NCBI RefSeq assembly: GCF_001194135.2 | Contig: NC_068987.1 | Coordinates: 62,178,770 to 62,242,769, forward strand | Source of the DNA: Octopus bimaculoides | Lineage: Eukaryota | DNA: 64,000 nucleotides | Direction: 5' to 3' | In this document: positions 1 through 64,000 of the stretch, piece by piece | Layout: each line of letters opens with the position of its first letter | How positions within the stretch are numbered: the stretch's first letter is position 1 | Translations under genes and position numbers: made by a program | Notes under the pieces: model-generated | What the model saw: only the letters and a program-made list of their open reading frames with translations | Databases searched by the model: none | Told to the model about the DNA's origin: nothing

Positions 1-1084
1 CAAGTGACCTAACATAAGCATTCATACATATAGCAGTAATAACTCCCTTCATGTTCAGCAAGTTCACTGTCATCAATTCACTGCAGAGAAAGTTCATCGT
101 CATCAATTCACCACAGGGCATTGTCAATTCTCCATTTTTTTTCAATAAAGCAGTTTTTAACTATTAATGGTGAGATACTATGGATATATAGTGAGTCAGA
201 AAAGCTGTTTGTTTTACCACAGTATAGTACAGTTGTGCTATGGCATACTCCAGCCAATCAGGGCTAGACACATAGGAATACAAAAGTATTCTGTCAAAGT
301 AGAGAAGTGGGAGTTTTAAGCAGTTGATGAAAAAATGGCACAGCAGCAACAGTTCTTCTTTCAACATGAAACAGTTTTTGTTTCTTCGCCACCATCTTTG
401 TGCAGCTAACTTGGAGTTATATCAGCTCTTGCCTTGTCATCTCCTGAACAGCTTAGTTCAGTTACCCTAACTTCTCTCCTCGAAAGTCTGGATGACATCA
501 GCCACAACTCTGCCTCATAATGAACTGTATATTTTTGTTTAAGCTAGTTTTGTTCCTATTAGCTTCCAACAGAAACATTTTATTCAAAAGTAAGTTACAA
601 TGCTTTACCTGACTCACATACACATACAAGCCACACCTCTTGCTACTTGTCAGCACTTGTTCTTAATTTAATAAAATTACAATGTTTTGTTTAAAAGCTA
701 CTTTCTGATATTCATTTTTGGATGCTTCTCAAAAGTGCATTTAATGGACTTGTTCATGAACACTTTCATAATTTAAATTAGTGACCACTCTCACAAAAGA
801 TATATTTTCTCAGTAAACTTTCCTCACAGTGAACTGATGGCAGTAAACTTACCTGTAATCAACTCCCTTCATATTAACATAATTTAACATCACTTTCCAT
901 GGTTACTATTGTCATCATTTAAAATTTTAAAACTTAAGCCTGCAGTTCTCATTTTAACCTTTTTTATATAACATACCAAAGACCATCCTTGGTTCTATGA
1001 TACAAACTTCATGTATTATAGATTTAATTAAAACTTATTAAAATTTCAAGTTTATTTATGAGCCAAACACCAGTTTAGTAATCA

Positions 1085-2000
1085 CCATAATCATCATCAT
1101 CATCATTTAACGTCTGTTGTCCATACTGGCATGGGTTGGACGGTTTGACTTGTCTGGCTTGCTGGATTGCTGCACGAGACTCCAATTTGACTTGGCATGG
1201 CTTTCTACAGCTGAATGCCTTTCCTAATGCCAACCACTTCAAGAGTGTAATGAGTGCTTTTACATGCCACCAGCACAGGTGCCATTTGTGTGACACCAAG
1301 GTGCTTTTATATGCAGCTGGCATGAGTGCCATTTGCGTGACACTGGTATGTGCCATGACTGTGATTTTGCTCAGCTTGAGGGTCTTCTTCTCAAGCATGA
1401 CATAATGCCAAAGGTCTCAGCTACCTTACCTCCATGACGCCCAACACTCAAAAGGAACTGAGCCACTTTGCCTCCGTGAAGCCCAATGCTCGATAAAGGA
1501 ATTCAGTCACTTTGCTTCAGTGAGGCCCAGATGCTCAAAAGGTGTTCTTTATGTGTCGCTGGCATGGGTACCAGTTACCACAGCTATGATTTCATTTGGC
1601 TTGATGGGTCCTCTCAAGCACAGCACATCACCAAAGGTCTTGGTCACTAGTCATTGCCTCTGTGAGGTTCAAAGTTTGAAGATCAAGCCTCACCACCTTG
1701 TCCCATGTCTTCCTGGGTTTACCTCTACCACAGGTTCCCTCCACAGTTAGAGATCAACACTTATTTACACAGCTGTCCTCGTCCATATGCATCACATGAC
1801 CATACCAGTGCAGTCGTCTCTCTTGCATATCACATCTGATGCCTGTCATGCTTAACTTTTCTTTCAAGATACTTACACTCTGTTGAACATGCACATTGAT
1901 ATTGCATATCCACTGAAGCATACTGGCTTCACTTTTTTCAAGCCTACGCATGTCCTCAGCTGTCACAGCCCATGTTTTACTGCCATGCAGTATAGCTGTT
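1085..2000 (-). mobile_element. RTE-clade LINE 3' fragment (ORF end, 3' UTR, (GAT)n tail)
   Basis: The - strand encodes TAEDMRRLEKSEASMLQWIC...ERRLHWYGHV, followed by the AGGAAGGCATCCAGCTGTAG-type tail and (GAT)n at about 1085-1105. Confidence 0.85.
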
Positions 2001-2207
2001 CATACGCAGGCATCAAACAATTTGCCTTTCACTCTGAACTTTGCCCAACCTAATCCTATTCTCACAGCTACTTATATTTTACATTACTTCTCTAAATTAA
2101 TTGAAATTAATTGCACAGAGAAAAGTGGGTGCAGGTTTCTGTACATGTCATGTTATATAATAAAAAAAATGGGTGAAAATATACATCTACGTGTGTGTGT
2201 GTGTGTA

Positions 2208-2417
2208 TGAGGAGTACTGAATAGTTCCTGGCTTTGGATAAAAGAAAATACAGGAGGATTAGTTATGATTTTATTCAACATCTCAGATTTACACACTCGT
2301 TGCAGCAGTCCTTCACTTATTCTAAGCCCTGTAAGAGAATTCAGAAGGCTGGGCCTCCAGCCAGGCTTTTCCCGATACCCTTAAAGCTAGGAAGTTTTCA
2401 GTAAAGCAACTCCTTAT
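2208..2417. mobile_element. Mariner-derived MITE (about 210 bp)
   Basis: Inverted copy of the element at 52466-52679; degenerate TIRs; TA flanks. Confidence 0.6.
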
Positions 2418-2438
2418 ACATACATGTGCACACATGTG

Positions 2439-2470
<32 letters not shown>

Positions 2471-2479
2471 TGAATATAT

Positions 2480-4300
2480 GTGTGTATATGTGTGTAAGTA
2501 TGAAGTGGACAGTCATTAAGTTCATTGAAGATATAAAGATGAAGAAAGCAACAGGTCTATCAAGTATAGCTGATGAGATACTGAAAATGTCTGACAAATT
2601 AGAGCTGAAGCTAGCCACTTGCATAGCTAACCAGTTAATACAAGAAAGTATCATACCCAATGACTGGCAGAGTAGTATAATCATCAGTTGATACAAAGGT
2701 AAATGAGATACTTTAGACAGAAGCAACCACAGCGGCATCAAAATGGTGGATTAGGTTACGAAAGAAATGGAAGAGCATTAGCAGAGTTGATAAAGAAAAT
2801 CAGCTGAGATGAGATGCAGTTCAGATGTGTGCCAGGTCAGGGTACTACAGGTGCTAAGAGTAAGGCGACGAGCTGGCAGAAACGTTAGCAAGCCGGGCGA
2901 AATGCTTAGCAGTGTTTCGTCTGCCGTTACGTTCTGAGCTCAAATTCTGCCGAGGTCAACTTTGCCTTTCATCCTTTCAGGGTCGATAAATTAAGTACCA
3001 GCTATGCACTGGGGTCGATGTAATCGACTTAATCCGTTTGTTTGTCCCCTCTATGTTTAACCCCTTGTGGGCAATAAGGAAATAAGAGTAAGTCTCTTTA
3101 CCTAGAATTTGTTGATTTAGTTTAAGTTTTTAACAGAGTACCATAATCTGTAGACTGGTGGCCTTTAAGGAAACTGCATTTTGAGGAATTGCTTGTGAGG
3201 GTGATTTAAGTCATGTGCAGAAATGCAGTCAGCTAAGTTAGTTGGGAAAAGTTTATTGAGGAATTTAGTGTGCAGTTAGGTGTTTGTCAAAGTTAAGTTT
3301 TCAGCCTTTTTGTTTATTAGAATTCCCCATGCCACCACAGTGGAGTTTGAGAGGCTATTCATAGGCTATTATACGGTGATGACCTAATCCTTAAAACAGA
3401 AATTCCAGATTTGAGAGGCCGAATAGTAAACTTGGTGAAGACTAATGTTTTTTTTTTTTCTAAGTAGGAGAGAAGACATGATTCTACTGCTCTCAAGAAA
3501 ATGGCTATGCTTGTTATGCAGAAATAGAGTAGGTAGAAATTGCACGTGATGCACACTGTATAAGCGACTGGTGCATAAAATATGTACTGGGGTCATAGAT
3601 AGGCTCTCATTGGATAAAGACTTTGCATGTGTCAGATGCGCAAGCACTAGTAAAACAAATTCTTTTTAATGCTAGGATTCCATTGAAGTTGATTGCTTGT
3701 TACCTAGGTGATAAAATCTGTTGTGGAGGCAGCTACTTTGAAAGTAAACAAGAATAAGAACAAGATGGAAAAACTTCAGGGAGCTATTACTTCTACTGAC
3801 AAGAAGAGGATTTTTTCTCTGAGCAAAGTGTAGATTGTTGTTTGTATACAAAGTTTGATTGTGCATGAGAGTGAGGCATGAATTTTAAGAAGGTGTGTGA
3901 AGACTGAAGAAAAATGAAGCAAGCATTCTTTGCCGGATGTGTAATGTTAGTGTGCATGGGCCATATGGTACACTGAGAGAAAATCAGTGTATGAGAAATC
4001 AGAAGTAATGTGTAAGAAAGACAAATGTGCTTGTATGAACTTGTAAAGTGTATGGATGATGACAAGTGGATAAAGAAGCCTGAGGAGATTCAAGTGGGAT
4101 GAAACTGTAAAAGAGCTGATCTCACAAAGGTAACGACCAAGAAACATGACAATTGGTGAGACACCGATCTGGAGAACTGAATTAGGGGAGAGGCAGAAAG
4201 GAAGAAATTTGCACATGTGCTGCAATGTGAGAGTCAGAAGCATGAGGTGTTACAGATTGTAAGAAGAGCATATCAGAAAAACAAAAAAAAAGCAAGATAT
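2480..4300 (+). mobile_element. Degenerate RTE LINE fragments, interrupted by a SINE
   Basis: Encodes IKMKKATGLSSIADEILK...IPNDWQSSII..KG..LDRSN..GIK and, after the SINE, LYLEFVDL..FNRVP; many stops and frameshifts. Confidence 0.75.
2865..3082 (+). mobile_element. tRNA-derived SINE family A (Deu/Nin-like core), full length with TSD
   Basis: GAGCTGGCAGAA head, GTTCAAATTC-like B box, core GCCTTTCATCCTTTCAGGGTCGATAAATTAAGTACCAG. TSD TAAGAGTAAG at 2855-2864 and 3083-3092. Other copies (approx.): 9315-9515, 13410-13590, 14455-14665, 34680-34885, 47070-47280, 47290-47480 (all -); 21620-21780, 22210-22330, 51915-52085 (+). Confidence 0.85.
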
Positions 4301-5610
4301 CATTAAAGATGAAGAGTATCAGGAGTGATTGAAGAACACTTGCCTTTATTGCTGATGACAAAAAAGAAGTAGGGAAGTGCTATAAGAAAGGTTATTGAAC
4401 AAGGAGAATATATGGGATAAAGGGAGTCTACCTCATACTGACTCAACAGAAGGATTAGCAATTCAGTTGAAAGCAGTATGGGAGATAAGAGTGATTAAAG
4501 ATATGAAAATTGGGAAAACTGCCAGCCCATCAGGGATAGTCACTGAGTTGCTCAAAATATCTGATAAAGTGGGATATTTGTTAGTCTCTCAAATAGTTAA
4601 CTCTTACTCTTTTACTTGTTTCAGTCATTTGACTGTGGCCATGCTGGAGCACCGCCTTTAGTCGAGCAAATCGACCCCAGAACTTATTCTTTGTAAGCCT
4701 AGTACTTATTCTATCGGTCTCTTTTGCCAAACCGCTAAGTTACGGGGATGTAAACACGCCAGCATCGGTTGTCAAGCGATGTTGTGGGGACAAACACAGA
4801 CACACAAACACACACACAGACATATATATATATATACATATACACGACAGGCTTCTTTCAGTTTCCGTCTACCAAATCCACTCACCAGGCTTTGGTCAGC
4901 CCGAGGCTATAGTAGAAGACATTTGCCCAAGGTGCCACGCAGTGGGACTGAACCCGGAACCATGTGGTTGGTAAATGAGCTACTTACCACACAGCCATTC
5001 CTGGTAATAAAGGAAAATTTCACACATAATAACTGGTATAGCAGTTTTATTGTAAACTGCTTCAAAGGCAAAGGAGATGAATTAGAGACTGGAAATTACA
5101 GGTGTCAAATTGTTGGCTCAAACTATGAATGTTACAGAAAATGTCATAGCACAATTGAACAGGAACTGGATAAGCCTAGATGAGATGCTGTTCAGCTTTC
5201 TGCTTGGAAGAAATTTCACAGATGTCATCTTTCTTGTCAGGTACTGCAAGAAAAGTACTCAGCTTAAAGTAATCTGCTATATCTAGTATTTGTTGACTTA
5301 GAGAAGAATTTTGACATAGTGTCATTCTTAATAGTCCAATGGTCCATAGTGTCATTCTTAATAGTCCAGTGGTGACTAAGGAATGTAGGTGCAGGTGAAT
5401 GACTAGTGAGGGTCACACAAATTATGTGTAAAGGTGCGGCCAGTATGATTTTAGCATGAAAGTAAGAGTGCATCAAAATTCGCTCCTCAGCCTCCGTCTA
5501 CGCATTGCCGTCTTACAGGCCAAATAGAGGAACTCAAGATCAGATGTCTATGGGGACTCCTATATGCTTATGACCTAGCTCTTATAGTTGAATCTATAGT
5601 AGAATATAAT
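4300..5610 (+). mobile_element. Second degenerate RTE reverse-transcriptase fragment, interrupted by a family B SINE
   Basis: Encodes IKDMKIGKTASPSGIVTELLKIS | FIVNCFKGKGDELETGNYR...YLVFVDLEKNFD...LLYAYDLAL (decayed YADD); short tandem duplication at about 5317-5375. Confidence 0.8.
4600..5003 (-). mobile_element. tRNA-derived SINE family B (CORE-like, internal (CA)/(TA) microsatellite)
   Basis: On -: TGGCTGTGTGG A box, GGTTCAGTCCC B box, CCTTGGGCAARTGTCTTCTACTATAGCC core. Other copies (approx.): 6650-7022 (-), 62305-62685 (-), 34965-35330 (+); partials at 18180-18345, 20310-20560, 26315-26510, 46050-46200, 52725-52855, 53735-53850. Confidence 0.85.
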
Positions 5611-5906
5611 TGTCTTAATGTTGGATTCACTGATTGAAACAATACTTAATAAATAAATAAATAAATAAATAAAATAAAAAGTTGATTTTTTTTTGTGCCG
5701 GTGTACGTGTAAACATTAACCAGTGAAAACAAATCCTTAACATTGCTAAGACTGCATCCCTACGACTACCTCTTTCCTTTAGGGTCTATATTATTTGACG
5801 AGCACCGTATACAAGAGTAAACATACTCAGCAATCAGTTTTCAATACCTTCTTGCAATATATTTCATTTTCCTCTTGTTGTTAATGATATTACAAAGCTT
5901 CATTTT

Positions 5907-5996
5907 AAATAACAAAAAAAAAAAAAAAANNNNNNNNNNAAAAAAAAAAAAAAAAAAAATCGATATTGATAGCACAAATCTCCCGATATGACGTAG
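5907..5996 (+). promoter_or_regulatory. Putative PITHD1 promoter: poly(dA) tract, DRE-like AATCGATA, CRE-like TGACGTA
   Basis: Long A tract with a 10-N gap, ending at AATCGATA (5958-5965; matches WATCGATW). TGACGTAG at 5989-5996. All about 100-190 bp upstream of the ATG. Motif match only. Confidence 0.3.
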
Positions 5997-6097
5997 TTAA
6001 GAGGAAGCTGGTGTTGCCATACAAAAACGCTGTTCAAGCAGGATAACTCTTAGTGGTTTATTGTTATGCGTTGAAGAGTTACATATAAACACAGAAA

Positions 6098-6295
6098 ATG
6101 GCTGGACATGGTCACGGTCATGGCCATTGTTGTCACGAACACAAAAGCACTGGGCAAGCAGACGAAGACAGTGCTAATGCGTTTAATTTGTATCTTAAAA
6201 TAGACACAGATCGAATTGTATGTTTGAATGAAGCTGTGGAGGATTCTGGAAAACATGTCTTTAAACCATGGAATGAACGTCTCTCGAAGGAAAAG
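6098..6295 (+). CDS. PITHD1: PITH domain-containing protein 1, coding exon 1 (198 nt)
   Basis: ATG at 6098 encodes MAGHGHGHGHCCHEH...NLYLKIDTDRIVCLNEAVEDSGKHVFKPWNERLSKEK; GT donor at 6296. The LYxxID...CLNE...VFKPW motif is typical of PITHD1. The six exons sum to 636 nt (211 aa + stop). Confidence 0.97.
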
Positions 6296-6649
6296 GTTTT
6301 TTTTAACAGCTTCAATATCCTTTTGTTTTTTTAAATAAATATTAATAATCACATTTTGTTTCACTTTTGTCAGACAAGATGTTTTCTAGAAATATACTTC
6401 TAACCACGCATATATAAACACATTATACTATTAACTGTTACAAAATTTAATATATGCAAACATTACTGCGCTTGCTGTATCATAAACGTAAACAAGATAG
6501 TAAAAGTAGCAAACAACCACACATTAATTTTTTTGTTAATTATAATGTAAAGTATTGGTATGTTAAACACACATGTATGTGTTAAACGCACGCACATATA
6601 CGGCCAGTGTTCTTCCAATCTTGGCTTGAAGGCCTACCTCTCTTTACTC

Positions 6650-7022
6650 TGTACTCTTTTTACTTGTTTCAGTCATTTTGACTGTGGCCATGCTGGAGCA
6701 CCGCCTTTAGTCGACAAATCAACCCCAGGACTTATTCTTTGGAAGCCTAGTACTTATTCTATCGGTGTCTTTTGCCAAATCGCTAAGATACGGGGACGTA
6801 AACACACCAGCATCGGTTGTCAAGCGATGTTGGGGGGTCAAACAAACATATCCACATACATATATACGACGGGCTTCTTTTAGTTTCCGTCTACCAAATC
6901 CACTCACAAGGCTTTGGTCTGCCCGAGGTTATTGTAGAAGACACCTGCCCAAAGTGCCACGAAGTGGGACTGAACCCGGAACCATGTGGTTTGTAAGCAA
7001 GCTACTTACCACACAGCCACTC
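6650..7022 (-). mobile_element. SINE family B copy in PITHD1 intron 1
   Basis: Near-identical to 4600-5003 and 62305-62685. Confidence 0.85.
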
Positions 7023-7062
7023 CTGCACCTCGGCGAAGATCAAACAAATTTTTTTAGTTTTA

Positions 7063-7063
<1 letters not shown>

Positions 7064-7117
<54 letters not shown>
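7064..7117. repeat. (ATT)n microsatellite
   Basis: Perfect ATT array. Confidence 0.98.
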
Positions 7118-8935
7118 TCTGCGAATATTTAAGTTAAAATTTTAATTACTATGTGATTAATGTTCCTGTACTTTGTAGGAAATCGATGTTAATTTTAATA
7201 TTCGAATTTCAAGCATGACTTACTAATGTTGAAAATACCCATGTTCCATTAGTTGAAATTTCTTAATCTCTTATTTTTGGTATTCCAAACCTTGCGATGC
7301 TTTCCTAACTGATTTTCATTAACAACTTATAATTGATTATTTTACCAGAGTTTATGTTTATTGTGCGCTAGTATTATAAATCTCGCAAACATTTGGTATC
7401 CCCCTGGGCATTTTGATATATACATCGAAGTACATAGTTAAATGAAATTAATAATCATACAATTAAATAATCAGTAGTAATTTTGTGAAATTAATTCTTA
7501 ATTTCTTAAAAATCACCCCCACTCCTTGTCTTTGTGTGTTGCTACTAATCACTGCTCACAATTCAGATGGTCATATCTGTTCTCACATTATCCATTGCAG
7601 TAATTTGGTTTTTAAGACAGTGGAGGCAAGTAAAAGGATATTACGACTAAGTTTTGGTTTTCTTTTTCCACTTTAAAGTAAAACATCATTAAATGTCTAG
7701 TTTATGTAGAACCCAAGCATTGTTAATTTAATCAGATAGTAACCAACTTAACATGTTTGTCTTTAACGTCTTTTACTCAAACTTGGGATCAGTAAAGTGC
7801 AGTGGCAAGTTGAATGTGGGGCTTTTGAGCTGGTTCTAATATGCTTCAGATTGTACAAGTTTGTGTATAAATCTAACAATTTCGATTCGAAGGGAAATAA
7901 CTGTCTAGAGTTACGTCCCTTCATATGAGAATAGAGAACACAGAATTGTATATATTCCTGAGTTCAGTATTTTTCGACTGGTCAAATATTTTCAACATAG
8001 CGATGTTGACGCGTCTTTAAAGGCACACACTAGCAGTATAGTTCTCTGGATATGTGAGCGAGGAGTGGATTCACCAATCCACATTATAGGCTACTTGTGC
8101 AAGAGAGCAAGAATAAGAACTGATGCAGTATAACGAGGGACTCTTTAGTCCTTGCGTGGGACAAACTTTCCATTGTTAGTGGCATGATAAAATGCACCAA
8201 AACGTATGCAGAAAGCTGGCTTTGGTGATATGTCTTTGATCATGTTGATCTGTCCTTAAGATGCTAGCATAGGGAAATGATGATATATCGTCAGTATTGA
8301 TCTGAGCTTCACTAGAACTGAAGAGATCACTAAACTGTGCATGGTTTTTTCCACGAGGAAACAACAGTATACTGATTACAAGGACTGAATCATTAAACTT
8401 CACTGAAAGGATTTGACCAGCTCTAAGTCTTTTTTTTTTTTTTTTTTTTTTTAATTAGACTTAGTAATACTAGAAAGAAACAAAACAATTTTCTAAAGAT
8501 GAAATGATTCTTTTTTAAGCTGTTGGGGGTGAATATTCTTTGGAATAGGTTCCAGGTTTGCTGGAAATGTTTTATCTGTGATTGATGAGTGTCTTATTTG
8601 AGGAAAGATTCATAATTTATTCATTAAATGCAGTGAGTTTCAATCATTTTTGATGGTAGCCTTCTAAGAATGCATTTTTATCAACGGAGAGCTAATTTTA
8701 TTTTCTTTAGGAATTTCACTTTAATTTCTATCAATATTCCAAGCACATTGCATTAATTTGTATTATAATCTGCTTATATTACAAAGATATAGCTAAATAT
8801 CAATCTTATGAGTTCACTTGTTTTGTATAATCATGCTTTTACATGGTTAAGTGATATTCAATGTTGTGCTTTGTCTTTATATAATTATTTATATTTCTAC
8901 ATCTTGATTGTTGTGCCTTTTCTTTTCTTTTAAAG

Positions 8936-8979
8936 TATGTTGACAGTGATGTTGATGAAGAATTATTATTTAATATTCC
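8936..8979 (+). CDS. PITHD1: PITHD1 exon 2 (44 nt)
   Basis: Pyrimidine tract + AAAG acceptor; encodes YVDSDVDEELLFNIP; GTAAGT donor at 8980. Confidence 0.96.
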
Positions 8980-9931
8980 GTAAGTATATATTTCAAAATC
9001 AGTAATTTATCCTTAGAAAATGTTGAAATAACTCTGAGTGTTGCNNNNNNNNNNACATGAATTTTTAGAAGGAATCGAAATAGACAGTGTAATGATTATA
9101 TCTTTCCTAAGGGTATTTGTAATGTAATTGAAATGAAATAACATCGAATGGTTATGAGGGTCCACCCAAATAAAATAGGAATTAAAGGGGTTCATAGATA
9201 AAGAATGGTTGAGAAACACTGATCTAATTCATTGTTACTAAAGCATCAGTCTTCTCTTCAGCTAATTAATGATTGCTAATACATTAAATTCCTACCTTTA
9301 GCCTACTTAATAATCCTTTCTACTAAAGGCACAAGGCCTAAAATTTGATAGGAGGGGACTAGTCCATTACATGGACCCCTGTACTCAACTAGTACTTAAT
9401 TTATTGACCCCGAAAGGATGAAAGGCAAAGTCAGCCTCAGTGGAACATAAAGATGGATGAAATGTCGGTAAGCATTTTGCCCTGTGTGCTAACAATTCTG
9501 CCAGATCACCGCCTAAGCTTACTTAATAATGTTAACTGTTACATGATAGTCTTACTTCTTTCTTATTAATTAATCATTACTAATACACCAAAGATTTTCT
9601 TTTCTCGATATAATTAATAGTTACTTATGCATTATAGTTTTACTTCTGACCAACTAATAATACTTTGTTATACACTGAAGTTTTACATCTTTCTAACAAT
9701 ATAGGTCAAAGAATCTTGACTGATGCTGTGCATTGGGATTGAATCAAGAATTTCTTAATGTCACAGTCATGCACATGTGGTTTATTATAATGCTGAAAGT
9801 CATAACTATGCTTATGTGTTGAGAAATAGATCAATAACAAAGTTATTCTGATTAGAAAATATGTTTGCCAATTGCTTAGTTTCATTATTTGTCAACTTCA
9901 TGTATTCCCCCTTTTTTCTTCTTTTTGCTAG

Positions 9932-10009
9932 ATTTACAGGCCATGTTAAGCTGAAAAGTATTATTGTCATTGGAGGTGGTGAAAATATGGATCCATCAAA
10001 GATGAAGCT
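9932..10009 (+). CDS. PITHD1: PITHD1 exon 3 (78 nt)
   Basis: ttttgctag acceptor; encodes FTGHVKLKSIIVIGGGENMDPSKMKL; GTAAGT donor. Confidence 0.96.
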
Positions 10010-10427
10010 GTAAGTTATTCATCATCATTGTCATCACCATCATCATCAATGTTGTCATTGTCATCTTGTCATTTTACAGCTGGCATGGGTTGGACAATTC
10101 ATTCCTTTTTCTTTTTTAAAAGAATATTTTGCTCATAGTAAATTTTTATCTTCAAATTGTATTGTTTTGAATTATTGATCAGCAATGTGAATGTAACAAC
10201 ATGAAATAAACCAGTAACATGATGAAATATATGTAAACTATTCAAAGCTCAAAACAAATATATATATCTTCTATGGACTTCAGGGATTTGAACTAAAGAT
10301 ATGAAAATATATAAAACATTAATTCCTGTACCATGCTTGATCTAAATCTCAACACCATGGAGTTGTTGGTAATAATACAGTCACAAAGCTAAGAAAAAAT
10401 TTTATCCTCATTTTCTTCCAGTTTTAC

Positions 10428-10667
10428 ATCTTGGCTCCAGTGATTTTACGGAGTTCCTCAGCACCGTATTGAAGATGATGGCATAAATTCATAAGGACTT
10501 AGAATTTCATTTTAATTAATTGGAAAACCAGGGATAGAGCCCATGATTTTGATAGGCATTCCTAGACTAATGAGGTTGATGCAGCTAATATTCAGCCTGA
10601 AATTTGTATGTCAATGACTGCAGGAAAAGTGTGATTGATGCAGGAATTCCAAACAGCTGCAGTCCAG
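10428..10667 (+). repeat. 240-bp direct repeat, copy 1 (PITHD1 intron 3)
   Basis: Aligns without gaps to 11651-11890 with 8 mismatches by my count. Confidence 0.95.
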
Positions 10668-10954
10668 CAGATGAAGGTCTGACTAAAGTGTTTAGTGTGG
10701 ATTCTGAGGGGTGAAGTATATGGGTCTAGGTAGAGAGGATAGTTAACTAGTTTAACTTTTTTTGTTATCATATGTCTGTTGGAGTATATTGACTTTGTTT
10801 CAATTAGTTAAAAGGTTGGAGACCACTATCATTAAACACTACACCTCTATAACATATATTTCGTTTTAACATCTATATTTTTCTATAGTGATAAGTTTGA
10901 CTGAAATTTGATATTGAAAACCTCCTATCAGTTATTCAATCAACTTTTGTTTAG

Positions 10955-11059
10955 GTTCAAAAACCGTCCAGCAATGACATTTGATGACACAAATGCTGCA
11001 GCAGACCAAGAATTTGATCTTAATCCTGACCCAGAAGGCCAACTGCACTACCCAACAAA
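10955..11059 (+). CDS. PITHD1: PITHD1 exon 4 (105 nt, phase 2-2)
   Basis: ttttgtttag acceptor; encodes FKNRPAMTFDDTNAAADQEFDLNPDPEGQLHYPTK; GTAAAT donor. Confidence 0.96.
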
Positions 11060-11650
11060 GTAAATTTTTGTTTTCAGTATCTCCAATATTTATCTCTTTT
11101 ACAACCACTGTTTCTTAGATTATTAACAATTGAACTTTATTTATTCTCATGCTTTACCTTGCTAATAAAAACTGAAGATTTAGCTTTGTGTTTGCATGCA
11201 AGTCGGTAAGCTAGAGAAACATACCCTGAATTAAGGAATAAAGGAGAGGTGGTCGTTCTAAAGGCATTATTTATTTTTCAACTGGTTGTTCTTTTAAGAT
11301 TTCTGTTTTGTAGAATGATGTTTTTTATTTCTTTTTTGATTTGAGATAAAAACCTTGTGTTATCAGAAAATGAATGAGAAAATATGACATAACATGCATG
11401 CTTTTACTATCATAGGACAGAAATGAATAACTTCTAGCAAAAATGGAAACCTGTTTATAGAATGGATCTTACCTCTGTTCTATAGCAACCTGTGTGTGTG
11501 TGTGAGAGAGACAGACAGACAGACAGACAGAGATGTTGAGTCAAAAATTTGAGGAGATTTTCACTGAAGATTTTTGACAACTTCTATCTCCATGTTAAAT
11601 TATTGAAACACTTATACCTAGTACTAAAACTTTCTTTCAACATGCTTTAT

Positions 11651-11890
11651 ATCTTGGCTCTAGTGATTTTACGGAGTTCATCAGCACTGTATTGTAGATG
11701 ATGACATAAATTCATAAGGACTTAGAATTTCATTTTAATTAATTAGAATACCAGGGGTAGAGCCCATGATTTTGATAGGCATTCCTAGACTAATGAGGTT
11801 GATGCAGCTAATATTCAGCCTGAAATTTGTATGTCAATGACTGCAGGAAAAGTGTGATTGATGCAGGAATTCCAAACAGCTGCAGTCCAG
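11651..11890 (+). repeat. 240-bp direct repeat, copy 2 (PITHD1 intron 4)
   Basis: See copy 1; directly followed by an RTE 3' tail (11891-12040). Confidence 0.95.
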
Positions 11891-12569
11891 TGGAGTGGTT
11901 GGTATTAGGAAGGGCATCCAATCAGAAAAACCCTGCCAAAACAAACACAGTAACCTGGGGTAGCCTTCTACCTGGCTGGCTCCTGTCAACCATCCTACCC
12001 ATGCATGCATGGAAGACAGATGTTAGACGATGATGATAATATTGTTAATATTTATTTTGGAATAATACATAACATAAACTTTAAATTAGTTAGAGAATAT
12101 TATGAATATATCTTTTTTTAGTAGTCTTTTAATGCAACCTATATTTGTAAGCAACACACTGCCACACAAACTCACACAAACACACACACATTCATACAAC
12201 TGCACAAACAACTACATTTATTGCAACACCTAATGTTAACACCTTAACACATTTAAAGAATATAGATTTATAACTCTTCAGTCTAAGAAATACTATTAAC
12301 TATCCACTTGAATATCTTTCCAGTTCATTTTCCACACTTGACTGACTAATGTACTTTTTCTCACTTAACTTTTTAATTTTTAAAAATTCATTTACTCTAA
12401 TCTTCATTCATTTATTAATTAATTTGAAAGCGTCTATTTCACGTGCTCTTAGTACTTACTCTCTCTCTTTACCTGCTACTTGTGAAGTCCACCTTCTCTG
12501 TTAGCCTACCTATGGCTCCACTGCACCTCAGAATGTCCATAGTTTGTATGTATGTTTGGCCTCATGGAG

Positions 12570-12890
12570 GTGAGGGATGAGGTGGTGAAACTTGATCTTT
12601 GAATGTTGAGCTTCACGGAGGCGATGACAAATGGCCAAGACCATAGCAATATGCTGTGCTTGAGAAAACTTGTTAGGCCAAGTGAAGCTGTAGTTGTGGC
12701 CATTGCCAGTGGCATGTAAAAAGCACCCATTACTCTTGGAGTGGTTGGCATTAGGAAGGGCATCCAGCCATAGAAACCATGTCAAATCAGACTGGAACTT
12801 AGTGCAGCCCTCCGGCTTACCAGTTCCAGTCAAATTGTCTAACTTATGCCAGCATGGAAAGTGGACGTTAAATGATGATGATGATGATAT
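12570..12890 (+). mobile_element. RTE LINE 3' end with (GAT)n tail
   Basis: ORF-end remnant, then TTAGGAAGGGCATCCAGC, CATGGAAAGTGGACGTTAAATGATGATGAT. Other tails (approx.): + at 13640-13900, 19900-20300, 28120-28270, 37075-37215, 47960-48170, 63730-63840; - at 28930-29300, 31045-31480, 32620-32800. Confidence 0.85.
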
Positions 12891-12891
12891 A

Positions 12892-12970
<79 letters not shown>

Positions 12971-13086
12971 NNNNNNNNNNNNNNNNNNNNNNNNNNNNNN
13001 NNNNNNNNNNNNNNNNNNNNNNNNNNNNNNNNNNNNNNNNNNNNNNNNNNNNNNNNNNNNNNNNTTTTTTTTTTTTTTTTGTCTAG

Positions 13087-13195
13087 AGTGGCTCGTTTTA
13101 ACCAAGTAGAACACCTTACAATATATTTTCCTACTAATTTTGGTGCTGATTTAACAAGAATATATTATATTGGACTTCGAGGAGATTTCACTGTA
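13087..13195 (+). CDS. PITHD1: PITHD1 exon 5 (109 nt)
   Basis: Poly-T + gtctag acceptor; encodes VARFNQVEHLTIYFPTNFGADLTRIYYIGLRGDFTV; GTAAGT donor at 13196. Confidence 0.96.
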
Positions 13196-14998
13196 GTAAG
13201 TTCATAGCAATCATTGACTGCAGATCTTTTGCAGAACTTTTCTTTTTAATGTTAAAAGATAGCAGTGGAAATGGGTACAAATGATAGAGTACTCTAAGTT
13301 AATATCTTGTTTAATTTAATTTTATCTTTCTTGTACGAGTTAAAATTGTATCAGAAAGTCAAAATTTTGCCATGCATTTCTTTGATGATTAGTTAAATTA
13401 ATTGTTTCTCCTAAGGCATGAGGCCTGACATTTTGGTGGGAAGGACTAGTCAATCACATTGACCCCAGAGCTCAAGTGGTGCTTAATTTATCGACCCTGA
13501 AAAGATAAAAGGCGAAGTCAAACATGGTGCAGTTGAATGCCACTAAGCATTTTCTCTGACATACTAACAAATGTGCCAGCTCACCACTCTGGTCATTAAT
13601 ACTAAGTTATATGGAATGATTGATGTAAAATTTCCTTTTTCCACACATACAGGCTTGTCCTTTCAGGTGCCAGTGCTACCTACAAAATACCCGTACCAGT
13701 GCTGTGTAAATGCACCCCTGCTGGTGGCATGTAAAAAGCACCCAGCACACTCTGCTAAGTGGTTTGCATTAAGAAGGGCATCTAACTGTAGAAATCATGC
13801 CACAACAGACAACTGAAGTCTGGACAGTTTCCTGCTAGTCAGCTCCATGTCAAACCATCCAACCCATGTCTGTATTGAGTGCAAACATTAAATGGCGATG
13901 AATAAAGATCTTTGTTCTCTGTTCAAAGAAATTGCCACTAAAAGACAGTCAGATGGCAGAAAAAGTAAACCAATGATTTGAAATGTATTTTCTAATTTCA
14001 TTTTTCTATATTTCAAGTTCATGCTATACTGTGACTAACTTATTTTTTTTGCTCCTTATATGATTAATAAAGTAAGTGTGTAATAACAGTTATTTCATTT
14101 CATCAAACAATACCTTACTGCAAAAGCTGACTCTATATTTAATCGAAAGAAATCCTTATTAATGCTATGTAGATAATAGAAGTGGTAAGGTGCTTTATGT
14201 TTGTGTTTAGGTTCTGAGTGGAAATATTTCTAGGGTTGATAAAATATATACACCAGTATTTCAACTAGATGTCTCCCTTACAGCCATTGTGCTAGCATCA
14301 GAAGGTTTATCAATTCTGTTAATTCATCATCCTATAAAGATTATTATGATTTATTTCAAAGCAATAAATGGCATGTTTGTAGGTGAAGAGTTGTCAATTG
14401 TATTGACTTAGGTACAAGACTGGTAATTATAATATGGGGGTTCAATGATTCATTCTATGTTAAGCACAAGACCTGAAATTTTTGAGGGGGTGGATTAATT
14501 GATTACACCAACCCCTTGTGCTCCATTGGTACTTATTTTATCAATCCTGAAAGGATGAAAGCCAAAGTTGACCTTGGCAGAATTTAAACTTAGAACATAA
14601 AGCCAGAAGAAATGCTGCTAAGCATTTTAACCAGTGCACCAACAATTCTACCAGCACACCATCTTTATACAAGTTTTAACAATGGTTTCTAACATAAGGC
14701 ACAGGGCCATAAATTTTGTTGGGTGTGTGTGTGTGTAGTTAGTTATATTGATCCTCCTGCTACCACCTTCATTACTTGACTAACATGTATTTCATTAATC
14801 AGAAGAATGAAATTTGGCTCCAGCAGGATTTAAACTCAGGACGAGACTAAATATCACTAGGTATTTTGCTATGTAATATTATTTGTACTGGTATTAGTAA
14901 TTGTAGTTTTTATATATTTATTAATTTAGTACATAATGGAAATGGTTACATGTATATAATGTATCTTTGATAGTTATGTTAAAATTTACCAATTTCAG

Positions 14999-15100
14999 AT
15001 AAAACGCCATGGAGTCACTATATGTAATTATGAAGCACGAGCTAATCCAACTGATCACAAGACCAGTTCCTTAGAAATGATGGGTAAGATGGTTCAGTGA
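14999..15100 (+). CDS. PITHD1: PITHD1 exon 6, terminal coding part (102 nt)
   Basis: aatttcag acceptor; encodes IKRHGVTICNYEARANPTDHKTSSLEMMGKMVQ*; the TICNYEAxANPxDH motif is the conserved PITHD1 C-terminus. Confidence 0.95.
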   Translation: MKRHGVTICNYEARANPTDHKTSSLEMMGKMVQ

Positions 15101-15133
15101 AACATCTGATGAGTGGAAAAGAAAGACAACTTA

Positions 15134-15240
15134 AATAAAAACAACAAATGGACACAAAATACAATAAATAAATCAATAAACAAAATGCTAATTCAAGGAA
15201 AATGATTGGAAAATAAAATGTTTCTTCATATTTCAATAAA
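15134..15240 (+). terminator. Cluster of AATAAA polyadenylation signals, PITHD1 3' UTR
   Basis: AATAAA at 15134, 15163, 15175 and 15235, just downstream of the stop codon; which one is used is unknown. Confidence 0.5.
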
Positions 15241-15779
15241 GTTTTTGTTAAAGAAATATTGTGGAGGCTACTGAAGTCACATTTTTTTTTTTCAAATTGC
15301 TTGAAGATATTGCTTACTTCACTGGAAGCCATTTTTTCCCTTCCATTTATTTTCATACCCAGTATGTCCATTAAAATACTATAATATATATGTACACACA
15401 CACACACATATATACTCAGTATAAAATATAAGAGAAATTACCTATAACAGGTAACTTCTACACGTTAGAAGACAGTCAAAAACAACCGAAAACCACAAAG
15501 TAAAACATTTCAAAGGGAAGAAAAAATAAAACCTTTTACCTTATTTTTAACGGTTAGACCTATAGGTTTCGGATTTTGTGAGTAAATAAAGTAATTTACT
15601 AGGCAAATTCTCTTCAGTAAACTTCAGACTTTTTTACATGCTAGGCCACTGGTAGTAAAATTTTATATAGTTTTGCTACCCTTTATATTTACTCAAGTAT
15701 ATATATATATTAAGAAAATATATAGGGTAGGAAAATTAGAGAAATTTTTCTACCTGTGGCTAGCATGCATAAAATATCA

Positions 15780-16035
15780 ACAATTAAGGTTTCAAATGTA
15801 ATGGACATCTAGCAATTGGAGAAGGGACATGCAGTGTGTTCATATATTCCTTTTACAATTTTGAAATTTCAGAAAAAAATTTGTTATAGTGCAGTTGCAC
15901 TACTTGCAACCAGCATTTATTTTCCAGCAAGATGGTGCACCATTGGGGGTTGAATATTTGAGAGTTTCTTAAACTTTTTCAAACTCTTGGATTAGAAGAT
16001 GCAATCCAGTTTAAATAATTTCTGGACACCCTTTG
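15780..16035 (+). mobile_element. Tc1/mariner remnant
   Basis: Encodes FIFQQDGAP; ends in TTTCTGGACACCCT(T)TGTA, resembling the reverse complement of a TA-CAGGGTGTCC TIR. Confidence 0.55.
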
Positions 16036-16074
16036 TATATATGCATATCATTATTAAAATATATTTATTATTAT

Positions 16075-16078
16075 ATAA

Positions 16079-16159
<81 letters not shown>

Positions 16160-16175
16160 TATACACACACACACA
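16075..16175. repeat. Compound (TA)n/(CA)n microsatellite
   Basis: Directly visible. Similar compound arrays at about 12900-12970, 25915-25990, 53630-53720 and 63845-64000. Confidence 0.97.
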
Positions 16176-16992
16176 TACATCATTGCTATTATGCAGAAGT
16201 GTTGTAAGTCCAAAATGTTGCTTTGTCACCATTCCATAGCAAAAGCGTTGTATTACATTTTGACAATTTTTGATAGCTTCACATCTGAAGCAGCTGGAGA
16301 TACAATAGTTTAACCAAAAGAACTGGCTATTGCAAGCAAAGATAAATATTGAAAAAATGCATTGGCCAAATTTGGACATATGACAGTTTAACATAATAGC
16401 AACAATATATATATCATCATTTTATATGTGTGTTTATGTATTCTATATATAATATATATTTGTGTGCTGCTTTTTTTTTGTATTATCTGATACGTTTTTT
16501 TCAAATCTTATTTTGCTCAACTTTCCCTTCAGTTTTTTATACTGTATAATGTTTTGTAAGTATTTGGCAGATAATGTCTTTGAGCTGCTTGCTATTCTGA
16601 ACTAATCCACTAATCTCTCATTCTTGCTTCATTATGGCCTGGATCACAACAGTTCAAACCAATTAAAAACCTAGCAACACCAATGTTGCATTTTCTTGTT
16701 ATCTCTCCCATATATATCTTCAAGTCTTCACTTCTAATTAAAAGAATATGATTTTCTTATCTTTAACAAGGTAATAAAAAAATTCTATATTTATAGAATA
16801 ATTTTTTCATTGATATAGCTTAGTCAGCTTTATCATTTGATACATACCCTTGTTCTGCTACCTTTTCTGTTTTATATGTCATTAGCACAGGCATCCATAA
16901 ATTACCTTTACAATTTGAAAATTTCTGGAAAAAAAAAAAAGATAACTCAGCAGGCTACATGCAACTAATGGAGACCATGTTCTGATATTTCT

Positions 16993-17348
16993 ATGGCCTA
17001 GTGGTTAGGGCATCGGACTTGCAGTTTCGATTCCCAGACCGGGCGTTGTGAGTGTTTATTGAGCAAAAACACCTAAAGCTCCACGAGGCTCCGGCAGGGG
17101 ATGGTGGTGAACCCTGCTGTACTCTTTCACCACAGCTTTCTCTCACTCTTACTTCTTGTTTCTGTTGCACCAGTAATTCAAAGGGCCAGCCTTGTCACAC
17201 TTTGTGTCACGCTGAATCTCCCCAAGAACTACGTTTAGAGTACACGTGTCTGTGGAGTGCTCAGCCTCTTGCACGTTAATTTCATGAGCAGGCTGTTCCG
17301 TTGATCAGATCAACTGGAACCCTTGTCGTCGTAACCGACGGAGTGCCA
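16993..17348 (+). mobile_element. tRNA-derived SINE family C (OK-like), small deletion in the head
   Basis: GGCCTAGTGGTTAGGGC head; body homologous to 27632-28066. Confidence 0.85.
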
Positions 17349-17590
17349 CCCATTAAAAGTTTATTTGTTTGCCCGTGTTTTCCAATAAATTCTGAGTTTT
17401 CATTACTTTTTTTCCTGAATTTTTCAAATTGTAAAGGTGATTTAAATCAGTAAATTATTTTCAGTTCTTTGCATTTTCTTTCTGCTTTTTTACTGCTTCT
17501 GCAATTTCCATTCCCCCCTGAACTTACAAATTGCATCCCATCCACTTCTCCACTTACCATCTCCAGTGTCTCAACATTAAAACAACTTGC

Positions 17591-17825
17591 TTAAGCCTTT
17601 AACATTCAGATTACTCTGTCAAATACAATACTTATTTATTCATACTAATTGTTTTGAATTAATACTGCATTATCTCAAAGCTTTGAGATTTCAGTTATGT
17701 GATAGCTTATGTTTTTTAGAATGACATTGTAGGTTAGGTATGAGAGGCTGGATCTAGCCAGCTGGAATATAAAACAGGTAGAATATTTGGGCTTGATATA
17801 GCTAGTTTAAATGCTAAAGGGATAA
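17591..17825. mobile_element. piggyBac-type MITE (TTAA-CCCTT...AAGGG-TTAA family)
   Basis: Degenerate TIR ttaagcctttaacatt / aatgctaaagggataa. Other copies: 23199-23394, 36836-37065 (clean TTAA on both sides), 37468-37690, 60210-60350 (truncated). Confidence 0.7.
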
Positions 17826-18766
17826 TCATTTTGTTACCATTTTTCTGTTGAAATACTCTGCCTTTGTTTCCATTAATTTTTAAAATAATGAATTTATCAA
17901 AATAATTTTGTGATTATGTTGGTATTTTTGGAACATAAATAATCATGAAATTTTGATAGCAAGTTTTACTTTAGAGCACTTTAAAATATAGAATTTCTAT
18001 CATAGAACAAGAGGTGATTCCAGATAGGTTAGTATTAAAGAGGTGAATTCTTATCCAGAACAGTAACACTCTGGAGCAGATAATCTGTCCACAGCCAGCC
18101 ACCTACAAATGTTCAAAATGAATATCAACCATGTTTGTGTCACCAATTTGTGAAGGCCTGCAAGTATTGTAGACATTGCTTTCCCAATGTGCCACAGAGT
18201 GGGATTGGTCTCAGGTTCAGTCCCACTGGGTGGCACTTTGGGCAAGTGTCTTCTACCATAAACCCTGGGGTTGGTCAAAGCCTTTTAAGTAGATTTGGTA
18301 ACTGGAAACTGAAAGAAACCTGCCGAGTGTGTGTTTGTCTTCTTGGTTTCACATCACATGATCTTTGAAAATAAGAGTCCTCATCATACAGGTGGTGCTA
18401 TTCACTTCCAATCTTCTATGGAAATTTGTCTGGTTATGAGAAAATACCGTGTTTAAAATCAGGTGCAGTATAGTGACAGAAAGGGCAAATGGCTCTAGAA
18501 AATCTGCTTCAAAGAACTCCATCTGTTCCGTACAATCTTGGAAAATTGAATGTTAAAATGATGGTGATTAAAAAAATAACTAATTTTAAACACTATTGGA
18601 ATTTACTCACAAGGTATGGGAATCTTATATGCATACCATTCTGCCTAAATAATGGATCTACAAATGCAATATCCCTGCATATCTCACATCTATTTTCATT
18701 CCTCCACTTCACTCTCTATTTCATATCTTATCTAAATTAACTATTGCTTAACCATTTTCTCACACT

Positions 18767-18814
18767 GTCTTTGATGAAGGGATATAAAAAATATCCTGGA
18801 AACAGCTGTAAGAC
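18767..18814 (+). ncRNA. Degenerate minimal type-I hammerhead ribozyme (Penelope-like element type)
   Basis: Stem I GTCT/AGAC, core TTGATGA, stem II AGGGATAT-AAAAA-ATATCCTG, GAAA, palindromic stem III CAGCTG, GTA cleavage triplet. Confidence 0.6.
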
Positions 18815-19899
18815 CTATTTATAAATGTTCTAAAATCTTCACAGATTTGGATTTTTATCTCATTCTGAAAGAAAAAAAAATTTATATATACACATGCTGA
18901 TATATGACCTACATTGGACTCCTTATTCACATAATCACCGAACCTAGAACTTAACTATAGTCTGTCCATAGCATTTACTCAGCGTTACCTGACACCTTTG
19001 GGACTTATTGACACCATTACCTCTCTCTCTATATATATATATATATTTGTGTGTGTGTGTGTAGTGGATCATGCAGGCATAGTGTGAATTTGATCCTAGA
19101 TAGCCAAATTTAAATTAACAGTTCAACAGAACTTTTCTCATGGTAAAACAATAGTTTTTTTCTGTGACAGCAGTTTACATTTGCCAGATGCCTTAGCTAA
19201 GCAAAATAATATCTTCACCACTTAATCCTTCTAACCTCTTATAAGCCACCAAAAGCTAGAATTAAGATAACAAGTACTACCAACGAAATCCATTGTTCTC
19301 AACAATAAGTCTATCCTTCTGGATAGTTATAAAAAGAAGAACCCCCAAGCAAAAGTCAGTTAGTGAGAACCTGAGTTAGAGAGAGCGACCATCTGTTAGT
19401 GAACAGACCACTAGAATCATGGCCACAAGCAGGCAGCCACTAAAGACAAACAGCCAGAGGGGAAAAAAGAAAGTTACAATCAGCAACTATGCAAGACAAC
19501 TTCCCTCAACTCTCACTATCACTAGCTCAGCTCGCTTTCTTCTTAGAACTTTACTCCATCTCTATCTATAATTACTACTACACAATGACAAGAACACAAA
19601 CACAAACTATACAAGAAAAATCTACATCTATCTTTACTTCACATACTTTACAATTTTATCACCTGCCCATCAAGGCAAGGTATTTTTACAATGTAATGGT
19701 AAAATAAATATTTTCTTCACAATTTCAATCACTGTTCTTTCATCTTTACATAATGGCAATCAATGAAGAACCAATCCTTACAAACTGATTACAACTCTGA
19801 CGTTCCATACTATTGTTTACAAATTAATTTCAACCATTACAAAAATAAACTTCTACTGTTATAAATTGGTGACTCAACCATTACACTAATTAACTTCTA

Positions 19900-20300
19900 C
19901 CATTACACACACACATATCGGCAAGCGAAGTGAGATCGTTGCCAGTGCCCCTGGACTGGCTCTTGTGCGGGTGGCACATAAGATGTACCATCCTGAGCGT
20001 GACCGTTGCCAGTACCGCTTGACTGACCTTGTTGGGTTTTCGAGCGAGATCGTTGCCAGTGCTCCTGGACTGGCTCTTGTGCGGGTGGCACATAAAAGAC
20101 ACCATTTCGAGCGTGGCCGTTTTCGTGCGGGTGACACGTAAAAGCACCCACTACACTCTCTGAGTGGTTGGCGTTAAGAAGGGCATCCAGCTGTAGAAAC
20201 TCTGCCAAATTAGATTGGAGCCTGGTGTAGCCATCCGGTTGCACCAGTCCTCAGTCAAATCGTCCAACCCATGCTAGCATGGAAAGTGGACGTTAAACGA
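19900..20300 (+). mobile_element. RTE 3' UTR copy with internal tandem modules and (GAT)n tail
   Basis: About 50-bp direct repeat at 19932 and 20046; intact tail ending GATGATGATGAT at about 20300. Confidence 0.85.
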
Positions 20301-21288
20301 TGATGATGATGATGATGATGTATACCTATGTGTGTGCATCTTTGTGTCTGTGTTTGTCACACACCAGTTGACAACCGGTCTTGGTATGTTTACATTCCCA
20401 TAACTTAGAAGTTCAGCAAAACACACTGATAGAATAAGAAGCAGTCTTTAAAAAAAATAAGTTCTGGGGTTGATTGATTCAACTAAAATTCTTCAAGGCA
20501 TTGCCCCAGCATGGCTGCAGTTTAATGACTGAAACAAGTAACAGATAAGAGATAAAAGAATAAATCTGAAAGTAAACATACATGCATGCATACATTTATA
20601 TCTATTAAAGGTACTTGACTATGTAACGACAGACATGCATAAAAAGCTGGAAATGCTGGTGTTATAAAAAAAAAACAAAAAAAAACAGCAAACTGATTTG
20701 CATTATCTGAATTAAATCAACCAGATGTACAATGAAAATTTGTAAAACATTCCCGGGATTCTCCATTTGAGGTTCCTAGGCTGAACGTAGGCATTCAGTC
20801 ATCTACACATGAAATATGCAAGCACGCACACATATACATGTAAACAGCAACGAAGCACACACTTGTGTTCTCATATGATGTACACATCCTTTACAGCAGC
20901 GCAAGTTTATCACACCCGCACACATGCGCGTACACACGCACACACACACATACATACATACATACATGCATCAACATACCAACCAATTTAGATAATCACA
21001 AGCTCGAAGAGCTGTCTTGACTTTGTTAGGGACCGGATTGAATTCTACAAAATTAAAAAAAACCAACAGAACATTTTTACTTTTTGTGTGAGGAAGTTTA
21101 TAAATCGCAACAATTTGATAATCAACTAGGTTGTGATATTTTTCAAAGAAATAATAACATGTTTTTCTAAACAGTAAAATTGTATATATTTTTTTTTACT
21201 TAAAGAAATAAAGTTGAAATATATATATATTTCGTTAACGACAGAGAATACGAAACTAAACAATTATTATTTTCGTCAGAAGGTGAAC

Positions 21289-21307
21289 ATGGCGTGCACA
21301 CAGCGTG
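21289..21307 (+). CDS. MRPL22: Mitochondrial ribosomal protein L22 (uL22m), coding exon 1 (19 nt)
   Basis: AACATGGCG start context; encodes MACTQR + G; GTAGGT donor; in phase with the next exon. Confidence 0.8.
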
Positions 21308-23779
21308 GTAGGTTTGTTGTTGATAAAAATTACCTTTATTTAGCTTTTCTAATTATAGATTCTGCAACATTTTGATTCGAATGCATGTAATTTTCATTTC
21401 TTTGGGTGTATTGACAGTTATTCCTATTTTACATTTCGTTAATGTTTTGCATTGTCTAAAAGCCAGTGTGCGGGCAGTAAACGTGAATGAGAAATACTGT
21501 AAATTCTGTCTTTTTTTTATTCCACTCGAATTAAAATGATGCTTCAAGTTTAAGCCTCTTCCAGTAGTTATCAAATTTATTATTAAATTGATTGAAGATA
21601 GCAAGCTGACAGGATAATTACGGCATTGGAAGAAATACCTTAACGTCTTAGTTCCGATTGTTTACATTTTATGTTCAAGTCTCACGAAGGTCAACTTTAT
21701 CTTTCATTCTGCCGGGGTCGATGAAATAAAAATACCAGCCATCGACTTACCACCTCCACTCAAAATTGTTGGTTTGGGACCTAAATCAGAAGCCATTCTT
21801 TAATTGGTTCGTTGTCTTCGATTCCATAGTCTCCTTTGGTAGTCGGTCATTATTCATCAGTTGAATAATTGGTAAATTTTTACTATTACACCCGTCTCCC
21901 AAGTCTTATCGGCGGACTTTCGGTATTACTGCTATCACTGCCTTATGGAGGATGAAAAGGACAAAAAATATTTTTGTCTCCCAAAATTTTAATTTATTTC
22001 CCCCCTTTAAATTCTGTGACCTTTTCTGTTGCACATTGTTGAATTTTTTTTTCATTATGTTAATCTTGATTACACGCAAAACCCTCACAAAACACACTCA
22101 CACATACACACATTCTTTGTTTTGTCCTGTACTGTCCATAATGTTTTTCTTAATATAAGCCCTTTGTGGTTAAAAAATAAATCATCATTATTATTATCAC
22201 AAGTTCCACCGAGGTCGTCTTTACTTTCATCCTTTCGGTGTCGATAAAATAAGTACCAGTTGAGTACTGGTGTCGATGTAATCGACTTGCCCCTCCCCAC
22301 CAAATTTCAGCCCTTGTACCTATAGTAAAAAGTATTATTATTATTATTATTTGACACGCTTGTTTCCCTTTCGTCATGCATTTTGGGTCACCCCCAGTAC
22401 CCCATTTTCCGTTCACATTTTTTTTCTACAGCTAACATCTTGCAGCTTGTTCAGCAACCTCATCAATCTTATCAGTGTAGAAAAACGTGTGAAGGTCAGG
22501 GGTACAGGGAAAAATGATTGGACCAAATCCTTCCTCCCTAACTAACCCCATTAAAAAAAAGATCCCTGGCTGGACCAACCTTCAATCAGCTGTCTTTTAT
22601 TCTCAGACAAACTATATCCAGGACTAGATTCTAGCCTCCTTCTTTTTCAAAATGATAGGGTAGAATTTGAAGGATATTTGGTTGCCTTTTCTAGCAGGTT
22701 GAGTGACCATGTAGAGGCCCTTTCACTGACTTACCTTTATACTTGCTTAATGTGATTATTTTCTGAAGGTTTCAATCAATTTAGTGGCTTTCCCTTGACA
22801 TTTCCTACAAGATGAACAAACGTGGTTCACAAACAAGGTTATCATATTCAAGCTGTGATACCAGTTTTAATTAGACCAAGAAAACGTTTTTGACTACAGC
22901 CACTGTGCATTTATGGAATTTCAAGCCCATGCCTGTAATCTCAGCAAGATTTTTCTTTTCCCCAGCTGTTTCAAGGATATAGTCCATCATTTCATAACAA
23001 TATTTATAATTAGTAGAATCTAAATAAAAGCACTTAGATATTTCCACGTTTAATTGCCTGCTGTTAGGCCCATTTTCCAACTGTACAGTGTGCTCAGTTG
23101 AGGATCAGTAGTTCATTGTGTTGTGTTCATAGCAAAGATAACTTTCAACCACTTAATACTGTTTGCTGTAAAGAATGTAGGTGCTACATTTCACGACTTT
23201 AACCCTTTAGCATTTAAACCAGCCTGTTAATACTGGCCATATCCAGCTTCTCACACCTACTCTACATTGCCATTCCAAACATATATGGTCACATTATTGA
23301 AATTTTAAAGCTATGAGATGATACATGGTTAATCCTAAACAATGTATATATATAAGTATTACATTTGATAGAGCAATATGAATGCTAAAAGGTTCGTTAG
23401 TAGGAGCACTGTGTTATAGACAGGTATTTTATTAGATTGCAACATTGAGTTCAAATTCTCCTGTGAATATCTCTTGGAAAGAGATATATTTACTTTCTGC
23501 CAAACTGTCTTACTCTAAATATACTACTTCAAGACAATGTTTTCCATTGGTGACTCTATAATTATAGGGTTCATACTAATGGTGCTGACTGTTAAGTGAA
23601 GAAAACAAAATGTTATATAAAGTAAAAGAAAAGTTAATAAACTATTCTAATGAATATACTTTTTAAAAATTATTTTCATTTATCACTCGATTGTGTTTGT
23701 GTTTTGATGTTGATTTATAATATCTCTGACTTAGGTTCTTTGTAATTTTTTTCTTTTTACTTTTGTACATTTTTTACAG

Positions 23780-23816
23780 TGTTGTCTCGCTGTGGTCTTC
23801 GTACACTTTTTAGCAG
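23780..23816 (+). CDS. MRPL22: MRPL22 exon 2 (37 nt)
   Basis: tttttacag acceptor; encodes (V)LSRCGLRTLFS(R), Arg/Leu/Ser-rich like a transit peptide; GTAAGT donor. Confidence 0.85.
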
Positions 23817-25082
23817 GTAAGTATTTAATTTCTTCACAGATATTTTCTTTTTGTCACTAAATATATGTAGTTATATTATCATTCACAATTCTATTATTTC
23901 TGTTCTTTTAGGATACCTTTTTACATTAGCACATTTACACAAGGGTATTATATTGCCATTGTAAACAATATCATTTAAAAATTTTTGTGCGTAACAGGGT
24001 CCCAACGAACCATTCATTAGTTTATTTGAAGTTCTAATGGTACACTCTGATTTTGGAAACTTGTCTGCCAAGATGGTTCTGGTGGCAGTTTCTGAAAATT
24101 TGTTCCCTATTTGACAGCTGAGTACAGAACGTTCTTGTCCACTGTGTCTAACCTGGCAACATGTGTTGAGAGGCAGTGTACAAATAAGAATGTGCTAGTC
24201 ATCACAGAACAACATTGTTCATTATGCAGTTGTAGCATTGCTCTAAGTTCTAATAGGGTATAGACTGTATGCATTTTATAGAGCACTGTGGCTACTGCAA
24301 TATGTATGACATTGCAGAAATGGTGGATTGTCATACGAAATGCCTTAAAGCATCTAGATTCAGCCCATTATGTATCGAGATCAAATATAATCTAGGTTGA
24401 TTTGTGTCTTTCATTCGACGGTAGCACAAGAAAATAAATATCATTAATGTAGAGTTAGTGATTCAACTGACTACACACTTTCCCTATAAAAATGTTAACT
24501 GTATGTTTAGAAAAGACAGCAGTGAATGTTGTAGAGTAAACCCACTTTGAGCTAGTTAAAGGCAATTGCATTTCACTAACTTTCACTAAAGCCAATTGCA
24601 TTTCACTCTTGAGAAAGACATCAGTATTATACAATAATATCCTGGATACCTAACATTATGCTGTTAGTTGTAGAATCAAGCTATCTATGATGTGATTTTA
24701 CAAATTTGTTCCATTTCTTGGTTCATCTGTTTACTCTCTTACTCTCTCTTATATTTCTAATATCTTTGAGAAACATATCAATGCATGTTCCCAGTTTTTT
24801 GCTCTATGAATCTTATGCTTAATACTTATGTTAAAGGAAACTGTAATTTATTAGCTGTACCACCTCTGGTGTTTAGAATATTTGGTTATCTACAGAATTA
24901 TTGGATTTGACAAAAATTGGGGAAATAAGTCAAAATATTTTCCACTGTTAAATAAAATTCAATGTACTATGTTGGATATTTTTTCTGGTATTATTGCTTG
25001 CAATTTCAGTCTCATCCAAGATTTACAATATCTGAATATTTTATCTTGTTCGATGAAACTAAATTAGTCTTTCATTTTTCAG

Positions 25083-25254
25083 ACTTAGTTTGGAAAAGCA
25101 AATCTGTGTGCCAACAGCAAATGCTGCATTGAAAATATTGCCTGTACAAACCCAGTCTTTACATACCACATCAGTAAACCATGGATTCAAGTGGGATAAT
25201 TACAACACTATTGTTTATCCACCAACAAAACCTGGAGAGGAAGAACGGCCTGCT
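25083..25254 (+). CDS. MRPL22: MRPL22 exon 3 (172 nt)
   Basis: Encodes LSLEKQ...SLHTTSVNHGFKWDNYNTIVYPPTKPGEEERPA, matching the uL22m motif KWxxxNxIVYPPxxPGExxRPA; canonical splice sites. Confidence 0.95.
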
Positions 25255-25912
25255 GTAAGTTAAAATTTTAATTGAACTCAGTTTTATAGAAGTTCTAATT
25301 CGGATCTTGTGCATATTGTTATGATGTGGAATGTTTTCCGTTTGCAGTAAAAATATTTATTATGATAGTAAGTCATTTGCAAATGGTTTAAGATTCAAAT
25401 GGATGATTTCCTGAAAAACTTTTGGCATTAACAGCTCTTGTCTCTTTCTCTCTCTATATATATGTAACCCCATTGTGTATATATATATATATTAATAATA
25501 GCATAGGGTAAAATTTATTAATAATTTTACCAAGTAGTCAGTATGTTAAAAAAAAAAACCTTTTTAGGTAAATAGTACAAAATATTCTATTATTATTTGC
25601 ACTTAGCTGACCCCTGATTATAATTATGTATATAATTATAGAATATTTTATATATATATATATATATATGTATGGGTGTATATACACATATATGTGTATG
25701 TGTTTGTGTCTTCTCTTGACATGGCAATGTTGTTGTAAATGAGCATCATACAATCTTTATTTCCAATCTTCTGTGGAAACATGTCTGGCTATGGAGAAAA
25801 ATGTTGGGGTTGGTAATAGGAAGGGCATCTCTTTGTCAAAAAAATCTGCCACACCGAATTGCTAAACTCACTGTGATAGTATGGAAAAGTGGATGTTAAA
25901 GTGTCGAGAAAA

Positions 25913-25984
<72 letters not shown>

Positions 25985-26791
25985 TCATCATCGTAATTCC
26001 AGGAAACTATATTTCCTGGAATTACAGCTGTTTCTAATCCCAGTCTTATGCCAGAGTAACAGACCAACATCAGATAAAGTTATTCCAACCTAACAAAGAA
26101 TAAGAGTGCATCCCATTTGATAAGGATGTTGACTCCATCTTGGAAGCAACAGCCAAAGGTGATGTTGATTGTCACCTCTAGACAATGACTATCATTATCA
26201 TCAGTTTAGAAATGGAGAGGCTTGAGCTGGAGGAGAAAAATGCAGTGAAACAGAGCCAGTAAAATCCATTAGCTCAAGCTGAAGCTTAAGAAAGGACATT
26301 GGAGTCCGTCATGTGTGTATATGCCTTGTGTTTGTTCTCCCATTACTTGATACCAGGTGTCGGTTTGTTCACATCCCCATAATTTAGTGGTTTGGCAAAA
26401 AAGACCAAGAGAATGAGTAGCAAACTTAAGGAAAAAAAAAGTACTGGGGTTGATTAGTTCAGCTCTTCAAAGTCGTGCTGCAGTACAATGACAGACAAGT
26501 AAAAGAATATAACATTCTCTGGTACAATATAGCCTAAAGCATTAAATTTTACTTGTGCTTTCTTTTATCTGTTTATTAAACTCACAACATCATCTATGGA
26601 ATATAAACGTGAGATTTGAATAATAATGCCTATCATAAGATATTTCTTATATTTCAATTTTAGTTTTATAGTAATTTATTTTTTGGGAATTATGAATCAA
26701 AAACTAAATCAGTCGAAACAGAAAGTTAGCTTGTTTTCTATTTTGGTTGTTAATCTATATTGCCTTGCTTCTTGTGTATTTCTCTTTGCAG

Positions 26792-26857
26792 GAAATAAAT
26801 CACTCTCGAGAAAATATTAAATACAGTCCATTAAAGATGTGGTACATTGCTTGTATG
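26792..26857 (+). CDS. MRPL22: MRPL22 exon 4 (66 nt)
   Basis: Encodes EINHSRENIKYSPLKMWYIACM (L22 KYSxxKMWY motif); tttgcag acceptor, GTGAGT donor. Confidence 0.96.
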
Positions 26858-27631
26858 GTGAGTTATCTTATATTTGTTAAAAACTTTCTGAATGTTTTAT
26901 GTACTTAATTATTTCTTTTCTATGAACTAAGACTTGTTTGTCAATTCAAGGAGGCCAGTTTAGCTTGGAGATAAAATAGTTACTTGTCCACTTTCATTGT
27001 CACTTTTTGTTATACATCAATCTTCCAAACTGGCATGACAATTTAGATATATGTATATTATTGAACTAATATTAGATGCTTGTATGGCTGTGTGGTTAAC
27101 AAGTTTGTTTCTTAAAATGTGATTTTGGGTTCATTCCCACTGCATGGTATAGAGTAACTTAGTGGTTAGGGTGTCAAACTCATGATTGTAAGATTGTGGT
27201 TTTGATTCCTTAATTGAGTGATGTGTTGTGTTCTTGAGAAAAAAACACTTCATTTCATGTAGTTTCAGTCTACTTGGTTGCTGGCATCCAGTCCAGCTGA
27301 GGAATATATATGCCACAAAAACTGGGAAACTGGCCCTTTGAGCCTATATGCCTCAGGAAGGATCTTTATCCTATCCCACACATGTCTTCTAGGCTTTATC
27401 CTATCCCACACGTGTCTTCTAAGCTAACCAAAGCTTTGTGTGTAGATTTGGTTGATGAAAACTGGAAGCCATCTCACATTTGTGTTTACTATTCTCTAAC
27501 TGCTTTTTCTTTTACTCATGCACACATAGTGTGTTGGTTTGACCAATATTTGAATTAAAATAGCAATAAGATATGGCAAAGGATTATTTTATTCTGGGCA
27601 TATTTAATGCAGTGAGATTAAGAAGTTAATT

Positions 27632-28066
27632 GTTGTTGTTGGCACTCCGTTGCTTATGACGTCGAGGTTTCCAGTTGATCTGATCAACGGAACAGCCTGC
27701 TTGTGAAATTAACGTGCAAGTGGCTGAGCACTCCACAGACATGTGTACCCTTAATGTANNNNNNNNNNGGCTGAGCACTCCACAGACATGTGTACCCTTA
27801 ATGTAGTTCTCAGAGAGATTCAGCGTGACACAGTGTGACAAGGCTGACCCTTTGAATTGCTGGCACAACAGAAAACAGGAAGTAAGAGTGAGAGAAAATT
27901 GTGGTGAAAGAGTACAGCAGGGTTCGCCACTATCCCCTGCCGGAGCCTCGTGGAGCTTTAGGTGTTTTTGCTCAATAAACACTCACAACGCCTGGTCTGG
28001 GAATCGAAACCACGATCCTATGACCGCAAGTCCGCTGCCCTAACCACTGGGCCATTGCGCCTCCAC
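27632..28066 (-). mobile_element. Full-length SINE family C (OK-like) with 13-bp TSD in MRPL22 intron 4
   Basis: On -: GGCGCAATGGCCCAGTGGTTAGGGCAGCGG head, GTTTCGATTCC B box, (CAA)n tail. TSD TAAGAAGTTAATT at 27619-27631 and 28067-28079. Confidence 0.92.
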
Positions 28067-30609
28067 TAAGAAGTTAATTAGAAAGGCAATAATAGTCATC
28101 TTTATATTTCGGTAAGTCCACTCTACTGAGTGGTTGTTAGGAAGGGTATCCAGCTATAAAGACCATGCCAAAACAGACACAGAAGTCTGGTGCAGTCTCT
28201 TACCTGGTTAGCTCCTGGCAAACCGTCCAACCCATGCCAACATGGAAGGTGGATGTGAAATGATGATGAGTACAATGACAATCATGGTTCACTGATGAGG
28301 CCTTATAAGATATACGTCGAGAGTTATCTCCCATATTTTGCAGAACAATTAAAACTAGTGGAACTTGTGGAGATAACAGGTAAAACTTTAAGATATATTG
28401 GAAGTTTATAGAGAACCACGGAGTACATGAAATGAAATAATATTTTATTCGAAACATTTGATTTATTAGATAGAGTTAAAGTTCATAAAAACATTATTAA
28501 ATGTGCAATTTTAAGAGACATCCCTGAAAGCTATATAGTCCTTGTTCTTTTATACTTCTCATCTTTCCTACTTTGAGAGTTGTTATCTATTATCTTTCAT
28601 GTTATGTCAAGAAGTTAACGATTTTAGGTATAGAATGGAATTGAAGAAATGATCTAGGCATAATTATTATTCTGCTGTTTTACAACTGTCATAATAAAGT
28701 GTTTAACAAATCATTACAAGCTGTATTCCATTCTTATTTTCATATCAAAGAAAAGGTCATGTAGCTATACTTGAACCCACAGTCTCAATGAACATGGCTG
28801 TGGATTCTGAAATATTATTATAAATGCAACCATGCCTACATTTATAATAATAAGGGGGAAAAATCCCTGTAACTCTTATCTGTTCCATGCCCACTTTAAA
28901 AAATAATGCAAATGATGTATACATATATATCATCATTATCATTATTTAGTATCCATTTTCCATGCTGGCATGGGTTAGACGGTTTGACTGGAACTGGTAA
29001 ACTAGAGAGCTGCCTCAGACTCCATTCTGTTTTGGCATGGTCTCTACAGCTGGATGCCCTTCCTAAACCACTCCACTGAGTGTAGTAGGTGCCTTTTACG
29101 TGTTACTGACATGGGTACCTTTTATGTGTCACCAGCACAGGTGCCTTTTACGTGTCACTGGCACTGGCCACAACTATGATTTCACTTGACATGTCTTCTC
29201 TAGCATAGCAAATCACCAGATGTCTTGGTCACTTATTGCCTCCGTGAGACTCAACTTCTGAAGATCATATTTCACAACCTTGTCCCATGTCTTTGTATAT
29301 ATTTGGAAAGTGTTGTTGTATGAGTGCATTTTGCGATAGAATAAGAATTTCTATGTGAACAGATTAGTTTTTTTTTAATCTTTGAATGGTCTAATGTGAA
29401 ATTTAATGTTGTGTGCTAGAATATTGCTCTTCTACACCACATTCCATTCCTGCTTTTTCATGTCCCATTCAGAAGACAAATTAAGGTATCTTGCCAATTA
29501 CTGTTAGTTTTGTCCCTGCTACATTGTTTGATGGAGTTGTTGTTGCTGTCATTGTTCTTCTTGTTATTATTATGTTTTGGACAGGCTATGGTTAACCATC
29601 TACAGAACTGAGATGAGTATTTATAGATTAACTGAATGGTTTGAACAAGGGTCAAGCTTAATGTGAATTATTGCAAGATGAAAAGCAAATACAAGGAGTT
29701 CTAATGAAAAAAGGATTAGGAAAGTGTCTAATACAAGGAAGCTAAACATAATCAGCTGTATCAAATGAAAGTAGGATACAATTAAAAAGATCTAAGTTTA
29801 TAGTGTAACTTCCAATACAAAGTTCTAAACAACCACAATGTTGAAACGTACATAGGAACAAATGATATAAATCTCTGTGTACCATAATTTCTCCTACATT
29901 TGCTGTGTATATCATAACTAGTAATACTAAGTGTAGTAGTTGCTCAACTATTATACTGGAAGCAAACTGGACAATGATAATCTACATGGAGCTCTAAACT
30001 TAACAACAGCAATCATATATCTGTTTGTACACACAATATATATGCACTTTATTTGTGGGTTAACAAGGCTACTGATGATTTTATGTAAGGAGATTTTCAC
30101 AATTGTTTAAGTGTGCTACATAAAAGTGTTGAGATGACTACCAACACTTTCATGCTGCATGCTTGAACAATTGTGAAGGTCACTTTACATGAAACCAATG
30201 GTAGTCTTGTACACCCACAAATATTTATCCTCCAGTGTGGTATTGAGCACTCATTCTCACTGTTTGATATTTGTGTGTGTGTATCTGTGTGTACACCTAT
30301 ACATACATATATATATGAAACGGAAATAAAATATTGAAAATGATACACTAAAGAAAATATACATAAAAAATTTAGAAAGAAAAGATAAATTTAGAAAAAA
30401 TATGTATTGAGAATGTAAAAACATAGATAAAAATCAAAAGAAAATTTTAAATTTGAAAGTTAACCCTCAAATAAAGTGCATGTATATTGTGCATATATAT
30501 CATGGACAAGTGAATTATTTTAATACAGAGATACATTAGACATGGTCTAAAATTGTGTATTTCTCACTGTATAATTATTGCTGATAATTTATTCTATTTT
30601 ACTTGTTAG

Positions 30610-30687
30610 ATCCGAGGAATGTCCATCGATGAAGCCCTGAAACAGTTGTCATTTTATAAGAGAAAAGGCTCTGCTGTTGTGAAAGAG
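30610..30687 (+). CDS. MRPL22: MRPL22 exon 5 (78 nt)
   Basis: Encodes IRGMSIDEALKQLSFYKRKGSAVVKE; canonical splice sites. Confidence 0.97.
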
Positions 30688-31479
30688 GTAAGTTTCTATG
30701 CTTTCTCAAACTTGTCACTCACGTCTCTTTTCAGTGTGTGTTTTGGCAGTAATTATATGTTGAACATCTAATGAAAGACATATGCTATCACTAATTCTTA
30801 TGTAGCCAGTACCTCTCTTTGTTCCTGCTTAACAGGTATTATTCACATGTATCTAGATAAAATGTGGATAATGATTTCACTGTTTCCATGAACAATGGTC
30901 TCAAAGCCCTCTATCAGTGGTGGTGGTGGTGGGGGCTAATGACCAAGTCTCTTTCACCCACACAAAGATATAATTAAAGAAACAGTCTTACATCACATTC
31001 TCTCTCAGCAAGCTACTGTTAAATCTCTCAGAATAAAGTGTAACATCATTATCATCATCATCGTTTAACTTTTGCTTTCTATTCTGGCATGGGTTGGACA
31101 GTTTGACTGAGGACTGGTGAGCCAGAGGCTGCACCAAGCTCAATCTGGTCTGGCAAAGTTTCTACAGCTGGATGCCCTTCCTAATGTAACCACTCCAAGA
31201 GTGTAGTGGGTGCTTTTTACATGCCATTGGCACGAGGGCTAGTCAGGCGGTTCTGGCAATGACCACGCTCATGCTCAAAAGGTGTTTTTACATGCTACCT
31301 GCATGGGAGCCAGTCTGGTGGCACTGGCAATGATCACGCTTGAAAGTTGTTTTTCACATGCCACCGGCACATGTGCCGGTAAGGCGACACTGGCTACGAT
31401 CATGTTCGAATGGTGCTTTTCATGTGTCACTGGCATGGGAGCCAATCTGTGGCCCTAGCAACGGTCATGCTCGGATGTA

Positions 31480-32600
31480 GAGGGTGTGAAGCTAGATAAG
31501 GTCTTGTCAAGGTGTTCCAGTGACCTCCTTAAAATACCATCCCTTCTTGTGTGGGACCAGTTTTGTGCCCACAAAACAATTGAAGATGAAAATGACAGTG
31601 ATCCCTGGTGGTTTAACAAGCCAATTATTAGATCGTCAAGTATGAAATTTGTAGAAAAGGAAAAAAGTTTGCTAATGTTTTATAAATACAAGGAATAGTT
31701 TTATTTATCAAAGTATGCACCCCTATTGTCAGTACACTTTTGCCATTTCAGCGGTAGCTTGTCCAGCCAGGAACTGTAAAAGCCTGGCAATCTAGAGTCA
31801 ACACTAAACAACAACGAAAATTCATGGGCACTTTGAGATGGATCTGGATGGTGGTGGCTTTCAGTTCGTCATTATCCACCCTTTGTCTCTGGTTGACTGC
31901 GTTTCTCATTTGTGAGGTCAAAGTTACCAGAATGAAATTTTGCAAACCAATTTGATACTGTCTGCTGTGTAATAACATTAGAATGAAATATTCCATTAAT
32001 ATTCCGAGCTGTTTGTGATGCCGTGTTTCCAAGAAAGAACTCCTATTTCAAAACTATGAATTTCTGACTTATCTATCTCTTAACAAAAAAATAGCAAAAA
32101 ACAATTTATAAATACTTAAAGTGCAGAATGAGTTAGAAAAAAGAAATAGGTATGTCAGATGTCTAACAAAAAATAAAGATTGTCAAAATATAATAATGGC
32201 GCAAAATGAGCAGCTGTCAAAGTTTACCATATACCTTACTACAAATTTCATACTTGACAACCTAATACAACCACATATTAATCAACAGGCTTTTAAGGCA
32301 CTTATGAAAGAAGGGTGGACTCAGTGGATGAGAGCCAAGGACCATGACCTATCACCAGAAGCTCATTTGAAAAAGCCAACAATTGCTCAGCTGTGTGATT
32401 GGGTCCTGAAATCATGGAACGCTGTGAAAATTGAAGTAGCAGTAAAACCTTTGAAAAATGTGGCATCAGTAATGCATTAGATGGTACAGAAAATGTCATT
32501 TTGTTTGAAAATAGTGACACTTTATACAGTATTGACGACCCTGATGATTTTTCTGGTTTTGAAGCTATGGATGACTGCAGCCAGATTTCAGGATTTGAAG
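31480..32600 (+). mobile_element. pogo-family DDE transposase remnant split by an insertion
   Basis: PSLLVWDQFCAHK...IPGGLTSQL at 31480-31655, resuming as AFKALMKEGWTQWM...KKPTIAQLCDWVLKSWNAV...KCGISNALDGTEN at 32285-32600. Confidence 0.8.
31660..32060 (-). mobile_element. Internally deleted mariner inserted into the pogo remnant
   Basis: The - strand encodes TASQTARNINGIFH...TVSNWFAKFHSGNFDLTNE...VDNDELKA, a mariner N-terminal HTH region. Confidence 0.7.
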
Positions 32601-33335
32601 GGTGAAATATTTCCCTTATACTTGTCATCGTCATCATCATCGTTGTTTAACTTCCGCTTTCCATGCTAGCATGCGTTGGACGATTTGACTGAGGATTGGT
32701 AGACCAGGAGGTGACACCAGGCTCCAATCTGAATTGGCAGAGTTTCTACAGCTGGATGCCCTTCCTAACGCCAACCACTCCGAGAGTGTAGTGGGTGTAA
32801 TATTTATAAGTTCATAAGTTTGTCCTATACATCCATGAATGTTTTCATGCTTTTAGTAGCCCTTGTTTCATACATTCTGAATAATATAAAGCTTTCCTTT
32901 CATAACTCCTAAGCTACTCTGGTGGTTGAAAAAAATTGGTTATGTGTAGTATAAATGATGCATGAATGTTAGGGAGATATGTCCTGTGTATCACATTTTA
33001 TACACAGGACATGCAAAGGGTTAACTAGTCCTTAAATACCCATTAATATATATTTGCTTCTTTTAACATTTCATGTATGAGTTTCTTTTCTGGAGATGGT
33101 TCCAGAAATTTGATAACTGTATAGCCTTTGTAGATAGCCATGAAAATAAGCCACTGAACAAAAGAAATAGGGAAGAGCTCTGCATTTTGCTTAAGGACAT
33201 TATTCAGTGACATTAATTGTTTCAAATCCTTTTTGTATCAGTATTCAATTACTTCAGCTATCCAGTTATGAAAGTCTTGTTTAAGAATGGATGTTATGGT
33301 ATTTATTTGCATTTATTTTTTTTTATTCTCTGCAG

Positions 33336-33405
33336 GTTCTTTTAGAAGCTCAGGAAATGGCCATCCTTCAGCATGGAGTTGAATTCAAATCTAATTTATG
33401 GATAG
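33336..33405 (+). CDS. MRPL22: MRPL22 exon 6 (70 nt)
   Basis: Encodes VLLEAQEMAILQHGVEFKSNLWI; canonical splice sites. Confidence 0.97.
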
Positions 33406-36398
33406 GTGAGAGCGATTGTTTATCAACAATTTAATTTTTTTCTTCTTTACACCATTTTCTGCGCCAACAGTGTTTGAATAAAATAACTAAAGTCTGTGCT
33501 TATTCTAGAAACAACCTATCTAGTATTTATATCTTGGGTGAGAGTGTTAATTTTTGTTAATCTTTTTTTAAGTTGATTTGAATCCAACGATAATACTGTT
33601 TCAACTTGTTCGTCTTCAGGATACATACACAGTTTCAGTTGGGTCAATATACTGTACTTTTGTATATATTAAATGTCTAAATAATAAAAAAAAAAAAAAA
33701 AATTACTAGTAGGCATTCATTTAATCTTAGTATGAGACTTTATAAATGATATAATGAATTTATTGATCTCTTTTTACCTTTTATCATTATGCCTGCTTCC
33801 ATTTATATTTTAGAAACATCAGTGACAGCAAAATAGATAATTATATATTTAGGTCATTAAATAAAAATGGTGTTTATTTGGTTTTATAAAATTTATTAAC
33901 AAGCTATTATAATTGAACTTTCACTTGTAGTGGGAATTAAAATTCAACTGGTAAAAGTGATATTTGTTATTCAGATTATTGATATCACCTTATACACGAT
34001 ACTTATTTATCAGGTAACATATTGCCATCAAGAAATAATTAGTTAATTAATTGTAAGAGAATTCTGTTGCTTGTTCTGGAAATTCAGACATCCTAGATAA
34101 ATAAGTGTAGCTAAACTTTAAGAAGTACAAGTGAGATTTTTTCAGAAGTTGATTAAGGGCTAGACATGATGCCTAAAGATGAAGGCAGTTTTCTATAATG
34201 CTGTATCAGAGACTAGGTTTTGAGCCCTCCCCACCACTACTAAAAGAATGTACAGTAATGCTTTGAGTTAATTTGTTCCTGGAGACTGCTCATAAGGTGG
34301 GAACTCATAAAGCAGACCAATAATTTCCCATGGTAGCAATGTTATAAATTGTAATTCATTTCCAGAAAATATCTTACTTATAAAATTTATAATACTTGTA
34401 AATAAATGGCAATAAAACAATAGTAGAATGGAATGAATATTTTATGTAAAGTAAAAAGAATGTCAAGATCACTCATAATTAAAAATATTATTATTATAAT
34501 CATTTTCACTCACACTAGACTTGTATTTATTTTATCAACCCTGAAAAAAAAAAAATCAACCATGGCAGTATTTGATCTCAGAATGTAATGATGCACGAAA
34601 TGCCACTAAGCATTTTGCCTGGCATACTAATAATTTTGCCAGCTTGCCACATTGATGACGATGATCATAATGATGATGATTTCAAATTTTGGCACCAGAC
34701 TAGCAATTTTGGGGAAGGTGTAAGTTGATTGCATTGACCACAGTACTCAACTGATACTTATTTTATTGACCCCCAAAAGGATGAAAGGCAAAGTTGATTT
34801 TAGTGGAATTTGTACTCAGAATGTGAAGATAGATAAAATGCCACTAAGCATTTCACCTGACATGCTAACAATTCTTCCAGCTCGCTTCCTTAACAATAAT
34901 AATAATCATCATCATCATCACCACCACCACCACTGCTGCTGCTGCCACCACCACCAGCACCAATATAGGTGCAGTATGGTCAAAAAGCTCATGTTGCTAG
35001 GCTTTGGCTCCATTGCACAGCATGTTGGGCAAGTTTCTTTGATTACAGCCTCAGATAATCAGTGTCTTTTGAGCGAATTTGGTAGAAGGAAACAATTTGG
35101 AAGTCCATCATATATATGTGTGTGTGTGTGTGTGTTTGTCTCTGCCACTGCTTTACAACTGGTGCTGGTTTGTTTACATTCCTGTAATTTAGTGGTTCAG
35201 CAATGGAGACCAATAGAATAAGTATTTGACTTAAAAGTAAGTACTAGGGTTAGTTTCTTCAGCTGAACCTTTTAAGGTGGTTCCCCAGTATGGCTTCTGT
35301 TCAATGACTGAAAAAAGTAAACAATAAAAGAATATGCTTAAGAAAAAACAAAAACAAATTAACTCGCAAAGCAACATTCCTTGTAACATGATTTGAACTT
35401 GTAGTAAAGGACCCTATGATAGAGCACTTTAACCACTCTACCACCGTGTCTCTATTTTATGCAATGGGGCAAGTGTTTGTCACCTGTAACAGTAGTTGGC
35501 ATTTATACAAGTTATCAACAAAAACTGCTTTACATCATTATCTTTCTCAATACCTATTCAATAGTCTATTACTGCCTGGCGTTGATAATAGCATCCTTTT
35601 ATAATGACACTTGGATTACTGGAATTAGTAGCATAGCAGATTAGCATTTAGCTTTATTTAATTGATTGAATGATTATTGTTGTTGTGAGCTGGCTTGTGC
35701 TTAAAATATATTTACATTGGACATGTTTGTGTGTGTATATGCGTGGCAAGTGAGAGGGAAACAGAGAGAGAGAGACACTCACACACACAATTTGCGTTTG
35801 AATGTTATTGAGATGGATGCAAAATATCAACAACTTACAGAGTGGTTTGGGATTAACAGAAAATATACATTGGGAAATTTCAATTTATTTTTTCAACTTT
35901 TACTTGTTTCAGTCATTAGACTGTGACCATGCTGGTATCTTTGCTTTGATAATACATGGTAGTTACAAATGAGTGTCTCTTTCATTTAAACAGTGTTATT
36001 CATTTCTGCATAAACATGTTTGGCTATGGGGATATATTACCTTGCTTGGAAACAGATGGTGATTGGAAGGGCATCCAGCTATAGAAAGTCTGTCTCAATA
36101 AACTCTGTCCAATCCATGTAAGCATGGAAAAGTGAATGTTACAATGATATTGACTGTGCAGGGTAAATAATTCATTTATAATAACAGCAAAAAAAAATAT
36201 ATTATACTTATGCAGGTTGAAATTAAACCAATATTCTTAGTTTCAAATGAAATTTCACTGAGGAACCTATGTAAACATTTGACCATCTGTATAAAGATTT
36301 TATGCAAAGCATTTTACTTAGAATGTTCTGTAAATATGTATGGCTTCATAAAATGTGTTAACAGTTCTTATGTAGTTTTCTCCTTTTTTCAATTTCAG

Positions 36399-36616
36399 CT
36401 GACGCCCTAGCTACAAAAGGTGTAGTTGTGAAAGGTTTGCGGAAACACAGAGGCCCCCGATATGGTGTAGTACATTACAAATATTGCAATATTTACATAC
36501 GCTTAAGGGAAGGCTCACCACCAAAACACTACTACCCGGTAGAGGAAACAGGATACGAGAAACTACAAAATTACCTGACTGAACAGAGAAAACGCAAAAT
36601 CATATTTTCTCTTTAA
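36399..36616 (+). CDS. MRPL22: MRPL22 exon 7, terminal coding part (218 nt)
   Basis: Encodes (A)DALATKGVVVKGLRKHRGPRYGVVHYKYCNIYIRLREGSPP...RKRKIIFSL*. Total CDS is 660 nt (219 aa). Confidence 0.96.
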
Positions 36617-38559
36617 ATATTTAAAATAGTAGCTATCAAATTATTTTCAACCAAAATATGGACACATTTTTTTGAATTGTATTTGTTTCACTGCCTAAAT
36701 ATAACTATATTAATGAAATTATTATTTGTTGATGATAGTTTTTTTTTTACCTTTTTATGGGAAGTATGTTGATTGAGATGATTTTACAATCATTTATGCG
36801 AGTTCCATTTGGTTTCGACATTGAAATATTATGTATTAACCCATTAGCTTTTAAATTGACCATATCTGACCCAAATATTCTACATGCTTTATGTTCAAGC
36901 AGGAGAGATCTGCTTTCTCACACCTACCCTACAATGACATTCTGAAAACTAAATAATCACATCATCAAAATCTGAAAGCTACAAGATAATATATAATTAA
37001 TTTAAAACAATGTGAATATAAAAAGCATTACATTTGATAAAGTAATCTGAATGGTAAAGGGTTAAATACACACTATGGAGTGGTTGGTGTTAGGAAGGGC
37101 ATCCAGCCATAGAAACCATGCCGGGAACAGACAATGGAGCCTGGTGCATTCCCCCAGCTCCGGTCAAACTGTCCAACTCATGCCAGTATGGAAAACAGAT
37201 GGATGATGATAATGACAACAGTATTCGTAGGATTATGTACTGGAATGAAGTATTTGCTTCTATTTTACTTTTTCTATTCTGTTGCCAGTTGATGATGGCA
37301 GGTAACACCTTTCAATTAACTCACCTTGAAATTGAGACAACAGAGGCAATTGGCATTGGCAAATTATAACTAGGAGCAAAACATAAACGAATCTTTTAGC
37401 TAACATTTCAACATAAAATCCTATTAATATTTAGGCCTTAAATATCAAAATTTACCAAAATGCTAAATTTACCCTTAGCATTTCAATCGGCTGTATCAGG
37501 CCGAAATATTCTTTCAGTTTTATGTTTACACTAACCAGATCTGGCTTCTTACACCTACCCTACAATGTCATTTCTAAAGTAAAAAATCATTGAAATCTCA
37601 AAGCTACAAGACAATGTCTAAGTAATTTAAAATAATGTAAATATATAAGCATTATGTTTGATAGAGTAAACTGAATACTAAAAGGGTTAAAACAATCCAA
37701 AATTGAGAAGAATTTTTAGAAAACCAAAAGATAATTATTTTGTTTTGTATTGGTTTGCAAGATTCTTGATGTGAAATTGTGTGTTGAAACTGATTTTGCT
37801 GTATCTTGAGAGGGTCATTTCCTTTTATTATTAGTCAATTAGTTAACCATTTAGTCAATTAATTAATTGATTGTTTGATTAGTCAATCAGTCAGCCAGGC
37901 TCATCAGAGTCCTTTTGTTACTATCCATGACCACACACATGTTATATATTTCATTTTTCAATGCTGAAGTTTCACTCTGACACTAATCAGTTGCTGCCTT
38001 GAGAAATGTGGTAGCAACTGGAAACTAAGAGAAAAAAACAGAATGAGGTCTCCGCTTCAAATAAATGAATTTAACTCTCCGACAGAAATTGAGTACATTA
38101 TTCCTTTATTTGTGTATTCAATTATATGTGAAAAACTATAACATTGCAAATAGATATGTAGTTTACATAAGTCCTTTAAAATTTTGAAACAATAATTGAA
38201 TAATTAAAACAATCATTTTGAAAAACAAGTGAAGAAAATCATGCTCTTTGAATTTCTGATAAATTATTTATTCAATAATCCAAGTTGTAGGAAGTTGAAA
38301 AATAAATAAATAAATAAATAGATAAAAAACAAACAACAAATAATGAATTAATATTAAAACATATTACATTACAAAATAATAGTATGAATAATTTATTGTT
38401 TTTCCTTTAATACAGATTTGGCACTATTATAATTTTAAAAATAATTACAATACACACACACACACACATTCACATGTACGCACTCTCACATGCTGTGGAT
38501 GTTCAGATAGGCACTGTGCACTTTTATAATCAAAGTTTATTTATATGTCAGATTCTGCG

Positions 38560-39600
38560 GTGACAAAAGTATGGTTTTTGATAATTAAGGGATGTCTTAT
38601 CTTACTGAATAAGTTTTGAAAAAGTGTTGCTACACATTTAGTGTTGCAACAATTGTTGATAAATTTCCAGATATACCAGTTCAACATGGCAATACTGTTT
38701 GTGAATACTGTTTACTGATAAATTCTGTGAAACAGGTCCATTGAAAGACACAGAATATTGTGGAAGACCATTGAAGTTTACTGAAGACATATGATTGGAT
38801 ATTTCTGCCTGTATGCTGCGTAGTCCATCAAAATTATTAAACAAAGTTAGCGCAGCAGCAAGATATTGGACTTACAACTGCTCATAAGGCCATCAGAACA
38901 GAGTAAAACTCTTCCTATATAAGATAATTTCAGTACAAGAACTGAAAGCAACTGATCACAGAGAGCATATGTTTTATTGCAGATGGCTAAAACTGACTTG
39001 TTGAAGAGGAAACTGCTCGTGTTATCGATGTCACCTTCTTTAAAGGATGCAGTATGTCACCATTTCTTGGGTTATGGTAATTCACAAAATACAGGGTTGA
39101 GGTTGTCCAGTAATCCTTGCAGATTTTATGAAATACTTCCACCTGATCTGAAAGTTGGAGTCTGGGTTGCAATATTCAGGGGTTGCATTAGTGATCCTAT
39201 TTTCTTTACAGAGGCAATAAACAGTGAGTGCTATTATTTTCAGATTCTTCTCAACTTCACCGTAATACATGACTCGAGAAGAAATCAATTACTCATGGTT
39301 TTGATAAGATGGTGCTACCACCCACTCTTTGAATTGAAATCTTTGGGGACTGCATTATTTCAAAAGACTTGCAGCATACTCCACTTTCATTCCCAGGATC
39401 TTAATCCACCTATCTTTTATTTATGAGGAGCGGCAAAGTATGCTGTGGACTGCAAGTGTTTATACATGCCTAATGACTTGAAAAGGCAATAACCTCTTAT
39501 ATAGGGTCCATTTCAAATGAAGAACTAATAGTGGTGTTTAGAAATAAAATGAGTCCAGGCCTTAATTGATGCTAAAGGACATCACTTTCAGCACCTTGTT
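38560..39600 (+). mobile_element. Degenerate Tc1/mariner (maT-like) transposase
   Basis: Across frameshifts: DKFPD...KFCETG...GRP, KVGVWVAI...PIFF, xDGATTH, SQDLNPPIFYL, ...GHHFQHL. Confidence 0.7.
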
Positions 39601-39678
39601 TTGTTCATAATTTCTATCTGTATCCCATATTGTAACATGTTTGCTAAGAAAGAATATGACAACATTGTGACCAACACC

Positions 39679-39709
<31 letters not shown>

Positions 39710-40389
39710 GAAATATATGTAATTAGTGATGCCCAGAGTATACAGCTTACATGTTTAGAGTATAATCACTTATCAACAGAGTTTGGTAAATTAATTGTCA
39801 AAACAAGTCAGAAATATCAAGAGAAATAAGAACATGGTGATTTCTAATTAATTTGAAGTAATCTGGAATTATGCTACTGGAAAATGATGGTGACATATGT
39901 AATAGAACCCAACACTGTAAGTGAAGGCTTTCTTATCAATTTGATAGTAATTAACTACAGAGATATATTTTGGATCTAGTAGTAAGATTTAGTGTAGCTA
40001 GTACTGTAGGATGGCACTTTGTCTTTGGTGAATCAAATCTATCATTTGAAACTACTTCCACTTATATTGTTATTGGCCTTAGAATATTGTGACTTTCAAT
40101 TATTTTTCTAATGTCTTGCCTATGTAAAAAATTATATTATTACAGTTGTTTTTATTAATGGTTTATTCTTTCAGAAAACTGTATGAGTGTTATTAGTCAC
40201 AGTCACTACAATTGCAGATGAAACATCTAATGGTTACTAATTCATATCAACAGACTAGCTTGGCAAAAGATATCAGTAAATGTATGGTCTAAACCAAGAA
40301 TTGTATAACATCATCATCATGCACTGGATATATTAACACAGATCCTTAGAGTGACTTTGCAAGCTGAAGAGACTTTCTTTTATGCAACG

Positions 40390-43300
40390 TTATGTGTCTT
40401 TTTCTGCCACATCAGCAATAGTAGACTGAGGGGTATCTGTACTGCCTTCATTACATTCTTCTAAGCCTGTATTTCCATCAGTTGCTATTGTATTGCCAGC
40501 TGTGTCATCCTGCGATCCATCTTGGCATTCCTCTTTGGAAACTGCATAATATGAAGCTAACATTTTAGCATAACCTGTATCATCTTTATTAAGTTCAAAA
40601 TCTAAGGATAAAGATTTACTATCAAACCAACAATCTTCACTGTCAGAACTGGATTTAGTTGGTGAATAGTAAGATGCTGAACTTATTTCACTATTGTCTG
40701 TAAATTCTATATTTCCACCAGTTTCAGCATTGTTAGTGGGTGATGTTTGTTCATCTTGGCATATGCTTGCTGATATTTCAGATTCTACCTGTTCTGGAGT
40801 CTCACAAGTCATTGGCTGGTTTTCAGAACAGCTTTCATTTCCTAGAGGCATGTCAACCACTGTATCACTAGATCTATCACTTTGTTGATTGCTGTCATTA
40901 TCAAAATTTTCTCCCAGAGTAATATGTTGGTCTGTTTGAGACAGATTATCATCGCAACAGTCTTTTCCACTTGAGTTGTGTTCTTCAGAACAATTGCTTT
41001 GCTTAGTTAAGTTATCTTCAGTTGCAATCTGGTTTGATTCAGAGATATTATTACTATCTGCACTGAGTGGCTCACAGCTTTCAGTTTCTGTCAGTGGTGA
41101 CTGATCTGATTCAGTAATATTCTGGACAACTTCATTGGTTACTAAAGGTTGATGCATTTGGATTGTATCCTTCGAAGTTTCACTTTTTGTAATTGATTCA
41201 TCTTGAATATTTGATGGCAACTCTTGGTTAAGGTCACTTTCAGTAAATGTACTCTCTTCCCTTGCAGAAATATCCTTTCCATCATTTTCATTTGTAGAGA
41301 TTTCTGACTGTGTATCATGTATGCTTTCCATATCTGTAGTTGTTACATTCTTCTTAGCTGCTTCATTTCTGCAATCTTCATGTGGTGATGAAGGATATTT
41401 TGAAGAAACACAACATACATTGTTATCAATCGGCACACCTTTAACAGTTTCAAGATTAGAGTCAATATTGTCAGAAACGCTAACTATTTTAGCTTTAGGA
41501 TACTTATTCTGTGGAATCAGAAAGAGAAATCCCATGCTGTCAACATCTTCATCAATTCTCTTTACTGGGGAGCTTAATGGAGAAAAGATAACTCGATTTG
41601 CTCGTATTTCTTCTTCCTCTTCCTCAAATGAAGATTCTGTCATTGAATTTGATGGAAAAAAATATTGTGGGTGAGGAGAAGAAGCTCGGGATGAAGATTC
41701 AGGACTATTTTGAGGACAGAGTGGGGACTGTCGGCCAGATAAATTAATTTTTTCTTCAAATTGTTTGGTAATTTTTCTAACAGGAGATTCTTTTGGTTTG
41801 TTCAAGTCCTCCTCGGTTGGTTGATTTAACAAATAGCTGTGATCTGTCAGAAAAGCATCAGCAAAAAGTGCACAATCTTTAATTATATTGGATTCAATCT
41901 CTTGGGAATTCCGTCTTGGTTTTCTTGGACAATCTATGTTATGTAGCTCTTCTTGATTTGTTTTAAACATAGAGTTTGTATCTTCAGTGACCACTTCTTC
42001 CATAACAGTATCTAGTTGATGGGGAATTGGTGTTATCCTCCCCGTTCGCTTAAGAGAATCGGTAAATGCAGCATATTCTCTGAAGGCATTCATTTCTGCT
42101 TCAGTAGCATTATATGGTAATCTGTCCCATCCCTTTTGAGAGAAAGCAGGATTCATTCTACTGTCTCTTTGATTGTCAGGAATATTTTTGGTAGTTTCTG
42201 AACCCTTTTCTGCAAGAAACGTTCTGATCTCACTGCTAATTGAGCCTACAAATACATTCTCTCTTTCATTGTCTTCATCTTTGACAGCAGGTGCAATATT
42301 GTCATGTTGCATGGTGACACTTTCAAATTCAGACTCAGAGTTATGTGTTAACGTTTCTACCTTAAATACTTTTGTTTCTTCATCAACATCGATAGAACAT
42401 TCTTGGAGATTTTTAGTTGGTTTTTCTGACACTTCACTATCTATGGAAGACATCTGTTCTGATTCACTAACAATGGTAACGTTATATTCTTTAAAATATT
42501 CATTTGAACTGTCAGAAACATCACTTTCTTTCGAAGATGTTTCTGTCGAATCTTTGACATTTGAAGGGCTACATTCTTCTTCAAGGTTTTCAACCAAAGT
42601 ACTTGGTAGTTCACAGTCTTTAGAAGACATCTGTGTTGATTCAGTAAATATTTTCTCAACATCATGAGGATTCTCTTTTGCAATTCCTTCCAAAATGTTT
42701 TGTAACTCACTATCTTCTGCAGATAATTTTATTGATTCAGTGATTATATCATTAACAAATTTTAGAATCTGATCATCTTGATATTTACAGAGGGAATGAG
42801 GAGAAAGCTCTGGAGATACACCGCTTTGTTTTTCAGGAAGCTTTATTGTAATATCCTTTAGTGTCACAGAACTTAATGAAATATCTGCATCTACATCATC
42901 CAAAACACTTGGAGAAACCTGAGAGCAACGTCTAACCATAGAACGTCCTCTTTCCCTTGGAACAGAAATAAATGTATCATCATCATCACTTATAGAAGGT
43001 GACTGATTATACTTACTTCTAGCAGAATATTTTAAAGGAAATTTTATATTTTCAAAGTCTTCAGAGTCTGTAGATTCTTCAGCACTGCTACTTGGATCAT
43101 ACTCATTATCATCATCACTGAGAATTTTTTCTCTCATGTTATTCTTTTCTAACATATTAGGTAAGACACTTGTTTGCAAATGTTCAGACTTGGTATGGTT
43201 TTCTCTATCATCCTCCACTTCACTTTCCAGTTCATTTAGTTTGAATGTCTCGTCTTTTGTAAATTGACTGCTTAAATTTGGGGCACTGTTAGCAAAGTCT

Positions 43301-44398
43301 TTGACAATGGTTTTTGTTTCATTAAGCTCAAAATGTGGGGAGTTTCCAGCACTCTTTGATTTCTTTGTCAGAAAGTTTTGAGCTGTTTCGTCAATGGTGA
43401 TGAAATCTGAATTTGTATTTAGATATTGCTGACTATCACTATTCTCTAATTCACTTAAACTATCCGATTCATAGTTTAGACTTGCTAACATACTTTCATT
43501 TAGAGTAATGTGTGGAATAGAAACACATGAAGAATTTCCAGATACTGAACTTCGTCTATCATTTGAATAATTTGGCATTAATTCCTTTTTATTAGGTCCT
43601 TCTACTATTGAAATAAATGAACCACTAGCATTTGATGAAGTTTTGACAAAGGTTGGAGTAGACTGGGAACTGCTCTTTGCTAAACCAGCTTCAACATCTT
43701 CTATAGAGTTTGCTACATAAATGATATCATTGCCACACATCACAGCACGTAATTGAGGTGTATGTTCTGAAATGTCATCTTTTGGACCATCTGGAACTGG
43801 GCATTGTGGTCCAATAGTAGGTGTACTCATGAAGTTTTTGCAGTCATTCTCATTTTCTTCTTCGGGTATATTTTCAAGATTATTTTTTACATCATAATGT
43901 GATACATATATGTCAGGAATTGAATCCTCATTGCTAATTTTGTTAATTGAGTCCATGTCAACCACTTCATCACAAGAAGATGGTAATTTTAGGTCAGGTA
44001 AAGCAATATCACTAGCAGACATTGGACCTGTAATAGTGGGTTTTGGTTTTTGCGTTGCTTTTGAAGAAATTTCCATTTGCAGAATTTTGGGATCTTCGGT
44101 AATCTGTATTACTGTTTCATTAAGAGTAATTTCAGGTTTTGGTACATGCAATGGAGTTGGGCTACCATCTCGATCAAAATCAACAGCAAAGTGGTCAGGA
44201 ACTGGATTACTTTTGCTAATCATACCAAAGGTTGTAATAGTGTTTTGGGGCCCAGTGATGCAAGAAATTCCCATTTCATTACTAAGCGAAGGGCTACTAT
44301 TAAACTGGTATGGACTGTTCATGTAATCATCATGCCAGGAAAATGGCATACCAGCATTGTTACCACTCATATCATGACTTCGGCTTGTTGGAAGATCA
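40390..44398 (-). CDS. Giant terminal exon of an uncharacterised acidic, Ser/Thr-rich, probably disordered protein (about 1335 aa; 1326 aa from the first in-exon ATG at 44370)
   Basis: Stop-free for over 4 kb in AT-rich DNA, with no indels or TE insertions. tatttcag acceptor at 44399-44400 coincides with the compositional switch. TAA at 40390-40392. AATAAA on - at 40151-40156 and 40162-40167. No transposase, RT or folded-domain motif recognised. Confidence 0.88.
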
Positions 44399-45766
44399 CT
44401 GAAATACATACGTAAAGATGATTTTGTAAAAGTGGCTGGTAGATTGTGCCATGTTGTCATAGATATGTGTAAATAAAAAATAGGCAACAATGCATTGTGT
44501 ACTCTATAAAACACTGTCTTAAAGAGGATAAAGCATTGAGTAGGGAGAATTTCAGAAAGTGCAAACTAAATATGCAGTCTTTAAAAACAAGTGCAGGTTT
44601 GTCAAGAGTTAATATCCCGCCAAAAAAGGCGTTATGCAGAAGATGTCCATTACAAGGACATCAAGTTACAATGCGGAGGATGACAGGGAATCCCAATAAG
44701 TGACTACTGAAGTGTGACATCTAATTTCAGCTGTACATCATATGGTGAGTAATCACTGTATGCCATGAAATACATTTACAGTCAGTTGTGCTTTAAAAGT
44801 ATGGACAGATTTGGCAGCCATTTAGGTGTAGAATATGTTTAGACAGTTGTGCATCAAAAGGACAAATAGAGCAGACGACCACTGAAGTGTTACATTAAGT
44901 ATATCTATTGTCAATCATGCAACATGAGGGCAGGTAGTTCAGGTAGCCAATGATGTGAAACAAACTATATCTGTTGTCAGTTGTAGATGGGAAAAAGTAG
45001 ATAGCTGATGTGACAAATGAGGTATGATTAAGGCATATTCAGCATCAGTTGTGCATCTATAGGATAAATAACTTGAGCAAGTGTTGAGGTGTGATGTAGA
45101 GTGTATTTACTGCTCTGTACATCTCAAGGTCAGGTAGATTAGAAAACATAGCTTATCAGGTGTTTATGAAAATTAAGCTCTGGTTGCAAAAAGAAACATC
45201 ATGAGGTATATCAAATGCATTGATTGTCTTTGAGGTAGATAAAAAACATGAAAATTTGTTTCTGTGAGATCAGCAAAAAGTATATCAAAACTCCAGCAAG
45301 AGTAGGATAATCTTTGGTAACATAATAATGTAGCTCTTACATTCACTTTAATTTAGCTGTGTATATAATTCTGAACCAAGATTTTCATTTCTATAGTAAT
45401 AGTTCCACAGTACCACTGTTACTTAGGCATTCATGACAAAAAAGAACTGGTGATATAGATGAATGGATAACACAATGATGTACCTGCTCATAAGTTGTGA
45501 GTTCAAATCGACTTGAGTCATTTTGTTGTTTCTAGGCATAATTCTTTATACTATACTTCTGCTTACCTACCTATTGGTAATAAGCATGTGAACGTCTGCA
45601 AGGGCTACAGTATTCTATCCACTGGTGAGAGTAACCTCTGGTTTGTTTCCTGCTTTGAAACTGGAGCAAAGAACCAATCCTTAAAATTCCTGAAAGGTTT
45701 TGGAAACATTTACATGTTTCTTTCATGATTGCAATACTAAGTGTTGAGCTGTATGAATGTAGTTAC

Positions 45767-45887
45767 CAAAAAGTAATGAAATGATGGAAACTAAAAGAAA
45801 TTTGACTTCCTGTGTTATTTGCTGGTGGTGGTATCTTTTCCTGTTGTCGAAGGTCATTCAGTAAAAGATCTATGTAGCTCTGTCTGC
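45767..45887 (-). CDS. Putative upstream exon B of the giant-exon gene (121 nt, phase 1-2)
   Basis: ttcttcaacttccatacag acceptor and GTAACT donor; encodes (G)RQSYIDLLLNDLRQQEKIPPPANNTGSQISFSFHHFITF(C); in frame with the giant exon. The 3' third is T-rich and could be intronic. Confidence 0.3.
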
Positions 45888-46227
45888 CTGTATGGAAGTT
45901 GAAGAATTTGGTTGGATTTTTAAAGGATTAAATCTGAAACACTCATTATGTTATTTTATTTACAAGTATTCTACTTTACAATACATATGCATGCACACAT
46001 ACACACACACACACGTACACATATGCACCTGCATGTACAGGCATTGCTATTGGGTTAAGAAGTCTGCTTTGTAACCATATAGTGTCATGTTTAGTTCCAC
46101 TATATGGTACCTTAGGCAGGTGTCATCTACTATGGCTTAGGGTTGACCAATGCCTCATGAATAAAAATTAGCTGGATAGAAACTGTGGAAGCATGTTGTC
46201 CATATATATATATATATATATATATAT

Positions 46228-46428
46228 TGCGTACGAACAACCATGCTACATGGCAGTGAAACATGGGCTGTAACTGCTGAGGACATACGTAAGCTCGCAA
46301 GGAATGAAGCCAGTATGCTCCGTTGGATGTGTAATGTCAATGTGAATACCCGTCAGAGTGTAAGTATCTTGAGAGAAAAGCTGAACATTAGAAGCATCAG
46401 TTGTGGCGTGCAAGAGAGACGATTGCGC
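46228..46428 (+). mobile_element. 5'-truncated, apparently young RTE LINE fragment inside a (TA)n tract, continuing into an N gap
   Basis: Uninterrupted MLHGSETWAVTAEDIRKLARNEASMLRWMCNVNVNTRQSVSILREKLNIRSISCGVQERRLR; (TA)n on both sides. Confidence 0.85.
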
Positions 46429-46655
46429 NNNNNNNNNNNNNNNNNNNNNNNNNNNNNNNNNNNNNNNNNNNNNNNNNNNNNNNNNNNNNNNNNNNNNNNN
46501 NNNNNNNNNNNNNNNNNNNNNNNNNNNNNNNNNNNNNNNNNNNNNNNNNNNNNNNNNNNNNNNNNNNNNNNNNNNNNNNNNNNNNNNNNNNNNNNNNNNN
46601 NNNNNNNNNNNNNNNNNNNNNNNNNNNNNNNNNNNNNNNNNNNNNNNNNNNNNNN
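46429..46655. other. Assembly gap (N run)
   Basis: Other gaps: 5930-5939, 9045-9054, 12971-13064, 27759-27768. Confidence 1.
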
Positions 46656-46694
<39 letters not shown>

Positions 46695-48542
46695 GAGGGC
46701 TTCCATGCAGTTTCACAGACACACACGTGTGTGTGTCTGTGCGTGTGCTTGTGTAGGTCTTTATAATGCCACCATTCCACTGACAGTGATAATGTTTATG
46801 TCCCACACAAGCAAAAATTCTGGCACTTCATGTGAGGTCATGAAATAAAGTACTTTAGTTGAAAACAAGCAAAAGTCAGTGTCTGGAAGAGCATGTAGCT
46901 GTACAAATCCACAAGCAACAAATCTTGTCTAACCCATGCCAGCATAGAAAAGCAGTGGATATATAAAGAATATTGATGATGACAATGATATACCACAAAT
47001 CTGTGCACTCATACATATACATACTCGCAGGTGTACAACTGAAACAAAATATAATATAATAATAATATAACAATAATCCTTTCTACTAAAAGCACAGGAC
47101 CTGAAATTTGAGGAGAGGACTAGTCAAACCCCAGTGTTTCACTGGTACCTAATTTATCAACCCCAAAAGGATGAAAGGCAAAATCGACCATGGTGGAATT
47201 TGAACTCAGAACATAAAGATGGATGAAATGTTGCAAAGCATTTTGCCTGACATGCTAACGATTCTGCCAGCTTGCCACCTTAACAACAACAACCCTTTCT
47301 ACTATAGGCACAAGGTCTGAAATTTTTTAGGGTATGTAGGGGCTAGTCGATTAAATTGATTCTTGGGCTCAATTGGTACTTATTTTTATCAATCTGAAAG
47401 GATGAAAGGCAAAGTCAACTTTAGTGGAATTTGAACTCAGATCATAAATATGGTTAGAATACCACTAAGCATTTTGTCTGGTATACTAACGATTCTACCA
47501 GGAAGTTGGTCAATACTGTTGACACCAATAGTGTATTGGTACTTCACTTTACTGAGTCTGGAAAGATGAAAAGCAAAGCTGATCCTGACAGGATTTGAAC
47601 TCAGAATGTAAAGAGATGGAACATCTTTTAATGCTTTAATACTTCTGCTAATCTAGATACAATTCTGAATTGCAACAATTAATGATAGCAAGGTCTTTGA
47701 CAAGAATGCCTTGAATAATCACATTTGCTGTCAATATTAGCCAAAAAATATCAAGACGGACAAATTTTTCTATGGATCTAAATTTCTTAAAGCCTGTGTT
47801 GTACATTTTTAATATTATGTGATATTGAAAAGATATTAATTGATTGCTGTTTAAGTTACAATAGTAAAGGACTATGCATTGTTAAAAATAGTATAGCTGT
47901 GTGGTTTAAGTTAATTCCTCACCATGTGGCTTTCGATTCTGTCCCACTGCATGTCTATATGTCTAAACTCGGCTTGCGAAGACCTGTTGGGGCAAGTGAA
48001 ATTGAAATCATGATTGAACCAAATTCAATGACTGGCACCGGTGCCAGTGGAGTCCTAAGAGCACCATCCAAGCATAATCATTGCCAGAGTAGCTGTCTGG
48101 CTTCCGTGCCAGTGGCACGTAAATAGCACCATTTGAGCGTGATCATTACCAGCGTTGACTTACTGGCACAGGAGCCAGTCCACTCGCCAATTAATACAAG
48201 AAATCATCATATAGATATTATCATTGCTACGATTTTTCAAGATTGTTTGCAATCATTTTACTCTAATTTGTTTGTTTAAACATTGCATGACACACAATTG
48301 CAAATAATAATCTACGGAAAATTCTTATTTCTTATTAAATAGTGTAGCTCATTAGATCAGCCGAAGGTCTTAAAGCCATTCACCATATTTGAGAGGATTA
48401 AGAAAAAAAATGTAAATAAAAGAAGAGAAAAAAGAACAAAGTACTCTAAAGATAATTATGAAATAGATTAGTTCTGAAGTACTTGATATAACGACATTTC
48501 TATTTAGAAAGCCTGTGTTGATTAAATCTGGGATAATCTTAC

Positions 48543-48561
48543 CAGAAAAATTATTACTCAT
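48543..48561 (-). CDS. Putative first coding exon A of the giant-exon gene (19 nt)
   Basis: CAAAATG start context; encodes MSNNFS + G; GTAAGA donor in phase 1, compatible with exon B. Speculative. Confidence 0.2.
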
Positions 48562-50584
48562 TTTGTTTTGATATTATTCACACAACAACATACAACAGTC
48601 TAATGCTATTTTATAACATATTCTTATAATCTCTTTACTCTGGATTAGCTACAGTAGTGTTTAGGCATGTGTTAATGTTACACTCCCCTTTTCCCTGCTA
48701 CCATTCACTTCAAGTATCACCAAAGGATGTTCTGTTATAGTTTCATTCACATCTACAGTGCTTTATTAGAATTGACTCAGATTGCTACTTTATTTTATCA
48801 ACCCAGGAAGGATAAATGGCAAAGTTTAGCCACTGGCCTCAGCAAGATTTGAATGCTGCCATTTTCTCTCCTCAGCCCTCTTTCACTTTGCTGTCAATCC
48901 TCTGTTGATTTTAAACACTCCAATGTTTTACTTATGCAACTCTGCATATTTTGATAACACTGTACTTTCCACTGCTAATGTCAGCATATAAGCCATGTGA
49001 CCACTTGTTTCATTAAAAAAAGATCTTTCTTTCATATAAAAAAAGATCTTCCTTTGATATCATTTCATTTTGATAGGACTCACACAAACTGACCATAGTT
49101 TTCCTCTTTGCAGGATATAATGATAAGAAACAAATCAAGACCCTGTATCAACAGTATGAAGGATATTAACAAGATTATTAACATGTAAAAAAAAAAGTAA
49201 ATTGTATTTAAAAACCAAATATATTGATACCAAAATACCTTTGATGATAATGATTTCATCAAAAAGAGAAATTTTACAGAAATAAGAGTATATTAAATCA
49301 TTTGTAGTAAATTGTGTGACAGTGGAGGTATTTATGTTAATAGCTCTAGCTGCAGTGACATATTTTCAATAATACTTAAAATGGATAGTGGTGCAGAGCA
49401 GCTAAATAAATACATAAGAGTATTTAGTTTTCTCGCTCTCTGTTTCAAGTTTAAATCTCGACAGAGTCAGCTTTGTCTTTTAACTTACTGGTGTTGAGTA
49501 TACTTTTCTTCTGTTTGGGTTCAATAAAATAATTCAATTGATTATACAGCTTCCTCAGTAAAATTTACCTCACGCTTACATAAGAAATCAATAATAATAG
49601 CAGAAAATAAAAGAGTCAGCAAAAATGGCAGAGTTTCAGATTTGATAGTCTTAATAAATTTAGTTCTCTCTCTCTCTAAACAACCCCAGTTCAAATTTCA
49701 AAAGCTTCAACATTGCATTTCATCCTTCTAGAGACTATAAAATAAGTAATATATTAACTGTACCAGCTGTATGAAAATTTCTTTTGTTCTCACATGAGAA
49801 AAGGGTATTTGTAACAGGAAATAACTGTTAACAAAACATGTAGAATGTATTCATGTTAACTTCTTATTTCCTTTTAGAAAGTCACATGTAATTATTCCTA
49901 AATGAGATACTTAATCTCAGTAAATAAGGCCTATCTTTTTAAATTATTATACTAAAGTGCATTTAGAATGATTTTCATTTTTCTGAAAAGCTAATTCACT
50001 ACTGCTTCAATATATTTTCCCCATGTTCTTATAAAATTTTAGATTCTGGACTTTATTAATCAACTGGCAGTTTAGAATTTAATATTGTTTTATATGATGG
50101 CCATGCAATAGAAAGCAAGGATCAGTGAGATTTTCAATTACTATTATTACTGTTGACATATAGTCAAAGAATGAGTCTTGTAGTTTTGTTAGTAGCTCAT
50201 GTTTGACTACAATACCTGTTTATTGCCTCTAAGCTACTTCTAACTTCAGTTAGGTATCTTTTTCACCTTGTCAGAATAGGAAGGAAATATTAAAAGCAAT
50301 GTTTTTTGCTTTGGTCAAACTGCAAGTGTGATGAGAAAATGTTAAATAGCATCTGGCATAGTGCTTTGCATTTACAGACATATTTTGCTTATTTCCTTTC
50401 AGAAAGTACCATTCTTGTATCAAAACAAAGATACAATTATTTTACAACCTTTAACATTTAGGCTTCATTTTAATGTAAAATGTTGTTTCTTATTCAAAAA
50501 TCCTTTTTCCTTCTTGCAAAAGTGGAAAAATAACAGCAGTAACTCACACACACAACTAACATTTAACAAAGTGTTTGTTCAGAC

Positions 50585-50767
50585 TTACTGTGGATCAATA
50601 CCCAAAACTGAACAGGTAGTGTGCCATATAGCTTGTTGAAGCTGCATGGAATTTGACAGTTTACTGGATGTAGCTTTTTCACAATTTTCATAGTAACCAC
50701 CACTTTGCTTCTCGAGGTCTGGAGATAAGGCCACATGTAAAACTGTATCTGCACCCTGTTCAGGTGT
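50585..50767 (-). CDS. DHRSX: DHRSX-like SDR, terminal coding exon (183 nt)
   Basis: tttttcag acceptor; encodes TPEQGADTVLHVALSPDLEKQSGGYYENCEKATSSKLSNSMQLQQAIWHTTCSVLGIDPQ*. Confidence 0.9.
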   Translation of the reverse strand, partial: TPEQGADTVLHVALSPDLEKQSGGYYENCEKATSSKLSNSMQLQQAIWHTTCSVLGIDPQ

Positions 50768-52188
50768 CTGAAAAATAATAATAGATAGAAAGATCACAGT
50801 AAAAAGATCTTATGAGAGAAAGATCTTATTATGTGAGTAAAACATTAACCTAGTTTTGAGTGTTGTTAATATTTAAACTAAAATCAGCTCTAAGTGGCAA
50901 TCTTGTTTTTTAAGATTATATTATCTAAAGCATCCTTCAAGTATTTAAGGCAGTAAGGAGAAATTTGAAGAAAATTTAGCTGCTACTTTTAGCATGTTGG
51001 GGCATCTCATTGGTTCATAGCCATAGGTATTATAGTTGATGTCAAAAGACTGTTCTCACATCAGCTATCATATGTAGCCCCTATTCAGAATCAGAATATA
51101 GATCTAATGATAACTGGCCAAAACAAACTAGGCAGTCATACCTCAGTAAGCTAATGAAATACTTTTAAAATGCTTCTGACTCCCAGTGTCATAATATTTA
51201 TTTATAACTATACATGCCAAGCAAGCTTGAGTTAAATGTTTTGGCCATGGAAACAGAGTAGCACTGACTTTAGTAAATATACTCTCTAAACACTGTTTAA
51301 TATTCCTCAGACACCCTATTGTCTCAGCTGCAATTCTCATTAAATCTGAGCCATATAAATTAATACTTAAATACATGGACTGAATCACACCCTATAATTA
51401 GTTAAACCAATGTGGTTAACTATTAGATGAATTTATGCCATCAGCCTTTTTTTTTGTTATTTACTCATGAATACTTTCAGTTGATCTAGTAGCTTTTTAT
51501 CTAACCCCTCTTTTGATACCAAACTGCCTAAGGCTGTCTTTGGTTGTATGATACAAACTTCATGTTTTAACCCTTTGAAACAAAGGCAGAGGTTTTTCAA
51601 CAAAAATATAATAACAAAAAGGTTAATCTCTGTAAAGTTACTATGGTGGTAATTAAAAGAAAATGCAACCAGTTTACTTAGCAGAGTATTATCCAATTAC
51701 ATGAATTTTTGGATACGTGGTCGTATGTCAATGTTGTAGAAACAAAATAACCAGGTGAATAAGATATTAAATGACTAACTGATGAGTCTTGAATCCAAAT
51801 CAGCTAAATATATATTTTGTTGCATTTCTAATTATTTACTGAACTGTCAGAAATAGTAGATATTCTGGGAAATGGCTTGGAGTATTGGCCATCCATTATT
51901 AGAGATAAATCTAAGATGGCGAGCAAGTAGAATTGTTAGCATGCCAGGCAAAATACTTAGCAGCATTTCATCTGTCTTTACGTTCTGAGTTCAAATTCAG
52001 CCAAAGGTGATTTGCCTTTCATCATTTTTGGGCTAATAAAATAAGTACCAGTTGAGCACTGGAGTTGATGTAATTGACTTGCCATGTAAGATTAAGCAAT
52101 TGACTATACTTATTGCACAAGTGCAGAGGTTAAAAGTAAACAAATGTGACTAGTATGAACCTAACATTAAAATAATTAATTTACTTAC

Positions 52189-52408
52189 CAAATAAAAGCG
52201 ACTAATTAAGCAGCGAATTAATGGCACTGGAAACACAGCATTTGAATGCAAATTAGTATCGACAACTCCTGGATGAAGAGTATTCACAGTAACACGAAAG
52301 CATTTGGCTGCTTTTAGCCTGCGAGCCAGCTCGTAGGTAGCCATAATCATTGCCAGCTTTGATTGAGAGTATGAAGCATATGGAGAATAACGTGATGGTT
52401 TTGCTCCT
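52189..52408 (-). CDS. DHRSX: DHRSX-like SDR exon with catalytic YxxxK (220 nt)
   Basis: Encodes GAKPSRYSPYASYSQSKLAMIMATYELARRL...VTVNTLHPGVVDTNL...RFYL; canonical splice sites. Confidence 0.93.
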
Positions 52409-52465
52409 CTGAGAAGAAAAAAGAAATTAAAAAGAAAAGTGAAAAACTGGGAGATACATATATTA

Positions 52466-52679
52466 TGAAGAGGTGCTGAAAAGTTCCTAGCTTTGAGAGT
52501 ATTGTGAAAGCCTAGTTGGAGGCCCAACCTTCCAGGTTCTTTTACAGGGCTTAGAAAAACTGAAGGACCATTGCAGTAAGTGTGTAAACCTGAGAGGGAA
52601 TATGTTGAATAAACTAATAATTAACTGATCCTTCTGTATTTTCTTTTACACAAAGCCAGCAAATTTTCAGCACCCCACG
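52466..52679 (+). mobile_element. Mariner-derived MITE with TIRs and TA TSD
   Basis: TA-TGAAGAGGTGCTGAAAAGTTCCTAGCTTTG ... CAAAGCCAGCAAATTTTCAGCACCCCACG-TA; internal remnant LEKLKDHCSKCVNLRGEYVE* resembles a mariner C-terminus. Confidence 0.75.
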
Positions 52680-52958
52680 TATACAGGAATACACAGGTGC
52701 ACACGTGTGCGTGTGTGTGTGTGTAGTTTGAAGTTCATTTCACAACCATGTGGTTTCAGGTTCAGTCCTACTGCATGACATTTTGGTCAAGTGTCTTTTA
52801 CTATAGGCATAGGCTGACCAATGCTTTATGAGTGAATTTAGTTGAACAGAAACTGTACAAAAGAGTAAGAATAGTTTAAAATTACTAAATTAAAGAGGAG
52901 AATAATACAAAACAAAACAAAACCTGAAGACAGTAATAATATAAAGGTGGTGACTTAC

Positions 52959-53166
52959 TTAGAAGTGAAAGTTGACAAGTCTATATTTCCAACACGGTGT
53001 GTTGAAGATGAAACATTTACAATCCTAGCAAATAATTGATTTGTGCCTGACATGTTGAGGACAGGAAGTAGCAAGATACTGAGCAGGAAGTGTCCCATAT
53101 AGTTTACAGCTATGTGCTTCTCTAAACCATCTTCAGTTTTCTTGTAAGGGACATACATGACACCAG
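52959..53166 (-). CDS. DHRSX: DHRSX-like SDR exon (208 nt)
   Basis: Encodes (A)GVMYVPYKKTEDGLEKHIAVNYMGHFLLSILLLPVLNMSGTNQLFARIVNVSSSTHRVGNIDLSTFTS(K). Confidence 0.93.
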
Positions 53167-53627
53167 CTGCAAAAGAGGAGTAATAAGATATGACAATGAT
53201 ACAGTAACATAGATTTCTTTATGCAAGGCAAGGGCCCATTTTCTCAGTATTTTTAGAAGTGAGACCTAGTTGATTAAATCAAGCTTAAAGGAAGGAAATA
53301 CAAAGTTGACTCCAGAGAAAATTGGAACATGAACTGTAAAAGGACGAAATTAAATGTTGTTGCCACTGCTATCATCGTTGTCAGTTTGACATCCATGTTT
53401 CCATGCTTGCATGGGTCAAACAGAATTTGTTGAGGAAGATTTTCTACAGTTAGATACTCCACCCTTCTTGCCCACAACCCTCACCTGTTTTTAAGTGAGG
53501 TAATATTTCTACAGGGCTGGGTTATGATTTCATGGAAGATTGGAAAAGAACACCACTTGTATAACAGTTATGGTTGTTTACAACCATTTCACAATGTCAA
53601 GTCAATGAGACATATCCACCCCCACCC

Positions 53628-53713
<86 letters not shown>

Positions 53714-54061
53714 ACACACACATACATAATGAACTTCTTTCAGTTTCCATCTACCAAATGCACTCATAAGGTTTTGGTTGTCCAGAGCTATAGTAAATGA
53801 CACTCACCCAAGGTGCCATGCCGAAGGCCTGAACCTGAAACCATGTGATTGGGAAGCATAAATACTGTGAGATACATAAACATATATACATAAATAAATA
53901 ATGATAGGCTTCTTTCAATTACTGGGAACAGCAAGGATTGTAAGAAAGGTTTTTGATATCTAAAGAAACTGGTTGTGGTCTGGTATCAAGGACATTGATT
54001 CCAAATGTAAAACATCAGTGTGCACCATGATTAACAACAACAATAATAATAGTAATGCAAA

Positions 54062-54928
54062 AAATGGCATTGGAGGGGCAATGCATACCTTGCGCGCAGA
54101 TAAATTTTTTGGTAAATTATAATGTGGCTTACAATGCGTTACTTATCCATGCTTTTTAATTGACCTGAATTAAACTTTGTAAGTGTTTGACTAAACTTGC
54201 TTATCGAGAAATTTGTAAGTTTGATTTTTTTAACAATTTTTTTTTTAAGTATCATCTTTATAAGTGTTTATACTCTGGTGAAATTAAGAAATCAACTTGT
54301 AAATAAATGAAACTCTCGAATCCATCACTGTACACACTGACGCACACACACACAGTTGCATATGTATGTATGTATGTATGTATGTACGTACGTACCCACA
54401 CGTATCTACATGCATAAGTACACTGTGATCTATACACATGAAAAAAAAAGTGAACGAAATGAAATACTTATAGAAAATATTGCAAAGAATTTGAGAAGTG
54501 CTTTGAATGTCTTTCAATGATGGCAGGTGAATCAAATGTACTGTAGTTCATTTGAGGATATAAATAATATGATCATTTGCTTATTGGGAAATTTGTAAGC
54601 TTGATTTAAAAAAAAAAAAGAATTTATTTTAAGTATCATCTTTATAAGTGTTTATACTCTGGTGAAATTAAGAAATCAACTCGTAAATAAATGAAACCCT
54701 CAAATCCATCGCTGTACACACACACACACACAGTCGCATATCTATGCATGAATTCATGTATGCTTAAAGATAATCAAACCAAATTTTCATCATTTCAAGT
54801 CGCTCACCCAATGAGTATTTGCCAAATTTGGTGAGAATCTGTTCAGCTGTTTTCAAGAAAGTTTGCAAACACACAGACAGAGAAAGACTAGTAATTACAA
54901 AACCCTGCTTTTGCTTATGCACGCAGGG

Positions 54929-54935
<7 letters not shown>
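54062..54935 (-). mobile_element. Helentron-associated interspersed element (HINE/DINE-1-like), apparently complete
   Basis: subTIRs ACCTTGCGCGC (54087-54097) and GCACGCAGGGT (54919-54929). Inner palindrome ACCCTGC (54902-54908) at one end; GCATTG/CAATGC hairpin (54067-54084) next to an A run at the other. Internal repeat with 380-bp period. Confidence 0.65.

Positions 54936-54980
<45 letters not shown>
54932..54980. repeat. (TAA)n microsatellite abutting the HINE end
   Basis: Perfect TAA array. Confidence 0.97.
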
Positions 54981-54981
<1 letters not shown>

Positions 54982-55191
54982 GTTTCAAATTTTGGCACAA
55001 GGTCAGCAATTTTAGGATGATGGTGTTTGTTAGTTACATTGATCCCAGATCTCAAGGTAAAGTCAGAGTTTACCTTGGTAGAGTTTGAACTTAGAATGTA
55101 AAGAGATGGAAGAAATTCTATGCAATAATGATGCTGCCAAAAAAGTGAAAAAGGAAATATCGAAAAAGATCATTGCTTTGAACAAACATAC

Positions 55192-55293
55192 CATTGTTAA
55201 TCAGCATATGAAGAGGAAGCCTACGAGATTTGAACTCATATGCAAATTTGTGAACAGACTTCATTGAGCCAAGGTCAACTTCAAATCCTTCAA
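55192..55293 (-). CDS. DHRSX: DHRSX-like SDR exon (102 nt)
   Basis: Encodes (I)EGFEVDLGSMKSVHKFAYEFKSRRLPLHMLINN(A); forms NNAG with the next exon; GTATGT donor. Confidence 0.93.
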
Positions 55294-56196
55294 CTATAAA
55301 AAAAAGAAAAAGAAAAGTATTTGATTTAAGGAAAAAAAATACTAATGTAGACATATAGTAAAGTTGAGAGTTTGTGACCTCTCACTGTTAAAACACACCA
55401 GTTTTGTTTCAATTAATTTTGAAAATAATAAAGAACTTATTAAAATAACTTTGTAATTATTAATCTGGTGTTTGGAACATAAATTTGCATGAAATGTTGA
55501 TGGAAGGCTATAATTAAGATTAATTTAAAACAGGGAATATGTATCATAGATCTAGAGGCAGTTTCAAGTAGGTTGGTGGCCAAAAAGTAAAGGGTAGTTA
55601 CATAGAGGTCTCATGAAATTTCTTGAAAATATATTTGGATAGGATCGATCTTTCCTCATACATTCTTGTCTATGTTAACTACTTCAGATAGGCATATTGC
55701 ATGCTAAACAAGGCAAGCTAGAGGTTATCCTAGCCACCACAATATTACAAGATGTCTGTGTTCACTCATAGGAATGCCAACTGCTATTACGAAATTTGTC
55801 CATAACAGAATATGAGCTCAGCATTGTGAACTTACATAACATTTATCAAGTACATTAGTGACAAGCTCACTTTAATTCAAAATTATGTCTATTTACAGGT
55901 TGAGAGTTAAATTATATCTGCCAGAAACATAGTTAAGTGTTAGATATCTGGCCGAGGCACATGTGAATTTTTGTCTTGAAATATGAGTGGAAATCTGCAG
56001 TGCAAGTGAGTTTTATATAAGGGACCGCTAGTCAGCTCTGAGCTTGCACACACTCTACCAACAAGGGCAGCCTCTGCTTGCTCAGTTCACATGTTTATCT
56101 CATTGTGGCAGCATTTCTGTTGTGTTTTTCCCAGTGTTTTCTTTTTAGTTTTGGGTGTTTTTTGCTATTATTTTATAATAATTAATAGTGTTAGCC

Positions 56197-58227
56197 ATGG
56201 GTCCTAAAAAGGTTAGTGCAAAAGACTGCTAAGAAGAAAAAGCTGATTATGATAGAATTGAAGAAGGAAACCATTGATTGATGTGAGAGAGGAGTGCATG
56301 TAGTGGGCATAGCACGTCGACCATCTGCACCATCCTGAAGAAAAAGGACATGATCAAGGCTGTTACAATGCACATCTGTCCACAAAGAGATGGAATAATT
56401 GCTTCTCCTGTGGATCAATGAGAAGCAACTTCCAATGGGGTATGATTACGGAGACCATTTGCGAGAAAGCACAAGAGCTGTATGGGGATCTCCTGAAGCA
56501 GAACCCTGGAATATCCTCAGAGTAGATATCAGCAAAAGCATTTAAGGCCAGTTGTGGCTGGTTCAATAATTTCAAGAAGTGAACTGGTGTTCATAATGTC
56601 AGCAGGTATGGAGAAGCAGCGAGTTCTGACACAAAGGCAGCTGAGAATTTCTTGTGTGAGTTCCATCAGCTCATCGCAGCCAAGGGTTACATGGCATAAC
56701 AGGTATTTGACAGTGATGAAACTGGCCTTTTTGGAAAAAAATGCCCAGAAGAACCTACATAACTGCAGAGGAGAAGAAAAAGCCAGGTCACAAGCCTATG
56801 GAAGTTAGGCTAACTCTCATCCTTTGTACCAAAGTGAACGAAGACTTGAAGATTAAGCTGATCCTTGCTTACCATTCTGAAAACTCATGAGTGTTCAAGT
56901 TGTACAAAATCCAGAAGGAGAAGCTGCAGGTCATTACAGCCTGGGTTGCCACGCAATTCTTCTCCAAGTGGGTCAAACTTATCTTTGGACCAGCAGTGAA
57001 AAAGTACCTTCTGGATAATGATATTCCTCTCAAGGTCCTCCTCATCCTCGACAATGCTCCTGCTTACCCTCCTAATTACAAAGATGATACCCTGATAGAT
57101 TTTAAATTTATAAAAGTTCTATACCTTTCACACAACACCATCCCTATCTTGCAGCCCATGGACCAACAGGTGATTTCTAATTTTAAGAAATTGTACACCA
57201 AATATCTGTTTCGTCGGTACTGTGAAGTCATCAAAAATACAAATCTAACCATTCGTGAGTTTTGGAAGGAGCATTACAACATTGCTAACTGTCTGAAAAT
57301 CATTGATGTGGCCTGGCAGGGTGTAATGAGAAGAATGTTGAATTCTGCATGGAGGAAACTGGTCTGATTGCGTATCCAAAAGAGACTTCAAGGTGTTTGA
57401 GTCTGAGACACCTGTAGTCAAGGAGATAGTGTCTCTTGGCAAGTCCATGGGCCTCAAGGTTGACAATGGGGACATTAACAATCTCATCGAGGAACACTCA
57501 GAAGGGTTTATGACAGATGAACTCCTGCAGCTTCAGGAGCAGCAGCATTCAGGTGCAGTGGACAAGATTAGTTCCCCAGTGGAGGACAGTGTAGAGGAGA
57601 AGGCTATCTCTATGAGTGACATAAAGGCAGTATTGACAAAGTGGCAGTATGTTTCTGAATTTGTAGAAAAATATCATTCTGATAAAGTATCTACAGGTCA
57701 TGCGGCTGCTACATTTAATGACACTGCCCTGGCACATTTTGGTAACATTTTGAAAGGAAGGAAAAAGTAGACCTCTCTTGATGTTTCTAATGAAACAACC
57801 TGCAAGTGTGAAAAGTGAAGAAAGTGTGTCCAAAATGCCTAAATTAAGTGAAGTATGAGAGAAAATGCCAGAAATTGTTCTTCCTGAGGTCATAATGGAA
57901 GGAGATTCTCCTTCCAAACAATAATCTTCCTCCTCCCTGATCCAGCATCTTCCTTGCACACAAATTGTCACATCTTTAAGGTAATTAAATTAATAAAACC
58001 ACTTTACATATTTTTTTTGCATTCTCTTTTATTATGATTTTACAATTGTCATTTTCCTAGTAACTGCACCTTTTCTGTTTTAAAACCCATAAAAAATGAT
58101 TTTTTGGTGGTTTTGTGGGCCTGGAACAGATCAATTATATTTTAATTAATTTCAATGAGGAAAATTGATTTGTAAAATGAGCTTGTTCATGGAACAAATT
58201 AAACTCGTACTGCAAGGTATCACTGTA
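56197..58227 (+). mobile_element. Tigger/pogo transposon, near full-length decayed transposase with 3' TIR
   Basis: MGPKKVSAK start; FDSDETGLFW, LLILDNAPAY and LQPMDQQVISNFK DDE motifs; stops and frameshifts; ends ...AAGGTATCACTG-TA (58225-58227). Confidence 0.9.
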
Positions 58228-58299
58228 CAATATTAGATTGAATAAGGCTGCTGACCTTGCTACAGATAGGGACCAGTGACAAGAATAGACAGGCTGCCA

Positions 58300-58528
58300 C
58301 ATTTTCTGTTGAAATACATTGCCTTTGTTTCAGTTAATGTTGAAATTAATGAAGAATTTAGTAAAATAGTATCACAATTACTAAGTTGGTATTTAATAAT
58401 ACCAACTTAGTACCAAAATATAAACATGAAATTTTGATGGAAAGATTTAATCTAATTCAGTTTAAAACAGGAAATTTGTATCAAAGAATTAAAGGTAATC
58501 TCAGGCAGGTTGGTACCAAAAGGGTTAA
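58300..58528. mobile_element. Second piggyBac-type MITE family
   Basis: Ends GGTACCAAAAGGGTTAA. Homologous segments at about 17830-18045 and 55385-55595, and reversed at about 860-1075. Confidence 0.6.
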
Positions 58529-58656
58529 CATTGTGGTGGACTACTTCTAAGAGAAATGGAAATGGGTTCAAAAGAAAAAGAAGGATTTCATTTAAAATCT
58601 TTGATCTTTTAATGTCTCAATTATATTAACAGAAACAAAATAATAGATCTACTTAC

Positions 58657-58725
58657 TAACTGCGTCTGGTTGTTCTTTTTTGATGTCATCAATAGCTTTC
58701 TGAATGTGCTTCTTACAACGGGATG
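58657..58725 (-). CDS. DHRSX: DHRSX-like SDR exon (69 nt); upstream exons with TGxxxGxG are outside the window
   Basis: ctcttcag acceptor; encodes (A)SRCKKHIQKAIDDIKKEQPDAV; GTAAGT donor. The 69/102/208-nt exon series and phases match what I recall for human DHRSX; RDH11-14 paralogy is not formally excluded. Confidence 0.85.
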
Positions 58726-59329
58726 CTGAAGAGATAAATGGTACGTTATCCTGAGACCAAGATAATATTTTATTTGATAACCATGCACATATTTATTCAG
58801 TTTTTATAGAAAATGCATACATTTTGAATAATTCCTCAAAACTTCTGCTCTGCCTCAATACTTCTAGATGTATGTGTGAACTAATTTTTTATTTATAAAT
58901 GTTTTTTTTTCATATTTCCTTCCAGTCTCTCTAGACCAGAAGATAAGGGTTATTGGACAAGCTTGGTGCAGTTAATGTTCAGCTAGGAATATTACAGATT
59001 GGTGGAAAAATATAGGTAGGAAGACAGTTCTAAAAGGTTCCTATTTCAATGTATGTGTGTGTGATCTGGTTTCAGGAGAATGTCATATGGATGGTCTTCC
59101 TGTGGATTTAATTAAGGACATGAGTATGGTTTATTATTTACAATGGCATTAACAATGATAACAATGACAGTGACAATAATAATGATGATGATGAAGGCCA
59201 CCACTGCCGCCGCCACCACCACCACTACCACCAGATGTGTTTCCTAACATTTTCCTAGGTTCATTTTTTTTCATACCAAAGCACTAGAAAGATAGCCATG
59301 CCTATGACAAGACTGAAGGGTCCTTTCAA

Positions 59330-60100
59330 CTTTACATGTCTGTTCACATGCTGACTTCACGACAGAGTATTCTGGATGGATTTATATTGTCAGCAGCAAT
59401 AGTAGACTTGTCATTTATCCTGAAAATACATGTCTCACTACCGAGTAGCATCATATGTATCATGCAATCTAATCTTCACTTTGATGAAAAAAACCCTTTG
59501 TTGCCAGTTCTTATTCTGGCCACTATGCTAATAAGATCTCCTAGGAACCCCCATTGCCAATAAGGTCTCTTAAGTAATAGAAGCTACTGGTTACCATTAG
59601 ACAGCTGCCTGGTTGTTGGATGGTATCTATTTTGCAAGCACTCTGCAGTACTTATTGCCTCTGTGTACCTGCTGCAAATGAAATCTGCCTTCACTATTAT
59701 GCCCACTACACCTTTTGTGCATCCATAGTCTGCACTGGCTATATCATATCATACAGAATTCCTACCAATTTCTTTATTACATATCAAGCAAAGTCAATTT
59801 CCCTGGTTGTTATCAGGGTCTTGTTGTCTTACTTATTCACCAATACTTCAGTCTTCACTAAATCCACTTTGAGCCTCTTCATTCCAGGTTTTGTCTCCAT
59901 GTCTAGAATTACAACAAACTTAGCTTTCATGGACAACCAGGCTTAAACTCTTCAGCTATAGTTTATAGGACAGATATAGGTTGAGGAGTGAGCTCTGGTG
60001 AACCCTCTGCCTTTACCTTGAATTTGGAACAACTATGTTCTTTAACCTATTCATCCTTAGTTATTTCAAGACATTCCCAGTCTCATCATCAGAATGACAT
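59330..60100 (-). mobile_element. Degenerate RTE LINE RT/C-terminal fragment
   Basis: The - strand encodes remnants of GSPELTP..., KPGCPW, RLKVDLVKTEVL, SFYYLRDLIGNGG and MLLGSET. Confidence 0.7.
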
Positions 60101-60394
60101 GATAATAATGGTTTAATGTTCATATGCATTGCTATAGGCAACAAAGAACAATGGGAATGTTTAATAATTGGTAAAATCATCAACGCTGAATTTTAAAATT
60201 ATACAAGGTTTAACCCATTAGTATTTAAACAGGCCATATTCAGCTTCACACTGACCAGATCCAGCTTCTCACACCTACCCTACAATGTCATTCTAAAAAT
60301 AAACAACCATCACTTCAAAATCTCAAAGCTGTAAGATAATACAGGATTAACTTAAGTAACAGTTTCTATAGTTATTCTCATTTTTTTTTTTTTG

Positions 60395-61060
60395 TGGAAT
60401 TCAAACCTGGACGATTGTAGATATTCTCCAAATGTCCAAATCGAGTGTTGGAAACCATTTGCATCAACTTGATTATGTCAGTAGATGAATCATTGCAAGA
60501 ATGTGAGGGAAACAACCCTTTTTTGAAGAGAAAGGTGACAGGGGATGAAAAATGGATTGCCTGTAACAATGTGAAGTAGAAATAATCATAGGGAAAGTGC
60601 AGTGGACCACTACAAGCAACCTCCAAAATAAGACTTCACCCAAAGAAGATTATACTTTCAATTTGGTGGGACTGGAAGGACAGAACCATCTATTTAGATG
60701 TGTACTGTGACCAGCTGGACAAATTAAATGCAGCAATCTACCTGAAGCATTCAGTACTTGCTAATTGTAAGGGTTGTCTTTCAATATGGCAATGCCAAAC
60801 CACACACTACTTTGCAAATACAGTAGCAGTTATCGGGGAAGTTTTGCCAAACCATCCATATTTGTTTTATCTTGTGCCTTCAGATTTCTACCTGCTTCAG
60901 TCCCTTCAAAATTCATTGAACAGACAAACCTTCAGCTATGAAAAGGATGTAAAAATTTACCTGGAAGAGTTTTTCACTAATAAAGACAGGAAATTCCTTT
61001 AGCAGGGAATAATGGATCTGCTCTAATTTTTTGCACAAGGCCAGCAATTTTGAGGAGAGA
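60395..61060 (+). mobile_element. Degenerate mariner (DD34D-type) transposase
   Basis: FLKRKVTGDEKWI, LHPKKIILSIWWDWK, YCDQLDKLNAAI, HPYLFYLVPSDFYLLQSLQNSL...FFTNKDRKF. Confidence 0.88.
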
Positions 61061-62152
61061 AAGCTAATCAAAAGATTATAGATACAAGTCATCAATGGAA
61101 GTATCAAAATTTGTAAAACTTTCCAAAAGTTTAGCATTTAAGTACATATGTGTATGTCTAAACATGGAACTATATGCATGAGAATTACATAAAACACAAG
61201 TCTGCACATGCACTGACTCCAAATATTGCACACATACACACAAACGTACACAAATGCCTTGTTGGTGTTGTTTAAAATTCCAATGAAGAAGCCTTGAATC
61301 TAGGTTAGAAATTGGCTCTTTCTCTATTGGCAAGAAATCTAGAAATAAAACTGAAAAATAACATACATACATCATCATGATGCTGGGATGGGTTGTATGA
61401 TCTGACAGGAGCATGGCTTCTATGGCTGGATACTCTTCCCTTCCTAAAGCCAACCACTTCACAGAGTGGACTGGTTGCTTTCACACAGCATGCATGTATG
61501 CTAGTGTATGTCAGTGTGAATATTTACATTCTGTACTCTCGTGAAAAAGTGCCGAAGAGCTTCAGAATAAAAGAATCATTTAGATACAAAACAATCATAA
61601 GTGACAGGAAGTGCATCCAGCTGTAAAACAATGCCTAAACAATGCACATTCATCTAACCCATACTAGCATACACAAAAACTGAACTGAAATGATTAAAGT
61701 CTAAGAACACATCCAGCAATTCCTCTCAAAGAACAATATCCTCTGACTAACACCAACTAAAACCCTTAGACATTTTGCATATACAAATAAATAACTATTG
61801 CATTATAGTCTCTTAGACAGACATATTTTATAAATAGCTCAACATCCCCCACACTGATGCTGTCTTAATTTCCAGCTCCCACCTGCACTTTCGTTTTTCT
61901 TCCTCTACTTAACTGAGTTAATCCTGCCATTCCCTTTTTACTGCCTAAATCCTCATGCACCTACCACACATTTAGTTTTAATTCTAATTCCCAACATACT
62001 TATATTTATTATTGTATAATCTTCTCAAGTGATTGTGTATATGTATTCACGTGTCTGTTCATGAAATGTCTGATTGTCTGTCTATCTATCTTTATGTATA
62101 AGTGTGCATGTATGCATATGAATTCTTATTTATGCATATGTGTATATACATT

Positions 62153-62197
<45 letters not shown>

Positions 62198-62304
62198 GTG
62201 GTTCAGAGGTTGTCTTCATAACACAGTTTCAGGTTCATACTGTGTGAAACCATCGGCACGTGTCTTCTATTGTAGCCTTGAACTGAACAAAGGTATACCT
62301 TTAT

Positions 62305-62685
62305 TCTTTTACTTGTTTCAGTCATTTGACTGTGGCCATGCTGGAGCACTGCCTTTAGTCGACCAAATCGACCCCAGGACTAATTCTTTGTAAGCCTAGT
62401 ACTTATTCTATCAGTCTCTTTTGCCGAACTGCTAAGTTACGGGGACGTAAACACACCAGCATCGGTTGTCAAGCGATGTTGGGGTGACAAACACAAACAC
62501 ACACATATATATATATGTATACAATGGGCTTTTTCAGTTTCTGTCTACCAAATTCACTTATAAGGCTTTGGCTGGCCTGCGGCTATAGTAGAAGACACTT
62601 GCCCCACCAAGGTGCCATACAGTGGGACTGAACCCGGAACCATGTGGTTGGTAAGCAAGCTATTTACCACACAACCACTCCTGCA
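62305..62685 (-). mobile_element. SINE family B copy
   Basis: Near-identical to 4600-5003. Confidence 0.85.
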
Positions 62686-63909
62686 CCTGTGAGTGAATTT
62701 GGTAGATGTAAACAGTAAGAAGGCTGATGTGTTTGTTGTGAGTGTATGTGTGTAAACATTCACACACACACACACACACACAATTACAGATATGCATGTG
62801 TGAGTGTGTTTCCTTGTTTTGCTTTTAACATTTGCATGTTAATGGTAAATAATGCTACTGTTCATACAAAAACTGTCATTTGTTTGCAATATTCTGTGAA
62901 AACGTGTTCATTTATTGAACTACTCATGTTTGAAGAACAAAAGGAAATATTCCTTTGCTTGGGAACAGGTGAGAGTTGGTAACAGGAAGAGCATCAGGAT
63001 GTAGAAAATTTGTATCAACAAGTTTTGTTTGACCCATGCAAACAGAAAAATAGATGTTGTTGTTGCTGTGATGGTGGTAGCGGTGGTGGTAGTGGTGGTG
63101 GTGGTGGCGATGATAGTCGTGGTATAAAAGGAACTATATATTTTCAATTTACTTTCATATTTTCTGTCTTATGTAAAAAAATAAATGTGGCATCACATTT
63201 CTTTGCATTTAATTCCATTCAGAAGCAAAAAGGTAAAAAAATTATAACTGTATCCATGATGATTGATCAAATGCACAAATATTTACATAGACATGCCTGA
63301 AAGAAAGTAGAAACAAAGTCTTTGCAGATATGTTTCATTTTTTAGACAGATCAGCAAGGAAAATGTAATAGCATTTGCCGACCACATCTGATCATTAAGA
63401 GAAAAGAGTTCCAATAACAGCATCAAATCGGAGATTACTGAAAGAACAAAGTCTATGACAATTGTAATAAAAGACGTAAAATGCTAAATCCCCATGGATT
63501 TTCAGATGTTTGTATTTCCATAGCATTAGAGTCATATACAAGCATATTCTTTTCATGCATCTGTATGTATTTTTCAGGACATAACCTTAAGTGTTCCTCA
63601 TCTGTACTTAATGTCGTTTTCCGACCATACTTCTTTTCATGTAGTTACTGGTTACCAAAATCAAACATTAGTTAATAATAAGTTCACTAATAGATGAGTA
63701 AACATATCTATAGAATAATACAAGTACAAGGAGATATTGGAGCTTGGTGCAGTCTCCTGGCATGTTGGCTTGTGGCAAACCATTCAGCCTATGCCAGCCT
63801 GGAAAACAGATATTAAATGAGGATGACAATGACAATGATGATCACACACACACACACACACACATTTATATCTATCTGTCTGTCTGTCTGTCTATCTATC
63901 TATTTATTT

Positions 63910-64000
<91 letters not shown>

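Follow-up and report, generated by a model that had tools for sequence, protein, structure and literature searches.

A probable giant alternative terminal coding exon of DHRSX in Octopus bimaculoides and other coleoid cephalopods

DHRSX (dehydrogenase/reductase X-linked) belongs to the classical short-chain dehydrogenase (SDR) family and functions in dolichol synthesis as a polyprenol dehydrogenase and dolichal reductase. Outside the cephalopods, including in the molluscs Gigantopelta and Argopecten, the protein is about 320–350 amino acids long and ends soon after the SDR fold. In the octopus, by contrast, the protein can gain 1,335 residues through a splice choice, an extension four times as long as the enzyme. 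The layout of the extended protein can be compared with that of the ER-phagy receptor TEX264 and of lipid-droplet/ER tethers, which are membrane-anchored proteins whose long cytosolic disordered tails carry linear motifs. Like these, the octopus protein would have a hydrophobic anchor at its N terminus, a compact domain and then a very long, acidic and disordered stretch in which short conserved modules are set; it has no sequence similarity to them, and we do not claim membership of either group.

DHRSX exons and the giant reading frame

The locus was analysed in a 64,000 nt stretch of O. bimaculoides DNA (termed the window). The last SDR coding exon of DHRSX occupies 50589..50768 on the minus strand and encodes ...TPEQGADTV...SVLGIDP followed by the two nucleotides CA. 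Its donor (CA|gtaagt after 50589, with GT at 50588-50587) is identical in Argonauta, and read-through past it yields CAG TAA. Four further minus-strand exons, whose limits as given by tblastn are approximate, lie at 52189..52410 (about amino acids 201–274, with the catalytic YSQSK), 52958..53167 (about 132–201, NVSS), 55190..55297 (about 97–132, NNAG) and 58658..58726 (about 75–97). The window thus holds amino acids 75–334, and tblastn found no exons for amino acids 1–74 within it.

The corresponding NCBI protein, uncharacterized LOC106884525 (P0001), carries the full set of SDR signatures: the Rossmann TGxxxGxG cofactor motif (TGGTTGIG at residue 51), NNAG at 130, the catalytic Ser in NVSS at 182 and YxxxK (YSQSK) at 214. 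Pfam families PF00106 and PF13561 are precomputed for it. Its top named non-cephalopod matches are DHRSX/polyprenol dehydrogenases of about 330 amino acids, with 41–49% identity to the N-terminal 334 amino acids in species from cnidarians to mammals and over 87–99% of the query; the subfamily is called here from these best matches by identity. Judged by its sequence, this N-terminal part is a full-length DHRSX orthologue with a predicted hydrophobic N-terminal helix.

Downstream of these exons, also on the minus strand, the ORF 40390..44514 runs for 1,391 codons without a stop (1,374 from the first possible start). No other stop-free run in the window, whatever its frame, exceeds 222 codons, and the probability of a run of 1,391 arising by chance is about 5e-39. 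Judged by junction contigs and dN/dS, the giant terminal exon is coding over 40390..44398, which consists of a single base at 44398, 1,335 codons from 44397 onwards and a TAA stop at 40392-40390. Its translation is 100% identical to residues 335–1669 of P0001. AATAAA sequences are present at 40167 and 40156, 222 and 233 nt past the stop. Because RNA contigs continue to about 39683, these signals are not the sole 3′ end used, and the 3′ UTR common to both isoforms described below (39683..40389, minus strand) reaches at least the (TA)n tract, the point at which every RNA contig stops. The only recurrent RNA differences, given on the plus strand, are 43787 C>T and 44448 G>A. As neither is an A-to-G change on the transcript, RNA editing was rejected and we take both to be SNPs.

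An earlier note, made from the DNA letters alone, had drawn attention to this stretch of more than 4 kb without stops, and its acceptor, TAA and AATAAA are all where the note had placed them. The flanking genes it named are likewise present, with exons located on either side: the last exon of MRPL22 at 36383-36508 on the plus strand, and, upstream of the ORF and sharing its strand, the exons of DHRSX (50589-58726). The description of the exon as an orphan, with DHRSX as a mere neighbour, has to be abandoned, for RNA joins the last SDR exon to the giant exon, which NCBI already records as the 3′ portion of LOC106884525.

Four public models cover this one ORF at one syntenic position, and they contradict each other. 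The models are fused in O. bimaculoides (P0001) and in Argonauta hians (Ahia01_000106500, P0003), split into DHRSX-short and a gene of 1,361 amino acids in Octopus vulgaris (GCA_951406725.2), and stand-alone in Sepia pharaonis (CAE1246591.1, 1,566 amino acids). None is named or described, and searches of the literature for LOC106884525, or for DHRSX with cephalopod terms, returned nothing.

One donor and two acceptors

The RNA data link the one DHRSX donor to two acceptors, each with a polypyrimidine tract and AG. The distal 3′ splice site (tcatctttacgtatgtatttcag|T, 44399..44421, minus strand, with AG at 44400-44399) is conserved in a second Octopus species, Argonauta and Sepia. The proximal site (caaattcttcaacttccatacag) lies at 45888..45910 on the same strand, with contig loose ends at 45887; it did not figure in the earlier note's view of the locus.

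Splicing from 50589 to 44398 was found in Logan contigs of three runs (X6, X7 and X9), in which 30 nt of the giant exon (44369-44398) are joined to the end of the SDR exon. In the same runs the giant-exon contigs begin exactly at 44398, at a depth of 114–321 vs 0–11 upstream, and run X6 has zero coverage upstream of this position. These junction contigs bear out the suggestion in the earlier note that the ORF might be a giant alternative last exon, for which it had proposed looking for junctions into 44398. Splicing from 50589 to 45887 was found in 10 runs (X1, X3, X4, X5, X8, X10, X11, X16, X17 and X18) at a depth of 9–35; in X11 the junction appears as a loose end from the donor side, at 50588. 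In raw reads of X19–X21, of which about 6% of each run was sampled, only colinear reads span 44398.

The two choices have very different predicted products. Acceptor 44398 is in frame (CA|T, encoding His) and gives the 1,669-amino-acid fusion of DHRSX and tail that NCBI lists as LOC106884525. Acceptor 45887 gives a canonical enzyme of 344 amino acids and retains the segment 44399..45887 (minus strand), which contains the final 11 codons of the short isoform (QQTELHRSFTE, with a TGA stop at 45856-45854) and then 3′ UTR leading into the giant ORF, itself now 3′ UTR. The O. vulgaris model P0004 has the identical 11 C-terminal residues. Acceptor 44398 is dominant in three runs, and in most samples the giant ORF is untranslated 3′ UTR. 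Because acceptor choice differs so sharply between samples, we consider the tail to be a regulated addition to DHRSX. The disagreement between fused and split annotations arises because both splice forms exist in RNA.

Conservation and entry into the reading frame

The giant ORF is intact in four species (1,335, 1,337, 1,271 and 1,566 codons), namely O. bimaculoides, a second Octopus species, Argonauta and the cuttlefish Sepia. Over its length dN/dS is about 0.39 at a dS of 0.75, with values of 0.07–0.16 in conserved islands vs 0.6–0.9 in linkers. The islands are short, number 17 and comprise 324 of the 1,335 tail residues, roughly a quarter, and the linkers between them evolve fast. FSWHxDYMNSPYQ, RAVMCGNDI, AFxQKGWDRLP, CPQNSP and SEDCWFDS are islands that do not vary among the four species. 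The ORF is single-copy: searches of 5.8 and 1.84 billion proteins yielded only four relatives, all syntenic by DHRSX or MRPL22. A word-index search with a four-species profile added none. The earlier note had proposed a real, selected coding sequence that might be specific to cephalopods; purifying selection is evident from these values, and the restriction stands as far as public data reach, since no relative outside the coleoids was found among 1.84 billion representative proteins.

The start of the exon is particularly informative. All four species have kept a Met ten codons into the ORF, yet the coding signature begins ahead of this ATG, exactly at the conserved AG: among the nine codons before the ATG, changes fall at third positions in four of four cases in Argonauta and in seven of eight in Sepia. 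Acceptor and splice phase are also conserved, and in both Argonauta and Sepia the frame meets a stop 6–8 codons above the acceptor. Given the conservation of the acceptor and of these nine codons, in which nearly every change hits a third position, translation most probably reaches the ORF by way of the splice junction. Of the reading frames in the contradictory public models, the fused one is conserved. For Sepia and Argonauta, fusion to DHRSX is predicted from sequence conservation.

A different reading treats the ORF as an independent gene of one exon, driven by a promoter of its own and translated from the conserved ATG, the fusion junction being minor or incidental. It draws on that Met, on the split O. 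vulgaris and Sepia annotations and on the many RNA contigs that are colinear through 44398. The colinear contigs, however, are short-isoform 3′ UTR and are accounted for by the 45887 junction, and the codons before the ATG change in the way that coding sequence does. Both elements of the acceptor, AG and polypyrimidine tract, have been kept across the octopod–decapod split. At the highest expression levels, contigs begin precisely at 44398 and are spliced to the SDR exons, with nothing upstream in X6. A separate gene is thus unlikely.

Still less probable is translation of the giant ORF as a second, downstream cistron on the short-isoform mRNA, reached by reinitiation or internal entry. The 10 runs with the proximal junction do place it on the same mRNA, 1.46 kb past the stop of the short isoform, but there is no signal of a type with precedent, Argonauta shows no conservation of the spacer, and the conservation of the pre-ATG codons favours entry by splicing. 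An ORF due to chance, decay or a transposon and without host function, as the lack of a recognizable domain, the biased composition and the TE-rich introns around it might suggest, is scarcely conceivable and is ruled out by selection on an intact frame, single-copy synteny and coding-type conservation before the ATG, besides its minute chance probability and the absence of any reverse transcriptase or transposase Pfam match. We therefore hold it highly probable that the ORF is an alternative terminal coding exon of DHRSX, one that is ancient and present across the coleoids.

Composition and possible role of the tail

The tail is rich in Ser (14.4%), Glu (10.3%), Asp (8.5%), Asn (7.6%) and Thr (7.2%), which together make up 48% of its residues, and it has a net charge of −143. 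This agrees with the composition given in the earlier note, whose two quoted aromatic-rich peptides are present and fall within conserved islands. As that note had also stated, no known domain is recognizable: a Pfam scan gave nothing beyond a sub-threshold Pyr_redox match (E 0.71), and sequence and profile searches of the PDB gave nothing meaningful. Structure prediction, which the note had advised and for which we used AlphaFold, found no confident fold, with pLDDT values of 30.7 for 1,148 amino acids and 47.5 for the best-conserved 256 amino acids, and isolated helices only. Because pLDDT is this low (31–48), we regard the tail as disordered save for a few short helices.

The candidate motifs RVIF, SEDFENI and IIKDCALFADAFLTD, which would point to particular partners, are conserved in octopods and not in Sepia. 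RVIF, at tail residue 935, is the single match in the tail to the PP1-docking RVxF pattern [RK]-x(0,1)-[VI]-{P}-[FW]; it is invariant in three octopods, and the aligned position in Sepia reads QLFF. The Atg8-binding (LIR)-like SEDFENI is confined to octopods. A strict FFAT (VAP-binding) pattern is absent from the tail, and SEDCWFDS, which resembles FFAT only loosely, is invariant in all four species.

Human DHRSX, which has a hydrophobic helix at its N terminus, localizes to the ER and to lipid droplets (PMC11250103). The long octopus isoform would likewise consist of an N-terminal hydrophobic helix and the SDR enzyme, followed by an acidic, Ser-rich and largely disordered tail of 1,335 amino acids. 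Because the human enzyme probably sits on the cytosolic face of these membranes via its helix, the tail should project into the cytosol, where it would recruit partner proteins to the enzyme-bearing surface by means of its conserved helices and linear motifs. Many of these motifs are Ser/acidic and are therefore probably phosphorylated. A scaffold role, as suggested in the earlier note, is plausible: the tail would serve as a cytosolic docking scaffold or tether on the ER/lipid-droplet surface; alternatively, it may regulate the DHRSX enzyme.

A short terminal exon is also known from decapods (HEMQMKPESEV...KKKED), and it has no match in the window, in Argonauta or within 10 kb of the Sepia exon. 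We tentatively entertain the possibility that the giant exon is the ancestral coleoid DHRSX terminal exon and that its tissue-specific inclusion makes of a housekeeping enzyme of the dolichol pathway a scaffold or tether on the ER or lipid droplets that only cephalopods possess. The giant exon would then be common to octopods and cuttlefish, and the short terminal exon of each lineage would be its own, unrelated to that of the other.

These results bring the conflicting annotations of this locus, drawn from four cephalopod genomes, into agreement, and they caution annotators that a long conserved ORF in a '3′ UTR' can be an alternative coding exon. They describe a coleoid-restricted protein module of 1,300–1,560 residues that lacks any known homologue and has been maintained since the octopod–decapod split, attached by a regulated splice choice to an enzyme that was placed in dolichol biosynthesis only recently (2024). 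The locus offers a concrete, testable case of a lineage-specific disordered region added to a conserved metabolic enzyme. If the giant exon is indeed the ancestral one and its inclusion creates such a scaffold or tether, the supply of lipid for N-glycosylation would be tied to another cellular process in particular tissues of these animals.

The giant open reading frame and its gene

The giant open reading frame (ORF) lies on the minus strand at 40390..44514 and comprises 1,374 codons counted from the first possible start. Its stop-free run is 1,391 codons long, with a chance probability of ~5e-39 at a stop-triplet frequency of 0.062; no other stop-free run in the 64-kb window, whichever of the six frames is read, exceeds 222 codons. 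The sequence at the distal acceptor is tcatctttacgtatgtatttcag/TGATCTTCC and therefore places the start of the giant exon at 44398, one base completing a split codon. The ORF ends with TAA at 40392-40390, and AATAAA occurs 222 and 233 nt beyond, at 40167 and 40156. RNA contigs of both isoforms described below all terminate far downstream of these signals, at a (TA)n tract at 39680-39700, ~700 nt past the stop. The last exon of the convergent MRPL22 gene is at 36383-36508. The encoded tail of 1,335 residues has 14% Ser, 19% Asp+Glu and a net charge of -143. The recomputed coordinates and composition agree with the earlier note on the stop-free span, acceptor, TAA, AATAAA and acidic, Ser-rich make-up.

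The description of this ORF as an orphan was not borne out. A protein search matched it to the NCBI 'uncharacterized protein LOC106884525' of Octopus bimaculoides (P0001, 1,669 aa), whose residues 335-1669 are identical to the giant-ORF product and which has adh_short domains at its N-terminus; a protein of Argonauta hians is built in the same way. Residues 75-334 of P0001 map by tblastn to five exons from 58726 to 50589 on the giant-ORF strand, and the last of these SDR exons ends ...GGT ATT GAT CCA CA/gtaagt. The best non-cephalopod matches to the N-terminal part are DHRSX/polyprenol dehydrogenases of ~330 aa from cnidarians to mammals (41-49% identity), and TGGTTGIG, NNAG, NVSS and YSQSK are all present. 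By these sequence criteria, the N-terminal part is a DHRSX orthologue. In the revised polyprenol-to-dolichol route, DHRSX is the enzyme of steps one and three; the protein of human cells is located at the ER and, most strongly, at lipid droplets, and its N-terminal helix is hydrophobic (PMC11250103). Three decapodiform DHRSX proteins (P0006, P0007 and P0008) carry a 14-residue insertion, VDYTGCTSLL[DG]NNA, inside the SDR fold; P0005 lacks this insertion, which may be an alternative micro-exon or retained segment.

Alternative 3' splice sites in RNA

The possibility that acceptor 44398 is unused, and the NCBI fused model wrong, was raised by a 7,025-nt contig from RNA run X11, in which the SDR exon is joined to 45887 (ccatacag/GCAGACAGAGC) and the sequence is then colinear across 44398, and by ~6 raw reads from X19 and X20 that span 44398 unspliced. 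It was overturned by runs X6, X7 and X9, in which one contig carries 30 nt of 44369-44398 attached to the SDR exon end (TGTGGATCAATACCCAAAACTGAACAGGTA, + strand) and a further contig of ~4.7 kb has 44398 exactly as its first base. In these runs, which have the junction of 50589 to 44398, giant-exon depth is 321, 119 and 114, and depth over the 1.5 kb upstream is 0, 10.7 and 7.8, respectively. At the level of RNA contigs, coverage and junctions at 44398 thus favour the earlier note's second option, a giant alternative last exon. The junction of 50589 to 45887 occurs in X1, X3, X4, X5, X8, X10, X11, X16, X17 and X18, with flat depth of 9-35. Transcripts of this form read ...GIDPQQTELHRSFTE and stop at TGA (45856-45854), giving a 344-aa canonical enzyme with the entire giant ORF inside the 3'UTR; its last eleven residues are those of the O. 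vulgaris model P0004.

As both junctions are seen across the surveyed runs, the DHRSX gene produces two isoforms that differ at the C-terminus through the choice between two 3' splice sites, and in a minority of samples the fusion predominates. We are highly confident in a structure of one gene, one donor and two acceptors with an in-frame fusion.

Several local features were also recorded. Position 43787 is polymorphic between runs and fixed in some (C>T on the + strand; tail codon 204 GGT to GAT, Gly to Asp), as is 44448 (G>A) between runs, just upstream of the distal acceptor; neither has the signature of A-to-I editing on the transcript strand, and this explanation was rejected. The X11 contig is one base short in a GGGCCCC run at 44251, which would shift the frame of the giant ORF; the base is missing from 0/9 raw reads of other runs, and its loss is probably an artefact of assembly or sequencing. 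A 165-nt block in the last DHRSX intron (48501-48657) is 74% identical to Argonauta locus L001 (44936-45097) and sits at the corresponding place between donor and giant exon in both; it may be a conserved element that regulates splicing, or a repeat that both species share.

Conservation of the junction and tail in coleoids

The giant ORF is unbroken in O. bimaculoides and three further species: a second Octopus species (L002, a Logan contig; 1,337 codons, 84% amino-acid identity), Argonauta hians (L001; 1,271 codons, 53% identity), where MRPL22 lies downstream in conserved synteny, and the cuttlefish Acanthosepion (Sepia) pharaonis (P0124 on L003; 1,566 codons, ~29% identity), where the conserved islands are colinear. 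L003 and the contig with the cuttlefish DHRSX are both 2,550,903 bp. By the Nei-Gojobori method, dN/dS is 0.39 against both the second Octopus species (dS 0.19) and Argonauta (dS 0.75), with values of 0.07-0.16 in the conserved islands and 0.6-0.9 in linkers. This cross-species comparison, suggested in the earlier note, upholds its view of a real, selected coding sequence.

In all four species the acceptor is tatttcag or catttcag in the same phase, and the first residues ahead of the first Met are DLP(T/S)SRSH(D/E). An in-frame stop lies 6 codons (Argonauta) or 8 codons (Sepia) above the acceptor. Among the nine pre-ATG codons, all four differences between Octopus and Argonauta are at third positions, as are seven of the eight between Octopus and Sepia; upstream of the Sepia acceptor, ungapped identity drops to 36-47%. 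This pattern indicates that the coding signature starts at the acceptor AG and that translation enters through the splice junction. Because the signature begins there, the stand-alone models most likely reflect mis-annotation of the same arrangement, both in Sepia and in O. vulgaris, where a single-exon gene of 1,361 aa begins 1.4 kb past the short DHRSX model. The IDPH junction is retained in decapodiform DHRSX transcripts, which then end in an unrelated 27-aa exon (...KKKED). No match to this exon was found in Octopus or Argonauta, nor up to 10 kb away from the Sepia giant exon; thus the short ends are lineage-specific and the giant exon is the conserved one.

Searched exhaustively with an HMM, 1.84 billion representative proteins yielded only P0002, P0003 (the Argonauta fused protein) and P0124, and a profile built from four species found no further relatives in the word index. 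The tail appears to have no relative outside coleoids, in keeping with the suggestion that it is cephalopod-specific. Pfam and PDB searches of the tail were empty, in line with the earlier note, which recognized no domain. The predicted disorder was likewise confirmed: AlphaFold mean pLDDT is 30.7 over 1,148 tail residues and 47.5 over the most conserved 256, with isolated helices only (tail ~533-589, 766-784, 837-857, 872-886 and the C-terminal YAKMLASYYAVS). The tail is both under selection and disordered.

Three-way conservation defines 17 islands (324 residues), and those retained in Sepia are FSWHxDYMNSPYQ, RAVMCGNDI, LNESML, ERGRxMVRR, YQDxxILxFVNxIITES, AFxQKGWDRLP, QLDTV, CPQNSP and SEDCWFDS. 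The candidate motifs RVIF (RVxF-type), SEDFENI (LIR-like) and IIKDCALFADAFLTD are octopod-only, and we therefore build no reading on them. Two features of Sepia P0124 at residues ~1190-1290 have no counterpart in octopods: a lineage-specific array in which CPVEQATSPEIEPD is repeated in tandem some seven times, and a Pro/Lys-rich block (PPVAKKPVRP...). Linkers of the module seem to expand freely. Elsewhere in the window, a translated match at 1607-1969 resembles the tail of a reverse transcriptase (KERRLRWFDHVERM...) and recurs in Argonauta L001 at 60260-60627; it is apparently a retroelement remnant of the kind the earlier note had remarked on.

A possible role for the tail

The N-terminal helix would direct the protein to the ER or lipid droplets with DHRSX on the cytosolic face, and therefore the tail should be cytosolic: a highly acidic tentacle, probably heavily phosphorylated (68 S/T-x-x-D/E sites). 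Its conserved modules may serve to bring partners to the membrane surface that bears the enzyme, or to regulate that surface. We regard a scaffold function as possible, at somewhat less than even odds.

The fused model is already in NCBI, unnamed and at odds with other annotations, and our literature search found no published description of LOC106884525 or of a cephalopod DHRSX tail. New here are the regulated choice between two acceptors and the evidence that the junction is conserved throughout coleoids, to which the module is restricted. The DHRSX tail represents a lineage-specific disordered extension on a conserved enzyme.

Follow-up and report, generated by a model that had tools for sequence, protein, structure and literature searches.

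A predicted amphipathic helix, probably a docking element, conserved in the disordered tail of a coleoid-restricted SDR protein from the octopus

In D-AKAP1 (AKAP1), one of the A-kinase anchoring proteins (AKAPs), a membrane anchor at the N terminus precedes a long cytosolic chain that is mostly disordered and carries a single short docking helix along with other short motifs. An N-terminal hydrophobic segment is also found in the membrane-anchored RDHs, and we know of no member of the RDH/DHRS/POR type in which the enzyme is continued by a disordered C-terminal extension of ~1335 residues. The consensus for RII-binding helices, [AVLISE]xx[AVLIF][AVLI]xx[AVLI][AVLIF]xx[AVLISE], reportedly goes back to Hundsrucker et al. 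2010, and the RII-binding helix of gravin/AKAP12 reads ...KLVQNIIQTAVDQF... AKAP1 sits at the outer mitochondrial membrane (PMC12083921). The face of an anchoring helix that contacts the D/D domain is formed by helix positions 2, 5, 6, 9, 10, 13, 14 and 17, and in type I (RI-selective) AKAPs the first two helix positions carry the motif FA or YA (PMC12083921). Members of the D/D superfamily differ in their preference among AKAP-type helices (PMC8339350).

We analysed a window of 64,000 nucleotides from the genome of Octopus bimaculoides (contig NC_068987.1), in which positions 42727-42768 translate on the minus strand as ILKFVNDIITESIK; the QDDQ and IKLS flanks of the helix read as the initial annotation of this DNA had quoted them. 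Enclosing this segment is a stop-to-stop ORF of 1391 codons (40390-44565, minus strand), by far the longest in the window. Its product had been taken for an orphan protein, but the coding region is not free-standing: the exon is spliced to upstream exons encoding a short-chain dehydrogenase/reductase (SDR) domain through a canonical GT-AG intron of consistent phase, with the donor CA/gtaagt at 50591, the acceptor ttcag/T at 44398 and a split codon CA/T for His. The gene so assembled is LOC106884525, which codes for an uncharacterised protein of 1669 aa (P0002) with an N-terminal SDR domain and a disordered tail of ~1335 aa. In tblastn comparisons P0002 matches the giant tail exon at 100% along the exon and locates the SDR domain in five further exons (Table 1), whereas its aa 1-74 belong to one or more exons beyond the window end. 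The N-terminal 335 aa match the Pfam family adh_short (PF00106) with 100.5 bits, against a gathering cut-off of 26.6 (E = 1.1e-28), and the motifs TGGTTGIG, NNAG and YSQSK (YxxxK) are present. Relatives of this domain in the PDB extend down to E = 1.8e-28, the best being a mycobacterial SDR and protochlorophyllide reductases. Ahead of the SDR domain lies a hydrophobic segment, MWQMLLDWLWIVWNFMLLYYIGV, and it is from these two elements that we infer the localisation of the protein. The tail exon, present as a single copy in the O. bimaculoides genome, is coding and under purifying selection, with a dN/dS of 0.39 in comparison with a second Octopus species. Within the 10 kb upstream of the cuttlefish tail exon no SDR exons were found; that exon is internal, because its acceptor and a DLPSSRSHE sequence are common to the exons of both species.

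The tail is confined to coleoid cephalopods: homologues were detected in other octopods and one cuttlefish, and none outside the coleoids among 1.84 billion representative proteins. The orthologue set consists of three octopods and the cuttlefish (n=4), to which further sampling of sequences added none; a bacterial repeat protein that came up as an extra orthologue (E = 8e-4) was discarded as spurious. Between octopus and cuttlefish the tail is only 26% identical, and an AlphaFold2 model of 956 aa has a chain mean pLDDT of 35, with helices confined to the conserved islands. The tail is disordered and holds about a dozen such islands, all of them short. It represents an extension of ~1335 residues that an RDH-type SDR gained in the coleoids, and the helix considered here is the strongest of its motifs.

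In the 18-residue window QDDQILKFVNDIITESIK, 12 of the 18 columns are invariant across the three octopods and the cuttlefish, where the mean for the tail is 3.0. It ranks joint first for conservation among the non-overlapping 18-aa windows of the tail, and 54 of the 1300 overlapping windows reach the conservation score of the exact helix window. Lack of conservation in orthologues had been named in the initial annotation as a result that would refute its proposal, and this refutation fails, since no island of an otherwise widely diverged tail is better conserved than the helix. The hydrophobic face is kept as I, F, V, I/V, I, I/V with conservative changes (I/V, L/I), whereas the variation at K/E and D/G (K->E and D->G) falls on the polar side, four sequences being too few for face-specific statistics. 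Several polar-face positions (N, T, E, K) are likewise invariant, which would be equally compatible with a helix that has more than one side buried, for instance within a bundle or through an intramolecular contact. In the cuttlefish a proline bounds the helix at either end (P-YQDNMILEFVNGIITESVKIVQQSKT-P), and the following helices, which only octopods have, are deleted, leaving the conserved helix on its own.

A 100-aa AlphaFold2 model places a helix at its residues 34-69, with a block-mean pLDDT of 78-88 across the motif, and the 956-aa model places one at residues 515-542 with a pLDDT of 55-62; tertiary packing is nowhere confident in these models (pTM 0.21-0.29). The helix is thus confidently predicted, and its hydrophobic moment of 0.50-0.55, within the top ~2% of tail windows, marks the predicted helix as amphipathic; its net charge is -5. 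A phmmer search with the helix against the PDB gave a single match, to a pyocin immunity protein (E = 0.32), which we set aside as noise. When the helix and its flanks were inspected by eye as a LIR, an NES, a PxIxIT motif or a coiled coil, the consensus fitted in none of these cases. The 30-mer of the helix region is SLCKYQDDQILKFVNDIITESIKLSAEDSE.

Table 1. Features of the tail exon, the helix region and the SDR exons of LOC106884525, in window coordinates.
Feature	Position	Strand	Remarks
Giant terminal coding exon of LOC106884525, disordered tail	40390..44398	-	about 1335 codons plus stop
RRNS (in PRRNS)	41905..41916	-	common only to second Octopus species
AlphaFold2-predicted helix	42679..42786	-	ORF aa 594-629; only first ~22 residues kept as far as cuttlefish
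Conserved helix island YQDDQILKFVNDIITESIK	42727..42783	-	ORF aa 595-613, P0002 aa 873-891; 13/19 columns invariant, n=4
12-residue regex match ILKFVNDIITES	42733..42768	-	ORF aa 600-611; sole match in ORF
ERGRSMVRRCS, invariant E-R-G-R-x-M-x-R-R-x-S, basophilic-kinase (PKA-type RRxS) consensus site	42922..42954	-	RRxS itself 42922-42933
RRSS (in DRRSS)	43546..43557	-	confined to O. bimaculoides
Five upstream exons, aa 75-334, SDR domain	50591..58726	-	tblastn of P0002
Upstream exon spans	about 58726-58658, 55297-55181, 53167-52958, 52410-52189, 50806-50591	-	

We consider it somewhat better than an even bet that the segment forms the core of an acidic amphipathic docking helix of 22-35 residues, the best-conserved island in the tail of a coleoid-restricted SDR of the RDH/POR type. 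Its sequence characters suggest that this helix probably docks some partner protein. Going by its anatomy, it would fold upon binding, with the aliphatic face entering a hydrophobic groove of the partner, and a tail equipped with a helix docking in this manner would therefore act as a multi-motif scaffold, held at whichever membrane the N-terminal hydrophobic segment and the SDR domain may occupy. The three RRxS sites that the initial annotation had listed (DRRSS, VRRCS, PRRNS) all exist in the translation, and one of them, VRRCS, is invariant, the residues concerned being E816, R817, G818, R819, M821, R823, R824 and S826 of P0002; the serine of RRCS is Ser548 in ORF numbering. The helix follows this M[VI]RRxS site at a distance of 55-62 residues (55 in O. 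bimaculoides). RRx[ST] motifs are enriched in all four tails, with 3 observed against 0.17 expected in O. bimaculoides (P = 0.0003), and 2 observed against 0.17-0.36 expected in the other three orthologues (P = 0.01-0.05). A likely role for the invariant site, 55 residues ahead of the helix, would be that of a phospho-switch beside the docking site.

The most concrete partner that can be named for the helix is the D/D domain of a PKA R subunit, which is a candidate that the sequence tests do not favor. The helix would here lie in the groove of the D/D dimer of RII (or RI), and the anchored kinase would act on the invariant RRxS site 55 residues before the helix. Several parts of this proposal, which was that of the initial annotation, have held up: the helix is conserved and predicted to be amphipathic, an RII subunit is present in the octopus, and one RRxS site is invariant nearby. 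The fit of the helix to the RII-binding regex is also confirmed, each of the four orthologues having a single match in the corresponding place. However, shuffled ORFs or tails yield 0.45-0.83 matches each (P = 0.35-0.54), so that the match is at chance level, and the caution given at the time that so permissive a consensus is in itself no proof was well placed. Neither the Pfam family RII_binding_1 (PF10522) nor other AKAP families, including WSK, match at E <= 10 in the ORF, in 57-aa and 25-aa peptides, in P0002 or in P0005; weak Pfam matches to EAD1 and a colicin-immunity family (E about 0.1) were dismissed. A PF10522 scan of the whole octopus genome gave nothing, with the controls equally silent, and a D-AKAP2 helix used as a query for an octopus AKAP orthologue, by which the yardstick might have been calibrated, likewise returned nothing; both are uninformative. 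Our literature search for cephalopod AKAPs turned up nothing relevant.

As a reference we built a profile from nine canonical AKAP helices and scored each of them when left out; five of the nine are verified, four of them by PDB complexes and two by papers, Ht31 counting under both. The AKAP79 helix LLIETASSLVKNAIQLSIEQL is seen in PDB 2h9r, in agreement with the sequence that the initial annotation had given for it. With an HMM the left-out AKAPs score 5.4-28 bits and the cephalopod helix 0.8-5.2 bits, and with a full PSSM the AKAPs obtain 6.9-36.9 bits and the helix between -4.3 and -0.7 bits, falling outside the top windows of its own protein. A PSSM limited to the hydrophobic face gives known AKAPs 6.6-19.7 bits and the helix 3.2-6.1 bits, and ranks the helix 1, 1, 2 and 3 within its own protein over the four species, though shuffled tails reach the score of the helix 46% of the time. 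In the register of the regex, position 6 is Ile in the octopus and Ala or Ser in all nine references, and at position 9 the octopus has Phe, a residue absent there from all nine. With Q599 as position 1, the D/D-face positions are I,F,V,I,I,S,I,S in the octopus and I,F,V,I,I,S,V,V in the cuttlefish, that is, hydrophobic or small throughout; this discriminates little, because any well-formed amphipathic helix has such a face. The FA/YA motif is not present, positions 1-2 being Q-I in octopods and M-I in the cuttlefish, and Y-Q in the other register.

An octopus RII exon matches the D/D domain of human RIIalpha with E = 1.8e-13, its helix I being nearly identical to that of the human protein, with Phe at position 3 where mammals have Ile; an RI exon is likewise present in the genome. 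The near-identity of helix I is in keeping with a helix that binds RII, and at the same time it implies a vertebrate-like groove, to which the vertebrate AKAP yardstick should apply. In favor of PKA binding we may further count the acidic character and isolation of the helix amid disorder, the enrichment of RRx[ST] with one site invariant, the retention of the regex match in all four orthologues, the first rank in two species under the face-only PSSM, and the circumstance that vertebrate AKAPs are mostly lineage-specific inventions too. Because the regex is at chance level, and the profile yardstick and Pfam stand against it, the AKAP reading nevertheless stays a candidate that is not favored. 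We accordingly hold it to be unlikely that the helix lies in a PKA D/D groove, and judge as similarly doubtful the more specific form of the idea, in which LOC106884525 would be a coleoid-specific membrane-anchored SDR-AKAP whose helix tethers RII or an intronless RII-like paralogue beside the invariant RRxS.

It is conceivable, though distinctly improbable, that the helix acts within its own protein, either by packing back against the SDR domain in a regulatory role or by mediating self-association of the tail. The invariant polar N, T, E and K beside the hydrophobic face are what one would expect if more than one side were buried, and AlphaFold2 extends the octopod helix into two further helices. 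The cuttlefish, however, is devoid of those following helices, the 18-24 residues between its prolines are short for a coiled coil, AlphaFold2 proposes no confident tertiary packing, and more than 500 disordered residues separate the helix from the SDR domain. We regard as very unlikely a D/D partner other than canonical RII or RI, such as an R2D2 protein (SPA17, ROPN1L), DPY30 or the intronless RII-like paralogue. The octopus genome codes for at least four proteins with an RIIa domain, their genes including a SPA17-like one and an RII-like one that has a single exon and an altered helix I, and a non-canonical helix could suit a non-canonical groove within a superfamily of differing binding preferences; nothing positive points to this pairing, however, and the argument from a chance-level pattern applies to it equally. 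That the segment is an ordinary stretch of disordered tail with an accidental hydrophobic periodicity would agree with its regex and PSSM scores at shuffled-sequence level, but is highly improbable in view of the confident helix prediction and of the 12 of 18 columns that are invariant, whereas the tails of these lineages otherwise show 26% identity.

The docking-helix reading that we prefer presents the locus as a case of a lineage-restricted scaffold, in which a conserved enzyme was joined in coleoids to a disordered tail studded with motifs. Were PKA binding true, anchoring proteins would have evolved independently in cephalopods, parallel to the vertebrate AKAP expansion, and cAMP signalling would be linked to a membrane dehydrogenase, making this the first AKAP built on a dehydrogenase. 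It would also be relevant to the convergent complexity of cephalopod nervous systems and to the evolution of AKAPs. Should the partner be another, the helix would still offer a ready-made bait for a cephalopod-specific interaction.

Among known systems, the enzyme part resembles the SDRs of the RDH11-14, DHRS13, DHRSX and protochlorophyllide-reductase type in its adh_short domain and in its cofactor and catalytic motifs. The helix resembles MoRFs and helical short linear motifs in being a short conserved helical island, one of about a dozen, in a fast-evolving disordered chain; unlike a family, this is a description of a class and names no partner. With AKAP79/AKAP5 and gravin/AKAP12 it shares an acidic context and an arrangement in which an amphipathic helix sits isolated within a long disordered scaffold, and the C-terminal ten residues of the octopus helix, FVNDIITESI, parallel LVKNAIQLSI and LVQNIIQTAV, in which V, I, S/A and I/V are equally spaced. 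Unlike in these proteins, the N-terminal half of the octopus helix misfits, with Q at position 2 in addition to the Ile and Phe at positions 6 and 9, the profile scores lie far under those of every left-out known AKAP, Pfam RII_binding_1 and WSK are unmatched and the surrounding protein is non-homologous. The AKAP1 helix scores 5.4-13.5 bits when left out, which the octopus helix does not reach; AKAP1 further possesses KH and Tudor domains in place of an SDR domain, and sequence homology between the two proteins was not detected. In architecture, however, D-AKAP1 is an analogue of the octopus protein, with a membrane anchor followed by a disordered chain that carries a docking helix.

The window is Octopus bimaculoides DNA (G000:C7:62178770-62242769). 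The frame holding the candidate helix, by far the longest in the window (1391 codons from stop to stop; window G+C 35%), is the terminal exon of LOC106884525. The uncharacterised 1669-aa product (P0002) begins with a short-chain dehydrogenase domain (SDR; aa 1-335, Pfam adh_short, E = 1.1e-28), which carries TGGTTGIG, NNAG and YSQSK motifs and has a mycobacterial SDR and protochlorophyllide reductases as its closest solved structures. Residues 1-74 are encoded by one or more exons past the window end; five further SDR exons precede the tail exon, and the splice joining them to it is canonical and in phase, with the donor CA/gtaagt and the acceptor ttcag/T forming a His codon. Because of this splice, what the initial annotation called an orphan protein is better described as the coleoid-specific tail of an SDR enzyme. 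The fusion is also present in the Argonauta hians gene model. The cuttlefish model begins within the large tail exon and is N-terminally truncated, as the cuttlefish DNA has an identical acceptor and an in-frame DLPSSRSHE 5' of the annotated Met. The tail exon has one copy in the genome and a dN/dS of 0.39 (dS 0.186) against a second Octopus species. The architecture is unusual, with an RDH/POR-type SDR spliced to a disordered tail of ~1335 residues that is restricted to coleoid cephalopods.

The tail has a mean pLDDT of 35, and its helices are confined to a few islands (AlphaFold2, 956 residues). A profile search run exhaustively over 1.84 billion representative proteins retrieved three cephalopod orthologues and a bacterial repeat protein, the latter spurious; word-indexed searches for more tail orthologues found nothing further. 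The octopus and cuttlefish tails have an overall identity of 26% and share about a dozen short islands, the helix among them (others include FSWHxDYMNSPYQ, FMxTPTI, RAVMCGNDI, LNESML, ERGRxMVRRxS, QKGWDRLP, CPQNSP and SEDCWFDS). FSQKGWDRLP, followed by a predicted helix TEAEMNAFREYAAFTDSLKR (pLDDT up to 70), and FSWHDDYMNSPYQ each equal the candidate helix in conservation (12/18 invariant) and have no match in Pfam or PDB. SEDCWFDS, preceded by an acidic Ser-rich tract and invariant in 4/4 orthologues, looks like a candidate FFAT-like (VAP-binding) or other acidic-aromatic motif. Octopods have a PP1-docking RVxF pattern (RVIFS) and a calcineurin LxVP pattern (LHVP); as the cuttlefish has QLFFS in place of the former and lacks the latter, these are weak, lineage-limited candidates. 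The cuttlefish tail contains about seven tandem copies of PVEQATSPEIEPDC, absent in octopods.

The assembly gaps in the window (351 N in total) are each flanked by TA-rich microsatellite translating as (YI)n. The ORF fragment TTMLHGSETWAVTAEDIRKLARNEASMLRWMCNV adjoining the first resembles, by eye, the C-terminus of a retroelement ORF and has no Pfam match. The cuttlefish intron 5' of the tail exon contains a DDE_3 (Tc1/mariner-type) transposase fragment (E = 4e-13).

Coordinates of the features discussed (window positions unless a locus or contig is named)
Feature	Position	Strand	Remark
Helix	42727-42768	-	ILKFVNDIITESIK
12-residue RII-consensus match	42733-42768	-	aa 600-611 of stop-to-stop frame 40390-44565
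Second amphipathic stretch	42673-42708	-	ELQNILEGIAKE
Five SDR exons	58726 to 50591	-	upstream of tail exon
SDR-tail donor; acceptor	50591; 44398	-	
SDR plus tail	40390-44398 with 50591-58726	-	
FSWHDDYMNSPYQ	44305-44343	-	tail island
LHVP	44140-44151	-	
FSQKGWDRLP	42115-42144	-	tail island
RVIFS	41581-41595	-	
SEDCWFDS	40618-40641	-	tail island
First assembly-gap region	46180-46848		
Second assembly-gap region	~12950-13070		
Transposase fragment	cuttlefish locus L005, 7037-7507	-	
Canonical RII exon (L002)	G000:C5:122685876-122685977	-	
RII-like paralogue (L004)	G000:C22:18700618-18700725 and surroundings	-	complete 386 aa, single open frame

The helix translates where the initial annotation had placed it, with the flanks and three RRxS sites quoted there. 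The match to the RII-binding consensus is at chance level (0.45-0.83 matches per shuffled tail). Conservation in orthologues, which the initial annotation had proposed as a check, was borne out: 12 of 18 columns of QDDQILKFVNDIITESIK are invariant, where tail windows average 3.0. The helix window thereby ties for first among non-overlapping tail windows; of 1300 overlapping windows, 54 reach the score of the exact helix window. AlphaFold2 predicts a helix over the motif (block-mean pLDDT 78-88 in a 100-residue model), with a hydrophobic moment of 0.50-0.55 (top ~2% of windows) and a net charge of -5 over 26 residues. Substitutions on its hydrophobic face are conservative (I/V, L/I); the polar side shows K to E and D to G changes, yet it also has invariant N, T, E and K. 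In the cuttlefish, prolines bracket the helix on both sides and the octopod-only helices downstream are deleted, so the conserved unit is a single helix of ~22 residues. Directly after it in octopods comes ELQNILEGIAKE, which departs from the RII consensus at the last position only and is deleted in the cuttlefish. We consider it fairly probable that the conserved unit is a docking helix under selection, folding on binding, and that the tail carrying it is a scaffold with several motifs, tethered to an SDR that is probably membrane-bound.

Anchoring of a PKA regulatory subunit, as initially suggested, is consistent with the residues at positions 2, 5, 6, 9, 10, 13, 14 and 17, the face by which AKAP helices contact the docking (D/D) domain (PMC12083921): the octopus helix has I,F,V,I,I,S,I,S there, and the cuttlefish helix I,F,V,I,I,S,V,V. 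RRx[ST] sites are enriched in each orthologue (2-3 observed versus 0.17-0.36 expected, P = 0.0003-0.046), and all of them keep an invariant M[VI]RRxS 55-62 residues upstream of the helix. The octopus genome has genes for RI, RII, an RII-like paralogue and an SPA17-like protein, and its RII helix I is near-identical to that of human RIIalpha (E = 1.8e-13).

At its third residue canonical octopus RII carries Phe (MSFEIPPGL); the mammalian RIIalpha counterpart, Ile3, is one of two isoleucines called key anchoring determinants (PMC8339350). The RII-like protein has a D/D domain with a helix I (PEGLGDMLRD) unlike that of the canonical exon, an RRHS inhibitor site and, as read by eye, apparently two cyclic-nucleotide domains; as one open frame holds all of it, the gene looks like an intronless paralogue of the retrogene type.

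The helix-bearing sequence has no match to Pfam RII_binding_1. As the octopus RII groove is vertebrate-like, a vertebrate yardstick should be valid, and we used a leave-one-out profile of nine canonical AKAP helices, those of gravin, D-AKAP1, AKAP220 and AKAP-KL in the form that we take to be theirs. The AKAP18, D-AKAP2, Ht31 and AKAP79 helices were checked against PDB complexes 4zp3, 3im4/2hwn, 2drn and 2h9r, and AKAP-IS and Ht31 were confirmed in publications. Left-out known helices scored 5.4-28 bits by HMM and 6.9-36.9 by PSSM, whereas the cephalopod helix scored 0.8-5.2 and -4.3 to -0.7. A PSSM of the hydrophobic face only gave 6.6-19.7 versus 3.2-6.1 bits; by it the helix comes first within its own protein in two species (ranks 1, 1, 2, 3), but 46% of shuffled tails attain the same maximum. 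The misfit lies mostly in the N-terminal half: in the consensus register, Gln stands at position 2, Ile at position 6 (Ala/Ser in 9/9 references) and Phe at position 9 (0/9 references). The helix seen in the initial annotation is confirmed, and its AKAP reading is borne out in part: the helix is conserved, as that reading required, but fails the independent test of resemblance. The acidic context and the invariant RRxS nearby raise the odds of PKA docking and the poor profile fit lowers them; on balance we regard it as unlikely.

The consensus and the positional rule are met by any well-formed aliphatic amphipathic helix, and AKAP helices are far outnumbered by conserved helical motifs of disordered regions. 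An intramolecular or self-associating role is somewhat more doubtful than PKA docking. Docking to some other D/D-fold protein and absence of any function, with the chance-level consensus match on its side and the column conservation against it, both seem highly improbable.

Judged from sequence, the helix cannot be assigned to any AKAP family, as the cephalopod protein lacks homology to any AKAP and the helix falls short of their profile; our literature search found no description of cephalopod-specific AKAPs. Vertebrate AKAPs are themselves mostly lineage-specific (PMC12083921), and for this reason a separate origin in cephalopods is, in principle, plausible. In architecture LOC106884525 is like AKAP1, with a putative membrane anchor and a long disordered chain that bears one candidate docking helix, and the predicted helix would work in the same way as AKAP-type and other MoRF-type docking helices.
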